Both the position numbers and the translations under genes were made by a program. 64,000 nt of DNA from an uncultured Phycisphaerales bacterium (GTDB lineage: Bacteria > Planctomycetota > B15-G4 > CAYZWU01), in NCBI GenBank assembly GCA_964464495.1, contig CAYXGI010000002.1, forward strand, positions 115,927-179,926, read 5' to 3'. Below, in pieces: positions 1 through 64,000 of this stretch. Below the pieces are notes generated by a model, which saw only the letters and a program-made list of their open reading frames with translations, did not search any database and was not told where the DNA came from. Position 1 is the first letter of the stretch; each line of letters begins with the position of its first letter.

Positions 1-582
1 GATCTGGCCTGCCAGCTGGCGCGAAGGCGGAAGGCCGGGAGCAAAGGTCGCAATGTCCTGGGAGTATCCGCCTCCACTGAAACACGCTTCGCGGATGATC
101 ATAACCAGAACGCCCTTGTCTTTCAGCGGGCGAGTCCATCTCTTGAGATCGAGATCGGTGATGAGTGATTCGATCTCGAATCCAGCACCATCGTCGCTTT
201 CTATCGTGTCCCATGTGAAAAAGGCCCGCACCGGCGCCCCCCCCACGAGTACTTTCGATGCGTGTCCTGAAAAGTATATGAACAACCGGTCGCCGGAGGC
301 GGCTTCACGCGAGACTTCCCGCAACGCTCTCATGACTCCCGTTCGAGTCACGGCAGCGTCGACGATCGTGCGAATGTTGGTTGACGGCACGCCGACCTCG
401 GCGACGAGGCTCTTTTCAAGTATGCGCAGGTTTTCTTCGACGGAAGGGAGTGCCCATTTGTTGCTGGCATAGCGTCCGGCTCCGATGAGCAAGGCTCTAT
501 CCGCGCCTGAAGCAGGAACAGCCATGAAGGTGAAGATGACGCTTGCCAGGAGGGCCCTTGCGAATGGATGGAAATGCTTCAT
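1..582 (-). CDS. Caspase-like (peptidase C14) domain protein, secreted. 3'-partial: it runs off the left edge of the window.
   Basis: Not in the ORF track because it has no in-window stop; I translated it by hand. The minus-strand frame starting at ATG (complement 582..580) gives MKHFHPFARALLASVIFTFMAVPASG (signal peptide), then ALLIGAGRYA, FIYFSGHA (His-dyad position) and EACFSGG (Cys-dyad position). These are the caspase/metacaspase His-Cys catalytic dyad motifs. The plus-strand ORF 53..472 is its shadow. Confidence 0.6.
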   Translation of the reverse strand, partial: MKHFHPFARALLASVIFTFMAVPASGADRALLIGAGRYASNKWALPSVEENLRILEKSLVAEVGVPSTNIRTIVDAAVTRTGVMRALREVSREAASGDRLFIYFSGHASKVLVGGAPVRAFFTWDTIESDDGAGFEIESLITDLDLKRWTRPLKDKGVLVMIIREACFSGGGYSQDIATFAPGLPPSRQLAGQI

Positions 583-818
583 TGTCTTGTCCCCTGTCTG
601 TGATGCCGAGAATCGAAGTGCGGTAGTTTGCTTTGGAGGTGCATTCCACACCCGACTGCGGCAGCAGCTTATTTATATCACGGAAAGACAATCGAATCCA
701 TCGATCGCCCCGCGCGCTCCAACTAAACGAATCAGTTGACTCGCCCACATTTTAAAGGACAATCACAACACTTCGCCTGACATGAAGTCACTGCCACGGT
801 CCGCGAGAAAAAACTCTC

Positions 819-3221
819 ATGAGCGAAATCACCAAGCGCAAGTCTTTCCGACGATTCGGCTCCGTTTCCCTTCTGTGCATCCTGATCCATCTCACGGGAT
901 GTTCGGAAGACGGTTTTGTCGTTGATCGAAAGTACGACTTTCTCGTCAACATCGGATCAGCAGAGATCACAACCCAGGGGAAGAAAATCGATCCGCTCAG
1001 CCTGCTCCTCCCGGCGCCCCCGTGGACCGAAGACGAGCGGCTCTTCTACCCCGCTCCTCCGCGTACGACTATCCGATTCAGAAATGTCCCCCTGGGAAAA
1101 AAGGCGGCGCTCAAAGTAGGAATGGGCCTCCTCCGGACATCGGCCGAACCGGAGCACTTCGACAAGAACAGCAAGATCACCTTTCGAATCGATCTCGAAA
1201 CCGAGGGGCGCCGCTTTTCGCTGCTTGATCGAGACGTCGCCACATCGGCTCTGACGCGCGGAGTTTTCGACGAGGAACGGATCGAACTCCCCGAACATGG
1301 CGCGGTACGGGGCGACTTCGTCTTCTACTCACACAAGAGCCCCGGGTTGGAATCGCTCCAGTCAGCCTGGCGCAGCCCCTTGCTCATATCCGAAGGACGG
1401 CCCGTCAACGCGAACGAAGCGAGTGTGTCTTGCCAACAGCGCATCGCGCTTCTTCTCGATCATCTCAGCGACGAAGCAGAGGCCGATCGAAGCTCCTTCA
1501 GAGCCGATTTCGATGAGAATAAAAAGGAGTTTCTTCCCGATCCCCAGGGCCGTCTTCTGATGCAGAACGTGCCATCGTCCAAGTCCTTCGATCTCGCTGT
1601 CCCGCCCGGTTGCTCCCTCGTCTTCGGCATCGCTTCGATCGGACGGACGGGAAAGACGAGCCACGAGATCCTCTTCGAAGTACGTGACGGGGAAAAGGTT
1701 CTCTTCAGCGAATCGCTTCCCGCCACGGGGCAGGCTTCTTCCCGCAAGATCTCCGTTCCGCTCCGGTTCAGAAACGGAGAATCCACTTCCCTATCGCTCA
1801 CGACCTCCTTCTCTCAGGGAAACCGGAAAAAAGACGATACCGTGGCCATCTGGATCAATCCGGAAATCACGCGGACCGATCAGGTACGTCGGCAACACTT
1901 TTCGAGCGGAAAGAGCATCATCCTCATGGTTGTCGATGCTCTTCGGGCCGATCACATTTCAGGATACGGCTACGACCGAACCATCACTCCAAATCTTGAC
2001 CGATTTATCAAAAAGAGCGTTGTCTTTGAAAATGCCTGGTCCCAGAGTTCCTGGACCGTCCCGGCCACGGCGACTCTCCTCACCGGACAGTACTCGTACA
2101 CCCATGGTCTCTACGATGTGAATCACTGGTTTCTCGTTCCCGGGATCGCTACGATCACCGAAAATTTCCAGCGCTCGGGAATGACGACGGCGGCTTTTGT
2201 CGCCAATCATCTGATTTCGGCCGACAACAACTTCACCGTAGGTTTTGAGAACTTCCACAGCATACCCTGGTGCACCGCCGCTCAGCTGAACAACGCCTTC
2301 CTCAACTGGCTCGACAATCACAGCGATGAACGTTTCTTCGCCTATCTCCACTACATGGAGCCGCACATGCCCTATGCTGCTCCAGGAGAACGGCTCAATC
2401 GATTCGGGTCGACACCGGCGGAGTCCTCGAACCAGGATCGGTCCGGAGCGTTGATGTTTCATCTCGTGAAATCACTCAAAGAGCTGGCAGGACCGGCCGA
2501 TCGTTCAAGAGACTTCGATGATCAGCTCGAAGCAGAAATCGAAGAGCTCATCGACCTCTACGACTCGGAGATCGCCTACTGGGATCAACGATTCGGCCTG
2601 CTCGTCGACGACCTCGCCGCGCGAGGGATTCTCGAGGACACGATCATCATCGTAACCAGCGATCATGGAGAGGAGTTCATGGACCACGGCCAGGTCCAGC
2701 ACGGCCAGAGCCTGCACAGAGAATTGCTCCATGTGCCGCTCATATTCGGCAATACCCCCTTTGGCGCGTCGAGACGCATGGATATGGCCGGTCTCATCGA
2801 CGTGGCGCCGACCCTGCTCGCTCTTGCCGGGGACGGCAATCCGAAGGGTGGTGGCGAACGGGAAAATCTGCACGCAGGCATCGATCTCTTTGGCGAGGCA
2901 CCGGAAGGTAGAGTTCTCTTTGCCGAAACCGCCCACGGCCTGCACCATCTCGGCGCGGCAATGAGTGTTCAGCAGGCTGTCTTCACCAACGACTTGAAAG
3001 GAATCCTGACCTGCGACGACGGACACCTCGCACTCTATGACCGCCGTCAGGACAGGTATGAAGAAAAGGATCTCGCCGAAGAACGCCCTGAAACCGCAGC
3101 GCGTCTGAAAAAACTCATATCCCAATGGATCGACGAGTGCCGATCGACAGCGCCTTTCAACATCAGTCTCTTCGACGCGTCGGCAATGAAACAGCTGGAA
3201 GCGATCGGCTATCTGAAATAG
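819..3221 (+). CDS. Sulfatase-like hydrolase of the alkaline-phosphatase superfamily (probable Thr nucleophile), with a ~440-aa N-terminal domain of unknown function. Lipoprotein signal.
   Basis: 800-aa ORF. N-terminus LLCILIHLTGC is a lipobox. The C-terminal half has VVDALRADH...TPNLDRF...SSWTVPATATLLTG...IIIVTSDHGEEF, which are PF00884-type motifs. The CxPxR formylglycine motif is replaced by W-T-V-P-A-T, which is a Thr/Ser-type nucleophile context. Confidence 0.7.
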   Translation: MSEITKRKSFRRFGSVSLLCILIHLTGCSEDGFVVDRKYDFLVNIGSAEITTQGKKIDPLSLLLPAPPWTEDERLFYPAPPRTTIRFRNVPLGKKAALKVGMGLLRTSAEPEHFDKNSKITFRIDLETEGRRFSLLDRDVATSALTRGVFDEERIELPEHGAVRGDFVFYSHKSPGLESLQSAWRSPLLISEGRPVNANEASVSCQQRIALLLDHLSDEAEADRSSFRADFDENKKEFLPDPQGRLLMQNVPSSKSFDLAVPPGCSLVFGIASIGRTGKTSHEILFEVRDGEKVLFSESLPATGQASSRKISVPLRFRNGESTSLSLTTSFSQGNRKKDDTVAIWINPEITRTDQVRRQHFSSGKSIILMVVDALRADHISGYGYDRTITPNLDRFIKKSVVFENAWSQSSWTVPATATLLTGQYSYTHGLYDVNHWFLVPGIATITENFQRSGMTTAAFVANHLISADNNFTVGFENFHSIPWCTAAQLNNAFLNWLDNHSDERFFAYLHYMEPHMPYAAPGERLNRFGSTPAESSNQDRSGALMFHLVKSLKELAGPADRSRDFDDQLEAEIEELIDLYDSEIAYWDQRFGLLVDDLAARGILEDTIIIVTSDHGEEFMDHGQVQHGQSLHRELLHVPLIFGNTPFGASRRMDMAGLIDVAPTLLALAGDGNPKGGGERENLHAGIDLFGEAPEGRVLFAETAHGLHHLGAAMSVQQAVFTNDLKGILTCDDGHLALYDRRQDRYEEKDLAEERPETAARLKKLISQWIDECRSTAPFNISLFDASAMKQLEAIGYLK

Positions 3222-3227
3222 CGTCGA

Positions 3228-6200
3228 TCAGTACTTCATTCTGATCTTGACAAAATTGACCTGCGGCTTGGGGCTCGTCGGGGTCAACTGGTAGGGTTCC
3301 TTGGCCGTGTTCAGCTCCACCTTGAAGCGGATAAACTGCTTCCCGCTCAGAGTGGTGATATCGGCGGTCCACGCCGTGAGCGAATCCGGGTCAGGCACCT
3401 TGGAACCGAGCACAACCGGATCGGCCCCCTGGAAGAGTACCCTCACCTCGTTCTCGTCGGGAATGTAGTTCACCGTTCCGTTGTCCCAGTCTGGAGCGTA
3501 GACCTCGATGTCGTTGCTCTCCGGATTGGGAATGTGTCCGTTCTGGGTGATCACAAGTCCGGAGGAGAGGTCGATGCCGGTAAAACCGAGAAAATAGGGA
3601 GCTGGATATCCACTCACGGGATCGCGGTGTACGATCTGACCCATGTCGATCCACTTGGACAATCCGTACGAAAGAGGTCCGAGTGTGGTGGGAGTCTTGG
3701 CGGGATCGACAAGACAGTCCTCATCGGGATCGTCGTAGGTTTTCGGAAATTCCGAGTCAGGCGTGTAATTCAACTTGTAGTGATAGTACTTCTGAAGACA
3801 GTTCTGATTGGGGTTGCAACCACACTCGGTCGGCGCCCCGTCGCAGATCGCGTTACTTCCCCAGGTTTCGCCGTACCAATCCACTTTCACGATATCGGCG
3901 AAGATCGATTTCGGATCGGCGATCTCCAGGTCGTTTTGCCAATCGGGAACCTGCAATTGCACCAGTCCGTAACCGCCGGGACCGCCGTCCCCGACCGACC
4001 AGTTGCAGTAGCTCGCCCTGTGGCGCCTCGTGGGCTGGAGACAAGGGTTCGTTTTGAATGCCGACCAGTTCTGGTTATTGTTATTCGTCCAGGTGACTTC
4101 TTTGGCGTCCCCAGGGTAGCCACCAGACATATTGATGAAGGAATTATAGTTGATCTGTATTCGCTTTGCCGAATCGAGAATGACGGCACCGCCGCTTCCG
4201 CCGCCCCCTGCGCCACCGAAATTCCCGTGGCCGATGACCTCGCCCACACCGCCTTCGCCTCCATTGGCGAGAATCGTTCCGCCGGGCCAGAGGATGATCT
4301 CGTCGAGCGCGTAAATCGCCAGCGCGCCGCCGCCACCGCCTCCGCCACCGCCCTTGGCATCGTAGGCGCTACGGTCAAGGGGTGGAAACCAGCCCGCCGC
4401 GGCCCCAATCGTGGCGGGATTCATGCTGTCCAGACGTGAGCCTGCACCGCCTCCGCCCTGTCCACCCTGGATAGAGAGCAGCTCGCCTCCAAGACCGATG
4501 AAGTCATTTTCCGTATCGGCGTCGTTGAAGGGCCAGATTCCAGGATCGCCCCCCTGGGGATGCTGACACCAGTAACGGTGTTCTTCCCCGAACTCGGACG
4601 GAGCACCGTCATCCCACCACCATGAATCCCTCTCGAAGTAGCGGGCGGGAAGATCAGAATCGGCACCGTATTTTCCCATGCCGTGGTATCCGAAGCCACC
4701 GAGTTGCAGGAAGGAGCCGCCACCTCCACCCGAGCCGCGAGAATCATCGTCCGGGGCCGAACCGAGATAAGGAACATCGGTCCCCTTGGCGCCGCACTGC
4801 CCTCCCACGCCGCCGATCTGCTTCAGGTTGCTTGGGCCCCAACCGCTTTCACCCATCATGGGCGACCTCAGATCTGTCAAGAGCTGAAAATCCTCCGGCT
4901 TCGGCGGATTCGACATTCCTCCGCGCCCGCCGCCCGGGCCGCCGATCCCGCCTGGCGTCGGTGTGAAAGCCGAATTGAAAGTGGGATCGTCCATCCCGTC
5001 GATTCCTGAGACATCGATGATACCGGTGATTTCCACTCGGCCCGTAGCAGTGAAGATCAGAGGGTTCGAACCAAGACCTCTCACGGTCACGTCAGCGGGA
5101 ATGATGATATCGTGAAAGTTGAACACCCCTCCGGTCACCACCGTCGGCTTTCGCACACCGGGCGTCGATCCGTCAAACAGAGGGAGAGGCTGGTAGTCGG
5201 TATCGAGAAGAACAGTCGGGAAAACACCGAGCGGTTTGAAATCGCCCAGATTTCCTTCACCGCTCATCCCGTATGTCGCGAGGAGATGTTCGTACTCAGG
5301 CGGATTGGCATCCACGTCGTTCACGGCCCAGTTGGCGGGCGCGAGCCCCTCCAACATGGCATTGCCCTGCCAGTCAACGCTGAGGAAGTCCTCGTGGAAC
5401 CTGTCATCCACTTCGCCCGCTCCCGGATCGAATGTGAAGAAAGTGGCGAGCAAGTCTGCCTCGGCAGCGATTCGACCCGAATCAGCGGGATCGACGCCTT
5501 CCTGGTTGGCGAGGCTTCCGAGGCTGATGTTTTGCAGCCCGCGCCGAATCAAGAGCTCGATTCGAGTCCCGAAGGGGAGGATGCCGTTGGGAGCCAACAC
5601 CACCTTGGATCCCGTGTAAGAGTTGCTCACCAGATCGATGCGGGTTCCGAGTTCCGTCACCGATCCGGTCATATCGAGCAAGGACTTGTTATCCAGGCCG
5701 GTGAGAGTGAATTGCTCGGGGCCGACAATGTCGTAATTCTCGATGTCGAAGGTATCCACCTTCAAACCGTCCCGGTTGTAGAGAGCGAGGCGATTGAATC
5801 CCATCATGCCGATCGAAGTGTAGTCCTCTGATACTTGGTAGACCTGGTCTGCCTGAACAGGATCGGAATAGGGATCGATTTCCCAGACCGTGGAGATCGC
5901 AACAGGTGAACCGGAATTGACCACCGACACGGCGTACATGATTCCATCGTGGCGGACAGCGAGGTCCCAGAGCGGACCGGCAGTCGACGTCCCAATATCG
6001 ACCAAGTCGGTCACAGCGCCTGTCTCCGTGTCGATCGATAAGACAATACCCAGATCATAATCGATGCCGTAAAGGGTGCCATCCTGACCCAGAGCCAGTC
6101 CGCGCACAGTGGTCGCTCCACCGAAAGTCACCGGGCTGTAAATGCGGCAGATATCAGCATACTTGAGATTCTTGTACTCGACTTTATAGAGTTCGGATCC

Positions 6201-7256
6201 GCTCGATCCATACATCACGCCCGCACCATCGACGACGATGCTCTTCAGTCCGGTGATCGTGTAAGGGCTTGTTGCCAGTCGCGTGACACCGATCAGCGAG
6301 ACTTCCCCCGTGGCCCGATTGACCTCGAAAATCCCGGGATCATCGGATGTCCCGACATCGAGTGCCGCAAGACAAACAGGAGCCGAGTAGATCATGAAAA
6401 TATTCTCGTCGTCGATCGTGTCGCCGTCGAGATCGAGTCTCTTTCCGGCGATGTTTTCCTCATCGCTGTGAAGGGGTTGGTCGAATTCGACGAACAGCTC
6501 GCTCTGCGCCGGGAAACCGGGCAGATCGTCTTCGTAAGTATTGATCGCCACATCGACCTCGCCGTCTCCAGGATAGTTATTCACCACCGCCGGCGGCGTG
6601 GTCGGATGGTTCGAATAAAAAAGATTGGGAAGATCGGCGGTGCAGGTCGTGAAGCGGATCGGGTTCGACACGGTCTTCCTCATCCCTTTGAGATTCGAGA
6701 TCGTGCCTCCCAATCCGATCGGAACATAAATGATGTACTCCATGTCAGGAAGCAAGCCGGGCACCTCGTCGAGAGTTGCGTTGACAGAAAAATTGATCTC
6801 CTCAACAGGAAAATAGGGAGTGAAGACCACCCTGTTGCCCATACGCTCGTAGACACCTCGCGCCGGGATGATGCTCCGGTCGCGATCGACAGCGAGGTCA
6901 GGACCCGTAAAATTCGAATCGAGAAGCGCGTAGATCTGCAGCGAATCATAGACAGCAGGTTCCTCGATCTCGACCCTCGCCGGTCCGTCAGGAGTGCCGG
7001 AGAAGGTGAAAATGACCTGCTGGCCGAGCGGGCCGCCTGCCGGAGGACTCTGGGTCGCACCGGTCAGATCTGTCCAAGCAGGGAAGGTGATCGATTCGAG
7101 AATGATCCCATCCCCATCGGCCTGAGCGCCGGTGCCCACTCCACCACTGCCACCGCCTCCGCCTCCCCCGCAGGAGCAGAGCAAGGTCACAAAAAAAAGG
7201 CATGCCAGAAGAGCTGGTAGCCTTTGGGCTTTCGGAATATAAGAAAAGGATTCCAT
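3228..7256 (-). CDS. Giant secreted lipoprotein (1342 aa) with beta-propeller-like and beta-helix-like repeats and long poly-Gly tracts. Function unknown.
   Basis: The ORF starts MESF..LLACLFFVTLLCSCGGGGGGGSGG, a lipobox followed by a Gly tract. Internal repeats such as GIVLSIDTETGAVTDLVDIG look propeller-like. There are G10-plus low-complexity runs (GGGGGGGGGGALAIY, GGAGGGGSGGAVIL). An AAGGG SD-like motif lies 7-8 nt upstream of the ATG. The numerous overlapping ORFs on both strands in this span are GC-rich shadows. Confidence 0.7.
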   Translation of the reverse strand: MESFSYIPKAQRLPALLACLFFVTLLCSCGGGGGGGSGGVGTGAQADGDGIILESITFPAWTDLTGATQSPPAGGPLGQQVIFTFSGTPDGPARVEIEEPAVYDSLQIYALLDSNFTGPDLAVDRDRSIIPARGVYERMGNRVVFTPYFPVEEINFSVNATLDEVPGLLPDMEYIIYVPIGLGGTISNLKGMRKTVSNPIRFTTCTADLPNLFYSNHPTTPPAVVNNYPGDGEVDVAINTYEDDLPGFPAQSELFVEFDQPLHSDEENIAGKRLDLDGDTIDDENIFMIYSAPVCLAALDVGTSDDPGIFEVNRATGEVSLIGVTRLATSPYTITGLKSIVVDGAGVMYGSSGSELYKVEYKNLKYADICRIYSPVTFGGATTVRGLALGQDGTLYGIDYDLGIVLSIDTETGAVTDLVDIGTSTAGPLWDLAVRHDGIMYAVSVVNSGSPVAISTVWEIDPYSDPVQADQVYQVSEDYTSIGMMGFNRLALYNRDGLKVDTFDIENYDIVGPEQFTLTGLDNKSLLDMTGSVTELGTRIDLVSNSYTGSKVVLAPNGILPFGTRIELLIRRGLQNISLGSLANQEGVDPADSGRIAAEADLLATFFTFDPGAGEVDDRFHEDFLSVDWQGNAMLEGLAPANWAVNDVDANPPEYEHLLATYGMSGEGNLGDFKPLGVFPTVLLDTDYQPLPLFDGSTPGVRKPTVVTGGVFNFHDIIIPADVTVRGLGSNPLIFTATGRVEITGIIDVSGIDGMDDPTFNSAFTPTPGGIGGPGGGRGGMSNPPKPEDFQLLTDLRSPMMGESGWGPSNLKQIGGVGGQCGAKGTDVPYLGSAPDDDSRGSGGGGGSFLQLGGFGYHGMGKYGADSDLPARYFERDSWWWDDGAPSEFGEEHRYWCQHPQGGDPGIWPFNDADTENDFIGLGGELLSIQGGQGGGGAGSRLDSMNPATIGAAAGWFPPLDRSAYDAKGGGGGGGGGALAIYALDEIILWPGGTILANGGEGGVGEVIGHGNFGGAGGGGSGGAVILDSAKRIQINYNSFINMSGGYPGDAKEVTWTNNNNQNWSAFKTNPCLQPTRRHRASYCNWSVGDGGPGGYGLVQLQVPDWQNDLEIADPKSIFADIVKVDWYGETWGSNAICDGAPTECGCNPNQNCLQKYYHYKLNYTPDSEFPKTYDDPDEDCLVDPAKTPTTLGPLSYGLSKWIDMGQIVHRDPVSGYPAPYFLGFTGIDLSSGLVITQNGHIPNPESNDIEVYAPDWDNGTVNYIPDENEVRVLFQGADPVVLGSKVPDPDSLTAWTADITTLSGKQFIRFKVELNTAKEPYQLTPTSPKPQVNFVKIRMKY

Positions 7257-7657
7257 GATGTTACCCTTAGTTCTGCCTGGGCCTTCGAATCGAGAGGACT
7301 GCGACCTCGCCGCAGTGCTTCTAACCTCTATCTATTAAACTAGTCTCAATTTCTGATCATGGCAACAAAGATAGTCACCGCCGTCAGTTGACTTCAAAAC
7401 CCGGGGGATCGAGCCCTCCTCAGTCTTCTGCTTAACTATTGTATCGTTAAGGCTTTCTGTTCTCTTGAATCAATTTTATCCGCTGGCGATATAATTGAAA
7501 AAAAATATCCTTCCTCGACAGAACTTTTCTGAAAAAAAGAATCGCGATCTCCTTTCTTAACATCTTTCCTCTTCGAAGGTTGCACAGAACCGCTCAGCGG
7601 CGATCGCCTGATGAGACCGGCGCCGATCTCCCACAGAGATCACGCTGCAGAATCGGA

Positions 7658-8635
7658 TCAGAAGGCGGCGCCGATTCGTTTCACGAGCGCGGCGCGGAGC
7701 GCGGCACTCTCGCCACCGCCCTCGTCAGAAAGAACCAGAAGGAGAAACTTTTTGGCAAGACAGACCTCGATGACCTTGCCCTTGACGCTGACCGTCCGGA
7801 GCAAACCTCGGTCGATGCCGCATTCAGCGTAATCTGGATTGCGTCGGATTTCTGCCGATACCCGCTCGAATTGTTCTTCCGCACGCCGCGCTCCCTGGTA
7901 GGCGAAGACAAAAACGCGGCAACCATTGTCATAATCGCCCTTCACCACCTCTTCGGCATCGAAAACATAACCTGTGAATAACCTCTGGCAATTGAACAGT
8001 GCGAGCGGCCCGGTCATGTAAACGACGCTTTGCTCGACAAGGCCTTCGACACGCAGCAGATCGACGATGCGCGGCTCGTCGAAGTCGATCTCGATCATGG
8101 CATCGACAGCGTGGGCGATCGCTTCCAGTCCGGCAATGGTTTCCGCACTCTGATCGAATCCGGTCAAGGTGAACAAGAAGGGGCCTTTCCAGACGTTGGC
8201 GTAGTAATCGACCAGCACTCCGCTGCCGCTTACCTTGAGAGGACGGCCTTCAGATCCCTTTTTCAAGGACCAGATTCCGAAGGCCGCCTCTGGTTGGGCC
8301 ATCTCGTAGATCTCGAGTGTGATTCGCCCGCGGCCCTTGATGTAGTCCTGCACGATGACCCGCTCGAACCCGTACTCATGGTAGATCTCAGCCCCGCCGT
8401 TGATGAAGGCATAAAGATCTTCCCCCTCGTAGACCCTCGGTTTCCGGTCGGGCTGCCACTGATCGAGCCGGGCGGGATCGGGCAGGTAAAGGTCGAAATC
8501 GAAGGATGCGGCCGGACCGGACGGCTCCTCCCTCTCTGAACCGCACTGGCACAACGCGAGCGTTGTCATCAGTGCAGTCAAAACCTGGATCAGCAGATTC
8601 CGCAATCGCATCCGATGGTATCCGGGGCGCCTCAT
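7658..8635 (-). CDS. Hypothetical lipoprotein.
   Basis: 325-aa ORF. N-terminus LTALMTTLALCQCG is a lipobox. The start ATG overlaps the stop of the upstream DUF362-like gene (ATGA). I see no recognisable catalytic motif. Confidence 0.6.
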   Translation of the reverse strand: MRRPGYHRMRLRNLLIQVLTALMTTLALCQCGSEREEPSGPAASFDFDLYLPDPARLDQWQPDRKPRVYEGEDLYAFINGGAEIYHEYGFERVIVQDYIKGRGRITLEIYEMAQPEAAFGIWSLKKGSEGRPLKVSGSGVLVDYYANVWKGPFLFTLTGFDQSAETIAGLEAIAHAVDAMIEIDFDEPRIVDLLRVEGLVEQSVVYMTGPLALFNCQRLFTGYVFDAEEVVKGDYDNGCRVFVFAYQGARRAEEQFERVSAEIRRNPDYAECGIDRGLLRTVSVKGKVIEVCLAKKFLLLVLSDEGGGESAALRAALVKRIGAAF

Positions 8636-9588
8636 ATCTCTATTTCCCTGAGATCTTTCCGCGACAGATCGATCTCACCCAGTCCATGATCATGGCCCGA
8701 TCTTATCATGACGATTTCTCCAGGATCCAGATCCCAGAGGGACGCGCAGTAGGCATCGATCGCCACCCGGTCCTGCCCTGCAACGACCTTCTTGGGATGA
8801 TGGAGCTTCCCCGGGCCGAAGGGTCCGTTCGTGATGATGAACTCCGTGGCATCGACAATGCAGAGGACGGGTCTTACGGCAGTATTCAAGTCGGCGATGC
8901 ACTGATCGAGATGCTCGATATTGTCGTTCTTGAAGTTCCCCGTATGAAAAGCCCTGTTCGAACGAGGCGAGTTGAGGCCCATGAGATTCTTCATCGTGCC
9001 CGTGAACTTGTTGCCCATATGATCCTTGGTGATCGGAATATTGATAAAGACATCGTATTCGAAAAAAAGCTCCATGAGACGCGCCTCTTTCAGGATCTTT
9101 CCTTGCGGCACCGCGACCGTTCGAAAGAGGGACTCATCCTTTCCGTCGACGAGTTTCAGGGTTGCGCCGCCATCTTCGGCAGCCTGCGCCAGCCCCGTCG
9201 ATTCCCACGACGACCGCGGCAGCCAGCTCGGGCAATCAACGCACTTTGAACCTGCCTGCGCGCACAGATCGATGACCGCGCGCACGATGTCGGGGCTCGT
9301 GAAAGCGCCGGGATTGTTCCGCTGGGTGTTGGGCAAGATGCAGACCTTCGCTCCATCGAAGACGAACCGTTTCATACCGCCGAGAATCTCGATCGCCTTC
9401 ACCGTCTGGGCATACCTGTCCTCGCCCTTGACCACCGCTATGATCGAAGGATCGGCCGATTGGGTCTGAGCAGGCTCATCGCCATGATGACACGATATGG
9501 TGCCGAGCAGGTGGCCGCCCACCAGCGTGGCGGCGCCCATGTTGGCGCTCCTTTTGATGAACGCCCGCCGGGACAATTGATATTTCAT
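8632..9588 (-). CDS. Tat-signal secreted protein, DUF362-like.
   Basis: MKYQLSRRAFIKRSANMGAATLV is a twin-arginine signal. The core IIAVVKGEDRYAQTVKAIEILGG...KVCILPN...CIVDATEFIITNGPFGPG resembles DUF362-family proteins. This is from memory and is not certain. Confidence 0.55.
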   Translation of the reverse strand: MKYQLSRRAFIKRSANMGAATLVGGHLLGTISCHHGDEPAQTQSADPSIIAVVKGEDRYAQTVKAIEILGGMKRFVFDGAKVCILPNTQRNNPGAFTSPDIVRAVIDLCAQAGSKCVDCPSWLPRSSWESTGLAQAAEDGGATLKLVDGKDESLFRTVAVPQGKILKEARLMELFFEYDVFINIPITKDHMGNKFTGTMKNLMGLNSPRSNRAFHTGNFKNDNIEHLDQCIADLNTAVRPVLCIVDATEFIITNGPFGPGKLHHPKKVVAGQDRVAIDAYCASLWDLDPGEIVMIRSGHDHGLGEIDLSRKDLREIEI

Positions 9589-9622
9589 GGTCCGGTCCTT
9601 CCTCTTCCAAAAAGAATCTCTA

Positions 9623-11371
9623 TCATTGTGCAGCCCGCGCCTTCTTCCGTGTGATCTGCCAGACCGTACCGGCCAGGAAATAAACGAGGGTGGGCGCGAT
9701 CAGCCATTTCTTGAACCACACCATGCTCTCTTGATAAGAACTGTAATCCGTAAAATAGACGATGCAGGGCATCGCGATGCACGCACCAAGTGCTGCCAGT
9801 GCCAACAGGCAGCTCACACGCGAGACAGACAAACTCTGCCACCTTGCACTCGCCGTCGAAGACGGCACACTCGCCGCAGGCCGGGACGTGTCGCCTCCAG
9901 TGAGGTCTTCCACGCGATCACGATGATTTTTTCCCTCGTCGAATTCGCTCTTCCGTGCGCCGGCAACTGCAGCCAGGGCGATATAGACGAAAACGGTGAG
10001 GATGTAGACAGGCAGAAAGAGAAAGAAGAGGTGGACCGTGTCAGTAAGCCAGAGACCGAGTGCAAGCGCCATCCCAGATGCCCAGGCAACGAGCGCGGGC
10101 CAGTTCAAGCTCTGGCCGAGTGATGAGGACCAGTACCTTTTCAAGCCGATCCTCGGAAAGATCCAGTGTTCGGTCACCACGATCGCTCCGGCAGGAACGA
10201 GCAGAAGCCCGTAGAGCCCCACAAAATTCAACAGCTCCTTGAATACGAACGGAAAGCAGGCGATCACCGTGGTAATCGTCCCGGCCACGAGCGTCACCGC
10301 CCAGCGGGGCCAATTGGGAGTGACGGCCTGCAAGGCGAGGCCGGCCCGGTACAACGTCGGATTGGATGTGGTCCAGCCTGCGATGACCACGGCCACCGCG
10401 CCGGCCACGCCGAGTACCGAGTATGCGACTGCACCCGAATCGAGCTCGGTCAATGGGGTATCGAGGATCAGGGCCGCTCCGGCACCCATCACGCCGGCCC
10501 AGATCCAGGCCAGGTAGTGGCCGAGAAACATTCCGAAGAACGAGAACAACCCATAGGCGGAGTGCCGCGCGTATCGAAAGAGAGCCATGTCCGAGAGGCC
10601 CATGTGCATGGCAAGGTTGCAGATCCACGCGAAGGCGGCCACATGCCAGAAACCTATCTCAGGCGGCCCGCCGCCCGGAACCCGGCCGGTCCAGACAGCT
10701 TTCTGCCCCATCTCCCAGAAACGGGCGAGACTGTTCACGGGCCCCACGCCCGTCTCCGCGCCCAGCCGCGGAAGCATCACCAGAAAGCCGGCCAGAAACA
10801 TGATCAGCATCCACGGGGCGCAGACCGACGCAAAGGTCGCCAGCCTCTTGAAACCCGCGATCGCAAGAACGACCACCACGGCGCCGACGAGCAGCACGAC
10901 GAGCACAAAACCCCAGTGCGTGGGATACCACTCGGTCTGGCGCGGGATCTGGTCGAACAGAAGACGCACGGCCGAAGCCGACACGGTGATCATGCATCCG
11001 GCCAGAATACAGAAGAGCACCGCGTTGAGCACATTGTAGATGAGCGTCAGGACCGGTCCTCCGATCTTGCGCAAATACCAGTAGAGGGTCATCCGCGTCT
11101 CGACCGCGATCGGTGCGCAGACGAGCGCCCAACTGAGAACGGCGAGAAGATTGCCGATGGCGAGCCCCACCACCACATCCATTACCGACGCGCCCCACGT
11201 CACGAAGAGAGCGCCGATGACGAATTCCGTGGCAGCCACATGTTCGCCGGCGAAAGAACCGGCGAAATATCCACCCCCGCAGAGCCGGTTCTCGCTCACC
11301 GGCGCGCGGTCGAATTCATAGAGAGAGTCGAGGCGCTTGATCGCACCGCTCGTGGATGTTCGATTACCCAT
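9623..11371 (-). CDS. Polytopic membrane permease, probably NCS1-like (nucleobase/hydantoin:cation symporter family), with an extra C-terminal pair of TM helices.
   Basis: 582 aa with about 12 or more hydrophobic helices. The N-terminal ...ENRLCGGGYFAGSFAGEHVAATEFVIGALF... region resembles NCS1 signature regions. The family call is tentative. Confidence 0.5.
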   Translation of the reverse strand: MGNRTSTSGAIKRLDSLYEFDRAPVSENRLCGGGYFAGSFAGEHVAATEFVIGALFVTWGASVMDVVVGLAIGNLLAVLSWALVCAPIAVETRMTLYWYLRKIGGPVLTLIYNVLNAVLFCILAGCMITVSASAVRLLFDQIPRQTEWYPTHWGFVLVVLLVGAVVVVLAIAGFKRLATFASVCAPWMLIMFLAGFLVMLPRLGAETGVGPVNSLARFWEMGQKAVWTGRVPGGGPPEIGFWHVAAFAWICNLAMHMGLSDMALFRYARHSAYGLFSFFGMFLGHYLAWIWAGVMGAGAALILDTPLTELDSGAVAYSVLGVAGAVAVVIAGWTTSNPTLYRAGLALQAVTPNWPRWAVTLVAGTITTVIACFPFVFKELLNFVGLYGLLLVPAGAIVVTEHWIFPRIGLKRYWSSSLGQSLNWPALVAWASGMALALGLWLTDTVHLFFLFLPVYILTVFVYIALAAVAGARKSEFDEGKNHRDRVEDLTGGDTSRPAASVPSSTASARWQSLSVSRVSCLLALAALGACIAMPCIVYFTDYSSYQESMVWFKKWLIAPTLVYFLAGTVWQITRKKARAAQ

Positions 11372-11397
11372 GGCGTCTGTTCCTCACCTGCCGGCAA

Positions 11398-14300
11398 TCA
11401 TTTTCCGGCCGATTCAAAAGGTGCGCTGAAAGCGTACGTACCTGATTCCGCCTCCACCCAGAGCGCGCCCGGCTCGGCGTCGGCCGGTGTCAGGCCTTCG
11501 ACATCATCGAGCCCCATTCCACCTTCGCGCACACCGGCGGGATCGGACGTGGGAATCCTCACACGAGCGGTTGTGTTGGCGGGCACGGTCACGCGAAGAT
11601 GAAAGACACCGTCTTCGATGCGCCACTCCGACTCGATCGTCCCCCTGATCGAGTCGTAGGCGCCCGAAACCCAGCTGAAGCCGGGACCGGGCCGGGGACT
11701 GATGGTGAAACGTTTGAAACCGCATGCGGTCTCGTCGAGATCGATTCCCACGATCCGGCTCCAGATCCACTCCCCCACGGCGCCGAACATGTAATGGTTG
11801 AAGGAGTTCATGCCGGGCGTGGCGAAACCGCGGCCCTCCACGTAGCCGTCCCACCGCTCCCAGATCGTGGTGGCGCCCTGCTCGATCATGTAGCCCCAGG
11901 ACGGCGGTGTGCGAAGGTTGATCAGGCGGCATGCCTCGTGATGATGACCGAATTCGCTCAGCACCCGCATGAGGCGGTAAGCGGTATGAAAGCCGGTTGA
12001 CAGATGGCCCTGATAACGTTCGATCGCAGCGAGGAGATGCTTCAGCGCCCCGGCCCGCAGCGGTTCGTCGAGCAGATCCATGTCGAGGGCGAGAGCATAA
12101 CCGGCCTGGGTGTCTCCCTCGATACGGCCCGATTCATCAACGTAGGCCTCGTTGAAAGCGGCCCGGATACTCTCGGCGAGTGTACCGTAGCGGCGCGCCT
12201 CGGCGTCGCGACCCACGATGCGCGCCATCTCGGCCACCATCCGTGTGGAGTCGGCAAAGAACGCCGTGGCAAAGACCTCCTTGGGAACGGCATTTCCTTC
12301 CTGCGGAAAGCCCTCGATGCGCACACTGTCCCCGTTGACCCAGTCGCCATAGTCGTTGCCCCGTCCCTCGATCCAGAGGAGGTCGGGATTCTGGCCGTGG
12401 ATCGAGTCGATCCAGCGGCGTGCGGCTTCGAAGTGTTCGGCCAGAACGCGCTCGTCGCCGTAGTAGCGGTAAAGGCGCCAGGGGATCACGATCCCCGCGT
12501 CACCCCAGGCGGGCACACCGCAAAACTCGCCCGTATCGCGTTTCGCCCCGAGCGGCGCGAAATCGGGAAAACGACCGTCCTCGTGCTGGGCGTCGCGCAG
12601 GTCGTGCACATACTTGGTGAAGAAGGCGGCGAGATCCATGTTGAAGATCGCCGCCTCGGAAAAGGCCAGAATGTCTCCGGTCCAGCCAAGGCGTTCGTCG
12701 CGCTGGGGGCAATCAGTGGGAATTCCAGTCAGGTTTCCCCGCTGGCCCCAGAGGATGTTCTCCATGAGCTGGTTGACAAGCGTGTTCGAGCTCTGAAATC
12801 GACCGGTCTCGGGAGCGAGCGTGTGCATGGGAAGTCCGACGAGGTCGCCCAGCGACGGCCTGCCCGCCGCACCGGTCATTTCCACGTAGCGGAAGCCGTG
12901 GAAGGTGAACCGGGGCTCGAAGACCTCCTCGCCGCGGCCGTCGAGAATAAAAGTGTCCGTCGCTGCTGCCTGACGCAAGTTGTCCCTGTAGATCGTCCCG
13001 TCGGAATTGAGTCTTTCAGCATGGCGCAGGGTGATCGCCGTGCCGGCCGGGCCGCGCGCTTTGAGTCGGCACACTCCAACCATGTTTTGCCCCAGGTCGA
13101 AGACAAAGAGACCCGGTCTGGGTTCGGTGAGCCGCTCGGGAACGATCTCTCGCACGATGCCGATCGGCTGGCATCGCTGCCAGACCAGTTCGACCTTCTC
13201 TTCAAGTGGCGACAGGGTCACGGGATTCCAGTACTTTTCACCCATGGCGACTCCGACCCATTCGGTCATCGCACGGCGATTGTCGATCGTCTCCCCGTCG
13301 TAGATGCCCGCGGCCCTGACCGCTCCCGCGCGCGTTCCGCGCCACGAGGCATCGGTGGCCACCACGTCGCGCCGCCCGTCGGCGAATTCGATCTCGAGCT
13401 GCATCAGGAGGGAGGGATTCTCGCCGTACAACCTGGGTTGAGAGAAACCGATCCGGCCCGCGAACCACCCTTCGGCAACGGTGGCCGTGAGAAAGTTTGT
13501 CGATCCGGCCGACAGCATCCCTGTCACGTCGAAGGTCTGGTACTGGATGCGGCGATCGTATTCGGTCCATTCCGGCGCGAGAACGTTGGCGCCCACCTTG
13601 CGTCCGTTGAGTGCGAGCTCGTAGATTCCCTGGGCTGTAACGTAGATCGTGGCGCGATTCACGACGCCGTCGGCAACTTCAAATCGACGGCAGAGTTCGA
13701 CCGCGCTCCGGGCCTTCAGAAGACCCTGATCGAGCTCGCCCCATGGCTCATCGCCGTAAGCGCCGACCGTGGCGGGCGATTCCCATGAACCGTCGTCATA
13801 ATCGATCGACGTCCAGTCCTTGCTCTCCGCGTCGAGACCGGCAGTTTCAGCGTCGACGCAGCGCCACGAACCGTCGTCGACTATTCTTGACTTCCCCGAG
13901 CCGGGGGGGCCATTGACCTCCATGCCGACGAGCAGGCCGCAGGGGCCGGCGCCGTTGCGCGCCTCGACGGCGATCACGTTCCGACCCGGCACGATTCCCT
14001 CTCCCTGCACGAGCGCGTAGGTCTCGGCCGTGCCCCATTGGTCATCGCTGCCGCATTCGGCACCGTTCACAAACAGACGGTAGTGGTCGTCGGCGGTCAT
14101 GGTCAGCGAGAGCTTGATCTCCCCGGGATCGAGATTCACTTCGCAGCGGAAGCAGACACGGGCCCCGTCGCCCTTGCTTTCGGGATGCCAGATCCAGCGG
14201 CGCAACGTGGAAGCGGCCTTTTCCTTTTCCGCGATCTGGGGAAGGGTGATCCACTCCGCCTTCCAGTCGGCTCGATCGAGCAAGCCCATCGTCCAGTGAC

Positions 14301-14760
14301 CGGGCCGGCTCCATTCCGACGGTTGGCCTTGCGTGTCCCAGACACGCGCCTTCCACCAGCACTGCTGCCTCGAGAGGAGCGGTTTTCCATCGTAGACCAG
14401 ATGAAGCGTCCTGTCGGAGAGAACCTTGCCGCTGTCCCACAGAGTGCCCTCGTCGAGGGTCAGGTCACGGAGGCTCGGTGCCACGAGCACCCGATAGGCG
14501 GTCTGAGCCTGTGCGCGCTGTTCGGACTCGACGATCCAGCTCAGCCGCGGCGCCGCAACGTCAACGCCGCGAGGATCGATCCTGTACTCGCAGCGCAGAG
14601 CGGCGGGACGCAGGACTCCGATGGCCCTGTCGGCCGCGCCTTCATCAACGGCATTGGTGGGAGGACGATCATCTGCAGGCGTGAAGCACGATCCCTGAAA
14701 CACGGTCACGGCCCACAACAGAAACAGGATGATCAAAATTTCAGTTTTTCTGATTCGCAT
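11398..14760 (-). CDS. Alpha-L-rhamnosidase, glycoside hydrolase family 78 (1120 aa). Signal peptide.
   Basis: N-terminal LRCEYRIDPRGVDVAAPRLSW is the GH78 N-domain signature. The catalytic-domain signature TDCPQRDERLGWTGD is present in the (alpha/alpha)6 domain. Confidence 0.9.
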   Translation of the reverse strand: MRIRKTEILIILFLLWAVTVFQGSCFTPADDRPPTNAVDEGAADRAIGVLRPAALRCEYRIDPRGVDVAAPRLSWIVESEQRAQAQTAYRVLVAPSLRDLTLDEGTLWDSGKVLSDRTLHLVYDGKPLLSRQQCWWKARVWDTQGQPSEWSRPGHWTMGLLDRADWKAEWITLPQIAEKEKAASTLRRWIWHPESKGDGARVCFRCEVNLDPGEIKLSLTMTADDHYRLFVNGAECGSDDQWGTAETYALVQGEGIVPGRNVIAVEARNGAGPCGLLVGMEVNGPPGSGKSRIVDDGSWRCVDAETAGLDAESKDWTSIDYDDGSWESPATVGAYGDEPWGELDQGLLKARSAVELCRRFEVADGVVNRATIYVTAQGIYELALNGRKVGANVLAPEWTEYDRRIQYQTFDVTGMLSAGSTNFLTATVAEGWFAGRIGFSQPRLYGENPSLLMQLEIEFADGRRDVVATDASWRGTRAGAVRAAGIYDGETIDNRRAMTEWVGVAMGEKYWNPVTLSPLEEKVELVWQRCQPIGIVREIVPERLTEPRPGLFVFDLGQNMVGVCRLKARGPAGTAITLRHAERLNSDGTIYRDNLRQAAATDTFILDGRGEEVFEPRFTFHGFRYVEMTGAAGRPSLGDLVGLPMHTLAPETGRFQSSNTLVNQLMENILWGQRGNLTGIPTDCPQRDERLGWTGDILAFSEAAIFNMDLAAFFTKYVHDLRDAQHEDGRFPDFAPLGAKRDTGEFCGVPAWGDAGIVIPWRLYRYYGDERVLAEHFEAARRWIDSIHGQNPDLLWIEGRGNDYGDWVNGDSVRIEGFPQEGNAVPKEVFATAFFADSTRMVAEMARIVGRDAEARRYGTLAESIRAAFNEAYVDESGRIEGDTQAGYALALDMDLLDEPLRAGALKHLLAAIERYQGHLSTGFHTAYRLMRVLSEFGHHHEACRLINLRTPPSWGYMIEQGATTIWERWDGYVEGRGFATPGMNSFNHYMFGAVGEWIWSRIVGIDLDETACGFKRFTISPRPGPGFSWVSGAYDSIRGTIESEWRIEDGVFHLRVTVPANTTARVRIPTSDPAGVREGGMGLDDVEGLTPADAEPGALWVEAESGTYAFSAPFESAGK

Positions 14761-14775
14761 AGAAGATTCCGCAGA

Positions 14776-15546
14776 TCAAAGTGATTTTCCGAGACGCCGC
14801 TCGAGGTCGGGACGGTACTTGCGGCTCAGCCTGAGCTTTTCACCGTTTCGCAGCACGACCATGAACTCGTTGTTGAAGGTCGGCAGGAGCTCTTTTATAT
14901 CGTCGAAGTTCACCATTGTCGATCGGTGAATGCGCACGAACCGATCGAGAGGCAATCGCCGCTCCATGCCGCTCATCGTCTCGCGCATGAGGTAGAGATC
15001 GTCGCGCGTGTGAATGCGCACGTAGTTGCCTGCCGCCTCGATCCACACGATCCGGTCGGCGGGAACAAAAATGACCTTGCCTTCCGTCTTGACCAGGAGT
15101 TTCTCCCGCGCGCGCTGATCGGCTTTCATGTTGTTGATCAGCGCGACGAGTTCGGTCCTCGCCCGGCCCGCGCGCGCCTGGTCGACCTGCTTGCGGGCTC
15201 GTTCGAGGGCCGTGGAGAAACGCCCGCTGTCGAAAGGTTTGAGAAGGTAATCGAGTGCGTGCACCTCGAAGGCTTTCACCGCGTACCGGTCGTAGGCCGT
15301 GACGAAAACCACTGACGGCAGGCGGTCCTGGTCGAGAGCGGCGAGGACATCAAAGCCGTCGACGGCAGGCATCTGGACGTCGAGAAAGACCAGGTCGGGA
15401 GCGAGCCTCTCGATCGCATCGATCGCCTCGTTCCCGTTCTCGCACTCGGCCAGAATCTCGAAGTCGCTCTCATGGCCCAGGAGCGTACGAATCCGCTCCC
15501 GCGCCAGGGGTTCATCATCAACGATGATCGCTCTGATTCGATCCAT
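14776..15546 (-). CDS. LytTR-family response regulator (receiver plus LytTR DNA-binding domain).
   Basis: MDRIRAIIVDDEPLARERIRTLL...DLVFLDVQMP is a receiver domain. The C-terminal LytTR domain reads ...IVWIEAAGNYVRIHT.... The ORF track extends it to a TTG at 15600 that overlaps the HK stop. The ATG at 15546 gives the canonical MxxIRxIIVDDE start. The alternative start is uncertain. Confidence 0.85.
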   Translation of the reverse strand: MDRIRAIIVDDEPLARERIRTLLGHESDFEILAECENGNEAIDAIERLAPDLVFLDVQMPAVDGFDVLAALDQDRLPSVVFVTAYDRYAVKAFEVHALDYLLKPFDSGRFSTALERARKQVDQARAGRARTELVALINNMKADQRAREKLLVKTEGKVIFVPADRIVWIEAAGNYVRIHTRDDLYLMRETMSGMERRLPLDRFVRIHRSTMVNFDDIKELLPTFNNEFMVVLRNGEKLRLSRKYRPDLERRLGKSL

Positions 15547-15596
15547 GTTATCTCGTCCAACCGTCATTTCAGTACGCCCGCGCCCCCCCGGCCCGC

Positions 15597-16721
15597 TCAA
15601 GAAAGACTAACAGTGTGAAAGGGAATCGTCATCTGCACGACAAGGCCGCCCCCCTCGGGTCTTCTGAATGCGAGGCGGCCTTCCGAACCGTAGAGCTGTT
15701 CCAGACGGGCCCGCGTATTGGCCAGACCGGTCCGCGAGACAGGGCTGTCGCCGCCCTCGGGAAAACCGGGCCCGTTGTCGCCCACCTCGATCTGGAGCGC
15801 CCCGTTCCGCTTTCTGGCGTGCAGAAATATCCGTCCCTGGGACACGATCTTGCTGATGCCGTGATTGACCGCGTTCTCGACGATCGGCTGAAGAATGAGG
15901 TTCGGCACAAAAGCGCCCTGGGTTTCGGGCGCGATGTCGAAGTCGACCACGAGGCGGTCGCCGAACCTGATCTGTTCGATGTCGAGATACCGTTTCAGAA
16001 AGTCGAGCTCCTGGCGCATCGGCACCTCGTGCTCGTCGTTCGCATCGAGAGAGAGGCGGAGAAGGTCGCTCAGCTTGATGATCATCGTCTCTGCAGCGTC
16101 GATGTCGCGGTGCATGAGCGTCGAGATGGCGTGCAGCGTATTGAAGAGAAAGTGAGGGTGCAGCTGCATCTTGAGCATGTCGAGCTGAGCGCGCGCGAGG
16201 CGCACCTCGAGCTGGCTCGCCCGCACCTCGCGTTCGCGATAGAGCCGGTAATAATCGAGCCCGTGGAAGGCGGCCGCAAAGGCCAGATAGGTGATGCATC
16301 CCATGAGTAGGGGGCCGATCCCGATCGGCATGATCTCCATTCCGAAATTACTCTTCATCAGAACCGACTGGATGAGCCTGACCGCTTCGCCCACGACCAC
16401 ACCGCACAACGTGTGGACGGTCAAAGGCAGTCGCCACGCGCCCTTCAGGATCGTGAAGCGCCGGCAGAGGATCAACATGAGCGGCGTCGCCGCAATCCAC
16501 GGACTCCACCAGCAGAAAGACTTTTGCAGCTCGAGCAGGTAGTCGCAATCCTTGTCGCCCCGCGTGAATGCCTCGTAGTAGGTCGTGGCGAAACCGACGG
16601 CCAGAACCGTACAGCAGAGAGAGACGAGACCGAGAGCGATGAGGTGGGCTCTGACGGAGATACTCCGGCGGGGTGCTTCTTGGTCGACACTTTCGGGCAT
16701 GTGATTCATGACGCGACTCAT
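15597..16721 (-). CDS. Sensor histidine kinase of the His_kinase (PF06580) / LytS-AlgZ type: 4 TM helices plus HATPase.
   Basis: LKMQLHPHFLFNTLHAISTLM is the PF06580 H-box. The ATPase has ...IVENAVNHGIS...DNGPGF.... It overlaps the response-regulator gene by 4 bp. The ORF track runs to 17561, but the upstream 280 aa are the shadow of the plus-strand gene. The ATG at 16721 has GGCGAGGAGATAAC immediately upstream (AGGAGA SD, 6-nt spacing). Confidence 0.85.
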   Translation of the reverse strand: MSRVMNHMPESVDQEAPRRSISVRAHLIALGLVSLCCTVLAVGFATTYYEAFTRGDKDCDYLLELQKSFCWWSPWIAATPLMLILCRRFTILKGAWRLPLTVHTLCGVVVGEAVRLIQSVLMKSNFGMEIMPIGIGPLLMGCITYLAFAAAFHGLDYYRLYREREVRASQLEVRLARAQLDMLKMQLHPHFLFNTLHAISTLMHRDIDAAETMIIKLSDLLRLSLDANDEHEVPMRQELDFLKRYLDIEQIRFGDRLVVDFDIAPETQGAFVPNLILQPIVENAVNHGISKIVSQGRIFLHARKRNGALQIEVGDNGPGFPEGGDSPVSRTGLANTRARLEQLYGSEGRLAFRRPEGGGLVVQMTIPFHTVSLS

Positions 16722-16862
16722 GTTATCTCCTCGCCTTGCCGGGGGCAATCTGCATCTGTGGATTGAATCTTGCGGCACTGTGGGAGGAAGGGTAGTCTGG
16801 TCGATCACCCGATCGGCAGCGATCGGGACCCGGGCGAGAGAACCATTCACAGAGGATGCATC

Positions 16863-18131
16863 ATGAACACTCCCTTCGTTTCGGCGCTCCTTGCGGCGAG
16901 TTTCTTTTTCGCGAACCTTTCCATCTCGTGCGAAGAGCCGATCGAACAGGAGCTGGTCGATCTCTGCAGTCAATGGCTCGACGATTACTCGAATGGCCGT
17001 GCCGACCGCGTGGAGGCCCGCTTTGCGCCGGGCGCCGTGGTCGCCATCGATGCGGCGGACAGTGACACGCAGAGAGTCATGTCTGCCGCTGACTTCATGG
17101 GCCTCATGCGCAAGAGCCTCGAAGAAGGAAAAACCTTCCGCGAGTGGCTCACCGGTAAACCAACGGTGCTCGTCGATCACAAGATCGCCACGGTGTGGGC
17201 GCCCTACGCCGTCGAATCGCCGGGCCGGAAAGCGACCGGAGTCGATGTATTCCAGTTCGTGTACGTCGACGGCGCATGGAAGATCGTGAGCCTCTCCTAC
17301 ACGAACAGAAAAATCGCCCCCAAGAGCTCCGCGTCCCCCACCGATTCGCGTGAGCCGAATCCCGCCGAACTCGGCCGCGTCGAATGGAGTGGCGATCTCG
17401 ACGCCTCTCTCGAGAAAGCCAGGGCGACGGGGAAGCCGGTGCTCCTTCTCTTCCAGGAAATTCCCGGGTGAGCCACGTGCGTGCGCTTCGGTCAGAAGCC
17501 CCTCTCGCACCCCTTGCTCGTCGATGCCATGGAAAATGAGTTCATCCCGGTGGCTGTCCACAACAACCGCGAGGGTAAGGACGCAACCATTCTCGTGCGT
17601 TTCGGCGAGCCGGCCTGGAACAACCCGGTCCTTCGTTTTCTCGACGCAGAGGGCCGGGACATCGTGCCGCGCCGCGATCGGATCCGGTCGTCGGAAGACG
17701 TGGCGACGCGGCTTGTCGAGGTGCTTGTCGCCGCGGGCCGCGAGGTTCCCGATTACCTGCGGCTCGCGCTACGCGAGCTCGAGTGCGCCTCGACGGACCT
17801 TGCGATCGCGCCCGGACAACCGGTTCCGATCGGATCGAAGATCAGAGACGCAAAGCCGTCGGACGACAAGTACAGGTTCAAGGAGACCGCCTTGCGTTTC
17901 GTCCCCCTCACACCGATGCAGGCGACCGAGATCAACGCATCCCTCGGAAGGAAAGAGGATCCTCTGCACTGGCTCAGCCCGAGGCAGAGAGTGCTCGCGA
18001 AAAAGATCGAAGCCGCTATTAAAAACAAACCAAATGTTCTCGACCATCTCGAGCCTCCCAGGTCGACCGATGGCCTGGCTGCCTACGAGAAAGAACTTCT
18101 GGCTGCTCTCGCGGCCGTTGCCGAAAAATGA
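16863..18131 (+). CDS. Candidate selenoprotein: a secreted NTF2-like domain fused to a thioredoxin-like domain, with an in-frame UGA (17469-17471) at the redox motif (U-A-T-C).
   Basis: ORFs 16770..17471 and 17481..18131 are in the same frame and are separated only by a TGA. A conserved thioredoxin_7-like block spans the TGA: WSGDLDASLEKARATGKPVLLLFQEIPG-[TGA]-ATCVRFGQKPLSHPLLVDAMENEFIPVAV. The downstream ORF begins only with GTG and has no SD. The probable true start is ATG 16863 (MNTPFVSALLAASFFFANLSISC signal), with AGAGGA upstream. A SECIS-like hairpin lies at 17485-17499. Confidence 0.55.
17472..17500 (+). promoter_or_regulatory. Putative bacterial SECIS element: stem GCUUC/GAAGC with apical loop GGUCA, immediately 3' of the in-frame UGA.
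   Basis: After UGA there are 13 nt of spacer, then GCTTC (17485-89), GGTCA (17490-94) and GAAGC (17495-99). The loop G-G-U sits at +19/+20/+21 from the UGA. As I recall it, this is the same position and loop sequence (GGUC) as the E. coli fdhF SECIS. Confidence 0.45.
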
Positions 18132-18137
18132 AACACC

Positions 18138-19058
18138 ATGCGCACAATCGGTAAGCTGGATAGTGAAGAGCAGGCCAGAACCCTCGGTGACTTTCTTCTC
18201 GTTGAAGGCATCGAAAACGAGATCGATCAAGATGGCGACCGGTCGTGGACGATCTGGGTTCATTCCGAGGACCAGATCGACAGCGCGCGCCAGATCCTCG
18301 ACCGGTTCGCGCGTAATCCCGATGCAGCCGAGTTCTCGAGTGCGGCCTCGACAGCGCGCGCTCTCAAACGCCGGGAGAAACGAAAGACGGCACGCTCGCG
18401 CACGCGCTTTGTCGACGTGCGCACCACCTGGTCATCGGCCACCGTACTGAGACCGGGTCCCCTGACACTCGGCTTCATCGGGGCGAGTCTCGTCGTGGCC
18501 GTGCTCTCCCGGCTCGGCGGCAACGAGGATGTCGTGCAACACCTCGCCATCACCAGCCACGAGGTGGCGGGCGGCTACATCAGATGGATCAAGGGCCTGC
18601 GCGAGATCATGAGCGGAGAGGTCTGGCGCCTCTTCACACCGATCTTTCTTCACTTCACGATCCTCCATCTGCTCTTCAACATGCTCTGGCTCAAGGACCT
18701 GGGGAGCATGATCGAGTCGCGACAGGGATCATGGCGTCTCACGGCGCTCATCGTCGTTATCGCCGCTCTCTCCAACGTGGGGCAGTACTACATGGAAGGC
18801 CCCCGGTTCGGCGGCATGTCGGGCGTCGTCTACGGTCTGCTCGGGTATATCTGGATTCGGGGCAAGTTCGATCCCGCCTCGGGCTACTTTCTCCCGCGGT
18901 GGATCATCGTGATGATGATGGGTTGGTTTGTTCTCTGCTTCGTCGGCGTCATCCCGAACATCGCCAACACCGCTCACGGCGTGGGGCTTCTCGTGGGTGC
19001 GATCTGGGGATTCATTTCTTCCGGACGACTTCGGTCTTCCGGAAGACTCTGGAAATGA
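18138..19058 (+). CDS. Rhomboid-family intramembrane serine protease (GlpG-like), with an N-terminal cytoplasmic domain.
   Basis: GMSGVVYGLLG has the GxSG catalytic Ser. AHGVGLLVGAIWG has the catalytic His. There are 6 TM segments. It starts 6 bp after the selenoprotein-candidate stop. Confidence 0.85.
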   Translation: MRTIGKLDSEEQARTLGDFLLVEGIENEIDQDGDRSWTIWVHSEDQIDSARQILDRFARNPDAAEFSSAASTARALKRREKRKTARSRTRFVDVRTTWSSATVLRPGPLTLGFIGASLVVAVLSRLGGNEDVVQHLAITSHEVAGGYIRWIKGLREIMSGEVWRLFTPIFLHFTILHLLFNMLWLKDLGSMIESRQGSWRLTALIVVIAALSNVGQYYMEGPRFGGMSGVVYGLLGYIWIRGKFDPASGYFLPRWIIVMMMGWFVLCFVGVIPNIANTAHGVGLLVGAIWGFISSGRLRSSGRLWK

Positions 19059-19088
19059 ACCGATCGTCCAAGGGCTGCGTCCAAGCGA

Positions 19089-20195
19089 TCAGGCGCGCCA
19101 ATCGCAGGACAGAGGTTCAGGCCGTGTGCACGTCGTTTCGAGATCGACGTGGCGCGACATCTCCGATGCCTCGTGAAGGGCGTGCATGATATCGAGAACG
19201 TGCAGTGCGATCGCGCCCGAGGCGCGCGGAGGGCGGCCCTCTTCCAAGGCGCATGCCATTTCGGCCACTCCGAGACCGCGGCTGTTCTGATCGTACCCTC
19301 TCAGCGGCCCCTCCTCGGTCCACGCTCCTCTTTGAGCATTGAAGAGTGCGATCGGTCCCCCGAAGGTGTTGGGATCGGGCAGAGAGATCGTTCCCTCGCT
19401 GCCGTAGATCTCGATCCTCGGAAGACGCGCCCCGTGCACGTCGAAACTCATGAGAAGAGAGACCACGGGCCCTGATTCGAAATCGAGCACGCCGGCCACA
19501 TGGGTGGGGACCTCCACTTCTATCTTCTCGCCGTATCGCGGCGCGCTCCCGATCGTGCGCTCGGCGTGGCTGCGGCGCGCCGAACCTGTGACGCGCCGGA
19601 CCGGACCGAGAAGCGTGATCAGGGCTGTGAGATAATAGGGGCCCATGTCAAAGAGCGGCCCGCCCCCGCGCTTGTAGTAGAAATCCGGATCGGGATGCCA
19701 CGACTCATGTCCGGGGCAGACGAAGCAGGCTGTTCCCGCCAGGGGCCGGCCGATCGCACCGCTGTCGATGATCTCCCGGCAACGGACGATTCCAGCGCCG
19801 AGGACAGTGTCGGGCGCGCAGCCGACCATGAGGTTCCGGGCGGTCGCTTCCCGGAGAAGCGCCCCGGCCTCGGCGAGTTCGACGGTCAGCGGTTTCTCGT
19901 TGTACAAGTGCTTGCCGGCGCGCAGAGCGCGCAGCCCCACATCGCCATGAGCGTCGGGAGTGGTGAGATTCAAGACGAGGTCGATGGCGGAATCGGCGAG
20001 AAGCGCTTCCAGATCGGCATGGCGGGTCACACCGAATTCGGCAGCCCGCTCACCGGCCCGCTCCGGCTCCCGATCGGCGCAGGCCACGAGCTCGACGCGG
20101 CTGAAGGCCTTGAGGTTCTTCATGTAGATTCCGCTGATGTTGCCGCAGCCGATGATTCCTACATTGAGCGTGCCACTATTCATCTTGGTTCCCAT
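19089..20195 (-). CDS. Gfo/Idh/MocA-family NAD(P)-dependent oxidoreductase (ThuB-like).
   Basis: NVGIIGCGNISGIYMKNL is a Rossmann motif, and the C-terminal domain is Gfo/Idh/MocA-like. It sits immediately downstream of the ThuA-like gene with a 0-bp gap. Confidence 0.85.
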   Translation of the reverse strand: MGTKMNSGTLNVGIIGCGNISGIYMKNLKAFSRVELVACADREPERAGERAAEFGVTRHADLEALLADSAIDLVLNLTTPDAHGDVGLRALRAGKHLYNEKPLTVELAEAGALLREATARNLMVGCAPDTVLGAGIVRCREIIDSGAIGRPLAGTACFVCPGHESWHPDPDFYYKRGGGPLFDMGPYYLTALITLLGPVRRVTGSARRSHAERTIGSAPRYGEKIEVEVPTHVAGVLDFESGPVVSLLMSFDVHGARLPRIEIYGSEGTISLPDPNTFGGPIALFNAQRGAWTEEGPLRGYDQNSRGLGVAEMACALEEGRPPRASGAIALHVLDIMHALHEASEMSRHVDLETTCTRPEPLSCDWRA

Positions 20196-20852
20196 TCAAT
20201 CAAGCCGACCCGCTGCCCAGAGGATCCCCCGGGTGATGATCCCTTTGACCTCCGTGCTCTCCAGTTCAGATGCCACATGGCCGAGGGAGCAGTAAAAGAC
20301 GCGGCCGAGGCCGTAATGTCTCGTCCAGGCCACCGGCATGCGGCAGCGGTCGATCCACGCACAGTGTTCGCCGCCGAAGGTGGTGACGGCGAGAACCCTG
20401 TTCGACGGATCGACGTGCATGTAGTACTGCTCCGAGTGAACGGCGAAATCGTCGACACCGTCCATCACGGAATGATCCCTGTCGACGACCTCGACGCCAT
20501 AATCGACAAGACCGCCGGGGTGGGCCACGAACTGCCCTCCCACCATGAACTGGAACTCGGACGCGGTCCTGAAGGCGTCGCCCATGCCTCCATGCCATCC
20601 GCCGATGCCGGCCCCGGCCTTGACCGCCTCGACGAGCGACGCCTCCTGCCGAGGAGTCAGTTCACCCATCGTCCACGCGGGGACGATGGCATCGTATGCC
20701 CCGAGGCTCTCGGCACTGTCGAGGGCTGCGAGAGTCTCGGAAAGCGTCACGGTCACGCCGGCAGCCTCGAGCGCAGGCGCGATGATCGCGACACACTTCT
20801 CCGGTTCATGGCCCTCCCATCCGCCATGAACGATGAGCACTTTCTTGCACAT
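20196..20852 (-). CDS. ThuA-like protein (trehalose-utilisation family, class-I glutamine amidotransferase-like fold).
   Basis: MCKKVLIVHGGWEGHEP...YDAIV...GGWHGGMGD is the ThuA family pattern. The ORF track starts at 20927, but the ATG at 20852 has AGGAGA 8 nt upstream. Confidence 0.75.
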   Translation of the reverse strand: MCKKVLIVHGGWEGHEPEKCVAIIAPALEAAGVTVTLSETLAALDSAESLGAYDAIVPAWTMGELTPRQEASLVEAVKAGAGIGGWHGGMGDAFRTASEFQFMVGGQFVAHPGGLVDYGVEVVDRDHSVMDGVDDFAVHSEQYYMHVDPSNRVLAVTTFGGEHCAWIDRCRMPVAWTRHYGLGRVFYCSLGHVASELESTEVKGIITRGILWAAGRLD

Positions 20853-21301
20853 TCTGTTTCTCCTCATGCCACCCGCGGATCGGGACGCGGGATGATCACG
20901 CACAGGGTTCCGACGAATTCGAGTCACTGGTCACAGGATTCGGCGCCTTCGTCACAGAGTTCGGGGCAGTCATCACAAAGTAGTTACTGTCTGCAAATTC
21001 TGTCCGTATATCAAGGTCAGACAAGTGCGATCTTTTGACAAAACACAATCGAGAAGTCGTGACAGAGGTGCTATGTGCTGAGAATCGGGGGGATCGGTTC
21101 TTCTTCTTAAAGGGTGACGCCTCTGTCACGACGTTTATTTTCCCCTTCTGTTTGAAAAATCGAACTCGTTACGCGGTTGAGGTTGAACGCTTGGGATTTT
21201 GAACCGAGCTTGGCTGCAAACCTCCTCATCCGCCTCCTCCATTCGGGGGGCCGGAATCGGCGCAGTATCCGGTCCCCCGGTGGAGCCCTTCCCACAGCTC
21301 T

Positions 21302-22252
21302 TCAATCGCCGAAATGCAGGTGAAGCAGGTCAGCGCGCCGGCCGGCGCCTATGGTGACCACGAAAAGGTTGTCGTAGTCGGCATCGTCGATGGTGATTGT
21401 TTCCGAGACGCCGAGTGCGCCGAGCAGCGCGGAAACGGTATTCGAATGGCCGCAGACAAGGACGCTCTGCCCTCTGTGCTCGCTCAAGATGGTCTGGGCG
21501 AGCTTTTTCTCCTTCCCGGCATCGACAACGATCGGTTTCACGCGTGCGCCTCCGGCCGAGGGTGCGATCGTCTGCTGTGTGCGCCCATACTGTGTCGCGT
21601 AGACCGCATCGAGCGCGATCGGCTCGAGCATACGGCCGAGTCGCGCGGCGCGCTTCCACCCGGCCGGTGTGAGGCCGGGATCATCGTCGCGGCCCGACAG
21701 ATCCTTCTCGGCGTGCCGCACGACGAAGATCCGCGTCACCCTCTCTGTCGATTCATCGGGTCCCTCGACAGCCATCATGCGCACCACATCGCGCAGGCAG
21801 GCGTTGGGAATGGGAACGGTGAGATTATACTGACAGATCCGCCACACCCCATCCAGCTTGCGCATCACGCCCGATCCGCGCCATTCGCCATAGCCTTCGC
21901 TGTCGAGTTCTTCGTCGAACCACGCCACGTTGCCGTCCGCGGACAGGGAAAGGGATCTGTCCCTCGGTTTGAAGGTCCAGGCCGAGTCGCCCTCGAACTG
22001 ACGCTCTGCCCAGGCCCTGAACTCGGCCACGCTCCACCTCTCCTCGGGATCGGATCCGAGAAACACCGCGTCGGGCGCGAAATGCCCGAAGTAGCGCTCC
22101 TCGTCGGCGCACGCCGCGGCATCATGAAAATCATCGAGCACGGCGCACGCGGCATCGGCGTCGTCGAGCGGAAGGGCTACCGCCCCCCACAAGAACGCCG
22201 AGACAGACAGAGTTGTTACCAGAGCAGCATGGAGCAGAATATTTTTCGGCAT
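21302..22252 (-). CDS. Secreted two-domain protein: NTF2-like (SnoaL/DUF4440-type) N-domain fused to a histidine phosphatase (SixA/PGAM superfamily) C-domain.
   Basis: It has a signal peptide. RIFVVRHAEK is the RHG motif, and ...LVCGHSNTVSALLGAL is the histidine-phosphatase C-terminal His motif. Confidence 0.7.
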   Translation of the reverse strand: MPKNILLHAALVTTLSVSAFLWGAVALPLDDADAACAVLDDFHDAAACADEERYFGHFAPDAVFLGSDPEERWSVAEFRAWAERQFEGDSAWTFKPRDRSLSLSADGNVAWFDEELDSEGYGEWRGSGVMRKLDGVWRICQYNLTVPIPNACLRDVVRMMAVEGPDESTERVTRIFVVRHAEKDLSGRDDDPGLTPAGWKRAARLGRMLEPIALDAVYATQYGRTQQTIAPSAGGARVKPIVVDAGKEKKLAQTILSEHRGQSVLVCGHSNTVSALLGALGVSETITIDDADYDNLFVVTIGAGRRADLLHLHFGD

Positions 22253-22326
22253 CGTATCACTCCGAAAAAAGGCGAGATGCCCTTTGCGGCAGCCCGTTGG
22301 AAAAGTGCTTCATCTTCCGGTTCTCA

Positions 22327-23583
22327 CTAGGCCCGGCCGCAGCAAACCTTGAACTTGCGCCCGCTGCCGCAGGGGCAGGGATCGTTGCGCCCCACCTTGC
22401 GGCCGCCCGATTCGGCTGAGCGCCGGATCCGATCGAGCTCCGCCTCTCGAGCTTCGATCTGTTCGCGTTTCCACTTGCGGGCCAGCTCCTGAAGCGGCTC
22501 GTCGGCGTGGCGGAAAAAGATCTGGAACGATTCGCAGAGATGGCTCAGATCCCCTTGCGCGCCCGCCACGCGGTCGCGCGTGCATCCGCCGCGGCAGTAT
22601 TTCAACCAGCGGCAGTTCTGGCAAGCCTTGGCAAGCCGCGATTTCATCAGTCCAAACTCGTTCTGTCTCTCGCAGTTCAGCAGATCGCCGAGCTCGTCGT
22701 GAAGCACATTGCCCAGCCGCCACTCGGGCTCGACGTAGAAGTCGCACGAGTAGACATCGCCGTTGTGCTCGACCACCACGTAGGCGCCGCATTCGGACAG
22801 CAAGGTACACTCGGGCGGCTGCAGTCCGGCATAGACGTGAAATACGGAATCGAAGAACCGCACCGATGTGGTGGGAACACCGTTGTCGAAATCGTCGATC
22901 CAGAGATCGAAGAGGGTGCAGAGAAAAGCGCCGAACCTCTCAGCGGTCACCCGATCGGGCACGTCGTCGCCGCCGCTGCCGATTCCAGTATCCACGAGAG
23001 GGATGAACTGCATGTAGTTCAGCCCGAGTTCCTTGTGAAAGGTGTAGATCTCCTCGGCGAAGACGACGGCATAGTCGTTGACCACGGTGAGCGCATTGAC
23101 CGCCACGCCCTCATCGAGCATGAGGCGCGCCCGATCGACGACCCGGTCCCATGACCCTCGCCCACCCTTCATCTTGCGGTACCGGTCATGCACGTGGGCG
23201 GGGCCGTCGATCGAGAGTCCGACGAGAACGTTGTACTCTGCCAGAAAGCGCGCCCACTCCTCGTTGATCAGAATCCCGTTGGTCTGGAGGCCGTTTCCCA
23301 CCGTGTGCGAACGGCCGTGTTTCTTCTGCAGTTCAACAGCCTTCTCGAAAAAGGGGAGTCCCATCAGCGTCGGTTCTCCCCCCTGCCATCCAAAGGAGAT
23401 CTGCCCCGGTGCGTGCTTCATGGCCTGGCGCACCATCGCCTCGAGAATTTCCTCGCTCATGCGGTGCTGCTCGCCCGCCGCGAAGAGCCCGGCTTTCTCG
23501 AGGTAAAAGCAGTAGGCGCAGGCCATGTTACAGTCAGGTCCCGCCGGTTTGATCAAAATCGAGTTGAGAGGTCGTCGTTTCAT
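22327..23583 (-). CDS. Anaerobic sulfatase-maturating enzyme (radical SAM/SPASM, AtsB/ChuR-like) with a C-terminal SEC-C zinc-ribbon motif.
   Basis: CNMACAYCFY is the CxxxCxxC radical-SAM cluster. The SPASM cysteines are ...CGAYVVVEHNGDVYSCDFY... and ...CQNCRWLKYCRGGCTRDR. The extreme C-terminus DPCPCGSGRKFKVCCG is a SEC-C motif. Confidence 0.8.
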   Translation of the reverse strand: MKRRPLNSILIKPAGPDCNMACAYCFYLEKAGLFAAGEQHRMSEEILEAMVRQAMKHAPGQISFGWQGGEPTLMGLPFFEKAVELQKKHGRSHTVGNGLQTNGILINEEWARFLAEYNVLVGLSIDGPAHVHDRYRKMKGGRGSWDRVVDRARLMLDEGVAVNALTVVNDYAVVFAEEIYTFHKELGLNYMQFIPLVDTGIGSGGDDVPDRVTAERFGAFLCTLFDLWIDDFDNGVPTTSVRFFDSVFHVYAGLQPPECTLLSECGAYVVVEHNGDVYSCDFYVEPEWRLGNVLHDELGDLLNCERQNEFGLMKSRLAKACQNCRWLKYCRGGCTRDRVAGAQGDLSHLCESFQIFFRHADEPLQELARKWKREQIEAREAELDRIRRSAESGGRKVGRNDPCPCGSGRKFKVCCGRA

Positions 23584-23634
23584 GGGACTCGTGAATTTCC
23601 TTGACTCAATGACACTGTCCGCGACGCCCTACGC

Positions 23635-24633
23635 TCACAGGATCGGAATCGGTTCGCAGAGCGCCCGCAGGTTTTCGTGCGGGGTGGCGGCCGGAATCTC
23701 GCATCCCCCGTTCACGAACCAGGGATCGCCCACGGTTTCGTATAGAGCGCGCAGGTCGCGGCGAATCTTGTCGGGCGTCGACTTCATGACCGCATTGAGC
23801 GGATCGAGGTTACCCGTGAGCACCACGGCCTGGCCGAGAATCTTGCGGGCCCTTTTCATGTCGATCATCGAATCGCAGTCGACGATGTCAACGCCGAGAC
23901 CGGCGATGATCGGAAGATGGGCGTTGATATCGCCACAGATATGAAGCCGCACCAGACCGCCCGCCTCGTGAATCCGATCGAAGAGCCTCTTCTGAAAGGG
24001 AGCCACGAGCCGCTCGTACATGGCGGGCGAGATCTGACTGACCACGGCGTCGCCCACGCCGATCGTGTCCGCGCCCGCCCCGATCTGGGCGCGAGCGAAA
24101 TCGACGGCCACATTCGTGCAAAGATCCATCAGGTCGCGCGCGAAGGGCTCGTCGTCGATCAAATCGATCATGAAGCGGCTCACACCGCGCAGGTCGGACG
24201 CCTCGGCAGCCGGCCCCTCGACCCAGCCGGTGATCGAATAGGTCTTCCAGCCGAACTCCCTGTACGAGGCGATCGTCCTGAGTGTGTTGGCCATCCGCGC
24301 CGAGTGCGCCGGATCGGGTTTGTCGAGGAGGGCGATTTCTTTCGAGCTTTCGAGGGGCTGGCCGCACCGCGGCACAGCGTCGTCGAGATACTCGATCGCA
24401 CCCCCGAAGGCGGTGGTCTCCGTCCATGGATCGGACATGACATCGAGCTGATCGAATCCAAAATCGTCGACCAGTTTCCTGTTCGCCCGCACCTTGACGT
24501 TGTGGTCGCGGCAGAAGTCGCCGTACGAGGCGGTGATGTACCGCGCCGCGAAATGCATCAGAATCGGGATGCGCGGCACACAGTCCGCCTTGCGCCCCTC
24601 GATTATCGCCATCACACGCTCGTAGCTGTTCAT
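23635..24633 (-). CDS. Uroporphyrinogen-decarboxylase (URO-D/MtaA-like) family protein.
   Basis: 332 aa. MNSYERVMAIIEGRKADCVPRIPILMHF is a typical URO-D-like N-terminus. I cannot assign a substrate. Confidence 0.65.
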   Translation of the reverse strand: MNSYERVMAIIEGRKADCVPRIPILMHFAARYITASYGDFCRDHNVKVRANRKLVDDFGFDQLDVMSDPWTETTAFGGAIEYLDDAVPRCGQPLESSKEIALLDKPDPAHSARMANTLRTIASYREFGWKTYSITGWVEGPAAEASDLRGVSRFMIDLIDDEPFARDLMDLCTNVAVDFARAQIGAGADTIGVGDAVVSQISPAMYERLVAPFQKRLFDRIHEAGGLVRLHICGDINAHLPIIAGLGVDIVDCDSMIDMKRARKILGQAVVLTGNLDPLNAVMKSTPDKIRRDLRALYETVGDPWFVNGGCEIPAATPHENLRALCEPIPIL

Positions 24634-24871
24634 CGAGGGCGGAGACCTCCGGCGAAAGGGACAGGACTGTTTGAACTTTGAACCGCTCGAATGGTATAAA
24701 ACGTTCTAACGATACGCTCGGTCTCGGCACCGGCAATGGTCAGGCCGCCGTGCGATGACAACTCCGGCTATCACGCCGATATTCCGAACTTGAATCCTAC
24801 AACATCAACGGTTACAGGCAAAGGATCGTTGTAATCTATCAAAATGGACAACCCGTGAGAGGAAGAGATTC

Positions 24872-27800
24872 ATGAGAGTCAGCCTTGTGCTTCTGGCCAT
24901 GTTCTTTGTGGTTCACGCGCTCCCAGAGACGCACGCCCATGACTTCACGATCGTCGCCTTCGGCGACTCGACCACGGCGCGCCGTCCGGGCATCGAAAGA
25001 GTCTATGCCGATCGGCTCGGCTCGCTCCTGACTGCGAGAGGCATCGACGCCCGGATCGTCAACGCCGGCGTGCCGCGCCACACCACTGTCGACGGCCGCG
25101 AACGGTTTGTGAAGGATGTGCTCGCTCTCGATCCCGCTGTCGTGATCATTCAATTCGGAATCAACGACTCCTTCGTCGACGTGGACAGGGGCGCCGACGG
25201 GCCGCGCGTTGCGAAGAAAACATTCGAGGAGAACCTCGAGTATTTTGCGACCGCTCTCGAGGCTGCCGGAATAGAGCCCATCCTCATGACTCCCAATCCG
25301 CTCTACTGGACAGGCACTCTGCAGCAACGATTCGGCAAACCGCCCTACGACACCGAGGACCGGTATGGCCTCAACCTCTTCAACAGTGAGTACGCGGCAT
25401 CGATCCGCCAGATCGCCGCAGAGCGCGCACTGCGCCTCATCGACATCTATCAGCACTATGTCGACCGCGACAAGGACGCCAAGCAGTCGGCCGAGGACCT
25501 CCTGCTCGACGGCATGCACCCCAATGACGAGGGCCACGCGATCACGGCGTCTCTTCTCGCCGACACGATCGGTTCCATGCAAAACTCGATTATTTCCATT
25601 CCCCTCATAGACCTGTCAGGCCAGACGTGGCGCCGCGAGACCGTGGACCGCCTTCCCGAGGGAGATCGCAATGCGCCTCTGACTGTAGGCCCGCCGGGCA
25701 AAGAAAAGCAGGTTTGCCTCGCATACGACAGCGAGGACCTTGACCGCCTCCTCTGGACGGAAAGTAGCGATCATGGTCTGTCGTGGTCCACGCTGAGCGA
25801 GGCGCCCGCAGTGCTCGCCGGAGAGGGCCATGTCATGGCGCGCGCCGCCGACGGCCGGTACGTGGTCGCATTCCGGGATCGATTCAGGGGAAGCAGAACG
25901 TTTGGCGATTATCTCATCTGGGTCGGAACGTGGCACGACATGATGAAGGGCAGCTCGGGCCAGTACCGGGCGCGATTGCTCGACGCCATTCCGACTGAGA
26001 ACGGCTCTTCCGTGATGCAACTCGAATCCATGCCGGAGGGGGCGCTCGTTTTTTCCACGAGGAACGTGACCGTGCGCTTCCGCCTCGACGAGATCGACTG
26101 GGCCGCCGACAGGCGTCCGCCGATGTCGATGCTCGGCCATCAAGGAAAGATCCGCGTGGCGTGCGTTGGCGATGGACTTCCCGTCGGCCAGGGCCTGAAT
26201 AACAAGCGCAAGTACGCCTTTCCCACGCAGCTCGAAAAGCTGCTCGGCGTCAAGTGGGAGGTGCGCAACTTCGGCGTTGCGGGTACCACGGTGCGGGAGG
26301 GAGGCCAGAGGCCCTTTGCCAATGAAAAAGCCCTCGAACAGGTTCTCGCCTGGAAACCCGATGTAGTGGTCTGCTCCTTCGGGATCAACGATGCGCTCGA
26401 ACCTGAGTGGCGGCACGCGGCCGAATTCGTGGCCGACTACAGAGCGCTTCTCAGGAGGTTCGACTCCCTCGACAAGAGCCCGCGGCTCTGGATTTGCGAC
26501 CTTCCCCCCCTCTTTCCCGGCCACCGGCTCTATGAAAAGCTCCAGTCAAACAGACCCGCGCTGCGCGCTGCGATCTGGGACGTGGCGCGATCGGAGAGGC
26601 TGCCGATCATCGATTTCTTCACTCCCCTCGCCGATCGACCCCAACTCTTGGTCTCGGGACTCTACCCCAACGCGGGCGGTTCGTGTCTCCTGGCACGCGC
26701 GGTCTACACGGCTCTCACCGGGCGCAGAACGGTCACGGGCGAGGCGCTGCCCGAGGAGATCGTCCCTCTCCGACCGCCCGAGGGAGAGAGTGTGATTTTC
26801 GTCGACGGCCCACGCGCGCCCGGCGCCTATTCGTCGTGGTATCAGAGAAAGGACTATGTCGAGGGCTTCGACCGCCACAATATCCTGCAGGCTCACAGGG
26901 GTGTGGGAGAGGGCGACTTCCGCATCAGCGCGAGGCTTCGAATCAAAGAGCAGCGGCGCGGCGAGGCGGCCTTCTTTTTCGGCACGAACCATTTCGGGTT
27001 CGAGGGGGCGCGCGAAACACTTTTCGTGAAGGGCCCTCTCTTCGGCGGAACGCACCTTCTCGATCCGACCACGACGGCTTTCAAATCTGGAAGCTGGATC
27101 GTTTTCGACGTGGTCCGCCGGGGGCGGACACTCCAGTTCATGATCGATGGAAACGTGATCCACACCGTCGACAATGAGGCGCAAGTCTACACGCCGATCG
27201 GATTCACCCCGGGGCGTGCCATCATACAGATCAGCCATTTTTCACTGATCGGATCGAGCGTGCCTGCCGATCCGCCCCAGCCGCGAGGGTACTCGATTCC
27301 GACCGTCGACCTCGCCTCGGACACGCAGAGGCAGGTTGTGGTCGACAGGGACGAAGGCCAGTACCTCGGCCACCCGACCACGGTGCTCCTCGAGGACAAC
27401 AAGACCATGATCTGCGTCTATCCCAAGGGCCACGGTCGCGGGCCGATCGTGATGAAGCGCAGCACTGACGCAGGACTGACCTGGTCCGAGCGGCTGCCCA
27501 CGCCAAAGAGCTGGGCGACCTCCATGGAAGTGCCCACCATCTATCGTGTGATAGACGGGGCCGGAAAGAAACGGCTGATCATGTTTTCGGGCCTCTACCC
27601 GATCCGTATGGCGGTCTCCGGCGACGACGGTTTGAGCTGGAGCGAGCTCGAACCGATCGGCGACTTCGGCGGTATCGTCGCCATGGGCGACGTGATCGCA
27701 CTCGCCGAGCGGGGACATTACATGGCGCTCTTTCACGACGATGGCCGATTCCTTCACGACTCCAGAAAGACCGCCGGTAAAATGGAGGTTTACAAGACCC

Positions 27801-28363
27801 TCTCGTCTGATGGCGGCTTGACGTGGAGTGAGCCCGAAACGATCCTCTCCCGTTCCGACGTGGGGCTCTGCGAGCCGGGCATGATCCGCTCGCCCGATGG
27901 AAAGACGATCGCCGTGCTCATGCGTGAGAACTACCGGTACCGGAACTCGCACGTCATGTTCTCCAGCGACGAGGGAGAGACATTCTCCGAGCCGCGCGAA
28001 CTGCCCGGGAGCCTGACCGGCGACCGGCACACTCTCCGGTACGCGCCCGACGGCCGGATCGTGGCGACCTTCCGGGACACGACCCTCGAAAGCCCCACCC
28101 AGGGCGACTGGGTCGGCTGGGTGGGCACGTGGGACGATATCGCCGGGGGCGCTGAGGGGCAGTACAGGATCCGCTTCATGGACAACACATTGAGATCGGA
28201 CTGCGCTTATCCCGGACTCGAGCTTCTGCCGGACGGCACCTTCGTGACCACCACCTACGGCCACTGGACGAAAAAGCAGAAGCCCTACATCGTGAGCGTG
28301 CGATTCAAGCTCGATGAACTCGATCCCGAGGCCGCGCGTCTCTCCAAAGAGGAGAACAAATAG
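24872..28363 (+). CDS. Multidomain secreted glycan esterase/sialidase: SGNH(GDSL) hydrolase, BNR segment, second SGNH hydrolase, LamG/concanavalin-like domain, then a BNR-repeat sialidase-like domain (1163 aa).
   Basis: There are two separate GDS-type blocks (IVAFGDSTT...GINDS...DGMHPNDEGH, and VACVGDGLPVGQG...GINDAL...). BNR S-x-D-x-G-x-T-W repeats occur throughout (SDHGLSWS, STDAGLTWSE, SGDDGLSWSE, SSDGGLTWSE, SSDEGETFSE). Confidence 0.75.
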   Translation: MRVSLVLLAMFFVVHALPETHAHDFTIVAFGDSTTARRPGIERVYADRLGSLLTARGIDARIVNAGVPRHTTVDGRERFVKDVLALDPAVVIIQFGINDSFVDVDRGADGPRVAKKTFEENLEYFATALEAAGIEPILMTPNPLYWTGTLQQRFGKPPYDTEDRYGLNLFNSEYAASIRQIAAERALRLIDIYQHYVDRDKDAKQSAEDLLLDGMHPNDEGHAITASLLADTIGSMQNSIISIPLIDLSGQTWRRETVDRLPEGDRNAPLTVGPPGKEKQVCLAYDSEDLDRLLWTESSDHGLSWSTLSEAPAVLAGEGHVMARAADGRYVVAFRDRFRGSRTFGDYLIWVGTWHDMMKGSSGQYRARLLDAIPTENGSSVMQLESMPEGALVFSTRNVTVRFRLDEIDWAADRRPPMSMLGHQGKIRVACVGDGLPVGQGLNNKRKYAFPTQLEKLLGVKWEVRNFGVAGTTVREGGQRPFANEKALEQVLAWKPDVVVCSFGINDALEPEWRHAAEFVADYRALLRRFDSLDKSPRLWICDLPPLFPGHRLYEKLQSNRPALRAAIWDVARSERLPIIDFFTPLADRPQLLVSGLYPNAGGSCLLARAVYTALTGRRTVTGEALPEEIVPLRPPEGESVIFVDGPRAPGAYSSWYQRKDYVEGFDRHNILQAHRGVGEGDFRISARLRIKEQRRGEAAFFFGTNHFGFEGARETLFVKGPLFGGTHLLDPTTTAFKSGSWIVFDVVRRGRTLQFMIDGNVIHTVDNEAQVYTPIGFTPGRAIIQISHFSLIGSSVPADPPQPRGYSIPTVDLASDTQRQVVVDRDEGQYLGHPTTVLLEDNKTMICVYPKGHGRGPIVMKRSTDAGLTWSERLPTPKSWATSMEVPTIYRVIDGAGKKRLIMFSGLYPIRMAVSGDDGLSWSELEPIGDFGGIVAMGDVIALAERGHYMALFHDDGRFLHDSRKTAGKMEVYKTLSSDGGLTWSEPETILSRSDVGLCEPGMIRSPDGKTIAVLMRENYRYRNSHVMFSSDEGETFSEPRELPGSLTGDRHTLRYAPDGRIVATFRDTTLESPTQGDWVGWVGTWDDIAGGAEGQYRIRFMDNTLRSDCAYPGLELLPDGTFVTTTYGHWTKKQKPYIVSVRFKLDELDPEAARLSKEENK

Positions 28364-28408
28364 GATGACCGAAAATTTCACCAGCCTCTGGGCAACGATC
28401 GAGGGGAC

Positions 28409-29614
28409 GTGACCATGTTCACCAATCAGAGAATCGACGAGTTGATCGCTGTCTACAGGAACGGCCTCCTGGAGGACACCCTCCCCTTCTGGATCGAGCA
28501 CTGCGTCGATCGGGAGCAGGGCGGCTTCATGTTCTGCCTCGACCGGGACGGCACTCTGATCGACACGGACAAGGGGATGTGGCAGCAAGGCCGCTTTACG
28601 TGGATGCTCTCCGCGCTCTACAACACGGTGGGTCCGCGCAAGGAATGGCTCGATCTCGCCGCCCATGGCGTCGCGTTCATGCGGCGCCACGGATTCGACG
28701 ACGATGGCCGCATGTGGTTCCACGTCACCCGCGACGGCCGGCCTGTGCGCAAGCGGCGCTATATCTTCACGGAAGCTTTTGCCGCCGCGGCTTTTGGCGC
28801 TTACGCCAAGGTATCGGGCGATGAACAGGCGCGCGAAGAGGCCGCCGCGCTCTTCGAGCTGATCGTTCGCCATCTCGACACGCCCGGTTTGATCCCGCCG
28901 AAGATCGAGACGGCCACGCGCCCGACCAAGGGGCTCGCCGTTCCCATGATCCTGCTCTCCACCGCGCAGATCCTGCGCGACAACCTCGACGAACCGGCCT
29001 ACATCGTCTGGATCGATCGCGCCATCGACGAGATCGAGAAGGATTTCATGAATCCCGGCCTCGAGGCTGTCCTCGAAACCGTCGGCCCTGACGGGAAGTT
29101 CATCGACCACTTCGACGGCCGCATGCTCAACCCCGGCCACTCGATCGAGGCGGCGTGGTTCATCCTTCACGAGGCGACGCTGCGTCACAACGATGAACGG
29201 CTCATCCGGATCGGAACGACGATCCTCGACTGGATGTGGAAGCGGGGATGGGACGACGAGTACGGCGGCATTCTCTATTTTGTCGACGTCAACGGGCTGC
29301 CCGTGCAGGAATACTGGCATGACATGAAATTCTGGTGGCCCCAGAACGAGGCGATCATCGCCACTCTGCTGGCATGGCGCTTGACGGGCGATGCAAAATA
29401 CGCCGAGTGGCACACCAGGATCCACGACTGGGCCCACGCTCATTTTGCCGATCCCGCCCATGGCGAATGGTACGGCTACCTCCACCGCGACGGCCGCGTC
29501 TCGGTACCGCTCAAGGGCAACCTCTGGAAAGGCCCCTTTCACCTGCCCCGCATGCAGTGGTACTGCTGGCAACTGCTGGAACAGATCAAAAGAGAAAGGA
29601 CCCTGTCGGAATGA
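28409..29614 (+). CDS. N-acylglucosamine 2-epimerase (AGE / renin-binding protein family).
   Basis: 401 aa. The AGE-family N-terminus is ...LPFWIEHCVDREQGGF.... It has the (alpha/alpha)6 pattern. The stop overlaps the GH20 start (ATGA). Confidence 0.8.
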   Translation: MTMFTNQRIDELIAVYRNGLLEDTLPFWIEHCVDREQGGFMFCLDRDGTLIDTDKGMWQQGRFTWMLSALYNTVGPRKEWLDLAAHGVAFMRRHGFDDDGRMWFHVTRDGRPVRKRRYIFTEAFAAAAFGAYAKVSGDEQAREEAAALFELIVRHLDTPGLIPPKIETATRPTKGLAVPMILLSTAQILRDNLDEPAYIVWIDRAIDEIEKDFMNPGLEAVLETVGPDGKFIDHFDGRMLNPGHSIEAAWFILHEATLRHNDERLIRIGTTILDWMWKRGWDDEYGGILYFVDVNGLPVQEYWHDMKFWWPQNEAIIATLLAWRLTGDAKYAEWHTRIHDWAHAHFADPAHGEWYGYLHRDGRVSVPLKGNLWKGPFHLPRMQWYCWQLLEQIKRERTLSE

Positions 29615-31647
29615 AAACTTTCTGCGCCTTGATCCTCGTCATGATTTGGTCGGCCCCCGGCGCGTTGGTCTGCGCCGAAGACGAACACCCAGCGCTCGTT
29701 CCGATGCCGCGCACGGTGGAGTGGAGGGCCGAGGGTTTCAGTCTCTCCCGGACGATCCGCCTGGTCTGTCCGCGCGAAGGCGGAATGGACTTTCTTCAGA
29801 CCGCGGCGCCACTGGCGACGATTCTCAAGGAGTGCGGTGCGACGCAGGTCATAGTCACCTCGGGCGATCCCCGCAATCCTGGCGCGGGAAACATGGGTGT
29901 CTATTTCGCTGACCTGCCGGCCACGGCAAACAATTGCGAGGCCTACAGTCTCGATGTGGCTCCAGATTGTGTGAAACTTTTTGCTCCGACCGCGGCCGGG
30001 CTCGTCCGGGGCGCCCAGACCTTGCGGCAGCTCGTGACAGGCGAAGACGGCAGCCGTGCGCTGGGCGGTTGCTCGATCGTCGACTGGCCCGCCTTTGCCA
30101 TGCGCGGCATCATGTTCGATGTGGGCCGCAACTTCATCTCCCTCCGGCTCATGAGGGATTGGATCGACACGATGGTGCGGTACAAGATGAATGTCTTCCA
30201 CTTTCACCTCACCGAGCACATCGGGTGGCGGCTCGAGATCAAGTCCCATCCCGAGCTGACCGCGCCCGAGCACCAGATCCGCAACAAGGGCAAGTTCTAC
30301 ACCCAGAGGGAAATCCGCGAATTCGTGGCCTGGTGCGCCCAGCGCCATGTCATGGTGATCCCCGAGATCGACATGCCCGGCCACAGCGACGCCTTCGTGC
30401 GCGCCACGGGCCACAGGATGGAATCGCCCGAGGGCATGGCGATCCTCGACGATGTGCTGCGCGAGGTGTGCGCCCTTTTCGACGCACCCTTCGTCCATCT
30501 CGGCTCGGACGAGGTGAGGATCAAGAATCCCGATTTCATCCCCGCCATGGCCAAGGTGGTGCGCGACCAGGGCAAGGAGGTCGTGCTCTGGCGGCCGGGA
30601 GGTCCGCTCGATGGGCAGGCGATCTACCAGCTCTGGCACAACGGCAAGCACGCGCCCGGCGACCGGATCATCGACTCGCGCGATCTCTACATGAACCACC
30701 TCGACTGGTTCTCGGGCGTGCGGTTCATGTTTCACAAGAAAATCTGCGATGCTGACCAGGGCTCGAACAATCTCCTTGGCGGGATCACCTGCCTCTGGCC
30801 CGACCGCCGCGTGGCGCACGAGCTGGATCAGTTTCGCATGAATCCCGTGGGGCCTCTCATGCTCACCTTCGCGGAACGCGCCTGGTGCGGCGGGGGATTT
30901 CCAGAACTCAAACGTTCCATGGCCGGGCCGGACAGCCCAGCGTTCGGCGCCTTCGTCGATTTCGAGCAGAGGCTCACCAACCGCCGCGATGCAGATTTCA
31001 CGGACAAGCCTTTTGCCTATGTGCGGCAGGCTGACATGGTGTGGCGCGTGATCGGTCCTTTTCTCAACGAGGGCGAGCTCGGGCGCGTCTTTCCTCCTGA
31101 GGCGGAAAGCAAGGACCAATACGAGTACAACGGCAAGACCTACTATCCAACAGAGGCACGAGGTGGAACTCTGCTCTTCGGCGGCTGGTTCGACCATGGG
31201 ATATTCGGCCCCACGAAAAACGCGACCGCCTACGCCGAAACGTGGGTAAAGGCCGAGACCGAGATCGACGCCCACATGTGGATCGGCTTCCGGAGCTGGT
31301 CACGGTCGCACAGGGACGCCACTCCCACGGAGGGCGAGTGGGACCACCGCCAGGGAAGAATCTGGCTGAACGGAAAACCGATCCCGCCGCCCAGTTGGGC
31401 CAAGCCGGACCGCAAGGGTGACAGTGAGGACCCGCTCATCGACGAGGGGTACGCCTACCGCCCCCCCACTCCGGTTCACCTTGAAAAGGGCTGGAACAGG
31501 ATCCTCGTCAAGGCGCCGGTGGGAAAGGACAAGGTCAAGTGGATGTGCACGGCGGTGCTCGTGGCGTGGGACGGCCGGATGGCGCGCGAGCTCGACGGCA
31601 TCACCTGGGCGGTCCGGCCCGAACTCGTTGACGGTGATGGGCAGTAA
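29611..31647 (+). CDS. Beta-N-acetylhexosaminidase, glycoside hydrolase family 20. Signal peptide.
   Basis: MRGIMFDVGRNFISL...MNVFHFHLTEHIGWRLEI...HVMVIPEIDMPGHS are GH20 catalytic-domain signatures. The ORF track starts at 29335, but that N-extension overlaps the AGE gene. The ATG at 29611 begins a signal peptide, MKTFCALILVMIWSAPGALVCA. Confidence 0.85.
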   Translation: MKTFCALILVMIWSAPGALVCAEDEHPALVPMPRTVEWRAEGFSLSRTIRLVCPREGGMDFLQTAAPLATILKECGATQVIVTSGDPRNPGAGNMGVYFADLPATANNCEAYSLDVAPDCVKLFAPTAAGLVRGAQTLRQLVTGEDGSRALGGCSIVDWPAFAMRGIMFDVGRNFISLRLMRDWIDTMVRYKMNVFHFHLTEHIGWRLEIKSHPELTAPEHQIRNKGKFYTQREIREFVAWCAQRHVMVIPEIDMPGHSDAFVRATGHRMESPEGMAILDDVLREVCALFDAPFVHLGSDEVRIKNPDFIPAMAKVVRDQGKEVVLWRPGGPLDGQAIYQLWHNGKHAPGDRIIDSRDLYMNHLDWFSGVRFMFHKKICDADQGSNNLLGGITCLWPDRRVAHELDQFRMNPVGPLMLTFAERAWCGGGFPELKRSMAGPDSPAFGAFVDFEQRLTNRRDADFTDKPFAYVRQADMVWRVIGPFLNEGELGRVFPPEAESKDQYEYNGKTYYPTEARGGTLLFGGWFDHGIFGPTKNATAYAETWVKAETEIDAHMWIGFRSWSRSHRDATPTEGEWDHRQGRIWLNGKPIPPPSWAKPDRKGDSEDPLIDEGYAYRPPTPVHLEKGWNRILVKAPVGKDKVKWMCTAVLVAWDGRMARELDGITWAVRPELVDGDGQ

Positions 31648-31694
31648 CAGACGCGGCACCCGATATCGGATGAAACCCGGAAAAAAAATGGGGA

Positions 31695-32645
31695 TCAATA
31701 AATAACATCCAGGTCTTTTCCAGACACCACATCCCCGTCGTATCCCTGCCTCAATTCGTCGACCAGGTCCTCATCCGAAATCCCCCAGCCGAGCTGGTGG
31801 TACAGAACGAGCAATCCGGGCTTTGCCTCGCTCGCGATCTCGGCCAGCTCCTCCGTGGATGTATGAGAGGCTCTGTGATACTGCTGCCACATGGGCGGGC
31901 GGTGGTCGAAGGCGGCCTTGGAATAGACCTCGTGAATGAGCAGGTCGCAGCCTTTCGCGTTTTCCACCAGCTCCCCGCAGGGGATCGTGTCCCCCGAGAT
32001 AACGATGGTGCGGTCAGGCGTCTCGAAACGAAATCCGAAGGCGTGCTCCCACGCGCCGTGAGTCACGCGAAAAGCTTTCACTCGCAGGTTCTCGTCCTCG
32101 TAGATCAATCCTGGCCCGATCTCGTGGACGTTGACCGTGACACCTGTCGTGGAAGCGCGCTCGGGACCGTTGATCCTCACCTGGATATCTTCGTCGTACG
32201 CCTTCAGTATGTGCTCGGTCATGGATTTCAGACCGGGCGGTCCGAACGCCTCGATCGGCTCCTTCCTATCGAGAACCCATGGCGTGAAGATGAAGTCGGG
32301 ATATCCCGCCGTGTGATCGGAGTGCAGGTGGGTGATGAATATGCGGCAGAGCTTTTCAACTTCGAGGCCCTCGACACCGGCCTCGCTTGCGGCGGCCGCC
32401 CTGCGAACGAGACCGGGTCCGCAATCGATCACGTAGGGTGTTCGGTTCACGACGATCGCAATAGCCGATCCCGAGCGATCGGGTTCCGCGTTCGGCGTTC
32501 CCGTACCGAGCAGCACCACCTGGGTGGCTCCCGGTTCGTCCCCTGTTCTGAAGAATCGGGGCTTTCTGTCTCTCGATCGATCGCTCAGGAGTGCGCACGA
32601 AAGATTCGACACGATCAGGACCAAGGCGATGATGAGGATCTTCAT
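31695..32645 (-). CDS. MBL-fold metallo-hydrolase (RNase Z / ElaC-like subgroup). Signal peptide.
   Basis: VVLLGTGTPNAEPDRSGSAIAIV...HLHSDHTAGYPDF is the HxHxDH MBL motif. The start is placed at the ATG of MKILIIALVLIVSNLSCALL (32645) rather than at the ORF-track upstream extension. Confidence 0.75.
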   Translation of the reverse strand: MKILIIALVLIVSNLSCALLSDRSRDRKPRFFRTGDEPGATQVVLLGTGTPNAEPDRSGSAIAIVVNRTPYVIDCGPGLVRRAAAASEAGVEGLEVEKLCRIFITHLHSDHTAGYPDFIFTPWVLDRKEPIEAFGPPGLKSMTEHILKAYDEDIQVRINGPERASTTGVTVNVHEIGPGLIYEDENLRVKAFRVTHGAWEHAFGFRFETPDRTIVISGDTIPCGELVENAKGCDLLIHEVYSKAAFDHRPPMWQQYHRASHTSTEELAEIASEAKPGLLVLYHQLGWGISDEDLVDELRQGYDGDVVSGKDLDVIY

Positions 32646-32836
32646 ATAAAAATTCGCTCCGACTCGTCTACCCTCTGGCGCTCTTCCTGTTCGCGAACAT
32701 ATCGGCGTACCCGACTCTCGTCCAGACAATGCCCCCCTCGTCCTCATCAACTCCCGGTGGATCCTAATTAGCATAATTCAGCCATCAAGGACAGACAGAG
32801 TGGGAAGAGATAGACAAGGCCCCCTCAAGGGATAAG

Positions 32837-34384
32837 ATGGTGATCTGGCCGCCATGCATGGGCTGGAACAGTCTGTCCCTGGCGAGTGCGCGTTGTTTTT
32901 CCATTTTGAGAGAATCGGAAGTGAAAGATCACGAATCCCTTCGATCCCGCGTGAGCCGCCGGGATTTTCTTCGAACCTCGACAGGCGCAGCGGCCGCAGC
33001 CGCTTTCGGCGGATCGTGTGCGAGTGCCCACACTGCGCCAAGGAAACGCAAAGGAACAAAAAACCGCTCCAAACCGAACATCATCTACGTCATGCTCGAC
33101 GAGCTCGGCCCGTTCGAACTCTCCTGCCTCGGTCACGACAAGCTCGAGACACCCCACATCGACCGCATGGCGGCCGAGGGCATGCTGTTCGATCAGTGCT
33201 ATGGAGGCGCGCCCGTGTGTGCGCCCACCCGGTCGTGCCTGCTGCAAGGCCTCCACGGCGGGCACACGTCGGTGCGCGGCAACCTCGGCGGCATTTCGCT
33301 GCGGACCGGCGATGCAACCATCGCGTCTGTACTGAAAAATGCCGGCTACGCCACGGGCGGATTCGGCAAGTGGGGTGTGGGCGCCGTGGGTACGGAGGGC
33401 GTTCCGGAGCAGCACGGTTTCGACACGTTTTTCGGCTACTACCATCAGATCCACGCCCACGACTATCACCCCGAATATCTCTGGCGCAACAGCGTCAAGG
33501 TTCCACTGCCGGGTAATGAGGATGGAAAAACAGAACAGTTCACTCAGTCAGTGATCTTCGAGGAAGCGATCCGCTTCATCCGCCGGAATCGGGAGCGCCC
33601 CTTTTTCGCCTACCTGCCCTGGACCGTGCCCCATGGCCGCCACTCGCACTTTCCCGAGAATGACCCGGCCTGGGACAGGTTCAAGGACAAGGACTGGCCG
33701 CACGCGGCCAAGGTCTACGCCGCCATGGTGAGCATGGCCGACCGACAGATCGGCGAGATATTGGCGCTGCTGAAAAAGTGCGGCATCGACGACAACACGA
33801 TCGTGTTCGTCACGGGCGACAATGGCGGCCAAGACTACGTGAAGAACTTTTTTCAACCGAACAGGCATCTGCGGGGTTTCAAGCGCGACGTCTACGAGGG
33901 CGGCCTGCGCGTCCCGTCGGTGGTGCGCTGGCCGGGCGCTGTTCCCGCCGGCACACGGAGCGATCTCGTCTGGTACTTCCCCGACGTGATGCCCACCCTG
34001 TCCGAGATCGCCGGCGCCAACGAGCACCTGCCCGAGCGCGTCGACGGGATCTCGATCGCACCCACCTTGACGGGCCGGACCGATCAGCAGAGGAAGCGCA
34101 ATTTTCTCTACTGGGAATACCGCAAGGTGGCCGACTGGGGAAAGCATACCTACGAGAAAGACCTCGCTCAAGCGGTGCGCAAGGGCGACTTCAAGGCGGT
34201 GCGAATCCGGAACGAGAGCGGGTTCGAGCTGTACAACCTTGCTGACGATCCCGGTGAGAAAATCAACATCGCCTCTGACCGTCCAGAAACCGTTGCCGCA
34301 CTCGCGGCGATCGCGAAAAGGGAACACGAAGAGCCACCGCCCCAGGACGAGCCCAAGGCGCCGGGCGGCAAGCGTTTCATCTGA
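32837..34384 (+). CDS. Cys-type sulfatase (formylglycine-dependent, arylsulfatase/GalNAc-sulfatase-like). Tat signal.
   Basis: SRRDFLRTSTGAAAAAAF is a Tat signal. NIIYVMLDELG...CAPTRSCLLQGLHGGH is the CxPxR FGly motif. AAGGGA lies 5 nt upstream of ATG 32837. An alternative start is GTG 32921. Confidence 0.85.
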   Translation: MVIWPPCMGWNSLSLASARCFSILRESEVKDHESLRSRVSRRDFLRTSTGAAAAAAFGGSCASAHTAPRKRKGTKNRSKPNIIYVMLDELGPFELSCLGHDKLETPHIDRMAAEGMLFDQCYGGAPVCAPTRSCLLQGLHGGHTSVRGNLGGISLRTGDATIASVLKNAGYATGGFGKWGVGAVGTEGVPEQHGFDTFFGYYHQIHAHDYHPEYLWRNSVKVPLPGNEDGKTEQFTQSVIFEEAIRFIRRNRERPFFAYLPWTVPHGRHSHFPENDPAWDRFKDKDWPHAAKVYAAMVSMADRQIGEILALLKKCGIDDNTIVFVTGDNGGQDYVKNFFQPNRHLRGFKRDVYEGGLRVPSVVRWPGAVPAGTRSDLVWYFPDVMPTLSEIAGANEHLPERVDGISIAPTLTGRTDQQRKRNFLYWEYRKVADWGKHTYEKDLAQAVRKGDFKAVRIRNESGFELYNLADDPGEKINIASDRPETVAALAAIAKREHEEPPPQDEPKAPGGKRFI

Positions 34385-38272
<3,888 letters not shown>

Positions 38273-38380
38273 GGCATCCATCGCGCGGCGCCTTTTCCAG
38301 ATTGCGTGAACCGGTTCCGGTCACTACGGAGTCTTCCTTTAATAAAGACCCCTGCGTATCTTTGTGAAAAGGAATCGACG

Positions 38381-40648
38381 ATGGTGGTGAAAATCGAAAT
38401 CCTCCTCTCCCACGAAGACTTCGTGCGCGCACTGTCGCGGCGCCTCGTGATTGACGAACACGTCGTCGACGACGTGCTCCAGGAGACATGGCTCGCCGCG
38501 CTCGAACGGCCGCCGCATGCAGCGGGCGCGCTGCGCGCCTGGCTCGGCACTGTGGCGCGCAACTTCATCTTCTCCATGCGGCGCGACGACCGGCGGCGCG
38601 TCCTGCGCGAACGCACGGTGCACAAGCAGGACGGTGCTCCCAGCCCGGCGGAGATCGTGGAGCGCGAAGCGGCGCGGCGCTGCCTGGTGGAGTCGGTCCT
38701 CGACCTTGACGCGATCTACCGCGATCCGATCCTTCTGCGCTACTACGAGGATCGTCCACCAAGAGAGATCGCCAAACGGCTCAACCTTCCCGTGGAAACA
38801 GTAAGGACGCGCATCAAGCGCGGTCTCGCCCAGCTCCGCAAGAACCTCGACGCTGTTTACGGCGGCGACGGCCATTCGTGGTGCATCGCGCTCCTGCTCG
38901 TTTCAGGTCTCGAGAAGAAGTTTCTCGCGCCCGGGCTCTGGGCAGCGGTTGTCGAAAAGATTCCGAGCATTTTCGTGATGAACGCCAGCCGTGTGGCGGC
39001 GGTGAGCGCGGCGGGGCTCCTGGCGGCCACGGCGATCTTCGTGACACTGTTCATCGACGAGACCGAGACGCAGCCCACGTTGATCGCTGCCGCGCACCAG
39101 AGCGCCGCTCCCACTGCTGATGTGTTCACTGTGAAAGAGAACGCCTCGCCGGCCACGAAAGAAATCGAACCGGCCAGAGGAGAAACGCACACTCCTCGTT
39201 CCGAGGGTTATGAAATTGCAAGACCTGATGCGCCGACAGAACCACGGTCTGCGCCCGCGAGTTCGCTTGGCGAGAGACGTTCGCGCCGCGTTAACGCCAC
39301 CCACTTCGGGCAGGAAACAGCGGTGCCGCACAACATGGTCCGGATTCCTGCGGGTGAGACCTGGCTCGGCATGGACGAGAAACAGGTCAAATCTTTTGGA
39401 GCGGGACAATCCTCAACACTCGCCCTTCTTTCCGGTTCGATCCCACGGCACGCGGTTGAGGTCGACGCCTTCTATTGCGATCGTTTCGAGGTCACCAACG
39501 CCCAGTGGGCTCACTTCCTCGAGGCGACTGGTCGGAAGCCGTCGCAGCTTCTCGTGGAGTTGTCCTGGAGAGGCAAAACAACCTGCCCCGACAAGGAAGC
39601 GCGATTACCCGTGAGGAACGTCGATCTCAACGATGCCAGGGCTTTCGCTCGATGGTGCGGCAAGAGACTTCCCACCGAGGCGGAATGGATGCGAGCGGCG
39701 TCGGCCGACAAGGGCGCTCTCTACTCGTGGGGAAACGAATACGATCCAGGAAATTGTTCCACCAGGGAGACGCACACACGGCGTGAAAAACTGATGCCAG
39801 TTGGCTCCCACCCCGGCGGCGTTTCGCCCTTCGGTGTCCACGATATGACGGGCAGCGTGTGGGAGTGGACCGAGACGGCCTTCGAAGCCTATCAAGGATA
39901 CGAGCCGCTCGTGCACTCGGTGGGGAGACGGAAAGAAGTCCTCATTCCCGGTTTCGACGCAAGGCAATTCGTGGTCAAGGGAGGGGTCTACAACGGAAAC
40001 GACCTCGTCAACCTTCTTGCCATCAGGCAGCCGTGCCTCGCCATAACGAACCTCGACTCCCTCGGTTTTCGCTGTGTCAAGGATGTTGAACCGGGATCGA
40101 CGCTGTTCAAGCATGTCAGAAACGATCTCACCGGATCGATCTACGCGGGCATCGACCTCGCTCAAGAGAGAATTTTCGTAGCCGAGGCGGTCGAGGAGGC
40201 CACGCACGAACAGCACCTGACTCCTGAGTTCGACTACTTGCTGATCGCTCCCATGCGGTCGATCCCCGCCACCGAGAAAAAGATCAGAAACCAGAGTCCC
40301 CAGTCTCCCCAGGTGATCGGGGTCCTGTCCACGAGCCGGCCTCTCGACGATCCCAGCCTGCCGCCGGGTACATACATCCTCGCCTATCGCCACAACGGCC
40401 AGTCGCCGGACACCAAAACAAAAGATGTGGACTACCCCAGGAACAGATCTCTCATCCTCTTCATGAGTCCGAAGGGGGTCGTTGTCGGCCACGTCGATGG
40501 AAGAATCAGTAGTAAAAAACTGCGCCACAACAATGTCGAGGCCAGAATCGGATCACGAATCTCCATTCAACTGTTGACCGAGATCGTACCGCCTTACTCG
40601 GCTCGATTCGAGTTCGGGGTTCGGATCAAGGCCAACCCATTCCGTTGA
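38381..40648 (+). CDS. ECF sigma factor fused to a transmembrane segment and a C-terminal FGE-sulfatase (SUMF1-type) domain lacking the catalytic Cys pair.
   Basis: The N-terminus has sigma-70 region 2 (VVDDVLQETWLAALE) and region 4 (PPREIAKRLNLPVETVRTRIKRGLAQLR). A hydrophobic helix (AAVSAAGLLAATAIFVTLFI) follows. The FGE domain has ...MVRIPAGETWLGMD...DRFEVTNAQWAHFL...RLPTEAEWMRAA...GSVWEWT..., with no CHxSYC-like active-site motif. AAGGAA lies 7 nt upstream of ATG 38381. Confidence 0.8.
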   Translation: MVVKIEILLSHEDFVRALSRRLVIDEHVVDDVLQETWLAALERPPHAAGALRAWLGTVARNFIFSMRRDDRRRVLRERTVHKQDGAPSPAEIVEREAARRCLVESVLDLDAIYRDPILLRYYEDRPPREIAKRLNLPVETVRTRIKRGLAQLRKNLDAVYGGDGHSWCIALLLVSGLEKKFLAPGLWAAVVEKIPSIFVMNASRVAAVSAAGLLAATAIFVTLFIDETETQPTLIAAAHQSAAPTADVFTVKENASPATKEIEPARGETHTPRSEGYEIARPDAPTEPRSAPASSLGERRSRRVNATHFGQETAVPHNMVRIPAGETWLGMDEKQVKSFGAGQSSTLALLSGSIPRHAVEVDAFYCDRFEVTNAQWAHFLEATGRKPSQLLVELSWRGKTTCPDKEARLPVRNVDLNDARAFARWCGKRLPTEAEWMRAASADKGALYSWGNEYDPGNCSTRETHTRREKLMPVGSHPGGVSPFGVHDMTGSVWEWTETAFEAYQGYEPLVHSVGRRKEVLIPGFDARQFVVKGGVYNGNDLVNLLAIRQPCLAITNLDSLGFRCVKDVEPGSTLFKHVRNDLTGSIYAGIDLAQERIFVAEAVEEATHEQHLTPEFDYLLIAPMRSIPATEKKIRNQSPQSPQVIGVLSTSRPLDDPSLPPGTYILAYRHNGQSPDTKTKDVDYPRNRSLILFMSPKGVVVGHVDGRISSKKLRHNNVEARIGSRISIQLLTEIVPPYSARFEFGVRIKANPFR

Positions 40649-40664
40649 AAATAAAGACTTACGA

Positions 40665-40681
40665 CCAAAATGCAATTTTGG
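40665..40681. terminator. Possible bidirectional terminator hairpin between a convergent gene pair (ECF-FGE gene and PhoD-like gene).
   Basis: CCAAAAT-gca-ATTTTGG, a perfect 7-bp stem with a 3-nt loop, lies in the 47-bp convergent gap. It is flanked by T-rich sequence on the minus-strand side. Confidence 0.35.
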
Positions 40682-40695
40682 TGACCCGCCCAGAT

Positions 40696-43293
40696 TCAAA
40701 AGTGGGTGTCGTAGTTGCCGGGGGTGAGGCCCTGGAGTACTTTCATTTCTCCCTTGTCGGGGTCGCCGATTTTGACCGTGTACGTGCCGTCGTGGAAGAC
40801 CTTGGGGCGGTAGGTCGTGCCGTTGATTCTCAGGGTATAGACGATCTTGCCGTCGGCCTCGTCGAAGACCTGTACCACCGGGTTGATGAGCCCCTTCACC
40901 ATGATCGTTGGAAGATGTCCGAACACTTTGCGGCCGTAGTTATCCTCCTGCGCGAAAACCACGGGCCATCCCTCATAGGGTTCGGTCCCGCCTGTGATCG
41001 ACGACGGCCAGCGCGGCCAGTTCTCGAGCGAGATGGTGCGATCCTTCTTCCTGAATCGCGCGATGCCGAAACCGGTGGCGCGGTCGTAGAGCTTGGCCGG
41101 TTTCCTTCCGGTGAAGACCGGGTTGGACACGGCGTGGACCGTGATCTTGTTGCCGAATCCGTCGTGAAACTCGCCCGTGTACTTGGGTGCGCCCTCCTTG
41201 CGGTTCGCGCCCGGCTCGGGCGGAAACCAGCGCCGCGGCCAGACATTCGACACCGACGGCACGCAGAGCGCGTAGGCGGCGTCATTCCAATCGTCGACGC
41301 CGTACTGGACGGTGCTGCCCAGATGCTGGTCGCCGGCGAGGTGGACGGCGAAGCCGCGCTGCATGGCGCGCAGCGCGCGGTCGCGGCCCGTCTTGGGCCA
41401 ACCGTTCGAATCGTGATCGCTCACGATCTTGTCGTTCTCGGCGTACTGTCCCGGCTCGAAAATCCGCAGCCGCGGCACAGGCGCGTCGGAGCCCGAGTCA
41501 TCGGGCAAGGTGGCCACGTTGGCAAAGATGGTCTGGGAAAGGACCACCTTCATCCACGCGCCGTGGCTCCAGTCGGCCGCCCAGTGGTCGAGAAAGGCGA
41601 GCTGCCGCTCGCCGAGAAGCTTCGCGTCGGGAACGTCCGAACTCCTGGCCGCGTCGAAATCGGGATTCTGCGACCAGCCGTTGCGGATCTTGCCCTCGGG
41701 GACGACCACCTTGGGCGGCGACTTGAATTTGCGGTCCTCGATCACCGCGAAGCTGATTCCGCCGTAGTTCATGGCGCAGTAGTAAACTCCGATGCCCTGC
41801 TCGACCGGCGTGGGATCGAAGGGATCGGGCAGGTGGCTCGTCTGGGTGCGCTCCACCATCTTCACCCACACAGGCGGCATCTTGTAACCGCCTGAATCCT
41901 GCTGCTCAGCTCCCCCGCCCTTTTTCTGCGTTGCCTTGCCGCCCGCGCCCCAGATGTTGCCGTGGTAGACATCGTGGTCGTCGGGGATCGCCACCGTGGG
42001 CCGGTCGCGCATCATCTCACCGTGCGCCCAGCCGTAGAGATACCACTTTCTCAGGTAATCGAGGATGGCCTTGTCCACAGGCGACCGCTGGCAGCCGAAA
42101 CCGCCCACTCCCTCGTAGATCTGGTCGCCCGAAAAGAAGAGCACGTCGGGATCGTGTTCGAGTACGGCGGCGACCAGGTCGTTGTTGGGAAAACCGAGAT
42201 CATTGTTGCCCGTGAAGACCGCCACAACGATCTCGTCCTTGTCGAGCGGCTCCTTCCTGATCGTACCCGTCCTGAAGTAGGAGACCGGCCCTCTTCGGCC
42301 GCGGAGTTCGTACCAGAGGCGATACGCCCAGGGCCGCGACGCGTCCCATCCCTCGACGCGCAAGGTGGCGGTGCGGGCGCGCTGGTCGATCGGACCGACT
42401 GCCACGGTCTTCCAGTTGCCGTCTCCCTTCTTGTCGACCTGCAAGCTCACAGTCTTCCCGTCTTGCGGCCCCACGGGCGGCATCTGAGCGGTCAATTTCA
42501 GAACGCCTCGGCTCAGAGTGTACTGGCTGAACAGTACCGGTCCAAAAGCCCGCTCATCGTGTCTGTCGACACGACTGCCCGCGATCCGCCAGTCGGCAAA
42601 CCAGGCGCCTTGGGCAGTGTGCCCCTTCGGCTGGTCGATCGGTTTCAGATCGCTGACCAGTGCGAAACCTCCGGCGAGATCAGCCGGATCATGTCCGCGG
42701 CTCACGGCTTCGCCGATGAGCTGGGCGTCTTCGGGATCGAAGGCCGCCACCCTGATCGTGCACGGCCCCTCGGTTCGCTCCGAGATCAGCACCAGTTCGA
42801 CACCGTCAGGATAAGTGGTCGTGAAACGGCCGCCCTTCTCGTCCGCGGGCGGATCGCCGATGAAGAAGGTCCCCGCCGTGGTGAAACCGGCGCGCAGCCC
42901 CTTGCCATGGACGGCGCTGTCACGGTAATCATCGAATTCCCCCTTCACACCGATCATGAAGCCGATCCATCCCTCGAACGACGTTTCGGTCTCATCAATC
43001 GGCAGTCCGACGCGCACGCGCAGAAACAGATCGCCCGGCCGGTCTGCAACCTCCCTCGTCAGGAGAAAGACATTTCTGCTCTGAGCGGCGACAACGCACT
43101 CGAGACGCCCCTCGACCAGTCTCCAGTCCTGCAGGCGATTGGCCCAAAAATCAGGCCCGATCCAGATGCGTTCGAGATCGTCGGGCCATTCGCTCCGGAA
43201 GACGTCAGCCGGCAGCGCGCTGAGGGCGCCACCGATGAACAACAAAGAGGAGAGGATCAAGAAGAGGCAGAGTAAGACTCTCTGACGTTTCAT
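40696..43293 (-). CDS. PhoD-like phosphatase / calcineurin-like metallophosphoesterase (865 aa). Signal peptide.
   Basis: VAVFTGNNDLGFPNN...VLFFSGDQIYEG is a PhoD-like metallophosphatase pattern. The start is chosen at the ATG of MKRQRVLLCLF (43293) with GGAAGGA upstream. It overlaps the sulfatase gene stop by 4 bp. Confidence 0.7.
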   Translation of the reverse strand: MKRQRVLLCLFLILSSLLFIGGALSALPADVFRSEWPDDLERIWIGPDFWANRLQDWRLVEGRLECVVAAQSRNVFLLTREVADRPGDLFLRVRVGLPIDETETSFEGWIGFMIGVKGEFDDYRDSAVHGKGLRAGFTTAGTFFIGDPPADEKGGRFTTTYPDGVELVLISERTEGPCTIRVAAFDPEDAQLIGEAVSRGHDPADLAGGFALVSDLKPIDQPKGHTAQGAWFADWRIAGSRVDRHDERAFGPVLFSQYTLSRGVLKLTAQMPPVGPQDGKTVSLQVDKKGDGNWKTVAVGPIDQRARTATLRVEGWDASRPWAYRLWYELRGRRGPVSYFRTGTIRKEPLDKDEIVVAVFTGNNDLGFPNNDLVAAVLEHDPDVLFFSGDQIYEGVGGFGCQRSPVDKAILDYLRKWYLYGWAHGEMMRDRPTVAIPDDHDVYHGNIWGAGGKATQKKGGGAEQQDSGGYKMPPVWVKMVERTQTSHLPDPFDPTPVEQGIGVYYCAMNYGGISFAVIEDRKFKSPPKVVVPEGKIRNGWSQNPDFDAARSSDVPDAKLLGERQLAFLDHWAADWSHGAWMKVVLSQTIFANVATLPDDSGSDAPVPRLRIFEPGQYAENDKIVSDHDSNGWPKTGRDRALRAMQRGFAVHLAGDQHLGSTVQYGVDDWNDAAYALCVPSVSNVWPRRWFPPEPGANRKEGAPKYTGEFHDGFGNKITVHAVSNPVFTGRKPAKLYDRATGFGIARFRKKDRTISLENWPRWPSSITGGTEPYEGWPVVFAQEDNYGRKVFGHLPTIMVKGLINPVVQVFDEADGKIVYTLRINGTTYRPKVFHDGTYTVKIGDPDKGEMKVLQGLTPGNYDTHF

Positions 43294-44735
43294 TTTTTTT
43301 CCTTCCCGAAAGCGGGATTGGGCAACGACGGAATGGGAGCGTCCACATCCCGTTGCCACCTGTGAAGGAGATCTCTCAATTCCTTCGCTTTTTGCGGCCG
43401 TGCGTCGGCGAGGTCCGTGGCCTCTCCGATGTCGTCGGCCAGATTGTAGAGTTCGACGCGACCGTCCTCGAAGAATTCGATCAGCTTCCAGTCCCCTTGC
43501 CGCACGACCCCGGCTGGAGTCGTGCGCCAGGGAGTCTTCATACCGCGATAAGCTTCGAGGTATGCGGGAAAGTGCCAGAAGATCGCGTCACGTTCGAGAC
43601 GTCCCGACTCATCGATCAACGGCACCAGGCTCTCCCCGTCGAGGAGATGAGCGTCCGGCCTGGACGCCCCGGCGAGGGCGAGCATGGTGGGGTAGAAATC
43701 GATCCCGATCACCGGCGTATGACATTCGCTGCCAGCCCGCACGCGGCCCGGCCAGCGCACGACCATCGGTTCGCGGATACCGCCCTCGTAGAGCATGCCC
43801 TTCGAACCCCGAAGCGGCGCGGCCGAGGAGATCGCACCGTGAGGACCGTTGTCGGAAAAGAAGACTATCATCGTGTCCTCGGCCAGGCCGAGAGTTTCGA
43901 GCCTCTCCACGATCCGGCCCACGCTCCGGTCGACGCTCTCGATCATTGCCGCGTACTTGGGATTGTCGTTGTCGTGCCCCCCCACGCCCTCCTTGGCCGC
44001 ATAGCGGGCGGCGGCATCGTCGCGCGCCTGGATCGGAGTGTGTACGGCAAAATGAGAGAGGTACAAGAAGAAAGGCCGATCCCGGTGACCGTCGATAAAG
44101 CCGAGCGCCTCGTCGGTCAGCCGTTCGGTCAGCGATTCGCCCTCCGGGCCATCTTCGAGATCGCTGTTCTTGTAGGGACTGAAGTAACTCTTGGGATGCC
44201 CCGACTGGTTGCCGCCCACGTTGAGATCGAACCCCTGGCCGAGCGGTCCCGTTTCGGGATCGCGGCCGAGGTGCCATTTTCCGATCGCGGCGCTCCGGTA
44301 GCCCGCCGGCCGGAGCGCCTCGGCGATCGTGGTCACGTCGGCGCTGAGGATTTTCCTGTTCTCCACGGGGATCAGCTTGCGATTCTTTGACTTGCCCCGC
44401 GCCGAGCTGTTCACCGTGTAGATCCCGTGGCGCGGCGTGTACTGTCCCGACAGGAGGCACGCGCGGGTGGGCGCGCAGTTGGGTGCGTTGGCATAGGCAT
44501 TGGTGAACACCATCCCCTCGCGGGCGAGTCGATCGACGCAGGGCGTCTCGTAGTAGGCGCTCCCCATGAATCCCAGATTGGTCCAGCCGAGATCGTCGAC
44601 GAGAATGAAGATGAAGTTCGGTTTCCGTCGGTCATTGCCAAAGCCGGGCAACGATGAGCACCCGCTGAGCGCCACGCCTGCAGTTCGCCAACCGACTCTC
44701 CTCAAGAATTCACGACGTTTCACCCGAACCTCCAC
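43290..44735 (-). CDS. Cys-type sulfatase (arylsulfatase A-like). Tat-like signal.
   Basis: RREFLRRVGWRTAGVAL is a Tat-like signal. NFIFILVDDLGW...CAPTRACLLSGQYTPRHG is the CxPxR motif. Confidence 0.85.
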   Translation of the reverse strand: MEVRVKRREFLRRVGWRTAGVALSGCSSLPGFGNDRRKPNFIFILVDDLGWTNLGFMGSAYYETPCVDRLAREGMVFTNAYANAPNCAPTRACLLSGQYTPRHGIYTVNSSARGKSKNRKLIPVENRKILSADVTTIAEALRPAGYRSAAIGKWHLGRDPETGPLGQGFDLNVGGNQSGHPKSYFSPYKNSDLEDGPEGESLTERLTDEALGFIDGHRDRPFFLYLSHFAVHTPIQARDDAAARYAAKEGVGGHDNDNPKYAAMIESVDRSVGRIVERLETLGLAEDTMIVFFSDNGPHGAISSAAPLRGSKGMLYEGGIREPMVVRWPGRVRAGSECHTPVIGIDFYPTMLALAGASRPDAHLLDGESLVPLIDESGRLERDAIFWHFPAYLEAYRGMKTPWRTTPAGVVRQGDWKLIEFFEDGRVELYNLADDIGEATDLADARPQKAKELRDLLHRWQRDVDAPIPSLPNPAFGKEKK

Positions 44736-44921
44736 CCGGAAAGAGGACTGATCTCATTGAGGAACATCGCCGGCGGTTTGTGCCCCTTGCGATGTAACCG
44801 CCCACGGTGCGGTAAATTGAATCGAACTTGACCGCACCCGCGCTTTGGAACACAATCCTACAAACTCAGGCCTTCCGGCCAAAGTATTTCCAATATTCGA
44901 GTGACAAACGAAGGGCCCGTC

Positions 44922-46772
44922 ATGCAGCTCACTTCTCTCGACTGGATCGTCATCGCTGTTTGCCTTGCCGTTGCTTTCGCGCCCGCCGTCTTTTTCGCGC
45001 GGCGCGCCGGAAAGGGAACGGCCGAGTTCTTCGCGTCGGGCCGCGCCGCGCCGTGGTGGCTGATCGGAACGTCGATGGTGGCGACCACCTTCAGCACCGA
45101 TACGCCCAACCTGGTCACCAACTTCGTGCGCACCAACGGTGTCTCCTACAACTGGGTCTGGTGGGCGTTCCTGCTCACCGGCATGATGACCGTATTTTTC
45201 TATGCCCGGCTCTGGCGCCGCTCCGGGGTGCTCACCGATCTCGAGTTCTACGAACTGCGCTACTCGGACAAGCCAGCCGCCTTCGTGCGCGGCTTCCGGG
45301 CGGTCTATCTCGGCCTCTTCTTCAACTGTTTCATCATGGCATCGGTGACCCTCGCCGCGGTCAAGATCGCCAATGTGATGCTCGGCTGGGATCGACTCCA
45401 GACCGTCCTCGTATGCGGCAGCATCTGCATCGTCTTCTCGGCCATGTCGGGGCTCTGGGGCGTGCTCGCCTCGGACATCATCCAGTTCGTCATCGCCATG
45501 GTGGGTGTTTTCGTCGCGGTCTACTTTGCGCTTGATCACGATTCGGTCGGCGGCCTGTCAGGCATGATCGAGAAGATCGATGTCAAGACTCTCAGCATAC
45601 TGCCTGATTTCGACAACTGGGAAATAACCCTGACCGTTCTGATCATCCCCCTCGCCGTGCAGTGGTGGTCGGTCTGGTACCCGGGCGCCGAGCCGGGCGG
45701 CGGCAGCTACATCGCCCAGCGCATGCTGGCCGCCAAGGACGAGAAGCACGCCATGGGCGCCACCCTCTGGTTCAATATCGCCCACTACGCGCTGCGGCCC
45801 TGGCCGTGGATCATCGTGGCTCTCTGCTCGATCCTCGTCTTTCCCGAGCTGACCGACATCCAGAAGACCCTCCCCCATGTGAGCGATGACCTGATCGGCG
45901 ACGACCTCGCCTATCCGGCCATGCTCACCCTTCTGCCCCACGGCCTGCTCGGCCTGCTCGTCGCCTCCCTGCTCTCGGCCTACGTGTCGACCATGTCGAC
46001 CCATCTCAACTGGGGGGCGTCCTACCTGGTGAACGATTTCTACCGCCGTTTTCTCCGAGGCGACGGGACGGAGCGCCATTATGTCTGGGTGTCGCGCCTG
46101 GTGACGGCCGGGCTCATGGTGGTGGCGGGAAGCGTGATGTTCGTTCTCGACACGGCCAAGGACGCCTTTGAATTGATGATCTCCATCGGTGCGGGCACGG
46201 GCGCGATCTACCTTCTCCGGTGGTTCTGGTGGCGGATCAATGCGTGGAGCGAGATCGCCGCCATGATCTCCTCTTTTGTCATCTCCATGGGTTTCTTCTG
46301 GTACAACAAGACCCTCCTGTCCAGCGGACCGGGACCGCTGGGCGACTGCTTGAACGACTGCGGCCTTTTGAGGCTGTCGAGTGAGGGTGTTGTCCAGGGC
46401 GTCAAGTTACATATCTCGCTGATCTCCACCGTCCTCGTCACCACCGCGGTCTGGATCGTGGTCACCTTCGTGACCCGTCCCGCGAACCGCGAGACGTTGC
46501 TCAGGTTCTGCCGACTCGTCAAGCCCGCCGGTCCGGGATGGCGCGCGATCCGCAAGGAGGCCGGTGTCGAAGCTTCTCCCGACAGTCTTCCCCAGGCCTT
46601 TCTGGGATGGGCGCTCGGATGCGTGCTCGTCTATTCGGCTCTCTTCGGCACGGGATGTTTCATTTACGGCCACAAGGCGCAGGGCGCGGTTTGCGCCGTA
46701 CTGGTTGTCGCGAGTAGCCTCTGGCTCTGGCGGTTGCTGACTGCCATGTGGCGTGAGAAGCCGGCTGAATAG
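44922..46772 (+). CDS. Sodium:solute symporter family (SSS/SLC5-like) transporter.
   Basis: About 14 TM helices. ...GRAAPWWLIGTSMVATTFSTDT... is an SSS N-terminal pattern. The ORF track starts at GTG 44901. The ATG at 44922 has GAAGGG 7 nt upstream. Confidence 0.75.
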   Translation: MQLTSLDWIVIAVCLAVAFAPAVFFARRAGKGTAEFFASGRAAPWWLIGTSMVATTFSTDTPNLVTNFVRTNGVSYNWVWWAFLLTGMMTVFFYARLWRRSGVLTDLEFYELRYSDKPAAFVRGFRAVYLGLFFNCFIMASVTLAAVKIANVMLGWDRLQTVLVCGSICIVFSAMSGLWGVLASDIIQFVIAMVGVFVAVYFALDHDSVGGLSGMIEKIDVKTLSILPDFDNWEITLTVLIIPLAVQWWSVWYPGAEPGGGSYIAQRMLAAKDEKHAMGATLWFNIAHYALRPWPWIIVALCSILVFPELTDIQKTLPHVSDDLIGDDLAYPAMLTLLPHGLLGLLVASLLSAYVSTMSTHLNWGASYLVNDFYRRFLRGDGTERHYVWVSRLVTAGLMVVAGSVMFVLDTAKDAFELMISIGAGTGAIYLLRWFWWRINAWSEIAAMISSFVISMGFFWYNKTLLSSGPGPLGDCLNDCGLLRLSSEGVVQGVKLHISLISTVLVTTAVWIVVTFVTRPANRETLLRFCRLVKPAGPGWRAIRKEAGVEASPDSLPQAFLGWALGCVLVYSALFGTGCFIYGHKAQGAVCAVLVVASSLWLWRLLTAMWREKPAE

Positions 46773-46810
46773 AAATCGTTCCAACCAACTGCGACAGACT
46801 CACAGGCGGT

Positions 46811-46845
46811 AAAAAAAACGCACCCGACCCTTCGGCCAGGTGCGC
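46811..46845 (-). terminator. Rho-independent terminator for the S41-peptidase/MarR-GNAT transcription unit: GC-rich hairpin plus U8 on the minus strand.
   Basis: Minus-strand RNA reads ...GCGCACCUGGCCGAAGGGUCGGGUGCG UUUUUUUU. The stem is CGCACC/GGUGCG. It sits between convergent genes. Confidence 0.6.
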
Positions 46846-46894
46846 GCTGAACGTGTCCCCCGTTTGCAAACACGTCAGTTTGATGATCTTGTGA

Positions 46895-48295
46895 TCAACC
46901 GCCGGTGCGCTCGTTGGTGTCGGTGAAGCCGTTGTCGTAAAGACCGACGAGCTTGGTCACCTTGCCCGAGGAGTCCCGCACGAACTGGATCCTGAAATAC
47001 TCGAGGCCATTAAGGCCAAAGAGGTCGTCGCCCATGGGCAAAAGCTCGAACTCGGGCCGGTCATCGCGACTGTAGAAGAGACTCCCTTTCTCCAACCTGA
47101 TCGCGCGCGGGCCGAAAACACCAACGTAGGGTTTGAGTTTCGACTCGCTGAGCACGACCGGATTGCGCACGGCGTCGAGCGTTTTCATCGCCCACTCCAA
47201 CTGCTTTCTTTTCCCCTCGTCGGTGGTCGTGTCGACGAGGATTTTCATCGCCTCGAGCCGGGCCGCGTCGAGAGCATCGTCGGCGGGGACCTTGATGTGC
47301 GGAGCGATTCCGGTCCCCTCCCAGTTGGTCTGAGTGATCGGATTGATCGCCCGGCCGTAGGGGAGGGACATTTCCACCTCGTACTCGTCGATTCGCCGGA
47401 ACTCGATAGGATGGGCGCCCCCGCCGGTTGTCTCGCCCACGATGGTGGCGCGCTCCATGTTCTTGAGGTTGTAGGTAAATTCCTCGGCCGCCGAGAAGGT
47501 GTACCGGCTCGTCAAGACAAAGACGGGAAGATCGGTGAGTCGTGGCCCCGCCACCTGGGCCTGTGTCCAGAACTGGCGCGTCTTGTCGGTCTTGCGGATA
47601 TAAAAGCTGTTCAGATGCTGGACCTCGTCGAAGAGATAGCTGGAGATGAGCTGGATCATCGTTGGTGACCCTCCCCCGTTCTGGCGCAGATCGAAGATGA
47701 GAGCGTCGCAGTTGGAGAGGAAATTGAGCGCGGCGATCGCCGTCTCCCCCGCCTCGGATGCGTCGGCGAACATGCGGAGATCGATGTAGCCGATGTTGCC
47801 GTCGAGCCGTTCGATCTTCTGAAAGCCGAAGTTCTGGTAGCGCTGCTCGGCGAGCCTCTGCGCGCGCCGTTCGTCGGGCGACAGTCCTTCATCCCCGTCT
47901 TCGGGAACGTCGGAGGCTGGCATGACGCGCAGATGCTTGTCCTTGCAGATCGACCGCAAATCCTTGGTGAGCATCTCGGTGAATGCCATGAGGCTGGTGA
48001 TGTGATCGTAAGCCCCCTCCTTGAGCTTGAGGGTGACCAGTTCGTCCATATCGGCGGCCTTGTCGGGAAAGATGTAGACCTCGTTGAGTGCCTCCGTGAC
48101 CGCTTCGACGATCCCGGCCCGTGCCGCGGCATCGACGGTCCGCTCGTCGCTGCCGACGACGACCCGTCTCTGAGCGTGTGCCGTCGAGCCGAGAAGAGCC
48201 GCGAACAGAAGGCCGAAAACGACCACTTGCAGAGCTCTTCGCGAGAGGAGTTGAGAGACAAAAGTCTTTTGCCGAGAGTTCTTCTGAGTTTTCAT
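46895..48295 (-). CDS. S41-family peptidase (C-terminal processing protease-like). Signal peptide.
   Basis: IFDLRQNGGGSPTM is the S41 catalytic-domain signature. It is secreted. Confidence 0.75.
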   Translation of the reverse strand: MKTQKNSRQKTFVSQLLSRRALQVVVFGLLFAALLGSTAHAQRRVVVGSDERTVDAAARAGIVEAVTEALNEVYIFPDKAADMDELVTLKLKEGAYDHITSLMAFTEMLTKDLRSICKDKHLRVMPASDVPEDGDEGLSPDERRAQRLAEQRYQNFGFQKIERLDGNIGYIDLRMFADASEAGETAIAALNFLSNCDALIFDLRQNGGGSPTMIQLISSYLFDEVQHLNSFYIRKTDKTRQFWTQAQVAGPRLTDLPVFVLTSRYTFSAAEEFTYNLKNMERATIVGETTGGGAHPIEFRRIDEYEVEMSLPYGRAINPITQTNWEGTGIAPHIKVPADDALDAARLEAMKILVDTTTDEGKRKQLEWAMKTLDAVRNPVVLSESKLKPYVGVFGPRAIRLEKGSLFYSRDDRPEFELLPMGDDLFGLNGLEYFRIQFVRDSSGKVTKLVGLYDNGFTDTNERTGG

Positions 48296-49359
48296 GATTC
48301 GCTTCTCCTGTTCCTGATGATCGCGTCTATCTTCTTGGGCGCCAGTTTCATGACAAAGGTTTCACGGCGAAAGGCGTCGCTGTCGAAGGGGCTCTTCGAG
48401 CATTTCCGGAAACCGAGTTTCCTGTAGAGCTTGTTCGCCGCGACCAGCTTGGGGCTGGTCTGGAGATAGAGTGCCCGAGCGCCGAAAGCCCTGGCACGCT
48501 CGATCATGGCGTGGGCCAGCTCCGTGCCGATTTGGTGGCGGCGCGCCTCGGGCGCCACCGCCATCTTGGCCATTTCGAAGAGGTTCGCACCATGCCGGAT
48601 GAGAGCGCAGACACCGACGATCCGACCGTCGAGGCGGGCGCAGAGGATCGCACCGCCCCGATCGACGATGGTCCCCTTCGGATCGGCCAGAACACATTCG
48701 TCAGCCTCCTCGATAACAAAGGACTCTTCGATCCATGCGCGGTTGAGGCTGACGAAGTGCTTTTTCCAGGCCGGCCTGTAGTCGACGACCCGGGCAGTAC
48801 CGCTCACGGTTGACTCCGCTCGCGCAGCGGTCGGTTTGTGCAGCCTGGCCGTGACACGGGCGTACATGTCCTGCTTGTCGAGAAGTTTTTCGACGCGATC
48901 GAGTCCCGAAAGCAGATCCTGCCCCGACGATTCGATGAGGAGCTTCGTGGCGGCGCCGATCTCATTCCATACAGGCGCCAGCACAGCGGCGATCCGCTTG
49001 CCCTTGGCCGAGAGACGGAGCAGGCGCTTGCGTTCGTCCTGCCGGCTCTTTGCGGCGAGAAGGAGCTTATTCTCGATCATCTCACCGGCGAGCTGGTTGA
49101 CTGCCGGATGGGTCAGGCGGAGTGACTGGGCGAGGGCGGTGACCGACTGGGGAGCGCCCTTTTTCAACGCGAAGAGAATCGAGAACCAGCGCGCCTCGAA
49201 ATCGACGTCGAGATCCTTGTACACGCGCGACACGTCTTTCATCAATCTCTCGCTCAGCCGTTTCAGGCGGCTCGCGAAGGCGAGCTCTCCCAGTTCGCTG
49301 ATCGTGTCCACTGCTGCTTCCTTCCGATTCAAGGAGTGGGCTTTTCGACAATCTATCAA
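48292..49359 (-). CDS. MarR-family transcriptional regulator fused to a GNAT N-acetyltransferase domain.
   Basis: The N-terminal winged-helix reads ...SVTALAQSLRLTHPAVNQLAGEMIENKLL.... The C-terminal GNAT reads ...RIVGVCALIRHG...LYLQTSPKLVAANKLYRKLGF. There is a 4-bp overlap with the downstream S41 gene. Confidence 0.75.
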   Translation of the reverse strand: MIDCRKAHSLNRKEAAVDTISELGELAFASRLKRLSERLMKDVSRVYKDLDVDFEARWFSILFALKKGAPQSVTALAQSLRLTHPAVNQLAGEMIENKLLLAAKSRQDERKRLLRLSAKGKRIAAVLAPVWNEIGAATKLLIESSGQDLLSGLDRVEKLLDKQDMYARVTARLHKPTAARAESTVSGTARVVDYRPAWKKHFVSLNRAWIEESFVIEEADECVLADPKGTIVDRGGAILCARLDGRIVGVCALIRHGANLFEMAKMAVAPEARRHQIGTELAHAMIERARAFGARALYLQTSPKLVAANKLYRKLGFRKCSKSPFDSDAFRRETFVMKLAPKKIDAIIRNRRSES

Positions 49360-49564
49360 CTCTATACGTGAAATTTACGTAAGCGCTTACCTTTTATTTA
49401 AAATTATTGAGATTCCGTCGCAGGGACCGCTCGCTGAGCGGGGGCATTGCGAGTCGGCGGAAAGATGATAAGATTCAACTTTTGCGCCCTTGGAACCAGA
49501 GATTGGTCTCGCCCCCCCGATCAGCGCGGGCAGGGACCTGTCGAATCCCGAACGAGGTCACACG

Positions 49565-52069
49565 ATGAAACGAATGGTCTGCTTCGCAATTCTGTGCACT
49601 CTTTTCTGCACCCCCTCTGCCCTGCGCGCCGACGACGACGCTCCGGAAGCTGATGGGACGATCACTTTTTCCCAGGGGCTGGTCACCGGGCCTGCGGGCC
49701 GCTATGGCCGATCGGCGATCCACTCCGATCCCGTGGAGCACCAGCTCGTCACGGCGACGTGGGTCACGCCCCGCGCGGGCGACGGTATCAAGGATACGGT
49801 CCGCAAGACCGATCTCACCTGGACGGCGATCGACGCGGACGAGAAGGGCTGGTTCCAGCACAAGGCGCTCCGCGGCGGTTACCTTCACCTGTCGGTGGAA
49901 AGCGCCGAGGAGACGGTCATGATCCTCCACGCCAGCGGCCACAGCCTCGTCTACGTCAACGGCGTGCCGCGCGCGGGCGATGTCTACAGCTACGGGTGGA
50001 TCGAGCACCCCGTGCGCCTCGTCGAGGGCCGCAACGACTTTCTCTTTCGTGTTTCGCGCGGCCGCGTTCGGGCCGAGCTCGTCAAGCCTGAGCGCAGCGT
50101 GGCTTTCACGAAAAAGGACATGATCCTCCCCCACCTGCTCATCGGCGAGGAGGAACCTCTTTGGGGCGCCGTGCGCGTGATCAACGCGCGGGCCGAGACC
50201 CTCTCTTCTTTGAAAATTCGTTGCGAGGTGGACGGCGCCCTTCGCCTGTCGACCGCGGTCGGCGTTATCGGGCCGATGACGACACGCAAGGTCGGTTTCC
50301 GGATTCCGGCAGCCACGCCTCGCAAGGCGTCTTCAGACGAAAAAACAGACGATGCGAAAGCAAAAGCGACGATCGTTCTGATCGATGCCGCAACCGGCTC
50401 CCAGCTCGACAGCCTCGAAGTCGACCTGTCCAGACTCTCGCCCTCAGGCAACCACAATCGCACCTTCATCAGCGCCATCGACGGCAGCGTCCAGTACTAC
50501 AGCGTGACGCCGGGTACGATCGAGGATGAATCAGCCGCCAAGCCCGCCCTCTTTCTCTCGCTCCACGGCGCTTCGGTCAAGGCCGAGGGGCAGGCGCGCA
50601 GCTACAAGGCCAAGGAGTGGGGCCATGTGGTGGCGCCCACGAACCGGCGGCCTTACGGATTCGACTGGGAAGACTGGGGGCGGCTCGATGCCATGGAGGT
50701 CCTCGCTCTCGCCGAGGAACGTTTCGACACCGATCGGACGCGCACCTACCTGACCGGCCACTCCATGGGCGGACATGGCGTGTGGCACCTGGGCGCCACC
50801 TTTCCCGCGCGGTTCGGCGCAATCGGCCCGAGCGCGGGCTGGTACTCCTTCTGGTCGTACGGCGGCAAGAAGAAGGACGGTCATGGCTCGAAGATCGAGG
50901 AGCTCTTCGCGCGGGCGAGCAATCCAAGTGACACACTCGCCCTTTCGCGCAACTTTCTCCATCACGGGGTCTACATCCTGCATGGCGACAAGGACGACAA
51001 CGTGCCTGTCGAGCAGGCGCGCTTCATGCGCGAGCACCTCGCCAAGTTCCACGCCGACTTCGCCTACTACGAACGGCCCGGCGCCGGCCACTGGTGGGGC
51101 GGACCGTGCGTCGACTGGCCGCCCCTCTTCGACTTCCTCGATAACCACACGATCCCCGACAAGAAACAGGCGAAGAGTGTCGAGTTCAGAACCTTCAATC
51201 CGGGAATCTCGTCCCGCTCCCACTATGTGTCGATCGAAGCGCAGGAGAAAGCCCTCGACCTGAGCAGGGCCAAGATCACCCAGGATGTGAAGAAGAGGTC
51301 CTTCACGGGCGAGACGGAAAACGTGGCGATCCTGGCTCTCGATCTCGATCAACTCGATCAGGGAGAAGAGCTGTCGGTCGAACTCGATGGAATCAAGGTG
51401 GAAGAGCTGGAGATCCCCGCGGGCGCCGACCGCATCTGGCTCGCCAACGGGAACGACGGGTGGCGACAAATCGAACGGCCCGATCTTACGAACAAGGGCC
51501 CCCACCGCTACGGCACCTTCAAGGACGCCTTCCGCAATCGAATGGTCTTCGTCTACTCCACGCTGGGGACGCAAGAAGAAAACGAGTGGTCTTACGCCAA
51601 GGCGCGCTTCGATGCTGAAACATTCTGGTACCGGGGCAACGGTTCGATCGACGTGGTCGCCGACAGCGCCTTCGATCTCGAAGCCGAGCCCGACCGGAAT
51701 GTGATCGTCTACGGCAACGCGGACACCAACGCTCTCTGGCCGGCGCTTCTCCCGACGAGCCCGGTCCAGGTCGGACGCAATGCGCTCCATGTGGGCACGA
51801 AGGTTTTCGAGGGCGACGACTTCGGTTGTTATTTCGTCCGACCGAGACCGGGGAGTCCGACGGCCACTGTGGGAGTCGTGTCGGGCACCGGCCTCCGTGG
51901 GATGAAAACCGCCAACATGAACATGTATTTCACCTCCGGATCGGGTTTTGCAGATCTTCTCGTGTTCAGCGCCGACATGCTGGTTGGCCATTTCGACGGG
52001 GTCAAGTGTGTGGCCTACTTCGGAATCGACTGGAGCCTCGAAACGGGCGAGATGGCCTGGCTCGATTGA
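49565..52069 (+). CDS. Secreted multidomain alpha/beta-hydrolase (S9-peptidase/esterase-like).
   Basis: The signal peptide is MKRMVCFAILCTLFCTPSALRA. YLTGHSMGGHGVW is a GxSxG nucleophile elbow. LHGDKDDNVPV carries the Asp, and ...GAGHWW the His. GAGG lies 7 nt upstream of ATG 49565. The ORF track's 49490 start is an upstream extension. Confidence 0.65.
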   Translation: MKRMVCFAILCTLFCTPSALRADDDAPEADGTITFSQGLVTGPAGRYGRSAIHSDPVEHQLVTATWVTPRAGDGIKDTVRKTDLTWTAIDADEKGWFQHKALRGGYLHLSVESAEETVMILHASGHSLVYVNGVPRAGDVYSYGWIEHPVRLVEGRNDFLFRVSRGRVRAELVKPERSVAFTKKDMILPHLLIGEEEPLWGAVRVINARAETLSSLKIRCEVDGALRLSTAVGVIGPMTTRKVGFRIPAATPRKASSDEKTDDAKAKATIVLIDAATGSQLDSLEVDLSRLSPSGNHNRTFISAIDGSVQYYSVTPGTIEDESAAKPALFLSLHGASVKAEGQARSYKAKEWGHVVAPTNRRPYGFDWEDWGRLDAMEVLALAEERFDTDRTRTYLTGHSMGGHGVWHLGATFPARFGAIGPSAGWYSFWSYGGKKKDGHGSKIEELFARASNPSDTLALSRNFLHHGVYILHGDKDDNVPVEQARFMREHLAKFHADFAYYERPGAGHWWGGPCVDWPPLFDFLDNHTIPDKKQAKSVEFRTFNPGISSRSHYVSIEAQEKALDLSRAKITQDVKKRSFTGETENVAILALDLDQLDQGEELSVELDGIKVEELEIPAGADRIWLANGNDGWRQIERPDLTNKGPHRYGTFKDAFRNRMVFVYSTLGTQEENEWSYAKARFDAETFWYRGNGSIDVVADSAFDLEAEPDRNVIVYGNADTNALWPALLPTSPVQVGRNALHVGTKVFEGDDFGCYFVRPRPGSPTATVGVVSGTGLRGMKTANMNMYFTSGSGFADLLVFSADMLVGHFDGVKCVAYFGIDWSLETGEMAWLD

Positions 52070-52213
52070 CCTGTCGGCGCGGGCGCGATCGACGTACCGA
52101 TCGTCCCGCCCAGAGAGCGGTTCGTCACCCCTGACCTCGAGGCCGTCACAAGAGGCGTGACTTCCCGGCTATCGGTCCGGCTAGATGGCGCTCAACAAAT
52201 TGGAGGGCATGCC

Positions 52214-53020
52214 ATGAAACTGCCGCTGTCAGAGAACTTTTTGCTTCTCCTTTCGATCGTGTGCGTCATCGTGGGCGCTGGGTGCGCGGGAGACAGGGAC
52301 AGCGAAACGCAATCGCTTAAGCTGTCGATCGTCTACAACAACGAACCCTTCGACGAAGCGTTGAAAACAGAATGGGGATTCTCCTGTCTCATCGAAGGCT
52401 TAGATCAGACCATCCTCTTCGACACCGGGGGTGATGGAGAGACACTCCTTTCCAACATGGATACGATAGGTATCTCACCGGGCAGCGCCGACCTCGTCGT
52501 CCTTTCCCATTACCACGGCGATCACACAAGAGGCCTGGAGAAAATGCATGAGCACAATCAGGCCATGATCGTTTACATGCCAGAGTCCTTTCCCCAGGAC
52601 TTTCAACAGGCGGTAAAGGACACGGGCGCCACTGTGGAGCCCGTGACCGATCCCCTCGTCCTTTTCGAAGGGGCTTGTTCCACCGGCGAAATGGGCAATT
52701 CGATCATCGAGCAGTCGCTCATTCTCGACGCTCCGTCAGGTCTCGTGATCGTGACCGGCTGCTCCCATCCGGGAATCGTCAAGATCGTCCGGCGCGCCCG
52801 CCAGGTGGAGGACAAGGAAATCGATCTCGTGATCGGCGGCTTTCACCTGGGGCGGAAGCCCGACGACGAGGTAGGCGACATCATCAAGGAACTGAAGGAT
52901 CTCGGCGTGAAGCGGGTGGCTCCCACCCACTGCACGGGCAACCGGGCGATCGAACTCTTTCGAGAGGCGTGGGGAGACGATTTCATCGACGCCGGGCTCG
53001 GGCGGGTGATCGAGGTTTGA
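52214..53020 (+). CDS. MBL-fold metallo-hydrolase, lipoprotein.
   Basis: LLLLSIVCVIVGAGCAG is a lipobox. VVLSHYHGDHTRGL is the HxHxDH motif. GGAGGG lies 6 nt upstream of ATG 52214. Confidence 0.75.
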   Translation: MKLPLSENFLLLLSIVCVIVGAGCAGDRDSETQSLKLSIVYNNEPFDEALKTEWGFSCLIEGLDQTILFDTGGDGETLLSNMDTIGISPGSADLVVLSHYHGDHTRGLEKMHEHNQAMIVYMPESFPQDFQQAVKDTGATVEPVTDPLVLFEGACSTGEMGNSIIEQSLILDAPSGLVIVTGCSHPGIVKIVRRARQVEDKEIDLVIGGFHLGRKPDDEVGDIIKELKDLGVKRVAPTHCTGNRAIELFREAWGDDFIDAGLGRVIEV

Positions 53021-53029
53021 GCCGGGGAT

Positions 53030-54037
53030 TCAGAGTTCATCGGGCCCGGCGATGGTGAAGTCGAGCACCTGCATCCGGTGATCGCTCGCCGTGCTCGATC
53101 TCAGGTCATAGTCGAGCGGCCTGATTCTCGGTCCGACGATGCACTGGTCGATGGCGTAGAGAAATACGGGAAATGGCCACGTGTACGACCATCCGGAACC
53201 GGCCGCGTCATAGGCGTGGACGAAACCGGCAGGAAGGTTGGAAAGAGCTTTCGATCGCCGCGGCGAGTTGAAGTCCCCCGCGACGATATCGGGCTTTTCG
53301 CGCGCCACGAGGCCGATCACCTTCTCGAGGTACTCGTTGCGTTTGATGACCAGGCTGGCGTCGAGCTCGACAGCGAAAAGAGTCTGCCTGCGCCCTCGGA
53401 AGATCCAGTCGAACGCATAGACCTTGTGAGTTCCCTTGCGCACGAGCCATCGCCCGTGACTCAGGGCGCCGCGCGCCATGATCACCATGGGGCTGGCCTG
53501 TAGAGACTCGTAATCATCGTCCCCTTCACGAAACGATCGGCACGACTCGGAGACGATCCTTCCAAGCGAGTCGGCCATGATCTTCACTTCCATGTAGTCG
53601 GGAACTTCCGACAGGAGGACGAGGTCCGGATCGAGTGCGGCGATTTCGTGATAGATATCTTTCCAGCCTCCTTTCCCCCACCCCACATTCCAATGAACGA
53701 GGCGGATCGGTTCCGATCCGGGCTGCCCGTCCGACCGGGGAATCCATCGGTTTTCCAGGAACAAGAGGAACAAGATCGGCACGACGGCGGCCAGCGCCGT
53801 GCCGATGGCGATCTTCCTCCACGCGCCTTTCCAGGCCGAAGCCGCATAGAGGAGAAGGAGGCCGGCGCAGATCGGTGTGGGTATGAAGAAGAAAAGGCTG
53901 GTCACGCGATTCAAGTCGCGAAGGATCTGGCCAAATCCCCAGGCAAGCGTGAAACAGACGAGAAGCACGAGATAGAGACGCGGCCGCCCTCTCAAGCGCC
54001 CGCTCTGCCCACACTCTTTATCGAAAAGGGAATTCAA
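53030..54037 (-). CDS. Membrane-anchored endonuclease/exonuclease/phosphatase (EEP) family protein.
   Basis: There are 3 N-terminal TM helices followed by the EEP fold (...LVHWNVGWGKGG...DIVAGDFNSP...SDHRMQVLDF). Confidence 0.7.
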   Translation of the reverse strand: MNSLFDKECGQSGRLRGRPRLYLVLLVCFTLAWGFGQILRDLNRVTSLFFFIPTPICAGLLLLYAASAWKGAWRKIAIGTALAAVVPILFLLFLENRWIPRSDGQPGSEPIRLVHWNVGWGKGGWKDIYHEIAALDPDLVLLSEVPDYMEVKIMADSLGRIVSESCRSFREGDDDYESLQASPMVIMARGALSHGRWLVRKGTHKVYAFDWIFRGRRQTLFAVELDASLVIKRNEYLEKVIGLVAREKPDIVAGDFNSPRRSKALSNLPAGFVHAYDAAGSGWSYTWPFPVFLYAIDQCIVGPRIRPLDYDLRSSTASDHRMQVLDFTIAGPDEL

Positions 54038-54339
54038 GCGCTCCTCCCCGGTTGCACTCTCGACGCGACACCGCCCGCTCTGGTCAGCAAAAATCGGTCA
54101 TCGATCTTCCCGGAGTCCCTCCGGTGCGTCAATCTCCAAGTGGGGAGAGCTCGAAAATTTACAGACCTACAGGTAAAGGCTCGTGGCCTCGTAGATCTTG
54201 ACGCTGCATTTCTCGTCTCGATCTGACACCCGATTCTGAGCCGTTTCGTCAAGGCACACGAAGAGCCACCTCAACTTCATGGTAAATAAATCGTTACAAG
54301 GAGCTCTCCGACGAGAGCTCCACGCGGGGCAGAGTATTT

Positions 54340-54399
54340 ACGAAACTTTTCGTCAGTTTGACGATTTTTTTCGTGTTATTGACGATACTTTTCGTAAAC
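54340..54399 (+). promoter_or_regulatory. Candidate operator array upstream of blaI: nested dyads and tandem 18-bp repeats.
   Basis: ACGAAA-ct-TTTCGT is a dyad. TCGTCA-gtt-TGACGA is a dyad. TTGACGATTTTTTTCGTG and TTGACGATACTTTTCGTA are tandem direct repeats. They end 40 nt before the blaI ATG, and the blaI SD is AAGGAGA. Confidence 0.5.
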
Positions 54400-54439
54400 T
54401 TCCCACTAAAGGGAACGTTGTCAATAAGAAGGAGACAGA

Positions 54440-54829
54440 ATGGCAAAGAAGGAAAACAAACCACCCACCAACGCGGAACTCGAAATCCTTCGCAAACTCT
54501 GGGACCGCGGTCCGAGCACGGTGCGCGAGATTTTTCGTGACCTCAACGAGGAGCGCACCACGGGATACACCACGGTCCTGAAGATCATGCAGATCATGAC
54601 CGAAAAGGGACTCCTCTCGTGCGACAAGAGCGTGCGCCCCCAAGTCTATCAAGTGGTCAGGTCGAAGGTGCACACCCAGCGCCAGCTCCTCACCAACCTG
54701 CTCGACAAGGTTTTCAGCGGTTCGCCGGGCAGCCTCGTGCTGCAGGCGCTCTCGTCGCGCAAGGCGACACCCGACGAGCGCCGTAAGATCCGTGAACTCC
54801 TCGACAAGCTGGAGAAGGAATCGCGATGA
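54440..54829 (+). CDS. BlaI/MecI/CopY-family transcriptional repressor.
   Basis: LTNAELEILRKLWDRGPSTVREIFRDL...TTGYTTVLKIMQIMTEKGLL is a penicillinase-repressor winged helix. It overlaps the downstream M56 gene by 4 bp. Confidence 0.9.
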   Translation: MAKKENKPPTNAELEILRKLWDRGPSTVREIFRDLNEERTTGYTTVLKIMQIMTEKGLLSCDKSVRPQVYQVVRSKVHTQRQLLTNLLDKVFSGSPGSLVLQALSSRKATPDERRKIRELLDKLEKESR

Positions 54830-56175
54830 ATCTCTTCGAATACCTCGAAACCATTCCGATGACACGGGCGCTCGGCTGGACTCTGGTGCATTTCGTCTGG
54901 CAGGGGGCGCTCCTGGCGCTGCTTGTCAAGGTTCTTCTCCATCTATTGAAGAATCGCAGCGCCAATGGTCGCTATCTCGTTTGCTGCATCGGTATGGCGC
55001 TCATGATGGCCGTGCCCGCCGCAACGCTCCTCGTGATTGCCCGCACGGCGAGCGATCCGATCGCGGCCGAGATCTCGGGCCTTCTTTCAGCCGATCTGCA
55101 GAGCCTGCCCTTGTGGACGCGTCTGTCGACCGTCCTGCCGGTGATGACTCTCTTCTGGCTCGCCGGAACCCTGCTCTTTCAAGGACGGCTCTTCATGCAC
55201 TGGAGCAACGCTCAGCGCATCAAGGTCCGAGGAACACAACCTGCCCCCGAAGAGTGGCAGCGCATCGTTATAGATCTCTGTAGAAAGATGAACATACACC
55301 AACCGGTTCGGCTTCTCGAATCCTCCCTGGCCCGCGTGCCAATGATGATGGGATGGCTGCGCCCGGTGATTCTCGTGCCGGCGACGGTACTGACCGGACT
55401 GCCTTCCGAGCATCTCCGGATGGTGATCGCCCACGAACTGGCCCATGTCCGCAGGTATGACTACATCGTCAACCTCGTTCAGGCCGTTTTCGAATCACTG
55501 CTGTTCTATCATCCAGCCGTGTGGTGGCTGTCGAACCGGTTGCGTGTCGAGCGTGAGTATTGTTGTGACGATGTCGTGGTCCGCATGGGCCGCGACGCGT
55601 TGTGTTACGCCAGGGCGCTTTCACTGCTGGACGCGATGCGTGGTGAAGAGTGCCGTACAGCCCCTGCATCGACTGGAGGATTACTCATGAACCGTATTTT
55701 CAGGATTGCCGGAGTCCCCTCGAACAGGACGAGCCGGCTCGGAGGTTGGTTGACGTTGCTCGTGATCTTGCTCTCCCTCTCGGCCGCCCTTTCGGCGATG
55801 GGCCTCTCCCCCATCACGGCCGCGGCGGGCGAAAAACCTTCCAACGCTGACGCGATCAACAAGGCCTACTATGTACCCTTCGGCTATGCGTGCGAGGTGG
55901 AAGCGCTGGTCCAGAAGCTGAAGGCCAAGGGTCTCTCCGACAAGGAGATCGAGCAGGCCCTCAAGAAGATGCAATTCCAGGAGCAGCAGTCCAAGGAAGA
56001 AGCCATGAAGAAGGCCAAGATGGACGCGCTCAAGCGCGAAAAGGAGGAGCAGGCCTTCATCAAGGAGCTCAAGGCAAAGGGGCTGTCGGACAAGGAAATC
56101 AAGACCCTCCTCTTCGAGAAGAGAATGAGGGCCAAGACATCCGGTGCAATGAAAAAGAAAAAGGCCGCGCGCTGA
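54826..56175 (+). CDS. BlaR1/MecR1-like membrane metalloprotease (peptidase M56) with a short repetitive coiled C-terminal tail in place of a penicillin-binding sensor domain.
   Basis: HELAHVRRYDYIVN is the HExxH motif, within 4 TM helices. The C-terminal tail carries the tandem repeats ELKAKGLSDKEIEQALKK and ELKAKGLSDKEIKTLLFEK. There is no transpeptidase-like SxxK sensor. Confidence 0.8.
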   Translation: MNLFEYLETIPMTRALGWTLVHFVWQGALLALLVKVLLHLLKNRSANGRYLVCCIGMALMMAVPAATLLVIARTASDPIAAEISGLLSADLQSLPLWTRLSTVLPVMTLFWLAGTLLFQGRLFMHWSNAQRIKVRGTQPAPEEWQRIVIDLCRKMNIHQPVRLLESSLARVPMMMGWLRPVILVPATVLTGLPSEHLRMVIAHELAHVRRYDYIVNLVQAVFESLLFYHPAVWWLSNRLRVEREYCCDDVVVRMGRDALCYARALSLLDAMRGEECRTAPASTGGLLMNRIFRIAGVPSNRTSRLGGWLTLLVILLSLSAALSAMGLSPITAAAGEKPSNADAINKAYYVPFGYACEVEALVQKLKAKGLSDKEIEQALKKMQFQEQQSKEEAMKKAKMDALKREKEEQAFIKELKAKGLSDKEIKTLLFEKRMRAKTSGAMKKKKAAR

Positions 56176-56197
56176 CGCCAGTTGGCGGTGGGCGACC

Positions 56198-56275
56198 AAA
56201 GCGTCTGTCAACGAGTCGGTGGCTGGGTGTCTCTTTGGGAGTCCCCGCCACCTGCTCGTTGACAGACGCTTTTTC
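56198..56275 (+). terminator. Intrinsic terminator after blaR1: an 18-bp perfect inverted repeat (plus an inner GGTGGC/GCCACC pair) followed by TTTTT.
   Basis: AAAGCGTCTGTCAACGAG...CTCGTTGACAGACGCTTT then TTTCC. The blaR1 stop is at 56173-75. Confidence 0.6.
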
Positions 56276-56406
56276 CAAAGGCGGTTCTATCACTCCCCTT
56301 TTTGCGATGCTATAAATGGTCCGAGCGGCTCAGCCCGGGCCGTGGCACCCGCCGAGACCCTGTCCAGCTTCGCAAAAACAATTTCATGTCATCTGGAGGA
56401 TCCACC

Positions 56407-58476
56407 GTGCCTCGAATCTCTTCGATCACCATCGCAACTTTCGGTCTTCTCACTTTTCTTGCCATTCCATCTTTTGCCGCGGACGAACCGATCCGCGATC
56501 ATGAAATCGTGGCGGAGGATTACTTCGATATCGCCACGATTTTCGACTGCGCTCTTTCGCCCGACGGCAAACATGCCGCCTGGGTCGAGAGCCGCTGGGG
56601 CCGGGGAAAGGAGGGACGCAAGAACGATCTCTGGGTCATCGACATCGAAAAGGGCGCGCCGCTCCGCCTGACCTTCGACGGTTTCGGCCCCGGTCAGGTG
56701 ACATGGAGCCGCGATGGACAGTGGATCTACTGCACGGGCCGCGTCAAGCACCCCGGCGCCGATACACCCCCCCATGACGGCAAAACCCAGGTCTGGCGCA
56801 TCACGCCCACGGGGGGCGATCCCTTCCCCGTGACCCGTGTAAAGAAGGGCATCAAGCAGTTCGAACTCTCCGCCGACAGCCGCTGCCTCTATTACACGGT
56901 CAGCGAGGACTCCTACGAAGACGAGTGGAAAGACCTGCGCAAGCAGTACGACCACCTCGAGTACGGCCACGGCCTCTCGCAGTTGAACTCGGTCTGGAAA
57001 CTCGACCTCGTCAACTGGCGCACGATCAGGATTTTCGATGCCGAGCGGGTGATCCACGAGATGGCGCTCTCGCCCGACGGGAAAAAGATCGCCATGATCG
57101 CCACCGACGACAACGAAAACATCTTCAAGGAAGGCTGGTCGCGCGTCGATGTTCTCGACATCGCCACCGAGGTCAGAGAAGAGCTGGCCGGCCAGAAATG
57201 GCGCGCCGACCATCCCTCTCCCTACGGCTGGATCGGGGGCGTGACCTGGGCGTCCGACAGTGAAGCTCTCGCCTTCTCCGTCTCCTTCGACGGCTATGCC
57301 ACGCAGATTCACGTGGCCGAATGGATCGACGGCGTGGCGCGCCTCCGCGAGATCACGCGCCCTCCACTGGTGGCTCACGACGGCCATCTCTTCTGGCGAG
57401 GCGCCGGGCGCACCCTCTGTTTCCGCGGCGAGCTCAAGGCGCGATCGCGCATCTACGCGATCGACAACGTCGAGGCGGGCGCACAGGGCGACACGAGGAT
57501 CCTCACTCCAGGCGACGTGGTCGTCGGCGCCTTCGGCTTCGATGCATCGGGCCGGCGTCTCGCCGCGGTCATCGAAACGACAAGACGCCTCAACGACATC
57601 TATCTGGTCGACGAGGGAGCGTTCAAGAGGATCACCGACACCAATCCACAGGCCGACCGGTGGAAACTGCCGCAGATCTCGATCGTCACCTGGACCGGCG
57701 CTGACGGCGACAGGGTGGAAGGAATTCTCGAACTGCCGCCCGGCTATGAACGTTCCGACGGTCCCCTGCCCCTCGTCGTCGAACTGCACGGCGGCCCGAC
57801 AGCGTCGACGCGGTACCGCCTCCGCCTCTGGATCTACGGCCGCACACTCATGGCGGCCAAAGGCTATGCGCTCTTCAGCCCCAACTACCACGGTTCGACC
57901 GGCTACGGAGACGAGTTCACCTCGAAGCTGATCGGGCGCGAGAACGACATCGAGGTAATCGACATCCGCACCGGAATCGACGCCCTCGTGGAGCAGGGTA
58001 TTGCCGACCGAAACAGGATGGGCGTCATGGGGTGGAGCAATGGGGGATTTCTAACCAATGCCATGATCACTGCCGAGCCCGATCTGTTCAAGGCGGCGAG
58101 CAGCGGAGCGGGCGTGATCGACCAGGTCATCCAGTGGGCGACGGAGGACACTCCCGGCCACGTGATCAATTACATGAAGAATCTTCCCTGGGAAGATCCC
58201 GAAGCCTACATCAAGGGCTCCCCTCTCTACAAACTCGACAGGGTCAAGACGCCCACACTGGTCCACGTGGGAGGCGACGATCCTCGCGTTCCGGCAGCGC
58301 ACAGCCGCGCCCTCTACCGGGCGCTCCACCACTATCTGAATGTACCCGTCGAACTCGTGGTCTACCCGGGCGAGGGCCACGGTCTGAGCACGCACCAGAA
58401 CCGCCTGGCCAAGATCAAGTGGGATCTGGCCTGGTTCAAGAAATACCTTCTCGATGAGGGCGACGAAATCGAGTGA
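56407..58476 (+). CDS. S9-family serine peptidase (prolyl oligopeptidase/acylaminoacyl-peptidase-like; beta-propeller plus alpha/beta hydrolase). Secreted.
   Basis: Tol-like propeller repeats are followed by GVMGWSNGGFLT (the GxSxG nucleophile), VGGDDPRVP (Asp) and GEGHGL (His). GGAGGA lies 6 nt upstream of GTG 56407. The alternative ATG at 56386 lacks an SD. Confidence 0.8.
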   Translation: MPRISSITIATFGLLTFLAIPSFAADEPIRDHEIVAEDYFDIATIFDCALSPDGKHAAWVESRWGRGKEGRKNDLWVIDIEKGAPLRLTFDGFGPGQVTWSRDGQWIYCTGRVKHPGADTPPHDGKTQVWRITPTGGDPFPVTRVKKGIKQFELSADSRCLYYTVSEDSYEDEWKDLRKQYDHLEYGHGLSQLNSVWKLDLVNWRTIRIFDAERVIHEMALSPDGKKIAMIATDDNENIFKEGWSRVDVLDIATEVREELAGQKWRADHPSPYGWIGGVTWASDSEALAFSVSFDGYATQIHVAEWIDGVARLREITRPPLVAHDGHLFWRGAGRTLCFRGELKARSRIYAIDNVEAGAQGDTRILTPGDVVVGAFGFDASGRRLAAVIETTRRLNDIYLVDEGAFKRITDTNPQADRWKLPQISIVTWTGADGDRVEGILELPPGYERSDGPLPLVVELHGGPTASTRYRLRLWIYGRTLMAAKGYALFSPNYHGSTGYGDEFTSKLIGRENDIEVIDIRTGIDALVEQGIADRNRMGVMGWSNGGFLTNAMITAEPDLFKAASSGAGVIDQVIQWATEDTPGHVINYMKNLPWEDPEAYIKGSPLYKLDRVKTPTLVHVGGDDPRVPAAHSRALYRALHHYLNVPVELVVYPGEGHGLSTHQNRLAKIKWDLAWFKKYLLDEGDEIE

Positions 58477-58748
58477 TCGATCGCGTCGTTGAGAGTCCTA
58501 CAAGATTTGGGATTTTGTGTGAGGAATATAAAAGAGCTTGCCAGGAAACCCAGGGTATCAGGGTATTAGGAGGTGAAAGAATCGGGTTTTACACCTTCGG
58601 CGAAGCAACCTTGGCAAACTCTGGTTTATATCAATAATCTCTATTTTATAGCTTTTTTCAATTACAGAACAATTAATCTCTCGTCCTCGTAGGCATCTTA
58701 CTTAAGTAAGATACCATAATGCTCAGGCCCGATCAAAATAATTTTTGC

Positions 58749-60416
58749 TTACTCTTTGCGGGATGGCGGCTGGTAGAGTTCTTGGAGTTCCAGCCCCTCG
58801 TCGAGAATCCGTTTGAAAAGAAGCGCCTCCGGCCGATCGGGCGCGACAGTCAGTAATTCGTCGACAAATGTGCGGGCCTCGTCGCGGCGGTCTCCCTCGA
58901 TGCAGAGCCGGGACAGGTTCACGAGGGCGTCGGTGAACGCCGAAAACATGACCTCCCTTTCCGACGCATCCCTGAAGGGACTCGACCACGCTTCCTTGCC
59001 CAGGATCCACGCCGACCGATACATCGCCTCCACTGCATCGCGCCGTTCCCTCTTCGGATCGAGGTAGTAGTCGATCAGCATGGCGGCATCGTTGAGGTAG
59101 CGGGGATAGTCCGGCTCGAGTTCGAGAGCCTTCATGTAGATAGAGAGGGTCTTGGCGTACTTCTCGGGCGGGCCGTCGGAAGCCATGTTGGTCTCGAGAG
59201 AAAAAAATCCGTAGTCGTTCCACCATTGGTGCCTTTCGCCATGGCGCGTGGTGAGTGCATCGAAGAACTCGAGTGCAGGGGCGTAACCCTTCTTTTGCGA
59301 GATCTCGTAGCCGAGAGTGTCGACGGCCAGGATCAGGTTGGGATCCTCGGGAAAAACGTCGAGGCAGGCGAAAATGTCCTTTTGAGCCTCCTCGAATCGT
59401 TCGAGCCTGATCAGGCACCATCCCCGGTTGAGCCGCACCTTGGCGCCCTCGGCCACACCGTCCGCCTCGAACTCGGGGCAAGCCATCACGCTATGCTGCA
59501 GACACTCGATCTGCTCCCCGTACGCTTTTGCCGCGGCCTCGAACTCGTCTTTACCGTAGAGTTCGATCCCCTTGTAGCCGTGCCACGATCCCTTGAACCA
59601 CCAGAGTCGTCCCGCGGCTTGCGGGGAGAGTGAAGCCGGGTCATCGAGTTGCGCACTGTAAAACGCGATGGCCAGATCAGGATTCGTTCCGTCCTCGACT
59701 CCGTTGAGGAGAATGAGACGGCCATGCAGATCATTGGCTACGGGGCAGTGAGACACTCCGCTCATGTAGGCTTCAGCCGCCTTGCGGATCTCGCCCTTCT
59801 TAAGGAAAGAGTCTCCGAGACTGACATGGGCCGTCGCGAGGGAATGATCGAGCACGATCGCCCGCTCGAGACTCGCGATCGCATCGGCCAGCGCCCGCCC
59901 GGCCGCGGCCTGACCTGCCTGCTGCGCCAGGCTGAGTGCGATCTTGCCGGCCAGTTCATGGGCGCGCCCCAGCTCGGGCCAGTGCCGGCAGCAATCGCCC
60001 GCGGCCGACCGAGCGCCATCCAGGTCTCCGTTCATGAACAGGGCTTCGGCCAGCAAGAGGCCCGCGGCCTGATGGCTGGGATCGATTTCGAGGGCGCGGC
60101 TGAAATAGTGGGCGCTCTCATCGAAGGCGAGGCCGGGATTGTGCCCCAGTTCGGGCGCGTCGATCTGGGCCCGGCCGAGTTCGTAGTAGACAGTCCCCAG
60201 CTCGTAAAGAATCTCCGGATCATCGGGCGCTCGATCGTGCATCGCGCCGAGCGCGCCGATCGCACCGGTGTAGTCACCTTCAGCCAGGGCCTTGTGCGCC
60301 GCGGCCCTGAGATCGGGCTCCGGACCGCGGCAGCCGGCTGTCGCAAGACCGATCGCGGTCAGGACAAAGAGGAGACAAAGAGCTGAGAATGGACTCGAAC
60401 CAGTTCGATTGCGCAT
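58749..60416 (-). CDS. TPR-repeat lipoprotein.
   Basis: MRNRTGSSPFSALCLLFVLTAIGLATAGC is a lipobox. Multiple TPR-like helical repeats follow. The start is chosen at ATG 60416 (GGAG 9 nt upstream) instead of the ORF-track 60461. Confidence 0.65.
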   Translation of the reverse strand: MRNRTGSSPFSALCLLFVLTAIGLATAGCRGPEPDLRAAAHKALAEGDYTGAIGALGAMHDRAPDDPEILYELGTVYYELGRAQIDAPELGHNPGLAFDESAHYFSRALEIDPSHQAAGLLLAEALFMNGDLDGARSAAGDCCRHWPELGRAHELAGKIALSLAQQAGQAAAGRALADAIASLERAIVLDHSLATAHVSLGDSFLKKGEIRKAAEAYMSGVSHCPVANDLHGRLILLNGVEDGTNPDLAIAFYSAQLDDPASLSPQAAGRLWWFKGSWHGYKGIELYGKDEFEAAAKAYGEQIECLQHSVMACPEFEADGVAEGAKVRLNRGWCLIRLERFEEAQKDIFACLDVFPEDPNLILAVDTLGYEISQKKGYAPALEFFDALTTRHGERHQWWNDYGFFSLETNMASDGPPEKYAKTLSIYMKALELEPDYPRYLNDAAMLIDYYLDPKRERRDAVEAMYRSAWILGKEAWSSPFRDASEREVMFSAFTDALVNLSRLCIEGDRRDEARTFVDELLTVAPDRPEALLFKRILDEGLELQELYQPPSRKE

Positions 60417-60699
60417 GAGATCACTCCGCGATGAACACAACGTGGTGATCGACTTTTCCATCGATCGATTCAGAGATTCTGCACCCGAGACAGACAGACT
60501 AAAACAAGATCCTCTTTTTTTTTACTAATTTCCCTGCTCTCTCTCACACTCCACGGTGTGCGACCGTAATTCCTTATAATCCTGATACGATGCTGTCGGG
60601 CTCGATCCCCCCCTGTCCATGGAAAAAGGGGCCCGGCTGGTTTATAATGGCGGAACCGGCTCAAGGAAGGGGCACCCACCCATCACTCGGAGACAGATC

Positions 60700-61494
60700 A
60701 TGATCGCTTTCCCGGCGTCCCGACCCTCCTTCGTCTTCCTGATCGTCAGCCTGATTCCGCTCGCCGCCCCCCTCGACGCGGCGCCAGCACCTTGCGTGTT
60801 GCCGGCTGATCCAGCGATCGCTCAGTATAGAGAGGAGGGTAACGATCCGGCGATCGAGCTCTACTACAGCGCCAATGCCCTTTACAACCGAAAGCTCTAT
60901 TCCCTCGCGGCCGAGGAATATGCCGACTTTCTCAAAAAGTACCCGGCCCATGACAGAGCGCCCCGGGTCCGGCTCGGCCTCGCGCTCTGCCATTACTCCC
61001 TGGGCGACAGGAAAAAGGCCGAGCCTCTCTTTGCCGCGCTGACAAAAGAAAAGGGGCTCAACAATCAGCAGGAGATTCACAACCTCTGGGGCCAGTGCCT
61101 GCTCGGACTCGACCGGCCGGCCGAGGCGCAAACTGCCTTTGCGTGGAGCCGGAGCCGCGGCAATGATCGCGAGCAGAAAGAGCTGGCCGGTGCCGGACTC
61201 ACCGAGGCCCTCTACTGCCAGAGCAAGTGGCCCGACGTGGTCAGAGCTCGGAGAGATTTCGCAAGGAGCACCCGGAATCTGATCGTCTCGATCGCGTCGC
61301 ATTCCAGGGTGCGGTGGCTCACTTCGAGCTGTCACAGTTCGCCAAAGCCGGCGCTCTGCTCCAGACGATCAGGATCAGAGAGACGAAATCTGGATTCGGA
61401 CAGCACGTCATCTTTCTGCTTGCCGAATGCCATCGGGAGCAGGGAGATTTCAAGACAGCCGAGACGCTCTTCGACAAGGCCGCCTACCAGATGA
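60700..61494 (+). CDS. TPR-repeat protein, N-terminal portion. The reading frame appears disrupted around 61240-61260 and the protein continues in the overlapping ORF 61227..63320.
   Basis: A signal peptide and TPR repeats run up to ...LTEALYCQSKWPDVV. After that the frame yields low-complexity sequence, while the +2 frame resumes with TPR-like ...RFRKEHPESDRLDRVAFQGAVAHFELSQF.... Confidence 0.45.
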   Translation: MIAFPASRPSFVFLIVSLIPLAAPLDAAPAPCVLPADPAIAQYREEGNDPAIELYYSANALYNRKLYSLAAEEYADFLKKYPAHDRAPRVRLGLALCHYSLGDRKKAEPLFAALTKEKGLNNQQEIHNLWGQCLLGLDRPAEAQTAFAWSRSRGNDREQKELAGAGLTEALYCQSKWPDVVRARRDFARSTRNLIVSIASHSRVRWLTSSCHSSPKPALCSRRSGSERRNLDSDSTSSFCLPNAIGSREISRQPRRSSTRPPTR

Positions 61495-63320
61495 CCGGCG
61501 CTTTCGGCGCCGAGTCCCTTTTCAGGCTCGGATTCGTGCGCTTCCAACTCGGCGACCATGCCAAGGCCAAGCGCAATTTCACCGACCTCCTCGACGACCA
61601 CCCGTCGTCGCCCCACGCCTCGTCGGCCAAGATCTATCTCGGACGGGCGCAGCTCGAATCGGGCCAGTACCGCCAGGCGGAAAAGACGTTCACCGTTTTT
61701 TCGCCCAAGGACAAGGGTTACCCGAATGCGCGGCTCTGGCTCGCCCGCACGCACCGTGCACAGCAGAAATTCTCTCAGGCCGAGGCTGTCCTCACCGACG
61801 CGGTCAAGAAGGCGCCCAAGAGCCCGATGCGGCCCGATCTACTCTACGACCTGGCCACGGTCCAGATGGACCGGAAGCAGTTCGCCAACGCCGCCGTGAC
61901 CTTCCGCAAGCTGGGCCGGGAGTTTCCCAAATCGCCGATCGCCGTCGACGCCCTCTGGCTCGAAGCCTTCAGCCTGCACAAGGCAGGCAAGTTCCTCGAC
62001 AGCGCTGACCGATGCGGTAATTTTCTCTCGCGCCATCCCAAGAACGAGCGCTGCGGCGAAGTGGCTTTTCTGAGCGCCGAGAACCTCTACCTCATCGATC
62101 AGCAGGCTGAGGCAGAGTCACACTATGCACGATTCTTGAAACAATACGGCAGCCACGCTTATTCAGACTCGGCACGGTTTCGCATGGCCCAGATCCGCTA
62201 CCAGCGCAAGGAATGGCGCGCCACGGTCGAGGGGCTGCGCGCTCTCATCGAAAAGGAAATGGCGTCGCCCTTCTTCGATCAGCTCTACTTCATTCTGGGG
62301 GATTGTCATTTCAGCCTCAACCAATGGGACAGCGCGATCGAGGCGCTCAGACTTTTTGTCGAAAAGCATCCTGCCGAACCGAACGCGGACAGGGCCCTGC
62401 TCAAGGTCGCTCTCGCCGCCGTGAACAAAGGCGCCGACGCCGAGGCCGAGGCAGCGCTCAAGGATTTCGAGAGACGCTTTCCACAAAGCTCGTACCTCGA
62501 CCACGCCCTGGTCGAACTCGGCAGGCTCCACTACGAGGCGGGTGAAAATTCTGAGGCGCGGCGTGTGTTCACCCTGGCCGCGAGCACGGGCAAGAGCCCC
62601 TTCGCCGTCTACTATCTCGCCTACGTGGCGCTCGCCTCTGGTGACGAGGAGTCGGCCGTCAAGCACTTCAGGAGCCTGGAAAAGAGATTTCCCCGCCACG
62701 AACTGGTCAACGATGCGCTCCTGCAACAGGGAATCATCGAGGTCCGCGGGGGAGAATTCAAGAAAGGCGAAGCCACCCTCGGCCGCCTCGCCGGCCGGGA
62801 GGGCGACGGCGCCCAGGCCGACCAGGCTCTCTTCTACCGCGCCATCGCCCAGGCGCGCCAGGAACTGCTCCGCCTTCTCGACACGCTCGACGAGTCGGTG
62901 GAGTTCAACATCATTGCCTTTTCGGGACGGATGATCATCTGGAACCGCGACGGCTTGCAGGCAGGCACTCCCGACAACCTCGCCTCGGCCAAGAGATTCG
63001 TGCGCCGGACGCGCACCGCGTCGGACGGCACCAACACGGTGGGCGCTCTGTCTCTCGCGCTCGAGGACGACAAGGTCAAGAGTATCTACTTCCTTTCCGA
63101 CGGCCATCCCACGGTGGGATTCACCACGGAGAACGAGGAGATTCTCGGCCACGTGAACAGGCAGCAGGAGGGCCGCGGCGTCATCATCAACACGATCGCC
63201 TACATCAAGGGCGATCCGCCGCGCGGGTGGCGCGATCAGGTGCCTCCCAAGCAGACCCTCATCGAACTCATGCAACGTCTTGCCGAGCAGAACGACGGCA
63301 ACTACGTGGTGTTCGACTGA
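61227..63320 (+). CDS. TPR-repeat / von Willebrand factor A (vWA) domain protein. Probably the C-terminal continuation of the 60700 gene after a frameshift.
   Basis: Many TPR-like repeats are present. The C-terminal vWA reads ...FNIIAFSGRMIIWNRDG...SDGTNTVGALSLALED...IYFLSDGHPT..., with a MIDAS-like DxSxS...T...D pattern. It begins at GTG in the ORF track. Confidence 0.6.
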   Translation: MARRGQSSERFRKEHPESDRLDRVAFQGAVAHFELSQFAKAGALLQTIRIRETKSGFGQHVIFLLAECHREQGDFKTAETLFDKAAYQMTGAFGAESLFRLGFVRFQLGDHAKAKRNFTDLLDDHPSSPHASSAKIYLGRAQLESGQYRQAEKTFTVFSPKDKGYPNARLWLARTHRAQQKFSQAEAVLTDAVKKAPKSPMRPDLLYDLATVQMDRKQFANAAVTFRKLGREFPKSPIAVDALWLEAFSLHKAGKFLDSADRCGNFLSRHPKNERCGEVAFLSAENLYLIDQQAEAESHYARFLKQYGSHAYSDSARFRMAQIRYQRKEWRATVEGLRALIEKEMASPFFDQLYFILGDCHFSLNQWDSAIEALRLFVEKHPAEPNADRALLKVALAAVNKGADAEAEAALKDFERRFPQSSYLDHALVELGRLHYEAGENSEARRVFTLAASTGKSPFAVYYLAYVALASGDEESAVKHFRSLEKRFPRHELVNDALLQQGIIEVRGGEFKKGEATLGRLAGREGDGAQADQALFYRAIAQARQELLRLLDTLDESVEFNIIAFSGRMIIWNRDGLQAGTPDNLASAKRFVRRTRTASDGTNTVGALSLALEDDKVKSIYFLSDGHPTVGFTTENEEILGHVNRQQEGRGVIINTIAYIKGDPPRGWRDQVPPKQTLIELMQRLAEQNDGNYVVFD

Positions 63321-63339
63321 TCGGAACCGCGGCGAATCA

Positions 63340-63912
63340 CTACTCGAAGATCTTCTTGATCCTCTCGAAGATCTCGTCGATCGAGCCGATTCCGTCGACG
63401 TCTCTCGTCACGCCCATGGGACGGTAGAAACCGAGGCACGGCTCGCTCTGTTCCTTGTACGTGTTGATTCGATTCTCGATCACCGCGGGATCGGCGTCAT
63501 CGGCCCGGCCCTCGATCGAGGCGCGCTTGCCGAGACGGTTCTTGATTTCCTCGGCGGAGATCGAGATGTTGACCACGTGGTCGAGAGACCTGTTCAGATC
63601 GGAGAGGATCCCATCGAGAGCCTCGGCCTGGGGCACGCTGCGCGGAAAACCATCGAGCAGGAAACCCTCTTTCGTGTCATCCTGACCGAGCCGCTCGCGC
63701 ACCATGGCGATGGTCACGTCATCGGGAACGAGCTTGCCCTGATTCGTATAGGACAGGGCTGTCTTGCCGAGCTCGGTCTCGTTCTTGATGTGATAGCGGA
63801 ACATGTCGCCCGTGGAAATGTGGGGCACGCTGAGAAGTTCGAGAAGCTTGGCGGCCTGAGTTCCTTTACCCGCGCCCGGAGGGCCGAAGAGAACGACGTT
63901 CTTACCTGGCAT
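63340..63912 (-). CDS. adk: Adenylate kinase.
   Basis: MPGKNVVLFGPPGAGKGTQA is the P-loop. ...GFLLDGFPRSVPQAEAL... is the NMP-binding and LID pattern. AAGGAG lies 6 nt upstream of ATG 63912. Confidence 0.9.
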   Translation of the reverse strand: MPGKNVVLFGPPGAGKGTQAAKLLELLSVPHISTGDMFRYHIKNETELGKTALSYTNQGKLVPDDVTIAMVRERLGQDDTKEGFLLDGFPRSVPQAEALDGILSDLNRSLDHVVNISISAEEIKNRLGKRASIEGRADDADPAVIENRINTYKEQSEPCLGFYRPMGVTRDVDGIGSIDEIFERIKKIFE

Positions 63913-64000
63913 GATCATCTCCTTCACATATTTTTGCAACCTGCTCGAGCCGGTCGGGGAGCGGCGGCGGCACGAATAAAACACTCGTTGAAAAGAAAAG

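Follow-up and report, generated by a model that had tools for sequence, protein, structure and literature searches.

An in-frame UGA, almost certainly a selenocysteine codon, joins two annotated reading frames into one probable selenoprotein gene of an uncultured Phycisphaerales bacterium

Two unnamed reading frames of an uncultured Phycisphaerales-type bacterium very likely form a single gene, located at positions 16863-18131 of the 64,000-nucleotide stretch of DNA analysed in this work (the window). The gene would encode an exported selenoprotein homologous to the proteins of the NCBIfam family NF041383, and an internal UGA would be recoded by means of a downstream hairpin. Judging from the comparison of homologous sequences, the in-frame TGA at 17469-17471 is almost certainly a real selenocysteine (Sec) codon. 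The selenoprotein family, its redox motif and the recoding mechanism have all been described already, and the window gene is a mis-annotated, oddly truncated family member. What is new is a small clade of proteins carrying an N-terminal SnoaL/NTF2-like domain, among which the window copy is alone in lacking the MsrA-like core.

Results

The ORFs 16770..17471 and 17481..18131 lie in one shared frame and are divided solely by the TGA at 17469-17471, a point on which the initial annotation proved right. Translation through this codon starts from the ATG at 16863, placed 6 nt downstream of a Shine-Dalgarno-like GAGGA (16852..16856), and yields 422 residues, the UGA being codon 203. The frame is closed by a second TGA (18129..18131), which the sequence, the translation and the stop-codon usage of the window mark as the true terminator of the gene. 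All these features, as those of the gene described below, reside on the + strand. TGA is the stop codon used most in the window, where it ends 17 of the 24 Pfam-supported ORFs. The window has been scanned for other genes carrying in-frame TGAs, and only ordinary gene boundaries were retrieved.

The protein begins with a hydrophobic segment, MNTPFVSALLAASFFFANLSISC (16863..16931), which is probably a Sec-type signal peptide; orthologues and Cys homologues also begin with a hydrophobic helix. A putative SnoaL/NTF2-like domain follows (residues ~30-146, 16950..17300). Pfam scores of the window protein are sub-threshold (SnoaL_4, 19.4 bits, cut-off 24; Lumazine_bd_2, 20.5 bits, cut-off 22.1), and those of the orthologue L001 exceed both cut-offs (25.0 and 23.3 bits, respectively). 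The sole notable PDB profile match of the domain is to a designed cortisol-binding protein (positions 4-122, E 0.004), the scaffold of which we take to be NTF2-like. A 422 aa secreted protein with an NTF2-like N-domain had been predicted at the outset, and a signal-like N-terminus and a probable domain of this type are indeed seen.

The next domain is of the Thioredoxin_7 type (residues 174-262, 17382..17648). The Pfam match (PF13899, 39.1 bits, cut-off 27) covers profile positions 1-83 of 83 and runs across the TGA, which lies inside a Thioredoxin_7-like block as originally proposed. The putative redox motif U-A-T-C (17469..17480) is part of the sequence IPG-U-ATC (17460-17480), which matches the motif (V/I)PG-[U/C]-x-T-C found in the thioredoxin (Trx)-like domain of the family, the corresponding column being shared by 149 distinct family sequences. 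The initial annotation had placed the UGA where the family would feature W-C-x-x-C; the U-x-x-C reading stands, and the W-C-x-x-C motif has to be replaced by PG-[U/C]-x-T-C. In the AF2 model of the Cys homologue P0001 (pLDDT 93.9) the CxxC caps the N-terminal end of helix alpha-1 in the Trx fold, C65 being directly before helix 66-74, and an MsrA-like domain follows. The N-terminal half of the model is matched by Foldseek to the Trx-like domains of DsbD-gamma, DsbH and ERp19/AGR, and the C-terminal half aligns to MsrA (4u66, E 2e-6), in line with PDB profile matches to MsrA at ~1e-7.

The readthrough product matches NF041383 with an E value of 5.6e-73, and the NCBI name of both the family and the homologues is "VPGUxxT family thioredoxin-like (seleno)protein, type 2". 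When Cys is put in place of Sec, the window protein scores 246.1 bits, in two separate stretches, against a curated whole-protein HMM cut-off of 275 bits; for the orthologues the values are 360.8 (L001) and 364.3 bits (L003). The window score falls below the cut-off because the MsrA-like middle module, distinguished by the conserved M-x-C-[FY]-W-x-G-E, has been deleted. When the window protein is compared with L001, L003 and the consensus of the family, two in-frame deletions of 63 aa and 11 aa flank an E-C-A-S island (17781..17792), and the alignments show that they took out ~74 residues of the MsrA-like beta-alpha core, the FAMHCFWEGE motif included. Downstream of the island there is a C-terminal helical region (LRFVPLTPMQA...WLSPRQ, 17793..18128), a remnant of the MsrA-like half shared by the family according to alignment and HMM. 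The conserved tract SDxK...LRxLPLTPxQA...WLSPRQ within it (residues 333-376) is the second stretch detected by the HMM. The family is listed as "OS_HP5" among the known prokaryotic selenoprotein families in a 2026 review (PMC13188914). This name is found neither in the 2007 Olavius paper, which has OS_HP1-3 only, nor in the 2008 GOS paper.

The search for Cys-containing orthologues suggested with the initial annotation gave a clear answer. At the codon aligned to the UGA, 76 distinct homologues carry Cys (TGC or TGT), and 73 distinct forms, the window one and 72 others, carry TGA; neither any other residue nor any other stop has been found in this column. Synteny with the window locus is shown by L001/L007, which come from a Phycisphaerales MAG, and by L003, and these loci feature TGA at the same codon. 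In these two orthologues TGA has been retained at dS values of about 0.7-1.0, and dN/dS ranges from 0.09 to 0.16 across both sides of it. In the comparison of the window with L003 (dS about 0.8), dN/dS amounts to 0.09 before the TGA and to 0.16 after it. The codon is thus maintained in a gene under purifying selection. Along the window branch, the Trx domain has an omega of 0.12 and the N-domain one of 0.24. For the C-terminal remnant omega is ~1, a very imprecise estimate (bootstrap interval 0.27-5.35), and by this measure part of the window gene may be decaying.

A candidate SECIS element resides immediately downstream of the UGA. Setting the U of UGA as +1, the upper hairpin GCUUC-GGUCA-GAAGC spans +17 to +31 (17485..17499), and its apical loop (17490-17494) corresponds to G22, G23, U24, C25 and A26. 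A lower stem may be formed by GUGCG (17477-17481) and CGCAC (17506-17510), to give a predicted extended SECIS (17477..17510, -11.9 kcal/mol). The lower stem is kept in L003, and has one mismatch in L001, the hairpin of which carries a wobble-compatible A-to-G change. The bSECIS consensus model (PMC13188914) calls for a loop of 3-9 nt, an upper stem of 4-16 bp, a G in the first two loop positions, a spacing of 16-37 nt and an MFE <= -7.5 kcal/mol. The window hairpin conforms to it, having a 5-nt loop, a 5-bp stem, a GG loop start, 18-nt spacing and, with the lower stem, -11.9 kcal/mol. The model is permissive, and generic bSECIS-like hairpins of at least 5 bp, found at 39% of random window positions, are uninformative; the z-score of the fold (-0.4 to -1.1) is not significant either. 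Rfam searches detected neither SECIS nor other families, in the whole window at gathering thresholds and at 17400-17600 at E values up to 10.

The register of the hairpin is far more selective. Hairpins of at least 5 bp with GGU at +22-24 in the loop occur at 0.045% of positions, and follow two of the 1850 TGA trinucleotides. The second of them, at 45927 on the minus strand, is spurious, being located in a non-coding frame full of stops. Among family members, 30 of the 73 Sec forms share the register of the window hairpin; of these, 27 have a pair at stem level 6 and 28 at level 7, and the level-5 pair is variously G-C, C-G, A-U and U-G, as observed in covarying stems. Sec forms have longer best hairpins than Cys forms (medians of 7 and 5 bp, respectively; p = 2e-10), and more often use GGU as the Gly codon of the loop (41/73 versus 11/76, p = 1e-7). 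The rule that the window hairpin satisfies is satisfied also by 14 of the 76 Cys forms. As far as sequence can tell, the window hairpin is a member of a SECIS class covarying across the family, its 5-bp stem being weak when taken alone.

A gene encoding a rhomboid protease (18138..19058, + strand) starts 6 nt downstream of the selenoprotein gene, is probably co-transcribed with it, and is syntenic in all the orthologous loci. On the other side, a LytTR response regulator and His_kinase pair (14776..16700, - strand) is divergently oriented, and its synteny is conserved within the clade only. The linkage of the rhomboid and LytTR genes to the selenoprotein gene is confined to this clade, and no neighbours conserved family-wide, such as DsbD or MsrB, have been found. 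The Sec machinery was searched for in the window and ~16 kb flanks, roughly 80 kb of genome. No tRNA-Sec was identified by ARAGORN in the window and 31 related loci, and neither SelA, SelB nor SelD was detected by Pfam in ~20 large window ORFs, or in the gene lists of the flanks. A complete Sec machinery is known in some Planctomycetes (PMC4807772).

Discussion

The alternative explanations for the in-frame TGA find limited room in these data. Decoding of the UGA without selenium is very unlikely. It could result from a reassigned code (UGA read as Trp or Gly) or from near-cognate readthrough inserting Cys or Trp; alternatively, Sec may have been lost and the gene may be a fresh pseudogene. 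The degenerate state of the window copy, with its deleted MsrA-like core and C-terminal omega of about 1, and the failure to see Sec machinery in the window and ~16 kb flanks, fit with this hypothesis. Against it are the low omega that the window branch shows in the Trx domain, and the maintenance of a hairpin in the SECIS register of the family. Reassignment of the code is in turn ruled out by the use of TGA as terminator of most Pfam-supported ORFs, and of the selenoprotein gene itself.

Even less probable is that the TGA is a true stop, separating a SnoaL-domain protein of 202 aa from a 216-aa protein with its own start, or marking a nonsense mutation that has disrupted the gene. All public gene calls (NCBI, JGI, ENA, Logan) divide the locus in this manner, with a first ORF of 202 aa and a second of 216 or 205 aa, both unnamed. 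A GTG is indeed found 9 nt past the TGA, at 17481, and the region surveyed for Sec machinery was, again, negative. Yet the split would separate strand beta-1 of the Trx fold from helix alpha-1, and the 9 nt preceding the GTG encode the x-T-C of the invariant family motif. Cys occupies the exact position of the TGA in the 76 homologues mentioned above, and the orthologues retain the TGA with a downstream dN/dS of 0.1-0.16. The GTG and an internal ATG at 17526 are the only starts available to the downstream ORF, and neither is preceded by a clear Shine-Dalgarno sequence, as had been noted for the GTG in the initial annotation. The existence of two independent genes is rejected, because part of the motif precedes the GTG, and constraint persists downstream of the TGA. 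That TGC or TGT was turned into TGA by a sequencing or assembly mistake has a negligible probability and is refuted, although TGA is one base away from a Cys codon, by the identity of the 1269 bases of the gene, TGA included, in 8 independently assembled contigs from at least 6 samples (JGI, ENA, Logan), and by the same TGA in two diverged orthologues and 70 other family members.

Reading the UGA as Sec, the protein would be organized, from the N- to the C-terminus, into a signal-like segment, a SnoaL/NTF2-like domain, a Thioredoxin_7-type domain featuring Sec203-Ala-Thr-Cys206, and the C-terminal helical region. By analogy with established bacterial Sec biology, the codon would be recoded by SelB and Sec-tRNA(Sec), with SelB plausibly recruited by the +17 to +31 hairpin, which carries G23 and U24 in its apical loop. 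All other TGAs in the region, including the terminator of the gene, would be read as stops. Once exported, the protein may work as a periplasmic selenol/thiol oxidoreductase by means of the Sec-x-x-Cys pair. In typical family members the fusion of Trx-like and MsrA-like domains suggests that the former recycles a methionine-sulfoxide-reductase-like module. Following the in-frame loss of the MsrA-like catalytic core, the Sec-Trx function and the NTF2-like domain alone would be expected to remain in the window protein. One may speculate further that the gene encodes a neofunctionalised SnoaL/NTF2-like and Sec-thioredoxin selenoenzyme of a marine Phycisphaerales clade. According to this scenario, which is rather unlikely, the NTF2-like pocket offers a small hydrophobic substrate to Sec-x-x-Cys, the MsrA-like core has been shed in the window genome, and the protein does not act as reductant of a methionine-sulfoxide-reductase-like domain, and maybe operates along with the rhomboid protease and the LytTR two-component system.

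Merging the two unnamed ORFs into one selenoprotein gene corrects the annotation of the locus, and flags an uncultured Phycisphaerales-type bacterium as a likely user of selenocysteine. NF041383 proteins tolerate both the gain (NTF2-like) and the loss (MsrA-like core) of domains. At least two SECIS registers are in use in the family, and this information could help to tune selenoprotein finders.

The window hairpin had been likened, for position and loop sequence, to the SECIS of E. coli fdhF, and the comparison holds. The minimal fdhF element corresponds to nt 15-31 after the U of UGA, and has G23 and U24 in the loop (PMC8659212). Both elements are directly downstream of the UGA within the coding sequence, end at +31, and carry G23/U24 in the apical loop, in the window case as part of GGUC at +22 to +25. 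In contrast to fdhF, the window upper stem is of 5 bp only and starts from +17, its 5' arm (G17-C21) is fully paired and lacks a bulged U17, the loop is the 5-nt GGUCA, and an internal loop (3 x 6) sets the lower stem apart.

Similarities to periplasmic thiol-disulfide oxidoreductases and to Trx-MsrA fusions are more distant. To DsbD-gamma, DsbH, ERp19/AGR and MsrA, sequence identity is only 14-22%. A further comparison is with the Sec-containing MsrA of Clostridium oremlandii; in NF041383 proteins Sec belongs to the Trx-like CxxC, not to an MsrA active site. The window copy departs from Trx-MsrA fusions as well, since the MsrA-like catalytic core is wholly absent. Within NF041383, the window protein differs from the other members by the loss of the middle module, and by the extra SnoaL/NTF2-like domain (~140 residues), a fusion confined to its own small clade of Phycisphaerales type. 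What it has in common with them is clear homology in both the Trx-like domain and the C-terminal region, a PG-[U/C]-x-T-C motif in which one and the same codon specifies either Sec or Cys, a hydrophobic N-terminus, and the hairpin register adopted by ~40% of the Sec forms of the family.

Reading frame and Sec/Cys pairing

A single frame runs on the forward strand from the ATG at 16863, preceded by a Shine-Dalgarno-like GAGGA (16852-16856), to the TGA at 18129-18131, and is interrupted only by the TGA at 17469-17471. As the initial annotation had read, a mechanical ORF list splits this frame in two (16770..17471 and 17481..18131), the second ORF starting from a GTG, and translation through the lone TGA gives the 422 residues proposed. 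The 9 nt separating TGA and GTG encode A-T-C, within the invariant PG-[U/C]-x-T-C motif (U, selenocysteine, Sec). In public collections (NCBI, JGI, ENA, Logan) the gene is stored as two unnamed proteins of 202 aa and of 216 or 205 aa (16863-17468, 17481-18128). An artefactual origin of the TGA is ruled out by the identity of all 1269 bases in eight contigs, independently assembled from JGI, ENA and Logan data. A variant genetic code is ruled out as well, TGA being the terminator of 17 of the 24 Pfam-supported ORFs of the window, and of the selenoprotein gene itself. A lone TGA at 52067 also separates, in one frame, an S9 peptidase/esterase ORF (49472-52066) from a metallo-beta-lactamase ORF (52070-53017); since the two are called separately, with a gap, in the comparison locus L169 (834 and 268 aa), the site is apparently a normal boundary between genes.

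The TGA had been placed inside a Thioredoxin_7-like block, and the Pfam domain indeed spans the in-frame stop, matching residues 174-262 (39.1 bits, cut-off 27). Loci were read from GTDB species representatives (80) and metagenome contigs (72), plus six orthologous loci. The anticipated U-x-x-C redox motif occurs, as PG-[U/C]-x-[T/N]-C, in 149/149 distinct family sequences (L008-L158). Homologues do carry a cysteine aligned to the UGA: the motif codon is TGC or TGT in 76 distinct sequences (Cys forms) and TGA in 73, window included (Sec forms), the metagenome contigs having been picked with a TGA-specific pattern, and Sec forms of the genome set being findable only via a second search pattern, located away from the motif codon. 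No codon other than TGC, TGT and TGA occupies the position in the genome set, and protein conservation 3' of it is intact throughout, one spurious match excepted. The same TGA is found in two diverged syntenic loci, one represented by L001, L002 and L007 (uncultured Phycisphaerales MAG), the other by L003-L006. Between the window and L003 dS is ~0.8, and dN/dS in the thioredoxin segment is 0.09 before the TGA and 0.16 after; three-taxon estimates of omega (dN/dS) for the window branch are 0.12 for the thioredoxin domain and 0.24 for the N-domain. The Sec/Cys pair, the TGA of the orthologues, the identical contigs and the standard code support the candidate as a thioredoxin-fold selenoprotein; the two unnamed ORFs of public gene calls are almost certainly one selenoprotein gene. 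No tRNA genes were found in the window, and neither SelA, SelB nor SelD among its large ORFs or in ~16 kb of flanks; full Sec machinery is present in some Planctomycetes (PMC4807772).

Family membership

Searching with the readthrough protein, Sec replaced by Cys, retrieved 390 database homologues, several of which carry the NCBI name "VPGUxxT family thioredoxin-like (seleno)protein, type 2", though 'VPGUxxT' is not a literal match to the family motif. The window protein matches NCBIfam NF041383 with 246.1 bits (E 5.6e-73), under the curated cut-off of 275 because its MsrA-like core is deleted; L001 and L003 stand above (361 and 364 bits). A 2026 review of the prokaryotic selenoproteome lists NF041383 ("OS_HP5", motif VPGU) among known selenoprotein families, and attributes OS_HP5 to Zhang and Gladyshev 2007 (PMC13188914). 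That name was found neither in the text of the 2007 paper, where only OS_HP1-3 are named, nor in the 2008 GOS paper, and the primary description of the family was not traced. The NF041383 match, the NCBI names and the review listing imply that the kind of protein initially proposed is real and already catalogued. Judged by homology, the window gene is a member of a curated, published selenoprotein family, and only two features are new: an NTF2-like fusion specific to its clade and, in the window genome, a missing MsrA-like core.

Domain organization and neighbourhood

An added N-terminal domain, probably SnoaL/NTF2-like (in the window protein, sub-threshold Pfam matches to SnoaL, SnoaL_4 and Lumazine_bd_2, residues 30-146), occurs in the window protein and its two orthologues, and nowhere else in the family sample. 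The hydrophobic N-terminus suggests that the window protein may be exported. For the Cys homologue P0001, AF2 modelling (pLDDT 93.9) gives a thioredoxin fold, its CxxC positioned at the helix alpha-1 N-cap, similar by Foldseek to DsbD-gamma, DsbH and ERp19/AGR, and a second domain for which the Foldseek alignment is to MsrA (4u66 from Clostridium oremlandii, E 2e-6). The family profile matches MsrA chains by sequence at ~1e-7, and Pfam PMSR the motif region FAMHCFWEGE. On these grounds a typical type-2 member seems to be an exported protein fusing Trx(U/CxxC) to an MsrA-like module, in which the thioredoxin-like domain would recycle the MsrA-like module.

Relative to its orthologues, the window protein lacks 63 and 11 residues through two in-frame deletions (17780|17781 and 17792|17793), by which the MsrA-like module loses its beta-alpha core and its conserved Cys motif (FAMHCFWEGE); both deletions are present in 8/8 independent contigs with the window gene. 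In the C-terminal remnant (17793-18128) omega is ~1 on the window branch vs 0.26 and 0.44 on the others, only a hint of relaxed constraint or drift after the deletion given the very wide bootstrap interval (0.27-5.35). The ENA metagenome ERZ23498668 holds both the deletion-bearing species (window; scaffold_45, L160/L163) and a related species with an intact ~500-aa gene (scaffold_2116, L001).

Upstream lie divergent LytTR response regulator and histidine kinase genes (14776-16700, minus strand); downstream, a rhomboid protease gene (18138-19058, plus strand) starts after 6-7 nt across clade loci, and is probably co-transcribed with the selenoprotein gene. This synteny is found in all clade loci (L001, L003, L007, L152) and not elsewhere in the family, for which no neighbour conserved throughout was found. 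A few kilobases farther downstream, on the minus strand, the window encodes a second protein with a SnoaL domain, here SnoaL_3 in fusion with a histidine phosphatase (21305-22309; the SnoaL_3/His_Phos_1 gene is also in L001 and L003), and a radical SAM/SPASM protein whose C-terminus bears a SEC-C motif (22330-23628).

A probable SECIS element

The hairpin GCUUC-GGUCA-GAAGC (17485-17499, plus strand) spans +17 to +31, the U of UGA being +1, with loop G22 G23 U24 C25 A26; including a predicted lower stem (GUGCG/CGCAC, 17477-17481 pairing with 17506-17510), the element folds at -11.9 kcal/mol. It conforms to the bacterial SECIS consensus (PMC13188914) in its 5-nt loop, 5-bp stem, G at loop start and 18-nt spacing; Rfam gave no match at the hairpin or over the window. 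Taken alone, the hairpin is weak evidence for a SECIS, since, besides the Rfam result, 39% of positions drawn at random from the window satisfy a generic rule of at least 5 bp, z-scores of the fold lie between -0.4 and -1.1, and a 5-bp stem in this register is also reached by 14/76 Cys forms. When GGU is required at +22-24, inside the loop of a hairpin with at least 5 bp (the strict register), 0.045% of positions qualify, a rarity owed in part to conservation of a Phe-Gly dipeptide (UUC GGN). The only other window TGA with such a hairpin, at 45927 on the minus strand, is antisense to a sodium:solute symporter gene; several stops interrupt the frame of this TGA, and it is thus taken as a chance match.

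Comparative sequence evidence, in raw counts uncorrected for phylogeny, is stronger. When the best perfect hairpin whose loop falls within +16 to +40 is taken for each sequence, the median stem is 7 bp for Sec and 5 bp for Cys forms (Mann-Whitney p = 2e-10), and GGU is the loop Gly codon in 41/73 Sec vs 11/76 Cys forms (Fisher p = 1e-7), or 35/56 vs 3/33 in high-GC subsets. The window's register is common to 30/73 Sec forms; stem levels 6 and 7, at which pairing is not demanded by the selection rule, are paired in 27/30 and 28/30 of these, and level 5 shows compensatory pair types (G-C 10, C-G 13, A-U 6, U-G 1). The hairpin is kept within the window's own clade, L001 having one wobble-compatible A-to-G change. 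A second register has loop GUC at +29-33, as in GCUCAG-GUC-CUGAGC (L090, L096, L104, L123, L126 and further loci, at +25 to +39 from the TGA with loop +31-33); here a Ser codon AGC/AGU completes the stem, UCN being common among other Sec forms.

Decoding of the UGA would follow the usual bacterial route through a SECIS. The fdhF register given in the initial annotation is right: the minimal SECIS of E. coli fdhF is placed at nt 15-31, U17 forming a bulge and G23 and U24 lying within the apical loop (PMC8659212). The window hairpin lacks the bulged U, but holds G23 and U24 in its loop as fdhF does.

Follow-up and report, generated by a model that had tools for sequence, protein, structure and literature searches.

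We found that a gene on the plus strand of the window (the whole 64 kb stretch of DNA that was analyzed) is real and well conserved, and that it joins an ECF sigma factor, a conserved juxtamembrane linker and a single transmembrane (TM) helix to an extracytoplasmic domain with the FGE-sulfatase fold. The product belongs to a known Planctomycetota ECF clade, and we hold, with moderate confidence, that it is a one-polypeptide sensor and sigma factor, built of sigma2, sigma4, linker and TM helix plus an interchangeable ectodomain, whose sigma part would be released by proteolysis. On the other hand, the promoter evidence lends no support to the idea that it controls the adjacent sulfatase and glycosidase genes.

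Gene integrity and start codon

38381..40648, plus strand: coding sequence of the sigma-TM-FGE-like protein (ORF call, Pfam matches, identical protein P0001 on 15 contigs)
38370..38373, plus strand: Shine-Dalgarno-like AGGA, 7 nt 5' of the ATG (direct sequence reading)

An earlier note on this DNA described a single polypeptide running from an ECF sigma factor through a TM helix into an FGE-like ectodomain, and both the ORF and the Pfam matches confirm this for the 755-aa product. The plus-strand frame is uninterrupted from 38306 (GTG) or 38381 (ATG) to 40648, with the stop codon at 40646-40648. A frameshift that splits sigma and sensor, or an assembly artefact, was ruled out by the identical ORF on 15 independent metagenome contigs from several assemblies and by the intact, identical architecture of orthologues at 75% and 59% identity; the fusion is kept in orthologues down to ~30% identity. 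No close relative turned up in a scan of the genome contig collection, and a metagenome scan returned mainly generic FGE-domain proteins, with one locus (L021) alone being informative.

The ATG at 38381 is supported by sequence as the start codon since all orthologues start with MVVKIEILLSHE, the AGGA lies 7 nt upstream and a promoter-like block lies over the GTG. We therefore discarded the longer ORF from GTG 38306, where the conserved promoter block overlaps the GTG and the orthologues start MVVKIE.

Sigma regions, linker and membrane topology

38408..38599, plus strand: sigma-70 region 2, residues 10-73 (Pfam PF04542, Sigma70_r2, E = 4e-9; AF2 pLDDT >90)
38678..38842, plus strand: sigma-70 region 4, residues 100-154 (PF08281, E = 2e-11; PF04545, E = 9e-11; AF2 pLDDT >90)
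38855..38992, plus strand: conserved cytoplasmic juxtamembrane linker of 46 aa, residues 159-204 (clade alignment, dN/dS, AF2)
38993..39055, plus strand: single TM helix, residues 205-225, VAAVSAAGLLAATAIFVTLFI (Kyte-Doolittle maximum 2.24; AF2 helix 205-224)

HMM searches bore out the proposed sigma-70 regions 2 and 4 (E = 4e-9 and 2e-11), with the Sigma70_r4_2 match spanning residues 100-152 (E = 2e-11). The Pfam r2, r4 and r4_2 matches all exceeded their gathering thresholds and no r3 or r1 match was present, so that the protein, having regions 2 and 4 and lacking 1.1 and 3, is an ECF (group 4) sigma-70 factor. It also scored 74 bits against the NCBIfam sigma70-ECF model (TIGR02937; cut-off 42.9), and the Foldseek matches of the AF2-modeled sigma regions were ECF sigma factor structures. 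With a dN/dS of 0.12-0.21, the sigma domain is under purifying selection.

The TM helix is the sole 19-residue window above 2.0 on the Kyte-Doolittle scale; the only other window above 1.5 (197-215, at 1.59) overlaps its N-terminal edge. The helix is preceded by basic and followed by acidic residues, from which we predict an N-in/C-out topology, with sigma in the cytoplasm and the ectodomain outside it. The single hydrophobic helix proposed before thus stands, at residues 205-225.

The conserved linker between sigma4 and the TM helix had been overlooked in the earlier note. It holds the clade signature GGDGxSWCxALLLVSGL (clade consensus GGDRRxWxLALxPLAG), conservation of W167 and L171 reaches 90% or more over 41 clade members, whichever C-terminal extension follows, and its dN/dS is 0.15-0.28. 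At modest confidence, AF2 places one helix at 166-175 and another at 184-200.

We looked for an anti-sigma factor in and around the gene. The ORF list shows no anti-sigma gene adjoining it, and no anti-sigma Pfam domain, FecR or other, matches the 755-aa protein at E up to 1. The modeled arrangement of sigma2 and sigma4 resembles RNAP-bound rather than anti-sigma-bound ECFs in Foldseek. We rejected an anti-sigma domain fused within the linker on these grounds, and the absence of a fused domain clamping sigma2/sigma4 is only weakly suggested, because the N-terminal AF2 model has a pTM of 0.46. The earlier view that there is no separate anti-sigma factor agrees with the lack of an adjacent gene and of a recognizable fused domain.

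Conservation of the linker also bears on whether sigma has to be cut. It could work uncut, either by recruiting RNA polymerase in its membrane-tethered state (ToxR/CadC-like) or by ligand-driven conformational relief through the TM helix and linker, and the clade-wide conservation of the sigma4-TM linker goes beyond the needs of a passive tether. A conserved protease partner was not found, and soluble ECF41/42 factors are under conformational control via C-terminal extensions (PMC8999054). However, we consider an uncut sigma unlikely: IutY, the sole experimentally characterized membrane-tethered ECF, needs proteolysis (PMC8999054, PMC5411451), 46 residues are few for a linker that would have to let sigma reach the nucleoid, and in the AF2 model the linker is not confidently docked onto sigma2/sigma4.

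Ectodomain

39056..39316, plus strand: Pro/Ala/Ser/Thr/Glu-rich, low-complexity extracytoplasmic spacer, residues 226-312 (composition, dN/dS)
39317..40090, plus strand: non-catalytic FGE-sulfatase-fold domain, residues 313-570 (PF03781, AF2, Foldseek)
40091..40645, plus strand: beta-rich C-terminal domain of ~185 aa, residues 571-755 (AF2)

The ectodomain had been put at ~450 aa with the FGE domain at the protein end; it measures ~530 aa instead, and a further domain of ~185 aa (571-755) follows the FGE-like one. The spacer at its beginning is disordered, with low pLDDT in the ectodomain model, and is poorly conserved (27-45% identity among orthologues, dN/dS ~0.44).

The FGE-like character of the middle domain was upheld by its Pfam match to FGE-sulfatase (PF03781, residues 318-567, E = 1.4e-42), which is full-length (profile positions 4-255 of 255) and, at 146.6 bits against a cut-off of 23.3, places the domain in the FGE-sulfatase superfamily. 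The conserved blocks reported before are there as RIPAGE, RLPTEAEW and GSVWEWT. AF2 models the domain with pLDDT mostly 85-94, and its best Foldseek matches are CalU17, ToxD and human and bacterial FGE (target-normalized TM-score 0.62-0.68, E = 1e-14 to 1e-16). By sequence, true FGEs are not nearer to it than CalU17, ToxD or OvsA. Purifying selection acts on the domain (dN/dS 0.18-0.19) as strongly as it does on sigma.

As had been noted, the catalytic Cys pair is missing, with Gly539 and Asn544 in its place. In a BLASTP alignment to the C-terminus of human SUMF1, C336 aligns with Gly539 and C341 with Asn544; these human FGE residue numbers were confirmed from PDB entry titles, and a PDB sequence search for solved FGEs with a 72-aa fragment gave no match. 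Cys stands at the catalytic-pair columns in 0 of 22 family members. With the pair gone, the protein falls outside formylglycine-generating enzymes proper (SUMF1-type, Cu-dependent).

The full-length PF03781 match and the FGE fold would also suit an active periplasmic enzyme, whether for formylglycine generation, another oxidase reaction or sulfoxide-synthase chemistry. We regard this as hardly credible, given that both catalytic cysteines are replaced, with no Cys there in any family member, that Pfam finds no DinB-like iron-binding domain in the 755-aa protein, and that EgtB and SenA scores lie far under their cut-offs (93.6 bits vs 360 and 81.7 vs 420). The OvoA score is 46.7 vs 400, and in these comparisons the FGE-like part alone matches, which sets the protein apart from the EgtB/OvoA/SenA sulfoxide synthases. 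Nor is it a PorK/GldK protein, scoring 53.4 bits vs 350 and having a sigma factor rather than a lipoprotein signal at its N-terminus.

The C-terminal domain, also overlooked before, consists mainly of beta strands in the AF2 model and closes with a conserved NPF motif. No Pfam family matches residues 571-755 at E up to 1. Among 1.84 billion proteins its matches fall in 23 representative clusters only, nearly all of them following an FGE-like domain. The model of both domains together has a pTM of 0.85 with predicted rigid packing, and the C-domain dN/dS is 0.45-0.55.

Planctomycetota clade and history of the fusion

Over the cassette of sigma, linker and TM helix, identity to many Planctomycetota ECFs with unrelated extensions is 45-59%, a range that also holds between the sigma domain and >80 long ECFs of the phylum. 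These matches share the sigma/linker part only, their extensions being CarboxypepD_reg or other domains, while the linker motif and TM helix are common to the whole clade. Pinto & da Fonseca (2020) described Planctomycetota ECFs with conserved sigma parts and unrelated extensions acquired by insertion (PMC7671368). The same two features are found here, namely unrelated extensions among close sigmas and an extension with non-sigma homologues and a differing history, and the 755-aa protein is, judging from these comparisons, a member of this clade with interchangeable C-terminal extensions. The clade, which is related to groups such as ECF57/ECF01-Gob, was overlooked in the earlier note, as were stand-alone secreted paralogues of the ectodomain.

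These stand-alone secreted FGE+C proteins (P0010-17) are ~50% identical to the ectodomain, and one comes from the same sample; the ectodomain duplicates this secreted family. In neighbor-joining trees, bootstrap support is 97% for a group of the query FGE domain and stand-alone P0010-12, 96% for a group of the query sigma domain and P0006/7, and 0% for monophyly of the fused proteins. The incongruence of the sigma and FGE trees indicates that the two parts underwent repeated fusion or fission. On the sigma tree, sigma-FGE proteins are spread over five or more separate positions between sigmas whose extensions differ, a pattern that suggests selection for the combination. Literature searches on ECF and FGE-sulfatase found no paper on an FGE-fold plus rare beta-rich extension.

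The fusion could instead be a by-product of sigma-cassette duplication and insertion, the process modeled by Pinto & da Fonseca, with the ectodomain keeping an ancestral envelope function, or none, and not regulating sigma. Such an origin would fit a clade known for extensions acquired by insertion (PMC7671368), the stand-alone secreted homologues and the incongruent trees. Nevertheless, purifying selection on the FGE-like domain equals that on sigma, the recurrence of the pairing across the sigma tree suggests selection, and the fusion persists to ~30% identity, all of which make this explanation very unlikely.

Promoter region

38307..38350, plus strand: conserved promoter-like block, invariant in three orthologous loci
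38307-38312, plus strand: -35-like TGAACC, separated by a 16-nt spacer from the -10-like element
38329-38333, plus strand: -10-like GAGTC, then the invariant stretch TCTTCCTTnAATAAAGA

The earlier note proposed looking for an ECF autoregulatory promoter upstream of 38381, and TGAACC-N16-GAGTC was found there (38307-38333). The block is invariant at the three orthologous loci, with variable positions in the spacer, and the flanking intergenic DNA diverges. An extended -35 (TGAACCG.[AT]TC) occurs once in the window, where 0.165 occurrences are expected, and also lies directly upstream of non-syntenic sigma-FGE genes in two other loci (L014 and L015). The promoter motif was not found upstream of P0019 or of the L021 gene. 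From this pattern, examined in three independent lineages, TGAACC-N16-GAGTC is probably an ECF-type, autoregulatory promoter. As a palindrome, the GAACCGGTTC core of the "-35" might be, in place of a promoter element, the operator of some other regulator. We rejected a structured RNA in the block: there was no Rfam match, the RNA fold z was -0.6, and a terminator-like hairpin was without compensatory changes.

The earlier note also suggested a look for such a promoter upstream of the neighboring sulfatase and glycosidase genes; it is absent there, as the motif occurs once only in the window. Exact, 3-mismatch and regex scans gave the gene's own site only, with the other matches intracoding or at chance level. 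In the SSF/sulfatase divergent region, the neighboring SSF gene is preceded by TTGACC-N17-CACAAT, a conserved promoter of the sigma70 type.

Genomic neighborhood

32837-34384, plus strand: Cys-type sulfatase with Tat signal (upstream, co-directional)
34430-38272, plus strand: GH2 beta-galactosidase with F5/8-type-C domain (upstream, co-directional)
40696-43359, minus strand: PhoD-like protein (downstream convergent operon)
43290-44735, minus strand: Cys-type sulfatase (downstream convergent operon 40696..44735)

The neighbors are as the earlier note had them, a sulfatase and a GH2 enzyme upstream and a convergent PhoD-like protein and sulfatase downstream, and the synteny of both sides is kept at the P0002 and P0005 loci. 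The protein might therefore be a dedicated regulator of a sulfatase/glycosidase locus, its FGE-like domain sensing sulfated or sialylated pieces of glycan, or else some cue related to sulfatases, in the periplasm. This would be compatible with the tethered-sigma mechanism, differing only in naming the signal and regulon. The order sulfatase-GH2-[sigma-FGE]-PhoD-sulfatase-SSF is kept in the 75% and 59% orthologues; several more distant relatives likewise have neighbors related to glycans, in that the P0008 gene comes after genes for a GDSL protein and a radical-SAM/SPASM protein, the latter maybe anSME-like, the L021 gene adjoins a gene for a BNR-repeat protein, and L013 is close to beta-helix and FucU genes. 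Such a role would be favored by the grouping of the FGE fold with C-type-lectin-like folds and by SUMF2, a Cys-less paralogue that has retained sulfatase binding.

However, synteny at 59-75% identity may be mere relatedness, and since glycan-active genes are plentiful in these genomes, the base rate for glycan-related neighbors is presumably high. The promoter motif lies upstream of the sigma gene only, the SSF promoter is of the sigma70 type, and there is no sulfatase context at the P0028 and P0035 loci or for a stand-alone paralogue, which sits among housekeeping genes. Both flanking sulfatases carry twin-arginine signals and are probably exported folded, which makes it less likely that their CxPxR motif is sensed in the periplasm, and the FGE-like domain is not specifically near true FGEs. 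We consider a dedicated locus regulator doubtful. The link to sulfatase or glycan cues proposed in the earlier note has only synteny among close relatives behind it and is not otherwise supported, with the motif at the gene itself and relatives beyond the close orthologues in unrelated contexts.

A narrower version, which we think quite improbable, is a dedicated locus switch in which the Cys-less FGE/lectin-fold ectodomain, possibly with the secreted paralogue, would bind a sulfated or sialylated glycan fragment in the planctomycetal periplasm and thereby release sigma. If true, this would be the first identified regulator of a polysaccharide-utilization locus in Planctomycetota and the first ligand-sensing role for the FGE fold in sigma-factor signaling, and the repeated, independent pairing of sigma cassette and FGE would reflect selection for sensing.

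Proposed mechanism

In our preferred reading, that of a tethered sigma freed by regulated proteolysis, sigma is anchored by the one TM helix, and the disordered spacer presents a rigid two-domain ectodomain to the periplasm. The full-length protein would be inactive or poorly active because sigma would be held at the membrane. A periplasmic ligand or partner protein would bind the FGE-like module and set off regulated proteolysis, with a site-1 cut in the ectodomain or spacer and then intramembrane cleavage in the Ala/Gly/Ser-rich TM helix, after which the freed sigma and its conserved linker would drive their own promoter and a regulon. By analogy, release by regulated proteolysis as in IutY is the most likely route. 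FGE-like domains serve as sensor modules in STAND NTPases (PMC13581612), and fusions of FGE-like domains with kinase and caspase are among the homology matches. An S41 peptidase gene lies near the sigma gene both in the window and in L013 and was considered as a conserved site-1 protease partner; we rejected this, since the two peptidases share only 25% identity over 124 aa.

Significance

In Planctomycetota, ECF sigma factors with a long C-terminal extension number in the dozens. To our knowledge, none of these long-extension ECFs has been characterized experimentally, and we know of no account of how Planctomycetota control their very large sulfatase and glycosidase repertoires. The locus offers a well-defined test case, with a compact sigma, linker and TM cassette, a confidently modeled and constrained ectodomain, a matching secreted paralogue and a conserved candidate promoter that can be used directly as a reporter. 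Since the scattered sigma-FGE proteins and the interleaving of their FGE domains with stand-alone ones point to repeated fusion or fission, the pairing may serve a function and not be a matter of chance. Variable-extension ECFs in general have already been described, and the specific sulfatase link, which was the original attraction, is not supported.

Comparison with known systems

An FGE-sulfatase fold that lacks the catalytic Cys pair and serves for binding or as a structural part is common to our protein, to the non-catalytic proteins SUMF2/pFGE, PvdO, PorK/GldK and CalU17, and to the FGE-like sensors of STAND NTPases and Ser/Thr kinases. None of the others is fused to sigma, and our protein is not an equivalog of any, all NCBIfam scores being far under the cut-offs.

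Actinobacterial ECF52 (SCO4117) and ECF53, for which proteolytic activation has been proposed (PMC8999054; PMC5411451), likewise fuse an ECF sigma through TM helices to a Pro-rich extracytoplasmic spacer and a further domain, there putatively ligand- or carbohydrate-binding (PMC8999054). They differ in phylum and ectodomain, and in ECF52 sigma4 is followed by a zinc-finger (ZAS) anti-sigma domain that ours lacks: HxxxCxxC is absent from residues 159-204, where H165 and C168 are the only His and Cys and CxxC does not occur.

IutY of Pseudomonas putida, an ECF243 sigma/anti-sigma hybrid cut by Prc and then RseP (PMC8999054, PMC5411451), is built likewise as a single chain that starts with a cytoplasmic ECF sigma, crosses the membrane through one TM helix and ends in the periplasm. 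However, IutY has a FecR-type anti-sigma domain and TonB-dependent receptor signaling, whereas our protein, with a linker of only 46 residues and no anti-sigma Pfam match at E up to 1, lacks FecR or any other anti-sigma domain, carries an FGE-like ectodomain and has no adjacent receptor gene.

ECF57 is distinguished by two conserved cysteines that link sigma2 and sigma4 and by a WD40-like extension (PMC8999054), both missing here. Across residues 1-160 of the 41 clade members there is no conserved Cys column (C101 in 4 of 41, none in sigma2), and no WD40 Pfam match occurs in the 755-aa protein.

With the Planctomycetota clade of PMC7671368 our protein shares highly conserved sigma2/sigma4 regions at 45-59% identity joined to long unrelated extensions, non-sigma homologues of the extension in related organisms, incongruent trees and the lack of an adjacent anti-sigma gene. 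It differs in its extension, which combines an FGE-fold domain with a rare beta-rich domain and is clearly under purifying selection.

A single gene encodes a tethered ECF sigma factor

ORF listing revealed a single open frame on the + strand from 38306 (GTG) to 40648. Since MVVKIEILLSHE is the N-terminus of all orthologues, AGGA lies 7 nt 5' of ATG 38381, and a conserved non-coding block overlaps the upstream GTG, ATG 38381 is the supported start, giving a protein of 755 aa. The identical protein (P0001, the query) recurs in 15 contigs drawn from several different JGI, ENA, NCBI and Logan assemblies, so a frameshift dividing the sigma and sensor parts, a possibility raised in the earlier note, can be set aside. 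Pfam, NCBIfam and hydropathy bore out the proposal that one ORF carries sigma regions, a TM helix and an FGE-like domain:

Domain layout of the query protein
Residues 10-73: Sigma70_r2 (Pfam, E = 4e-9)
Residues 100-152: Sigma70_r4_2 (Pfam, E = 2e-11)
Residues 159-204: linker between sigma4 and TM helix, 46 residues, containing GGDGHSWCIALLLVSGL
Residues 205-225: TM helix, the one clear helix in a hydropathy scan (Kyte-Doolittle 2.24)
87 residues after the TM helix: spacer, Pro/Ala/Ser/Thr/Glu-rich, poorly conserved
Residues 313-570: FGE-like domain, non-terminal (Pfam FGE-sulfatase, 318-567, E = 1.4e-42, profile positions 4-255 of 255)
Residues 571-755: C-terminal domain, about 185 residues, no Pfam match even at E = 1

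The NCBIfam sigma70-ECF model scored 74 bits against a cut-off of 42.9. Since K/R residues precede the TM helix and D/E residues follow it, the predicted single-helix topology places the sigma part inside and the FGE-like part outside. The protein does not end with the FGE domain as the earlier note had it, given the C-terminal domain that follows. AlphaFold2, run with a 22-sequence family alignment, gave residues 291-755 a mean pLDDT of 84.4 and a pTM of 0.85, which predicts a single rigid unit (FGE+C) made up of the FGE-like domain and the beta-rich C-terminal region. Foldseek against the PDB returned CalU17, ToxD, human and bacterial FGE, OvsA/EgtB and PvdO (TM-scores 0.62-0.68, normalised to the target). 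When 1.84 billion representative proteins were searched with phmmer, the C-terminal domain matched only 23 clusters, nearly all of them after an FGE-like domain, and its weak similarity to the Ig-like repeats of giant proteins suggests a beta-sandwich accessory domain.

The FGE-like domain lacks the catalytic cysteines and is conserved

In a BLASTP comparison with the human SUMF1 C-terminus, KGGSYMC336HRSYC341 (human) aligned with KGGVYNG539NDLVN544 (query). The human residues C336 and C341 are the catalytic cysteines according to PDB entry titles, and neither column holds a cysteine in any of the 22 aligned family members. Pfam and NCBIfam detected in the query no DinB-type domain of the kind present in EgtB or OvoA, and the NCBIfam EgtB, SenA, OvoA and GldK models all scored far under their cut-offs. 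With the cysteine pair replaced, no cysteine across the family and no DinB-type domain, the domain is an FGE-fold module without FGE chemistry, in keeping with the non-catalytic domain first proposed. Since the domain is at least as near in sequence to CalU17, OvsA and ToxD as to true FGEs, the Pfam family name by itself implies no link to sulfatases.

We estimated dN/dS by Nei-Gojobori against the orthologues P0002 (locus L007) and P0005 (locus L009):

dN/dS by region, versus P0002 and versus P0005
Sigma domain: 0.12; 0.21
Linker: 0.15; 0.28
FGE-like domain: 0.18; 0.19
C-terminal domain: 0.45; 0.55
Spacer: 0.44; saturated, no estimate

These values argue that the ectodomain is no decaying relic of an accidental fusion, and we regard a fusion with no regulatory role as very improbable.

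Sigma and FGE modules appear to have joined or separated repeatedly

To survey the family, 5.8 billion proteins were searched and the matches dissected by domain, yielding three groups: (a) about 15 clusters with the sigma-TM-FGE architecture, 75% down to about 30% identical to the query, some missing the C-terminal domain; (b) secreted stand-alone proteins, about 580 aa long, which combine a signal peptide with an FGE+C module of about 50% identity and also carry a Lys/Glu-rich insertion; and (c) more than 80 long ECFs, Planctomycetota in every case that has a name, whose sigma domain is 45-59% identical to the query and whose extensions carry CarboxypepD_reg and other domains. Since a post-sigma4 motif (consensus GGDRRxWxLALxPLAG, with W167 and L171 at least 90% conserved) and the TM helix are common to the whole clade, the mobile unit is sigma2-sigma4-linker-TM.

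Neighbour-joining trees (100 bootstraps) built separately for the FGE and sigma domains were incongruent. In the FGE tree, the query group joined stand-alone P0010-12 (97%) and fused P0008 joined stand-alone P0016 (100%); in the sigma tree, the query group joined P0006/7 (96%); and monophyly of all fused proteins received 0% in both. This incongruence points to fusion and/or fission of the two modules on several occasions.

The ENA sample that holds the query protein also contains the stand-alone paralogue P0010, on a contig of compatible composition (tetranucleotide r = 0.974) and housekeeping gene context. Its gene (L011/L012:10001-11752) encodes a signal peptide and a ~70-aa Lys/Glu-rich insertion, and the protein is about 54% identical to the query ectodomain. 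At two distant, non-syntenic loci (L021:5971-9344 and L015:1009-6066), a sigma-TM-FGE gene is directly followed by a second FGE-like gene, membrane-anchored or secreted; in the L021 pair, the two FGE domains are closely paralogous, and the C-terminal domain is present in the second protein too. Either a functional partnership or a plain tandem duplication could account for these adjacent genes.

A candidate promoter precedes the sigma gene

The 108-nt gap after the GH2 gene contains a block, TGAACCGgTTCcGGTCACnnCGGAGTCTTCCTTnAATAAAGA, that is invariant across the three orthologous loci, with variable positions confined to the presumed spacer, while the sequence 5' of it is unalignable. The extended -35 element TGAACCG.[AT]TC has a single occurrence in the window, where 0.165 would be expected, and is also found directly 5' of non-syntenic sigma-FGE genes at L014 and L015. 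The resulting consensus is TGAACC-N16-GA(G/C)TC; beyond the three orthologues, the strict pattern fitted L014 alone, the L015 -10 fit being loose (GATAC). We interpret the block as the ECF-type promoter candidate anticipated upstream of 38381, probably under autoregulation. It could alternatively be an operator for another regulator, as its GAACCGGTTC core is palindromic; neither P0019 nor the L021 gene has the motif upstream. A structured RNA was rejected, as the block matches no known RNA and its predicted fold is unremarkable. P0060, a clade paralogue from the same habitat, has a related motif, TAAACCATTTC-N11-GCGAC, upstream (L019:3780-4000) after a strong intrinsic terminator, which suggests a promoter architecture common to the clade with paralogue-specific differences.

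A near match, TGAACCG-N15-CGGAGTC at 55688-55716, shares the end motifs of the 38307 site, though its spacer exceeds that one by 2 nt; it falls within a Peptidase_M56 (BlaR1-like) gene, some 590 nt 5' of an S9 peptidase gene, and is probably due to chance.

The neighbourhood is retained only among close relatives

The sigma gene lies between the GH2 gene and the PhoD/sulfatase genes, as first described:

Gene order around the sigma gene
Upstream: GDSL/BNR protein, GlcNAc 2-epimerase, GH20, metallo-beta-lactamase-fold protein
Next: Cys-type sulfatase with Tat signal, GH2, sigma gene (38381-40648, +)
Next, convergent: PhoD-like gene, second Cys-type Tat sulfatase
Last: SSF transporter, S41 peptidase, MarR-GNAT fusion

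This order is retained at the P0002 (75% identity) and P0005 (59% identity) loci and not at those of P0019, P0028 and P0035; the P0008 gene is preceded by a GDSL gene and a radical-SAM/SPASM gene. A further reading takes up the earlier note's suggestion of a sensor for glycan or sulfatase-related cues and has the protein control its neighbours. This reading is compatible with the release mechanism proposed below, and its sole basis is synteny among close relatives plus loosely glycan-related neighbours elsewhere. However, no further motif copy precedes any gene in the window, the neighbouring sulfatase and glycosidase genes included, and the SSF gene has a conserved sigma70-type promoter. We consider the link unsupported and this general form unlikely; a dedicated sulfatase/glycosidase locus switch sensing a sulfated or sialylated glycan fragment seems distinctly improbable.

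At 44800-44925, the SSF promoter (TTGACC-N17-CACAAT) and the conserved 5' leader that follows, with hairpin GGCCTTCCGGCC, are nearly invariant in the three orthologous loci. Both flanking sulfatases (32837-34384 and 43290-44735) are Cys-type (C-A-P-T-R) with twin-arginine signal motifs (RRDFLR, RREFLRR), and the window ORFs that were scanned included no identifiable FGE or anSME gene. The MarR-type HTH fused to a GNAT acetyltransferase (48292-49359, -) adjoins the S41 peptidase gene in 3/3 orthologous loci. About 20 kb from the sigma gene, 18138-19058 encodes a rhomboid intramembrane serine protease whose N-terminal domain is cytoplasmic. Two large ORFs, 3228-7256 (-, 1342 aa) and 9623-11371 (-, 582 aa), match no Pfam family at E <= 1e-5. 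The 800-aa protein of 819-3221 has a sulfatase-fold domain in its C-terminal half (367-671) and no canonical C/S-x-P-x-R in its first 450 residues save SVPLR at 312, which precedes the domain; the protein may belong elsewhere in the alkaline-phosphatase superfamily.

A proteolytic-release model

The protein is a cytoplasmic ECF sigma factor tethered by one predicted TM helix to a periplasmic module that is conserved, folded and non-catalytic. In line with the earlier note's view that it has no separate anti-sigma factor, we found neither an anti-sigma gene next to it nor a recognisable fused anti-sigma domain. The AlphaFold2 sigma2/sigma4 arrangement is 6-10 Å rmsd from RNAP-bound ECFs versus 17-21 Å from anti-sigma-bound ECFs, which hints weakly at the RNAP-bound form, as the model pTM is 0.46. 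Bacterial STAND NTPases are known to carry FGE-like domains as sensor modules (PMC13581612), and our 5.8-billion-protein search also matched kinase and caspase fusions with FGE-like domains.

We lean towards a model in which the tether would hold sigma inactive until an extracytoplasmic event at the FGE-like module triggers site-1 cleavage; intramembrane cleavage would come next, freeing sigma along with its conserved linker. IutY of P. putida, the only membrane-tethered ECF with experimental characterisation, needs Prc and RseP, and release by proteolysis has also been proposed for ECF52 and ECF53 (PMC8999054, PMC5411451). That sigma acts without cleavage strikes us as rather improbable.

Comparison with known systems

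We found no description of an ECF fused to an FGE-like domain in the literature, though domain-architecture tables may list one. The query protein would work like IutY, ECF52 and ECF53, but lacks the defining FecR domain of IutY and ZAS motif of ECF52; it also shows neither the Cys pair nor the WD40 repeats reported for ECF57. The architecture has precedents: in the clade of Pinto & da Fonseca, duplicated sigma2/sigma4 regions take their C-terminal extensions, unrelated to one another, from the genes into which they insert (PMC7671368), and the query family matches this pattern, the query having every feature tested. To these known systems the locus adds a candidate promoter, a defined cassette, evidence that the modules fused or split more than once, and a paralogue that is secreted.
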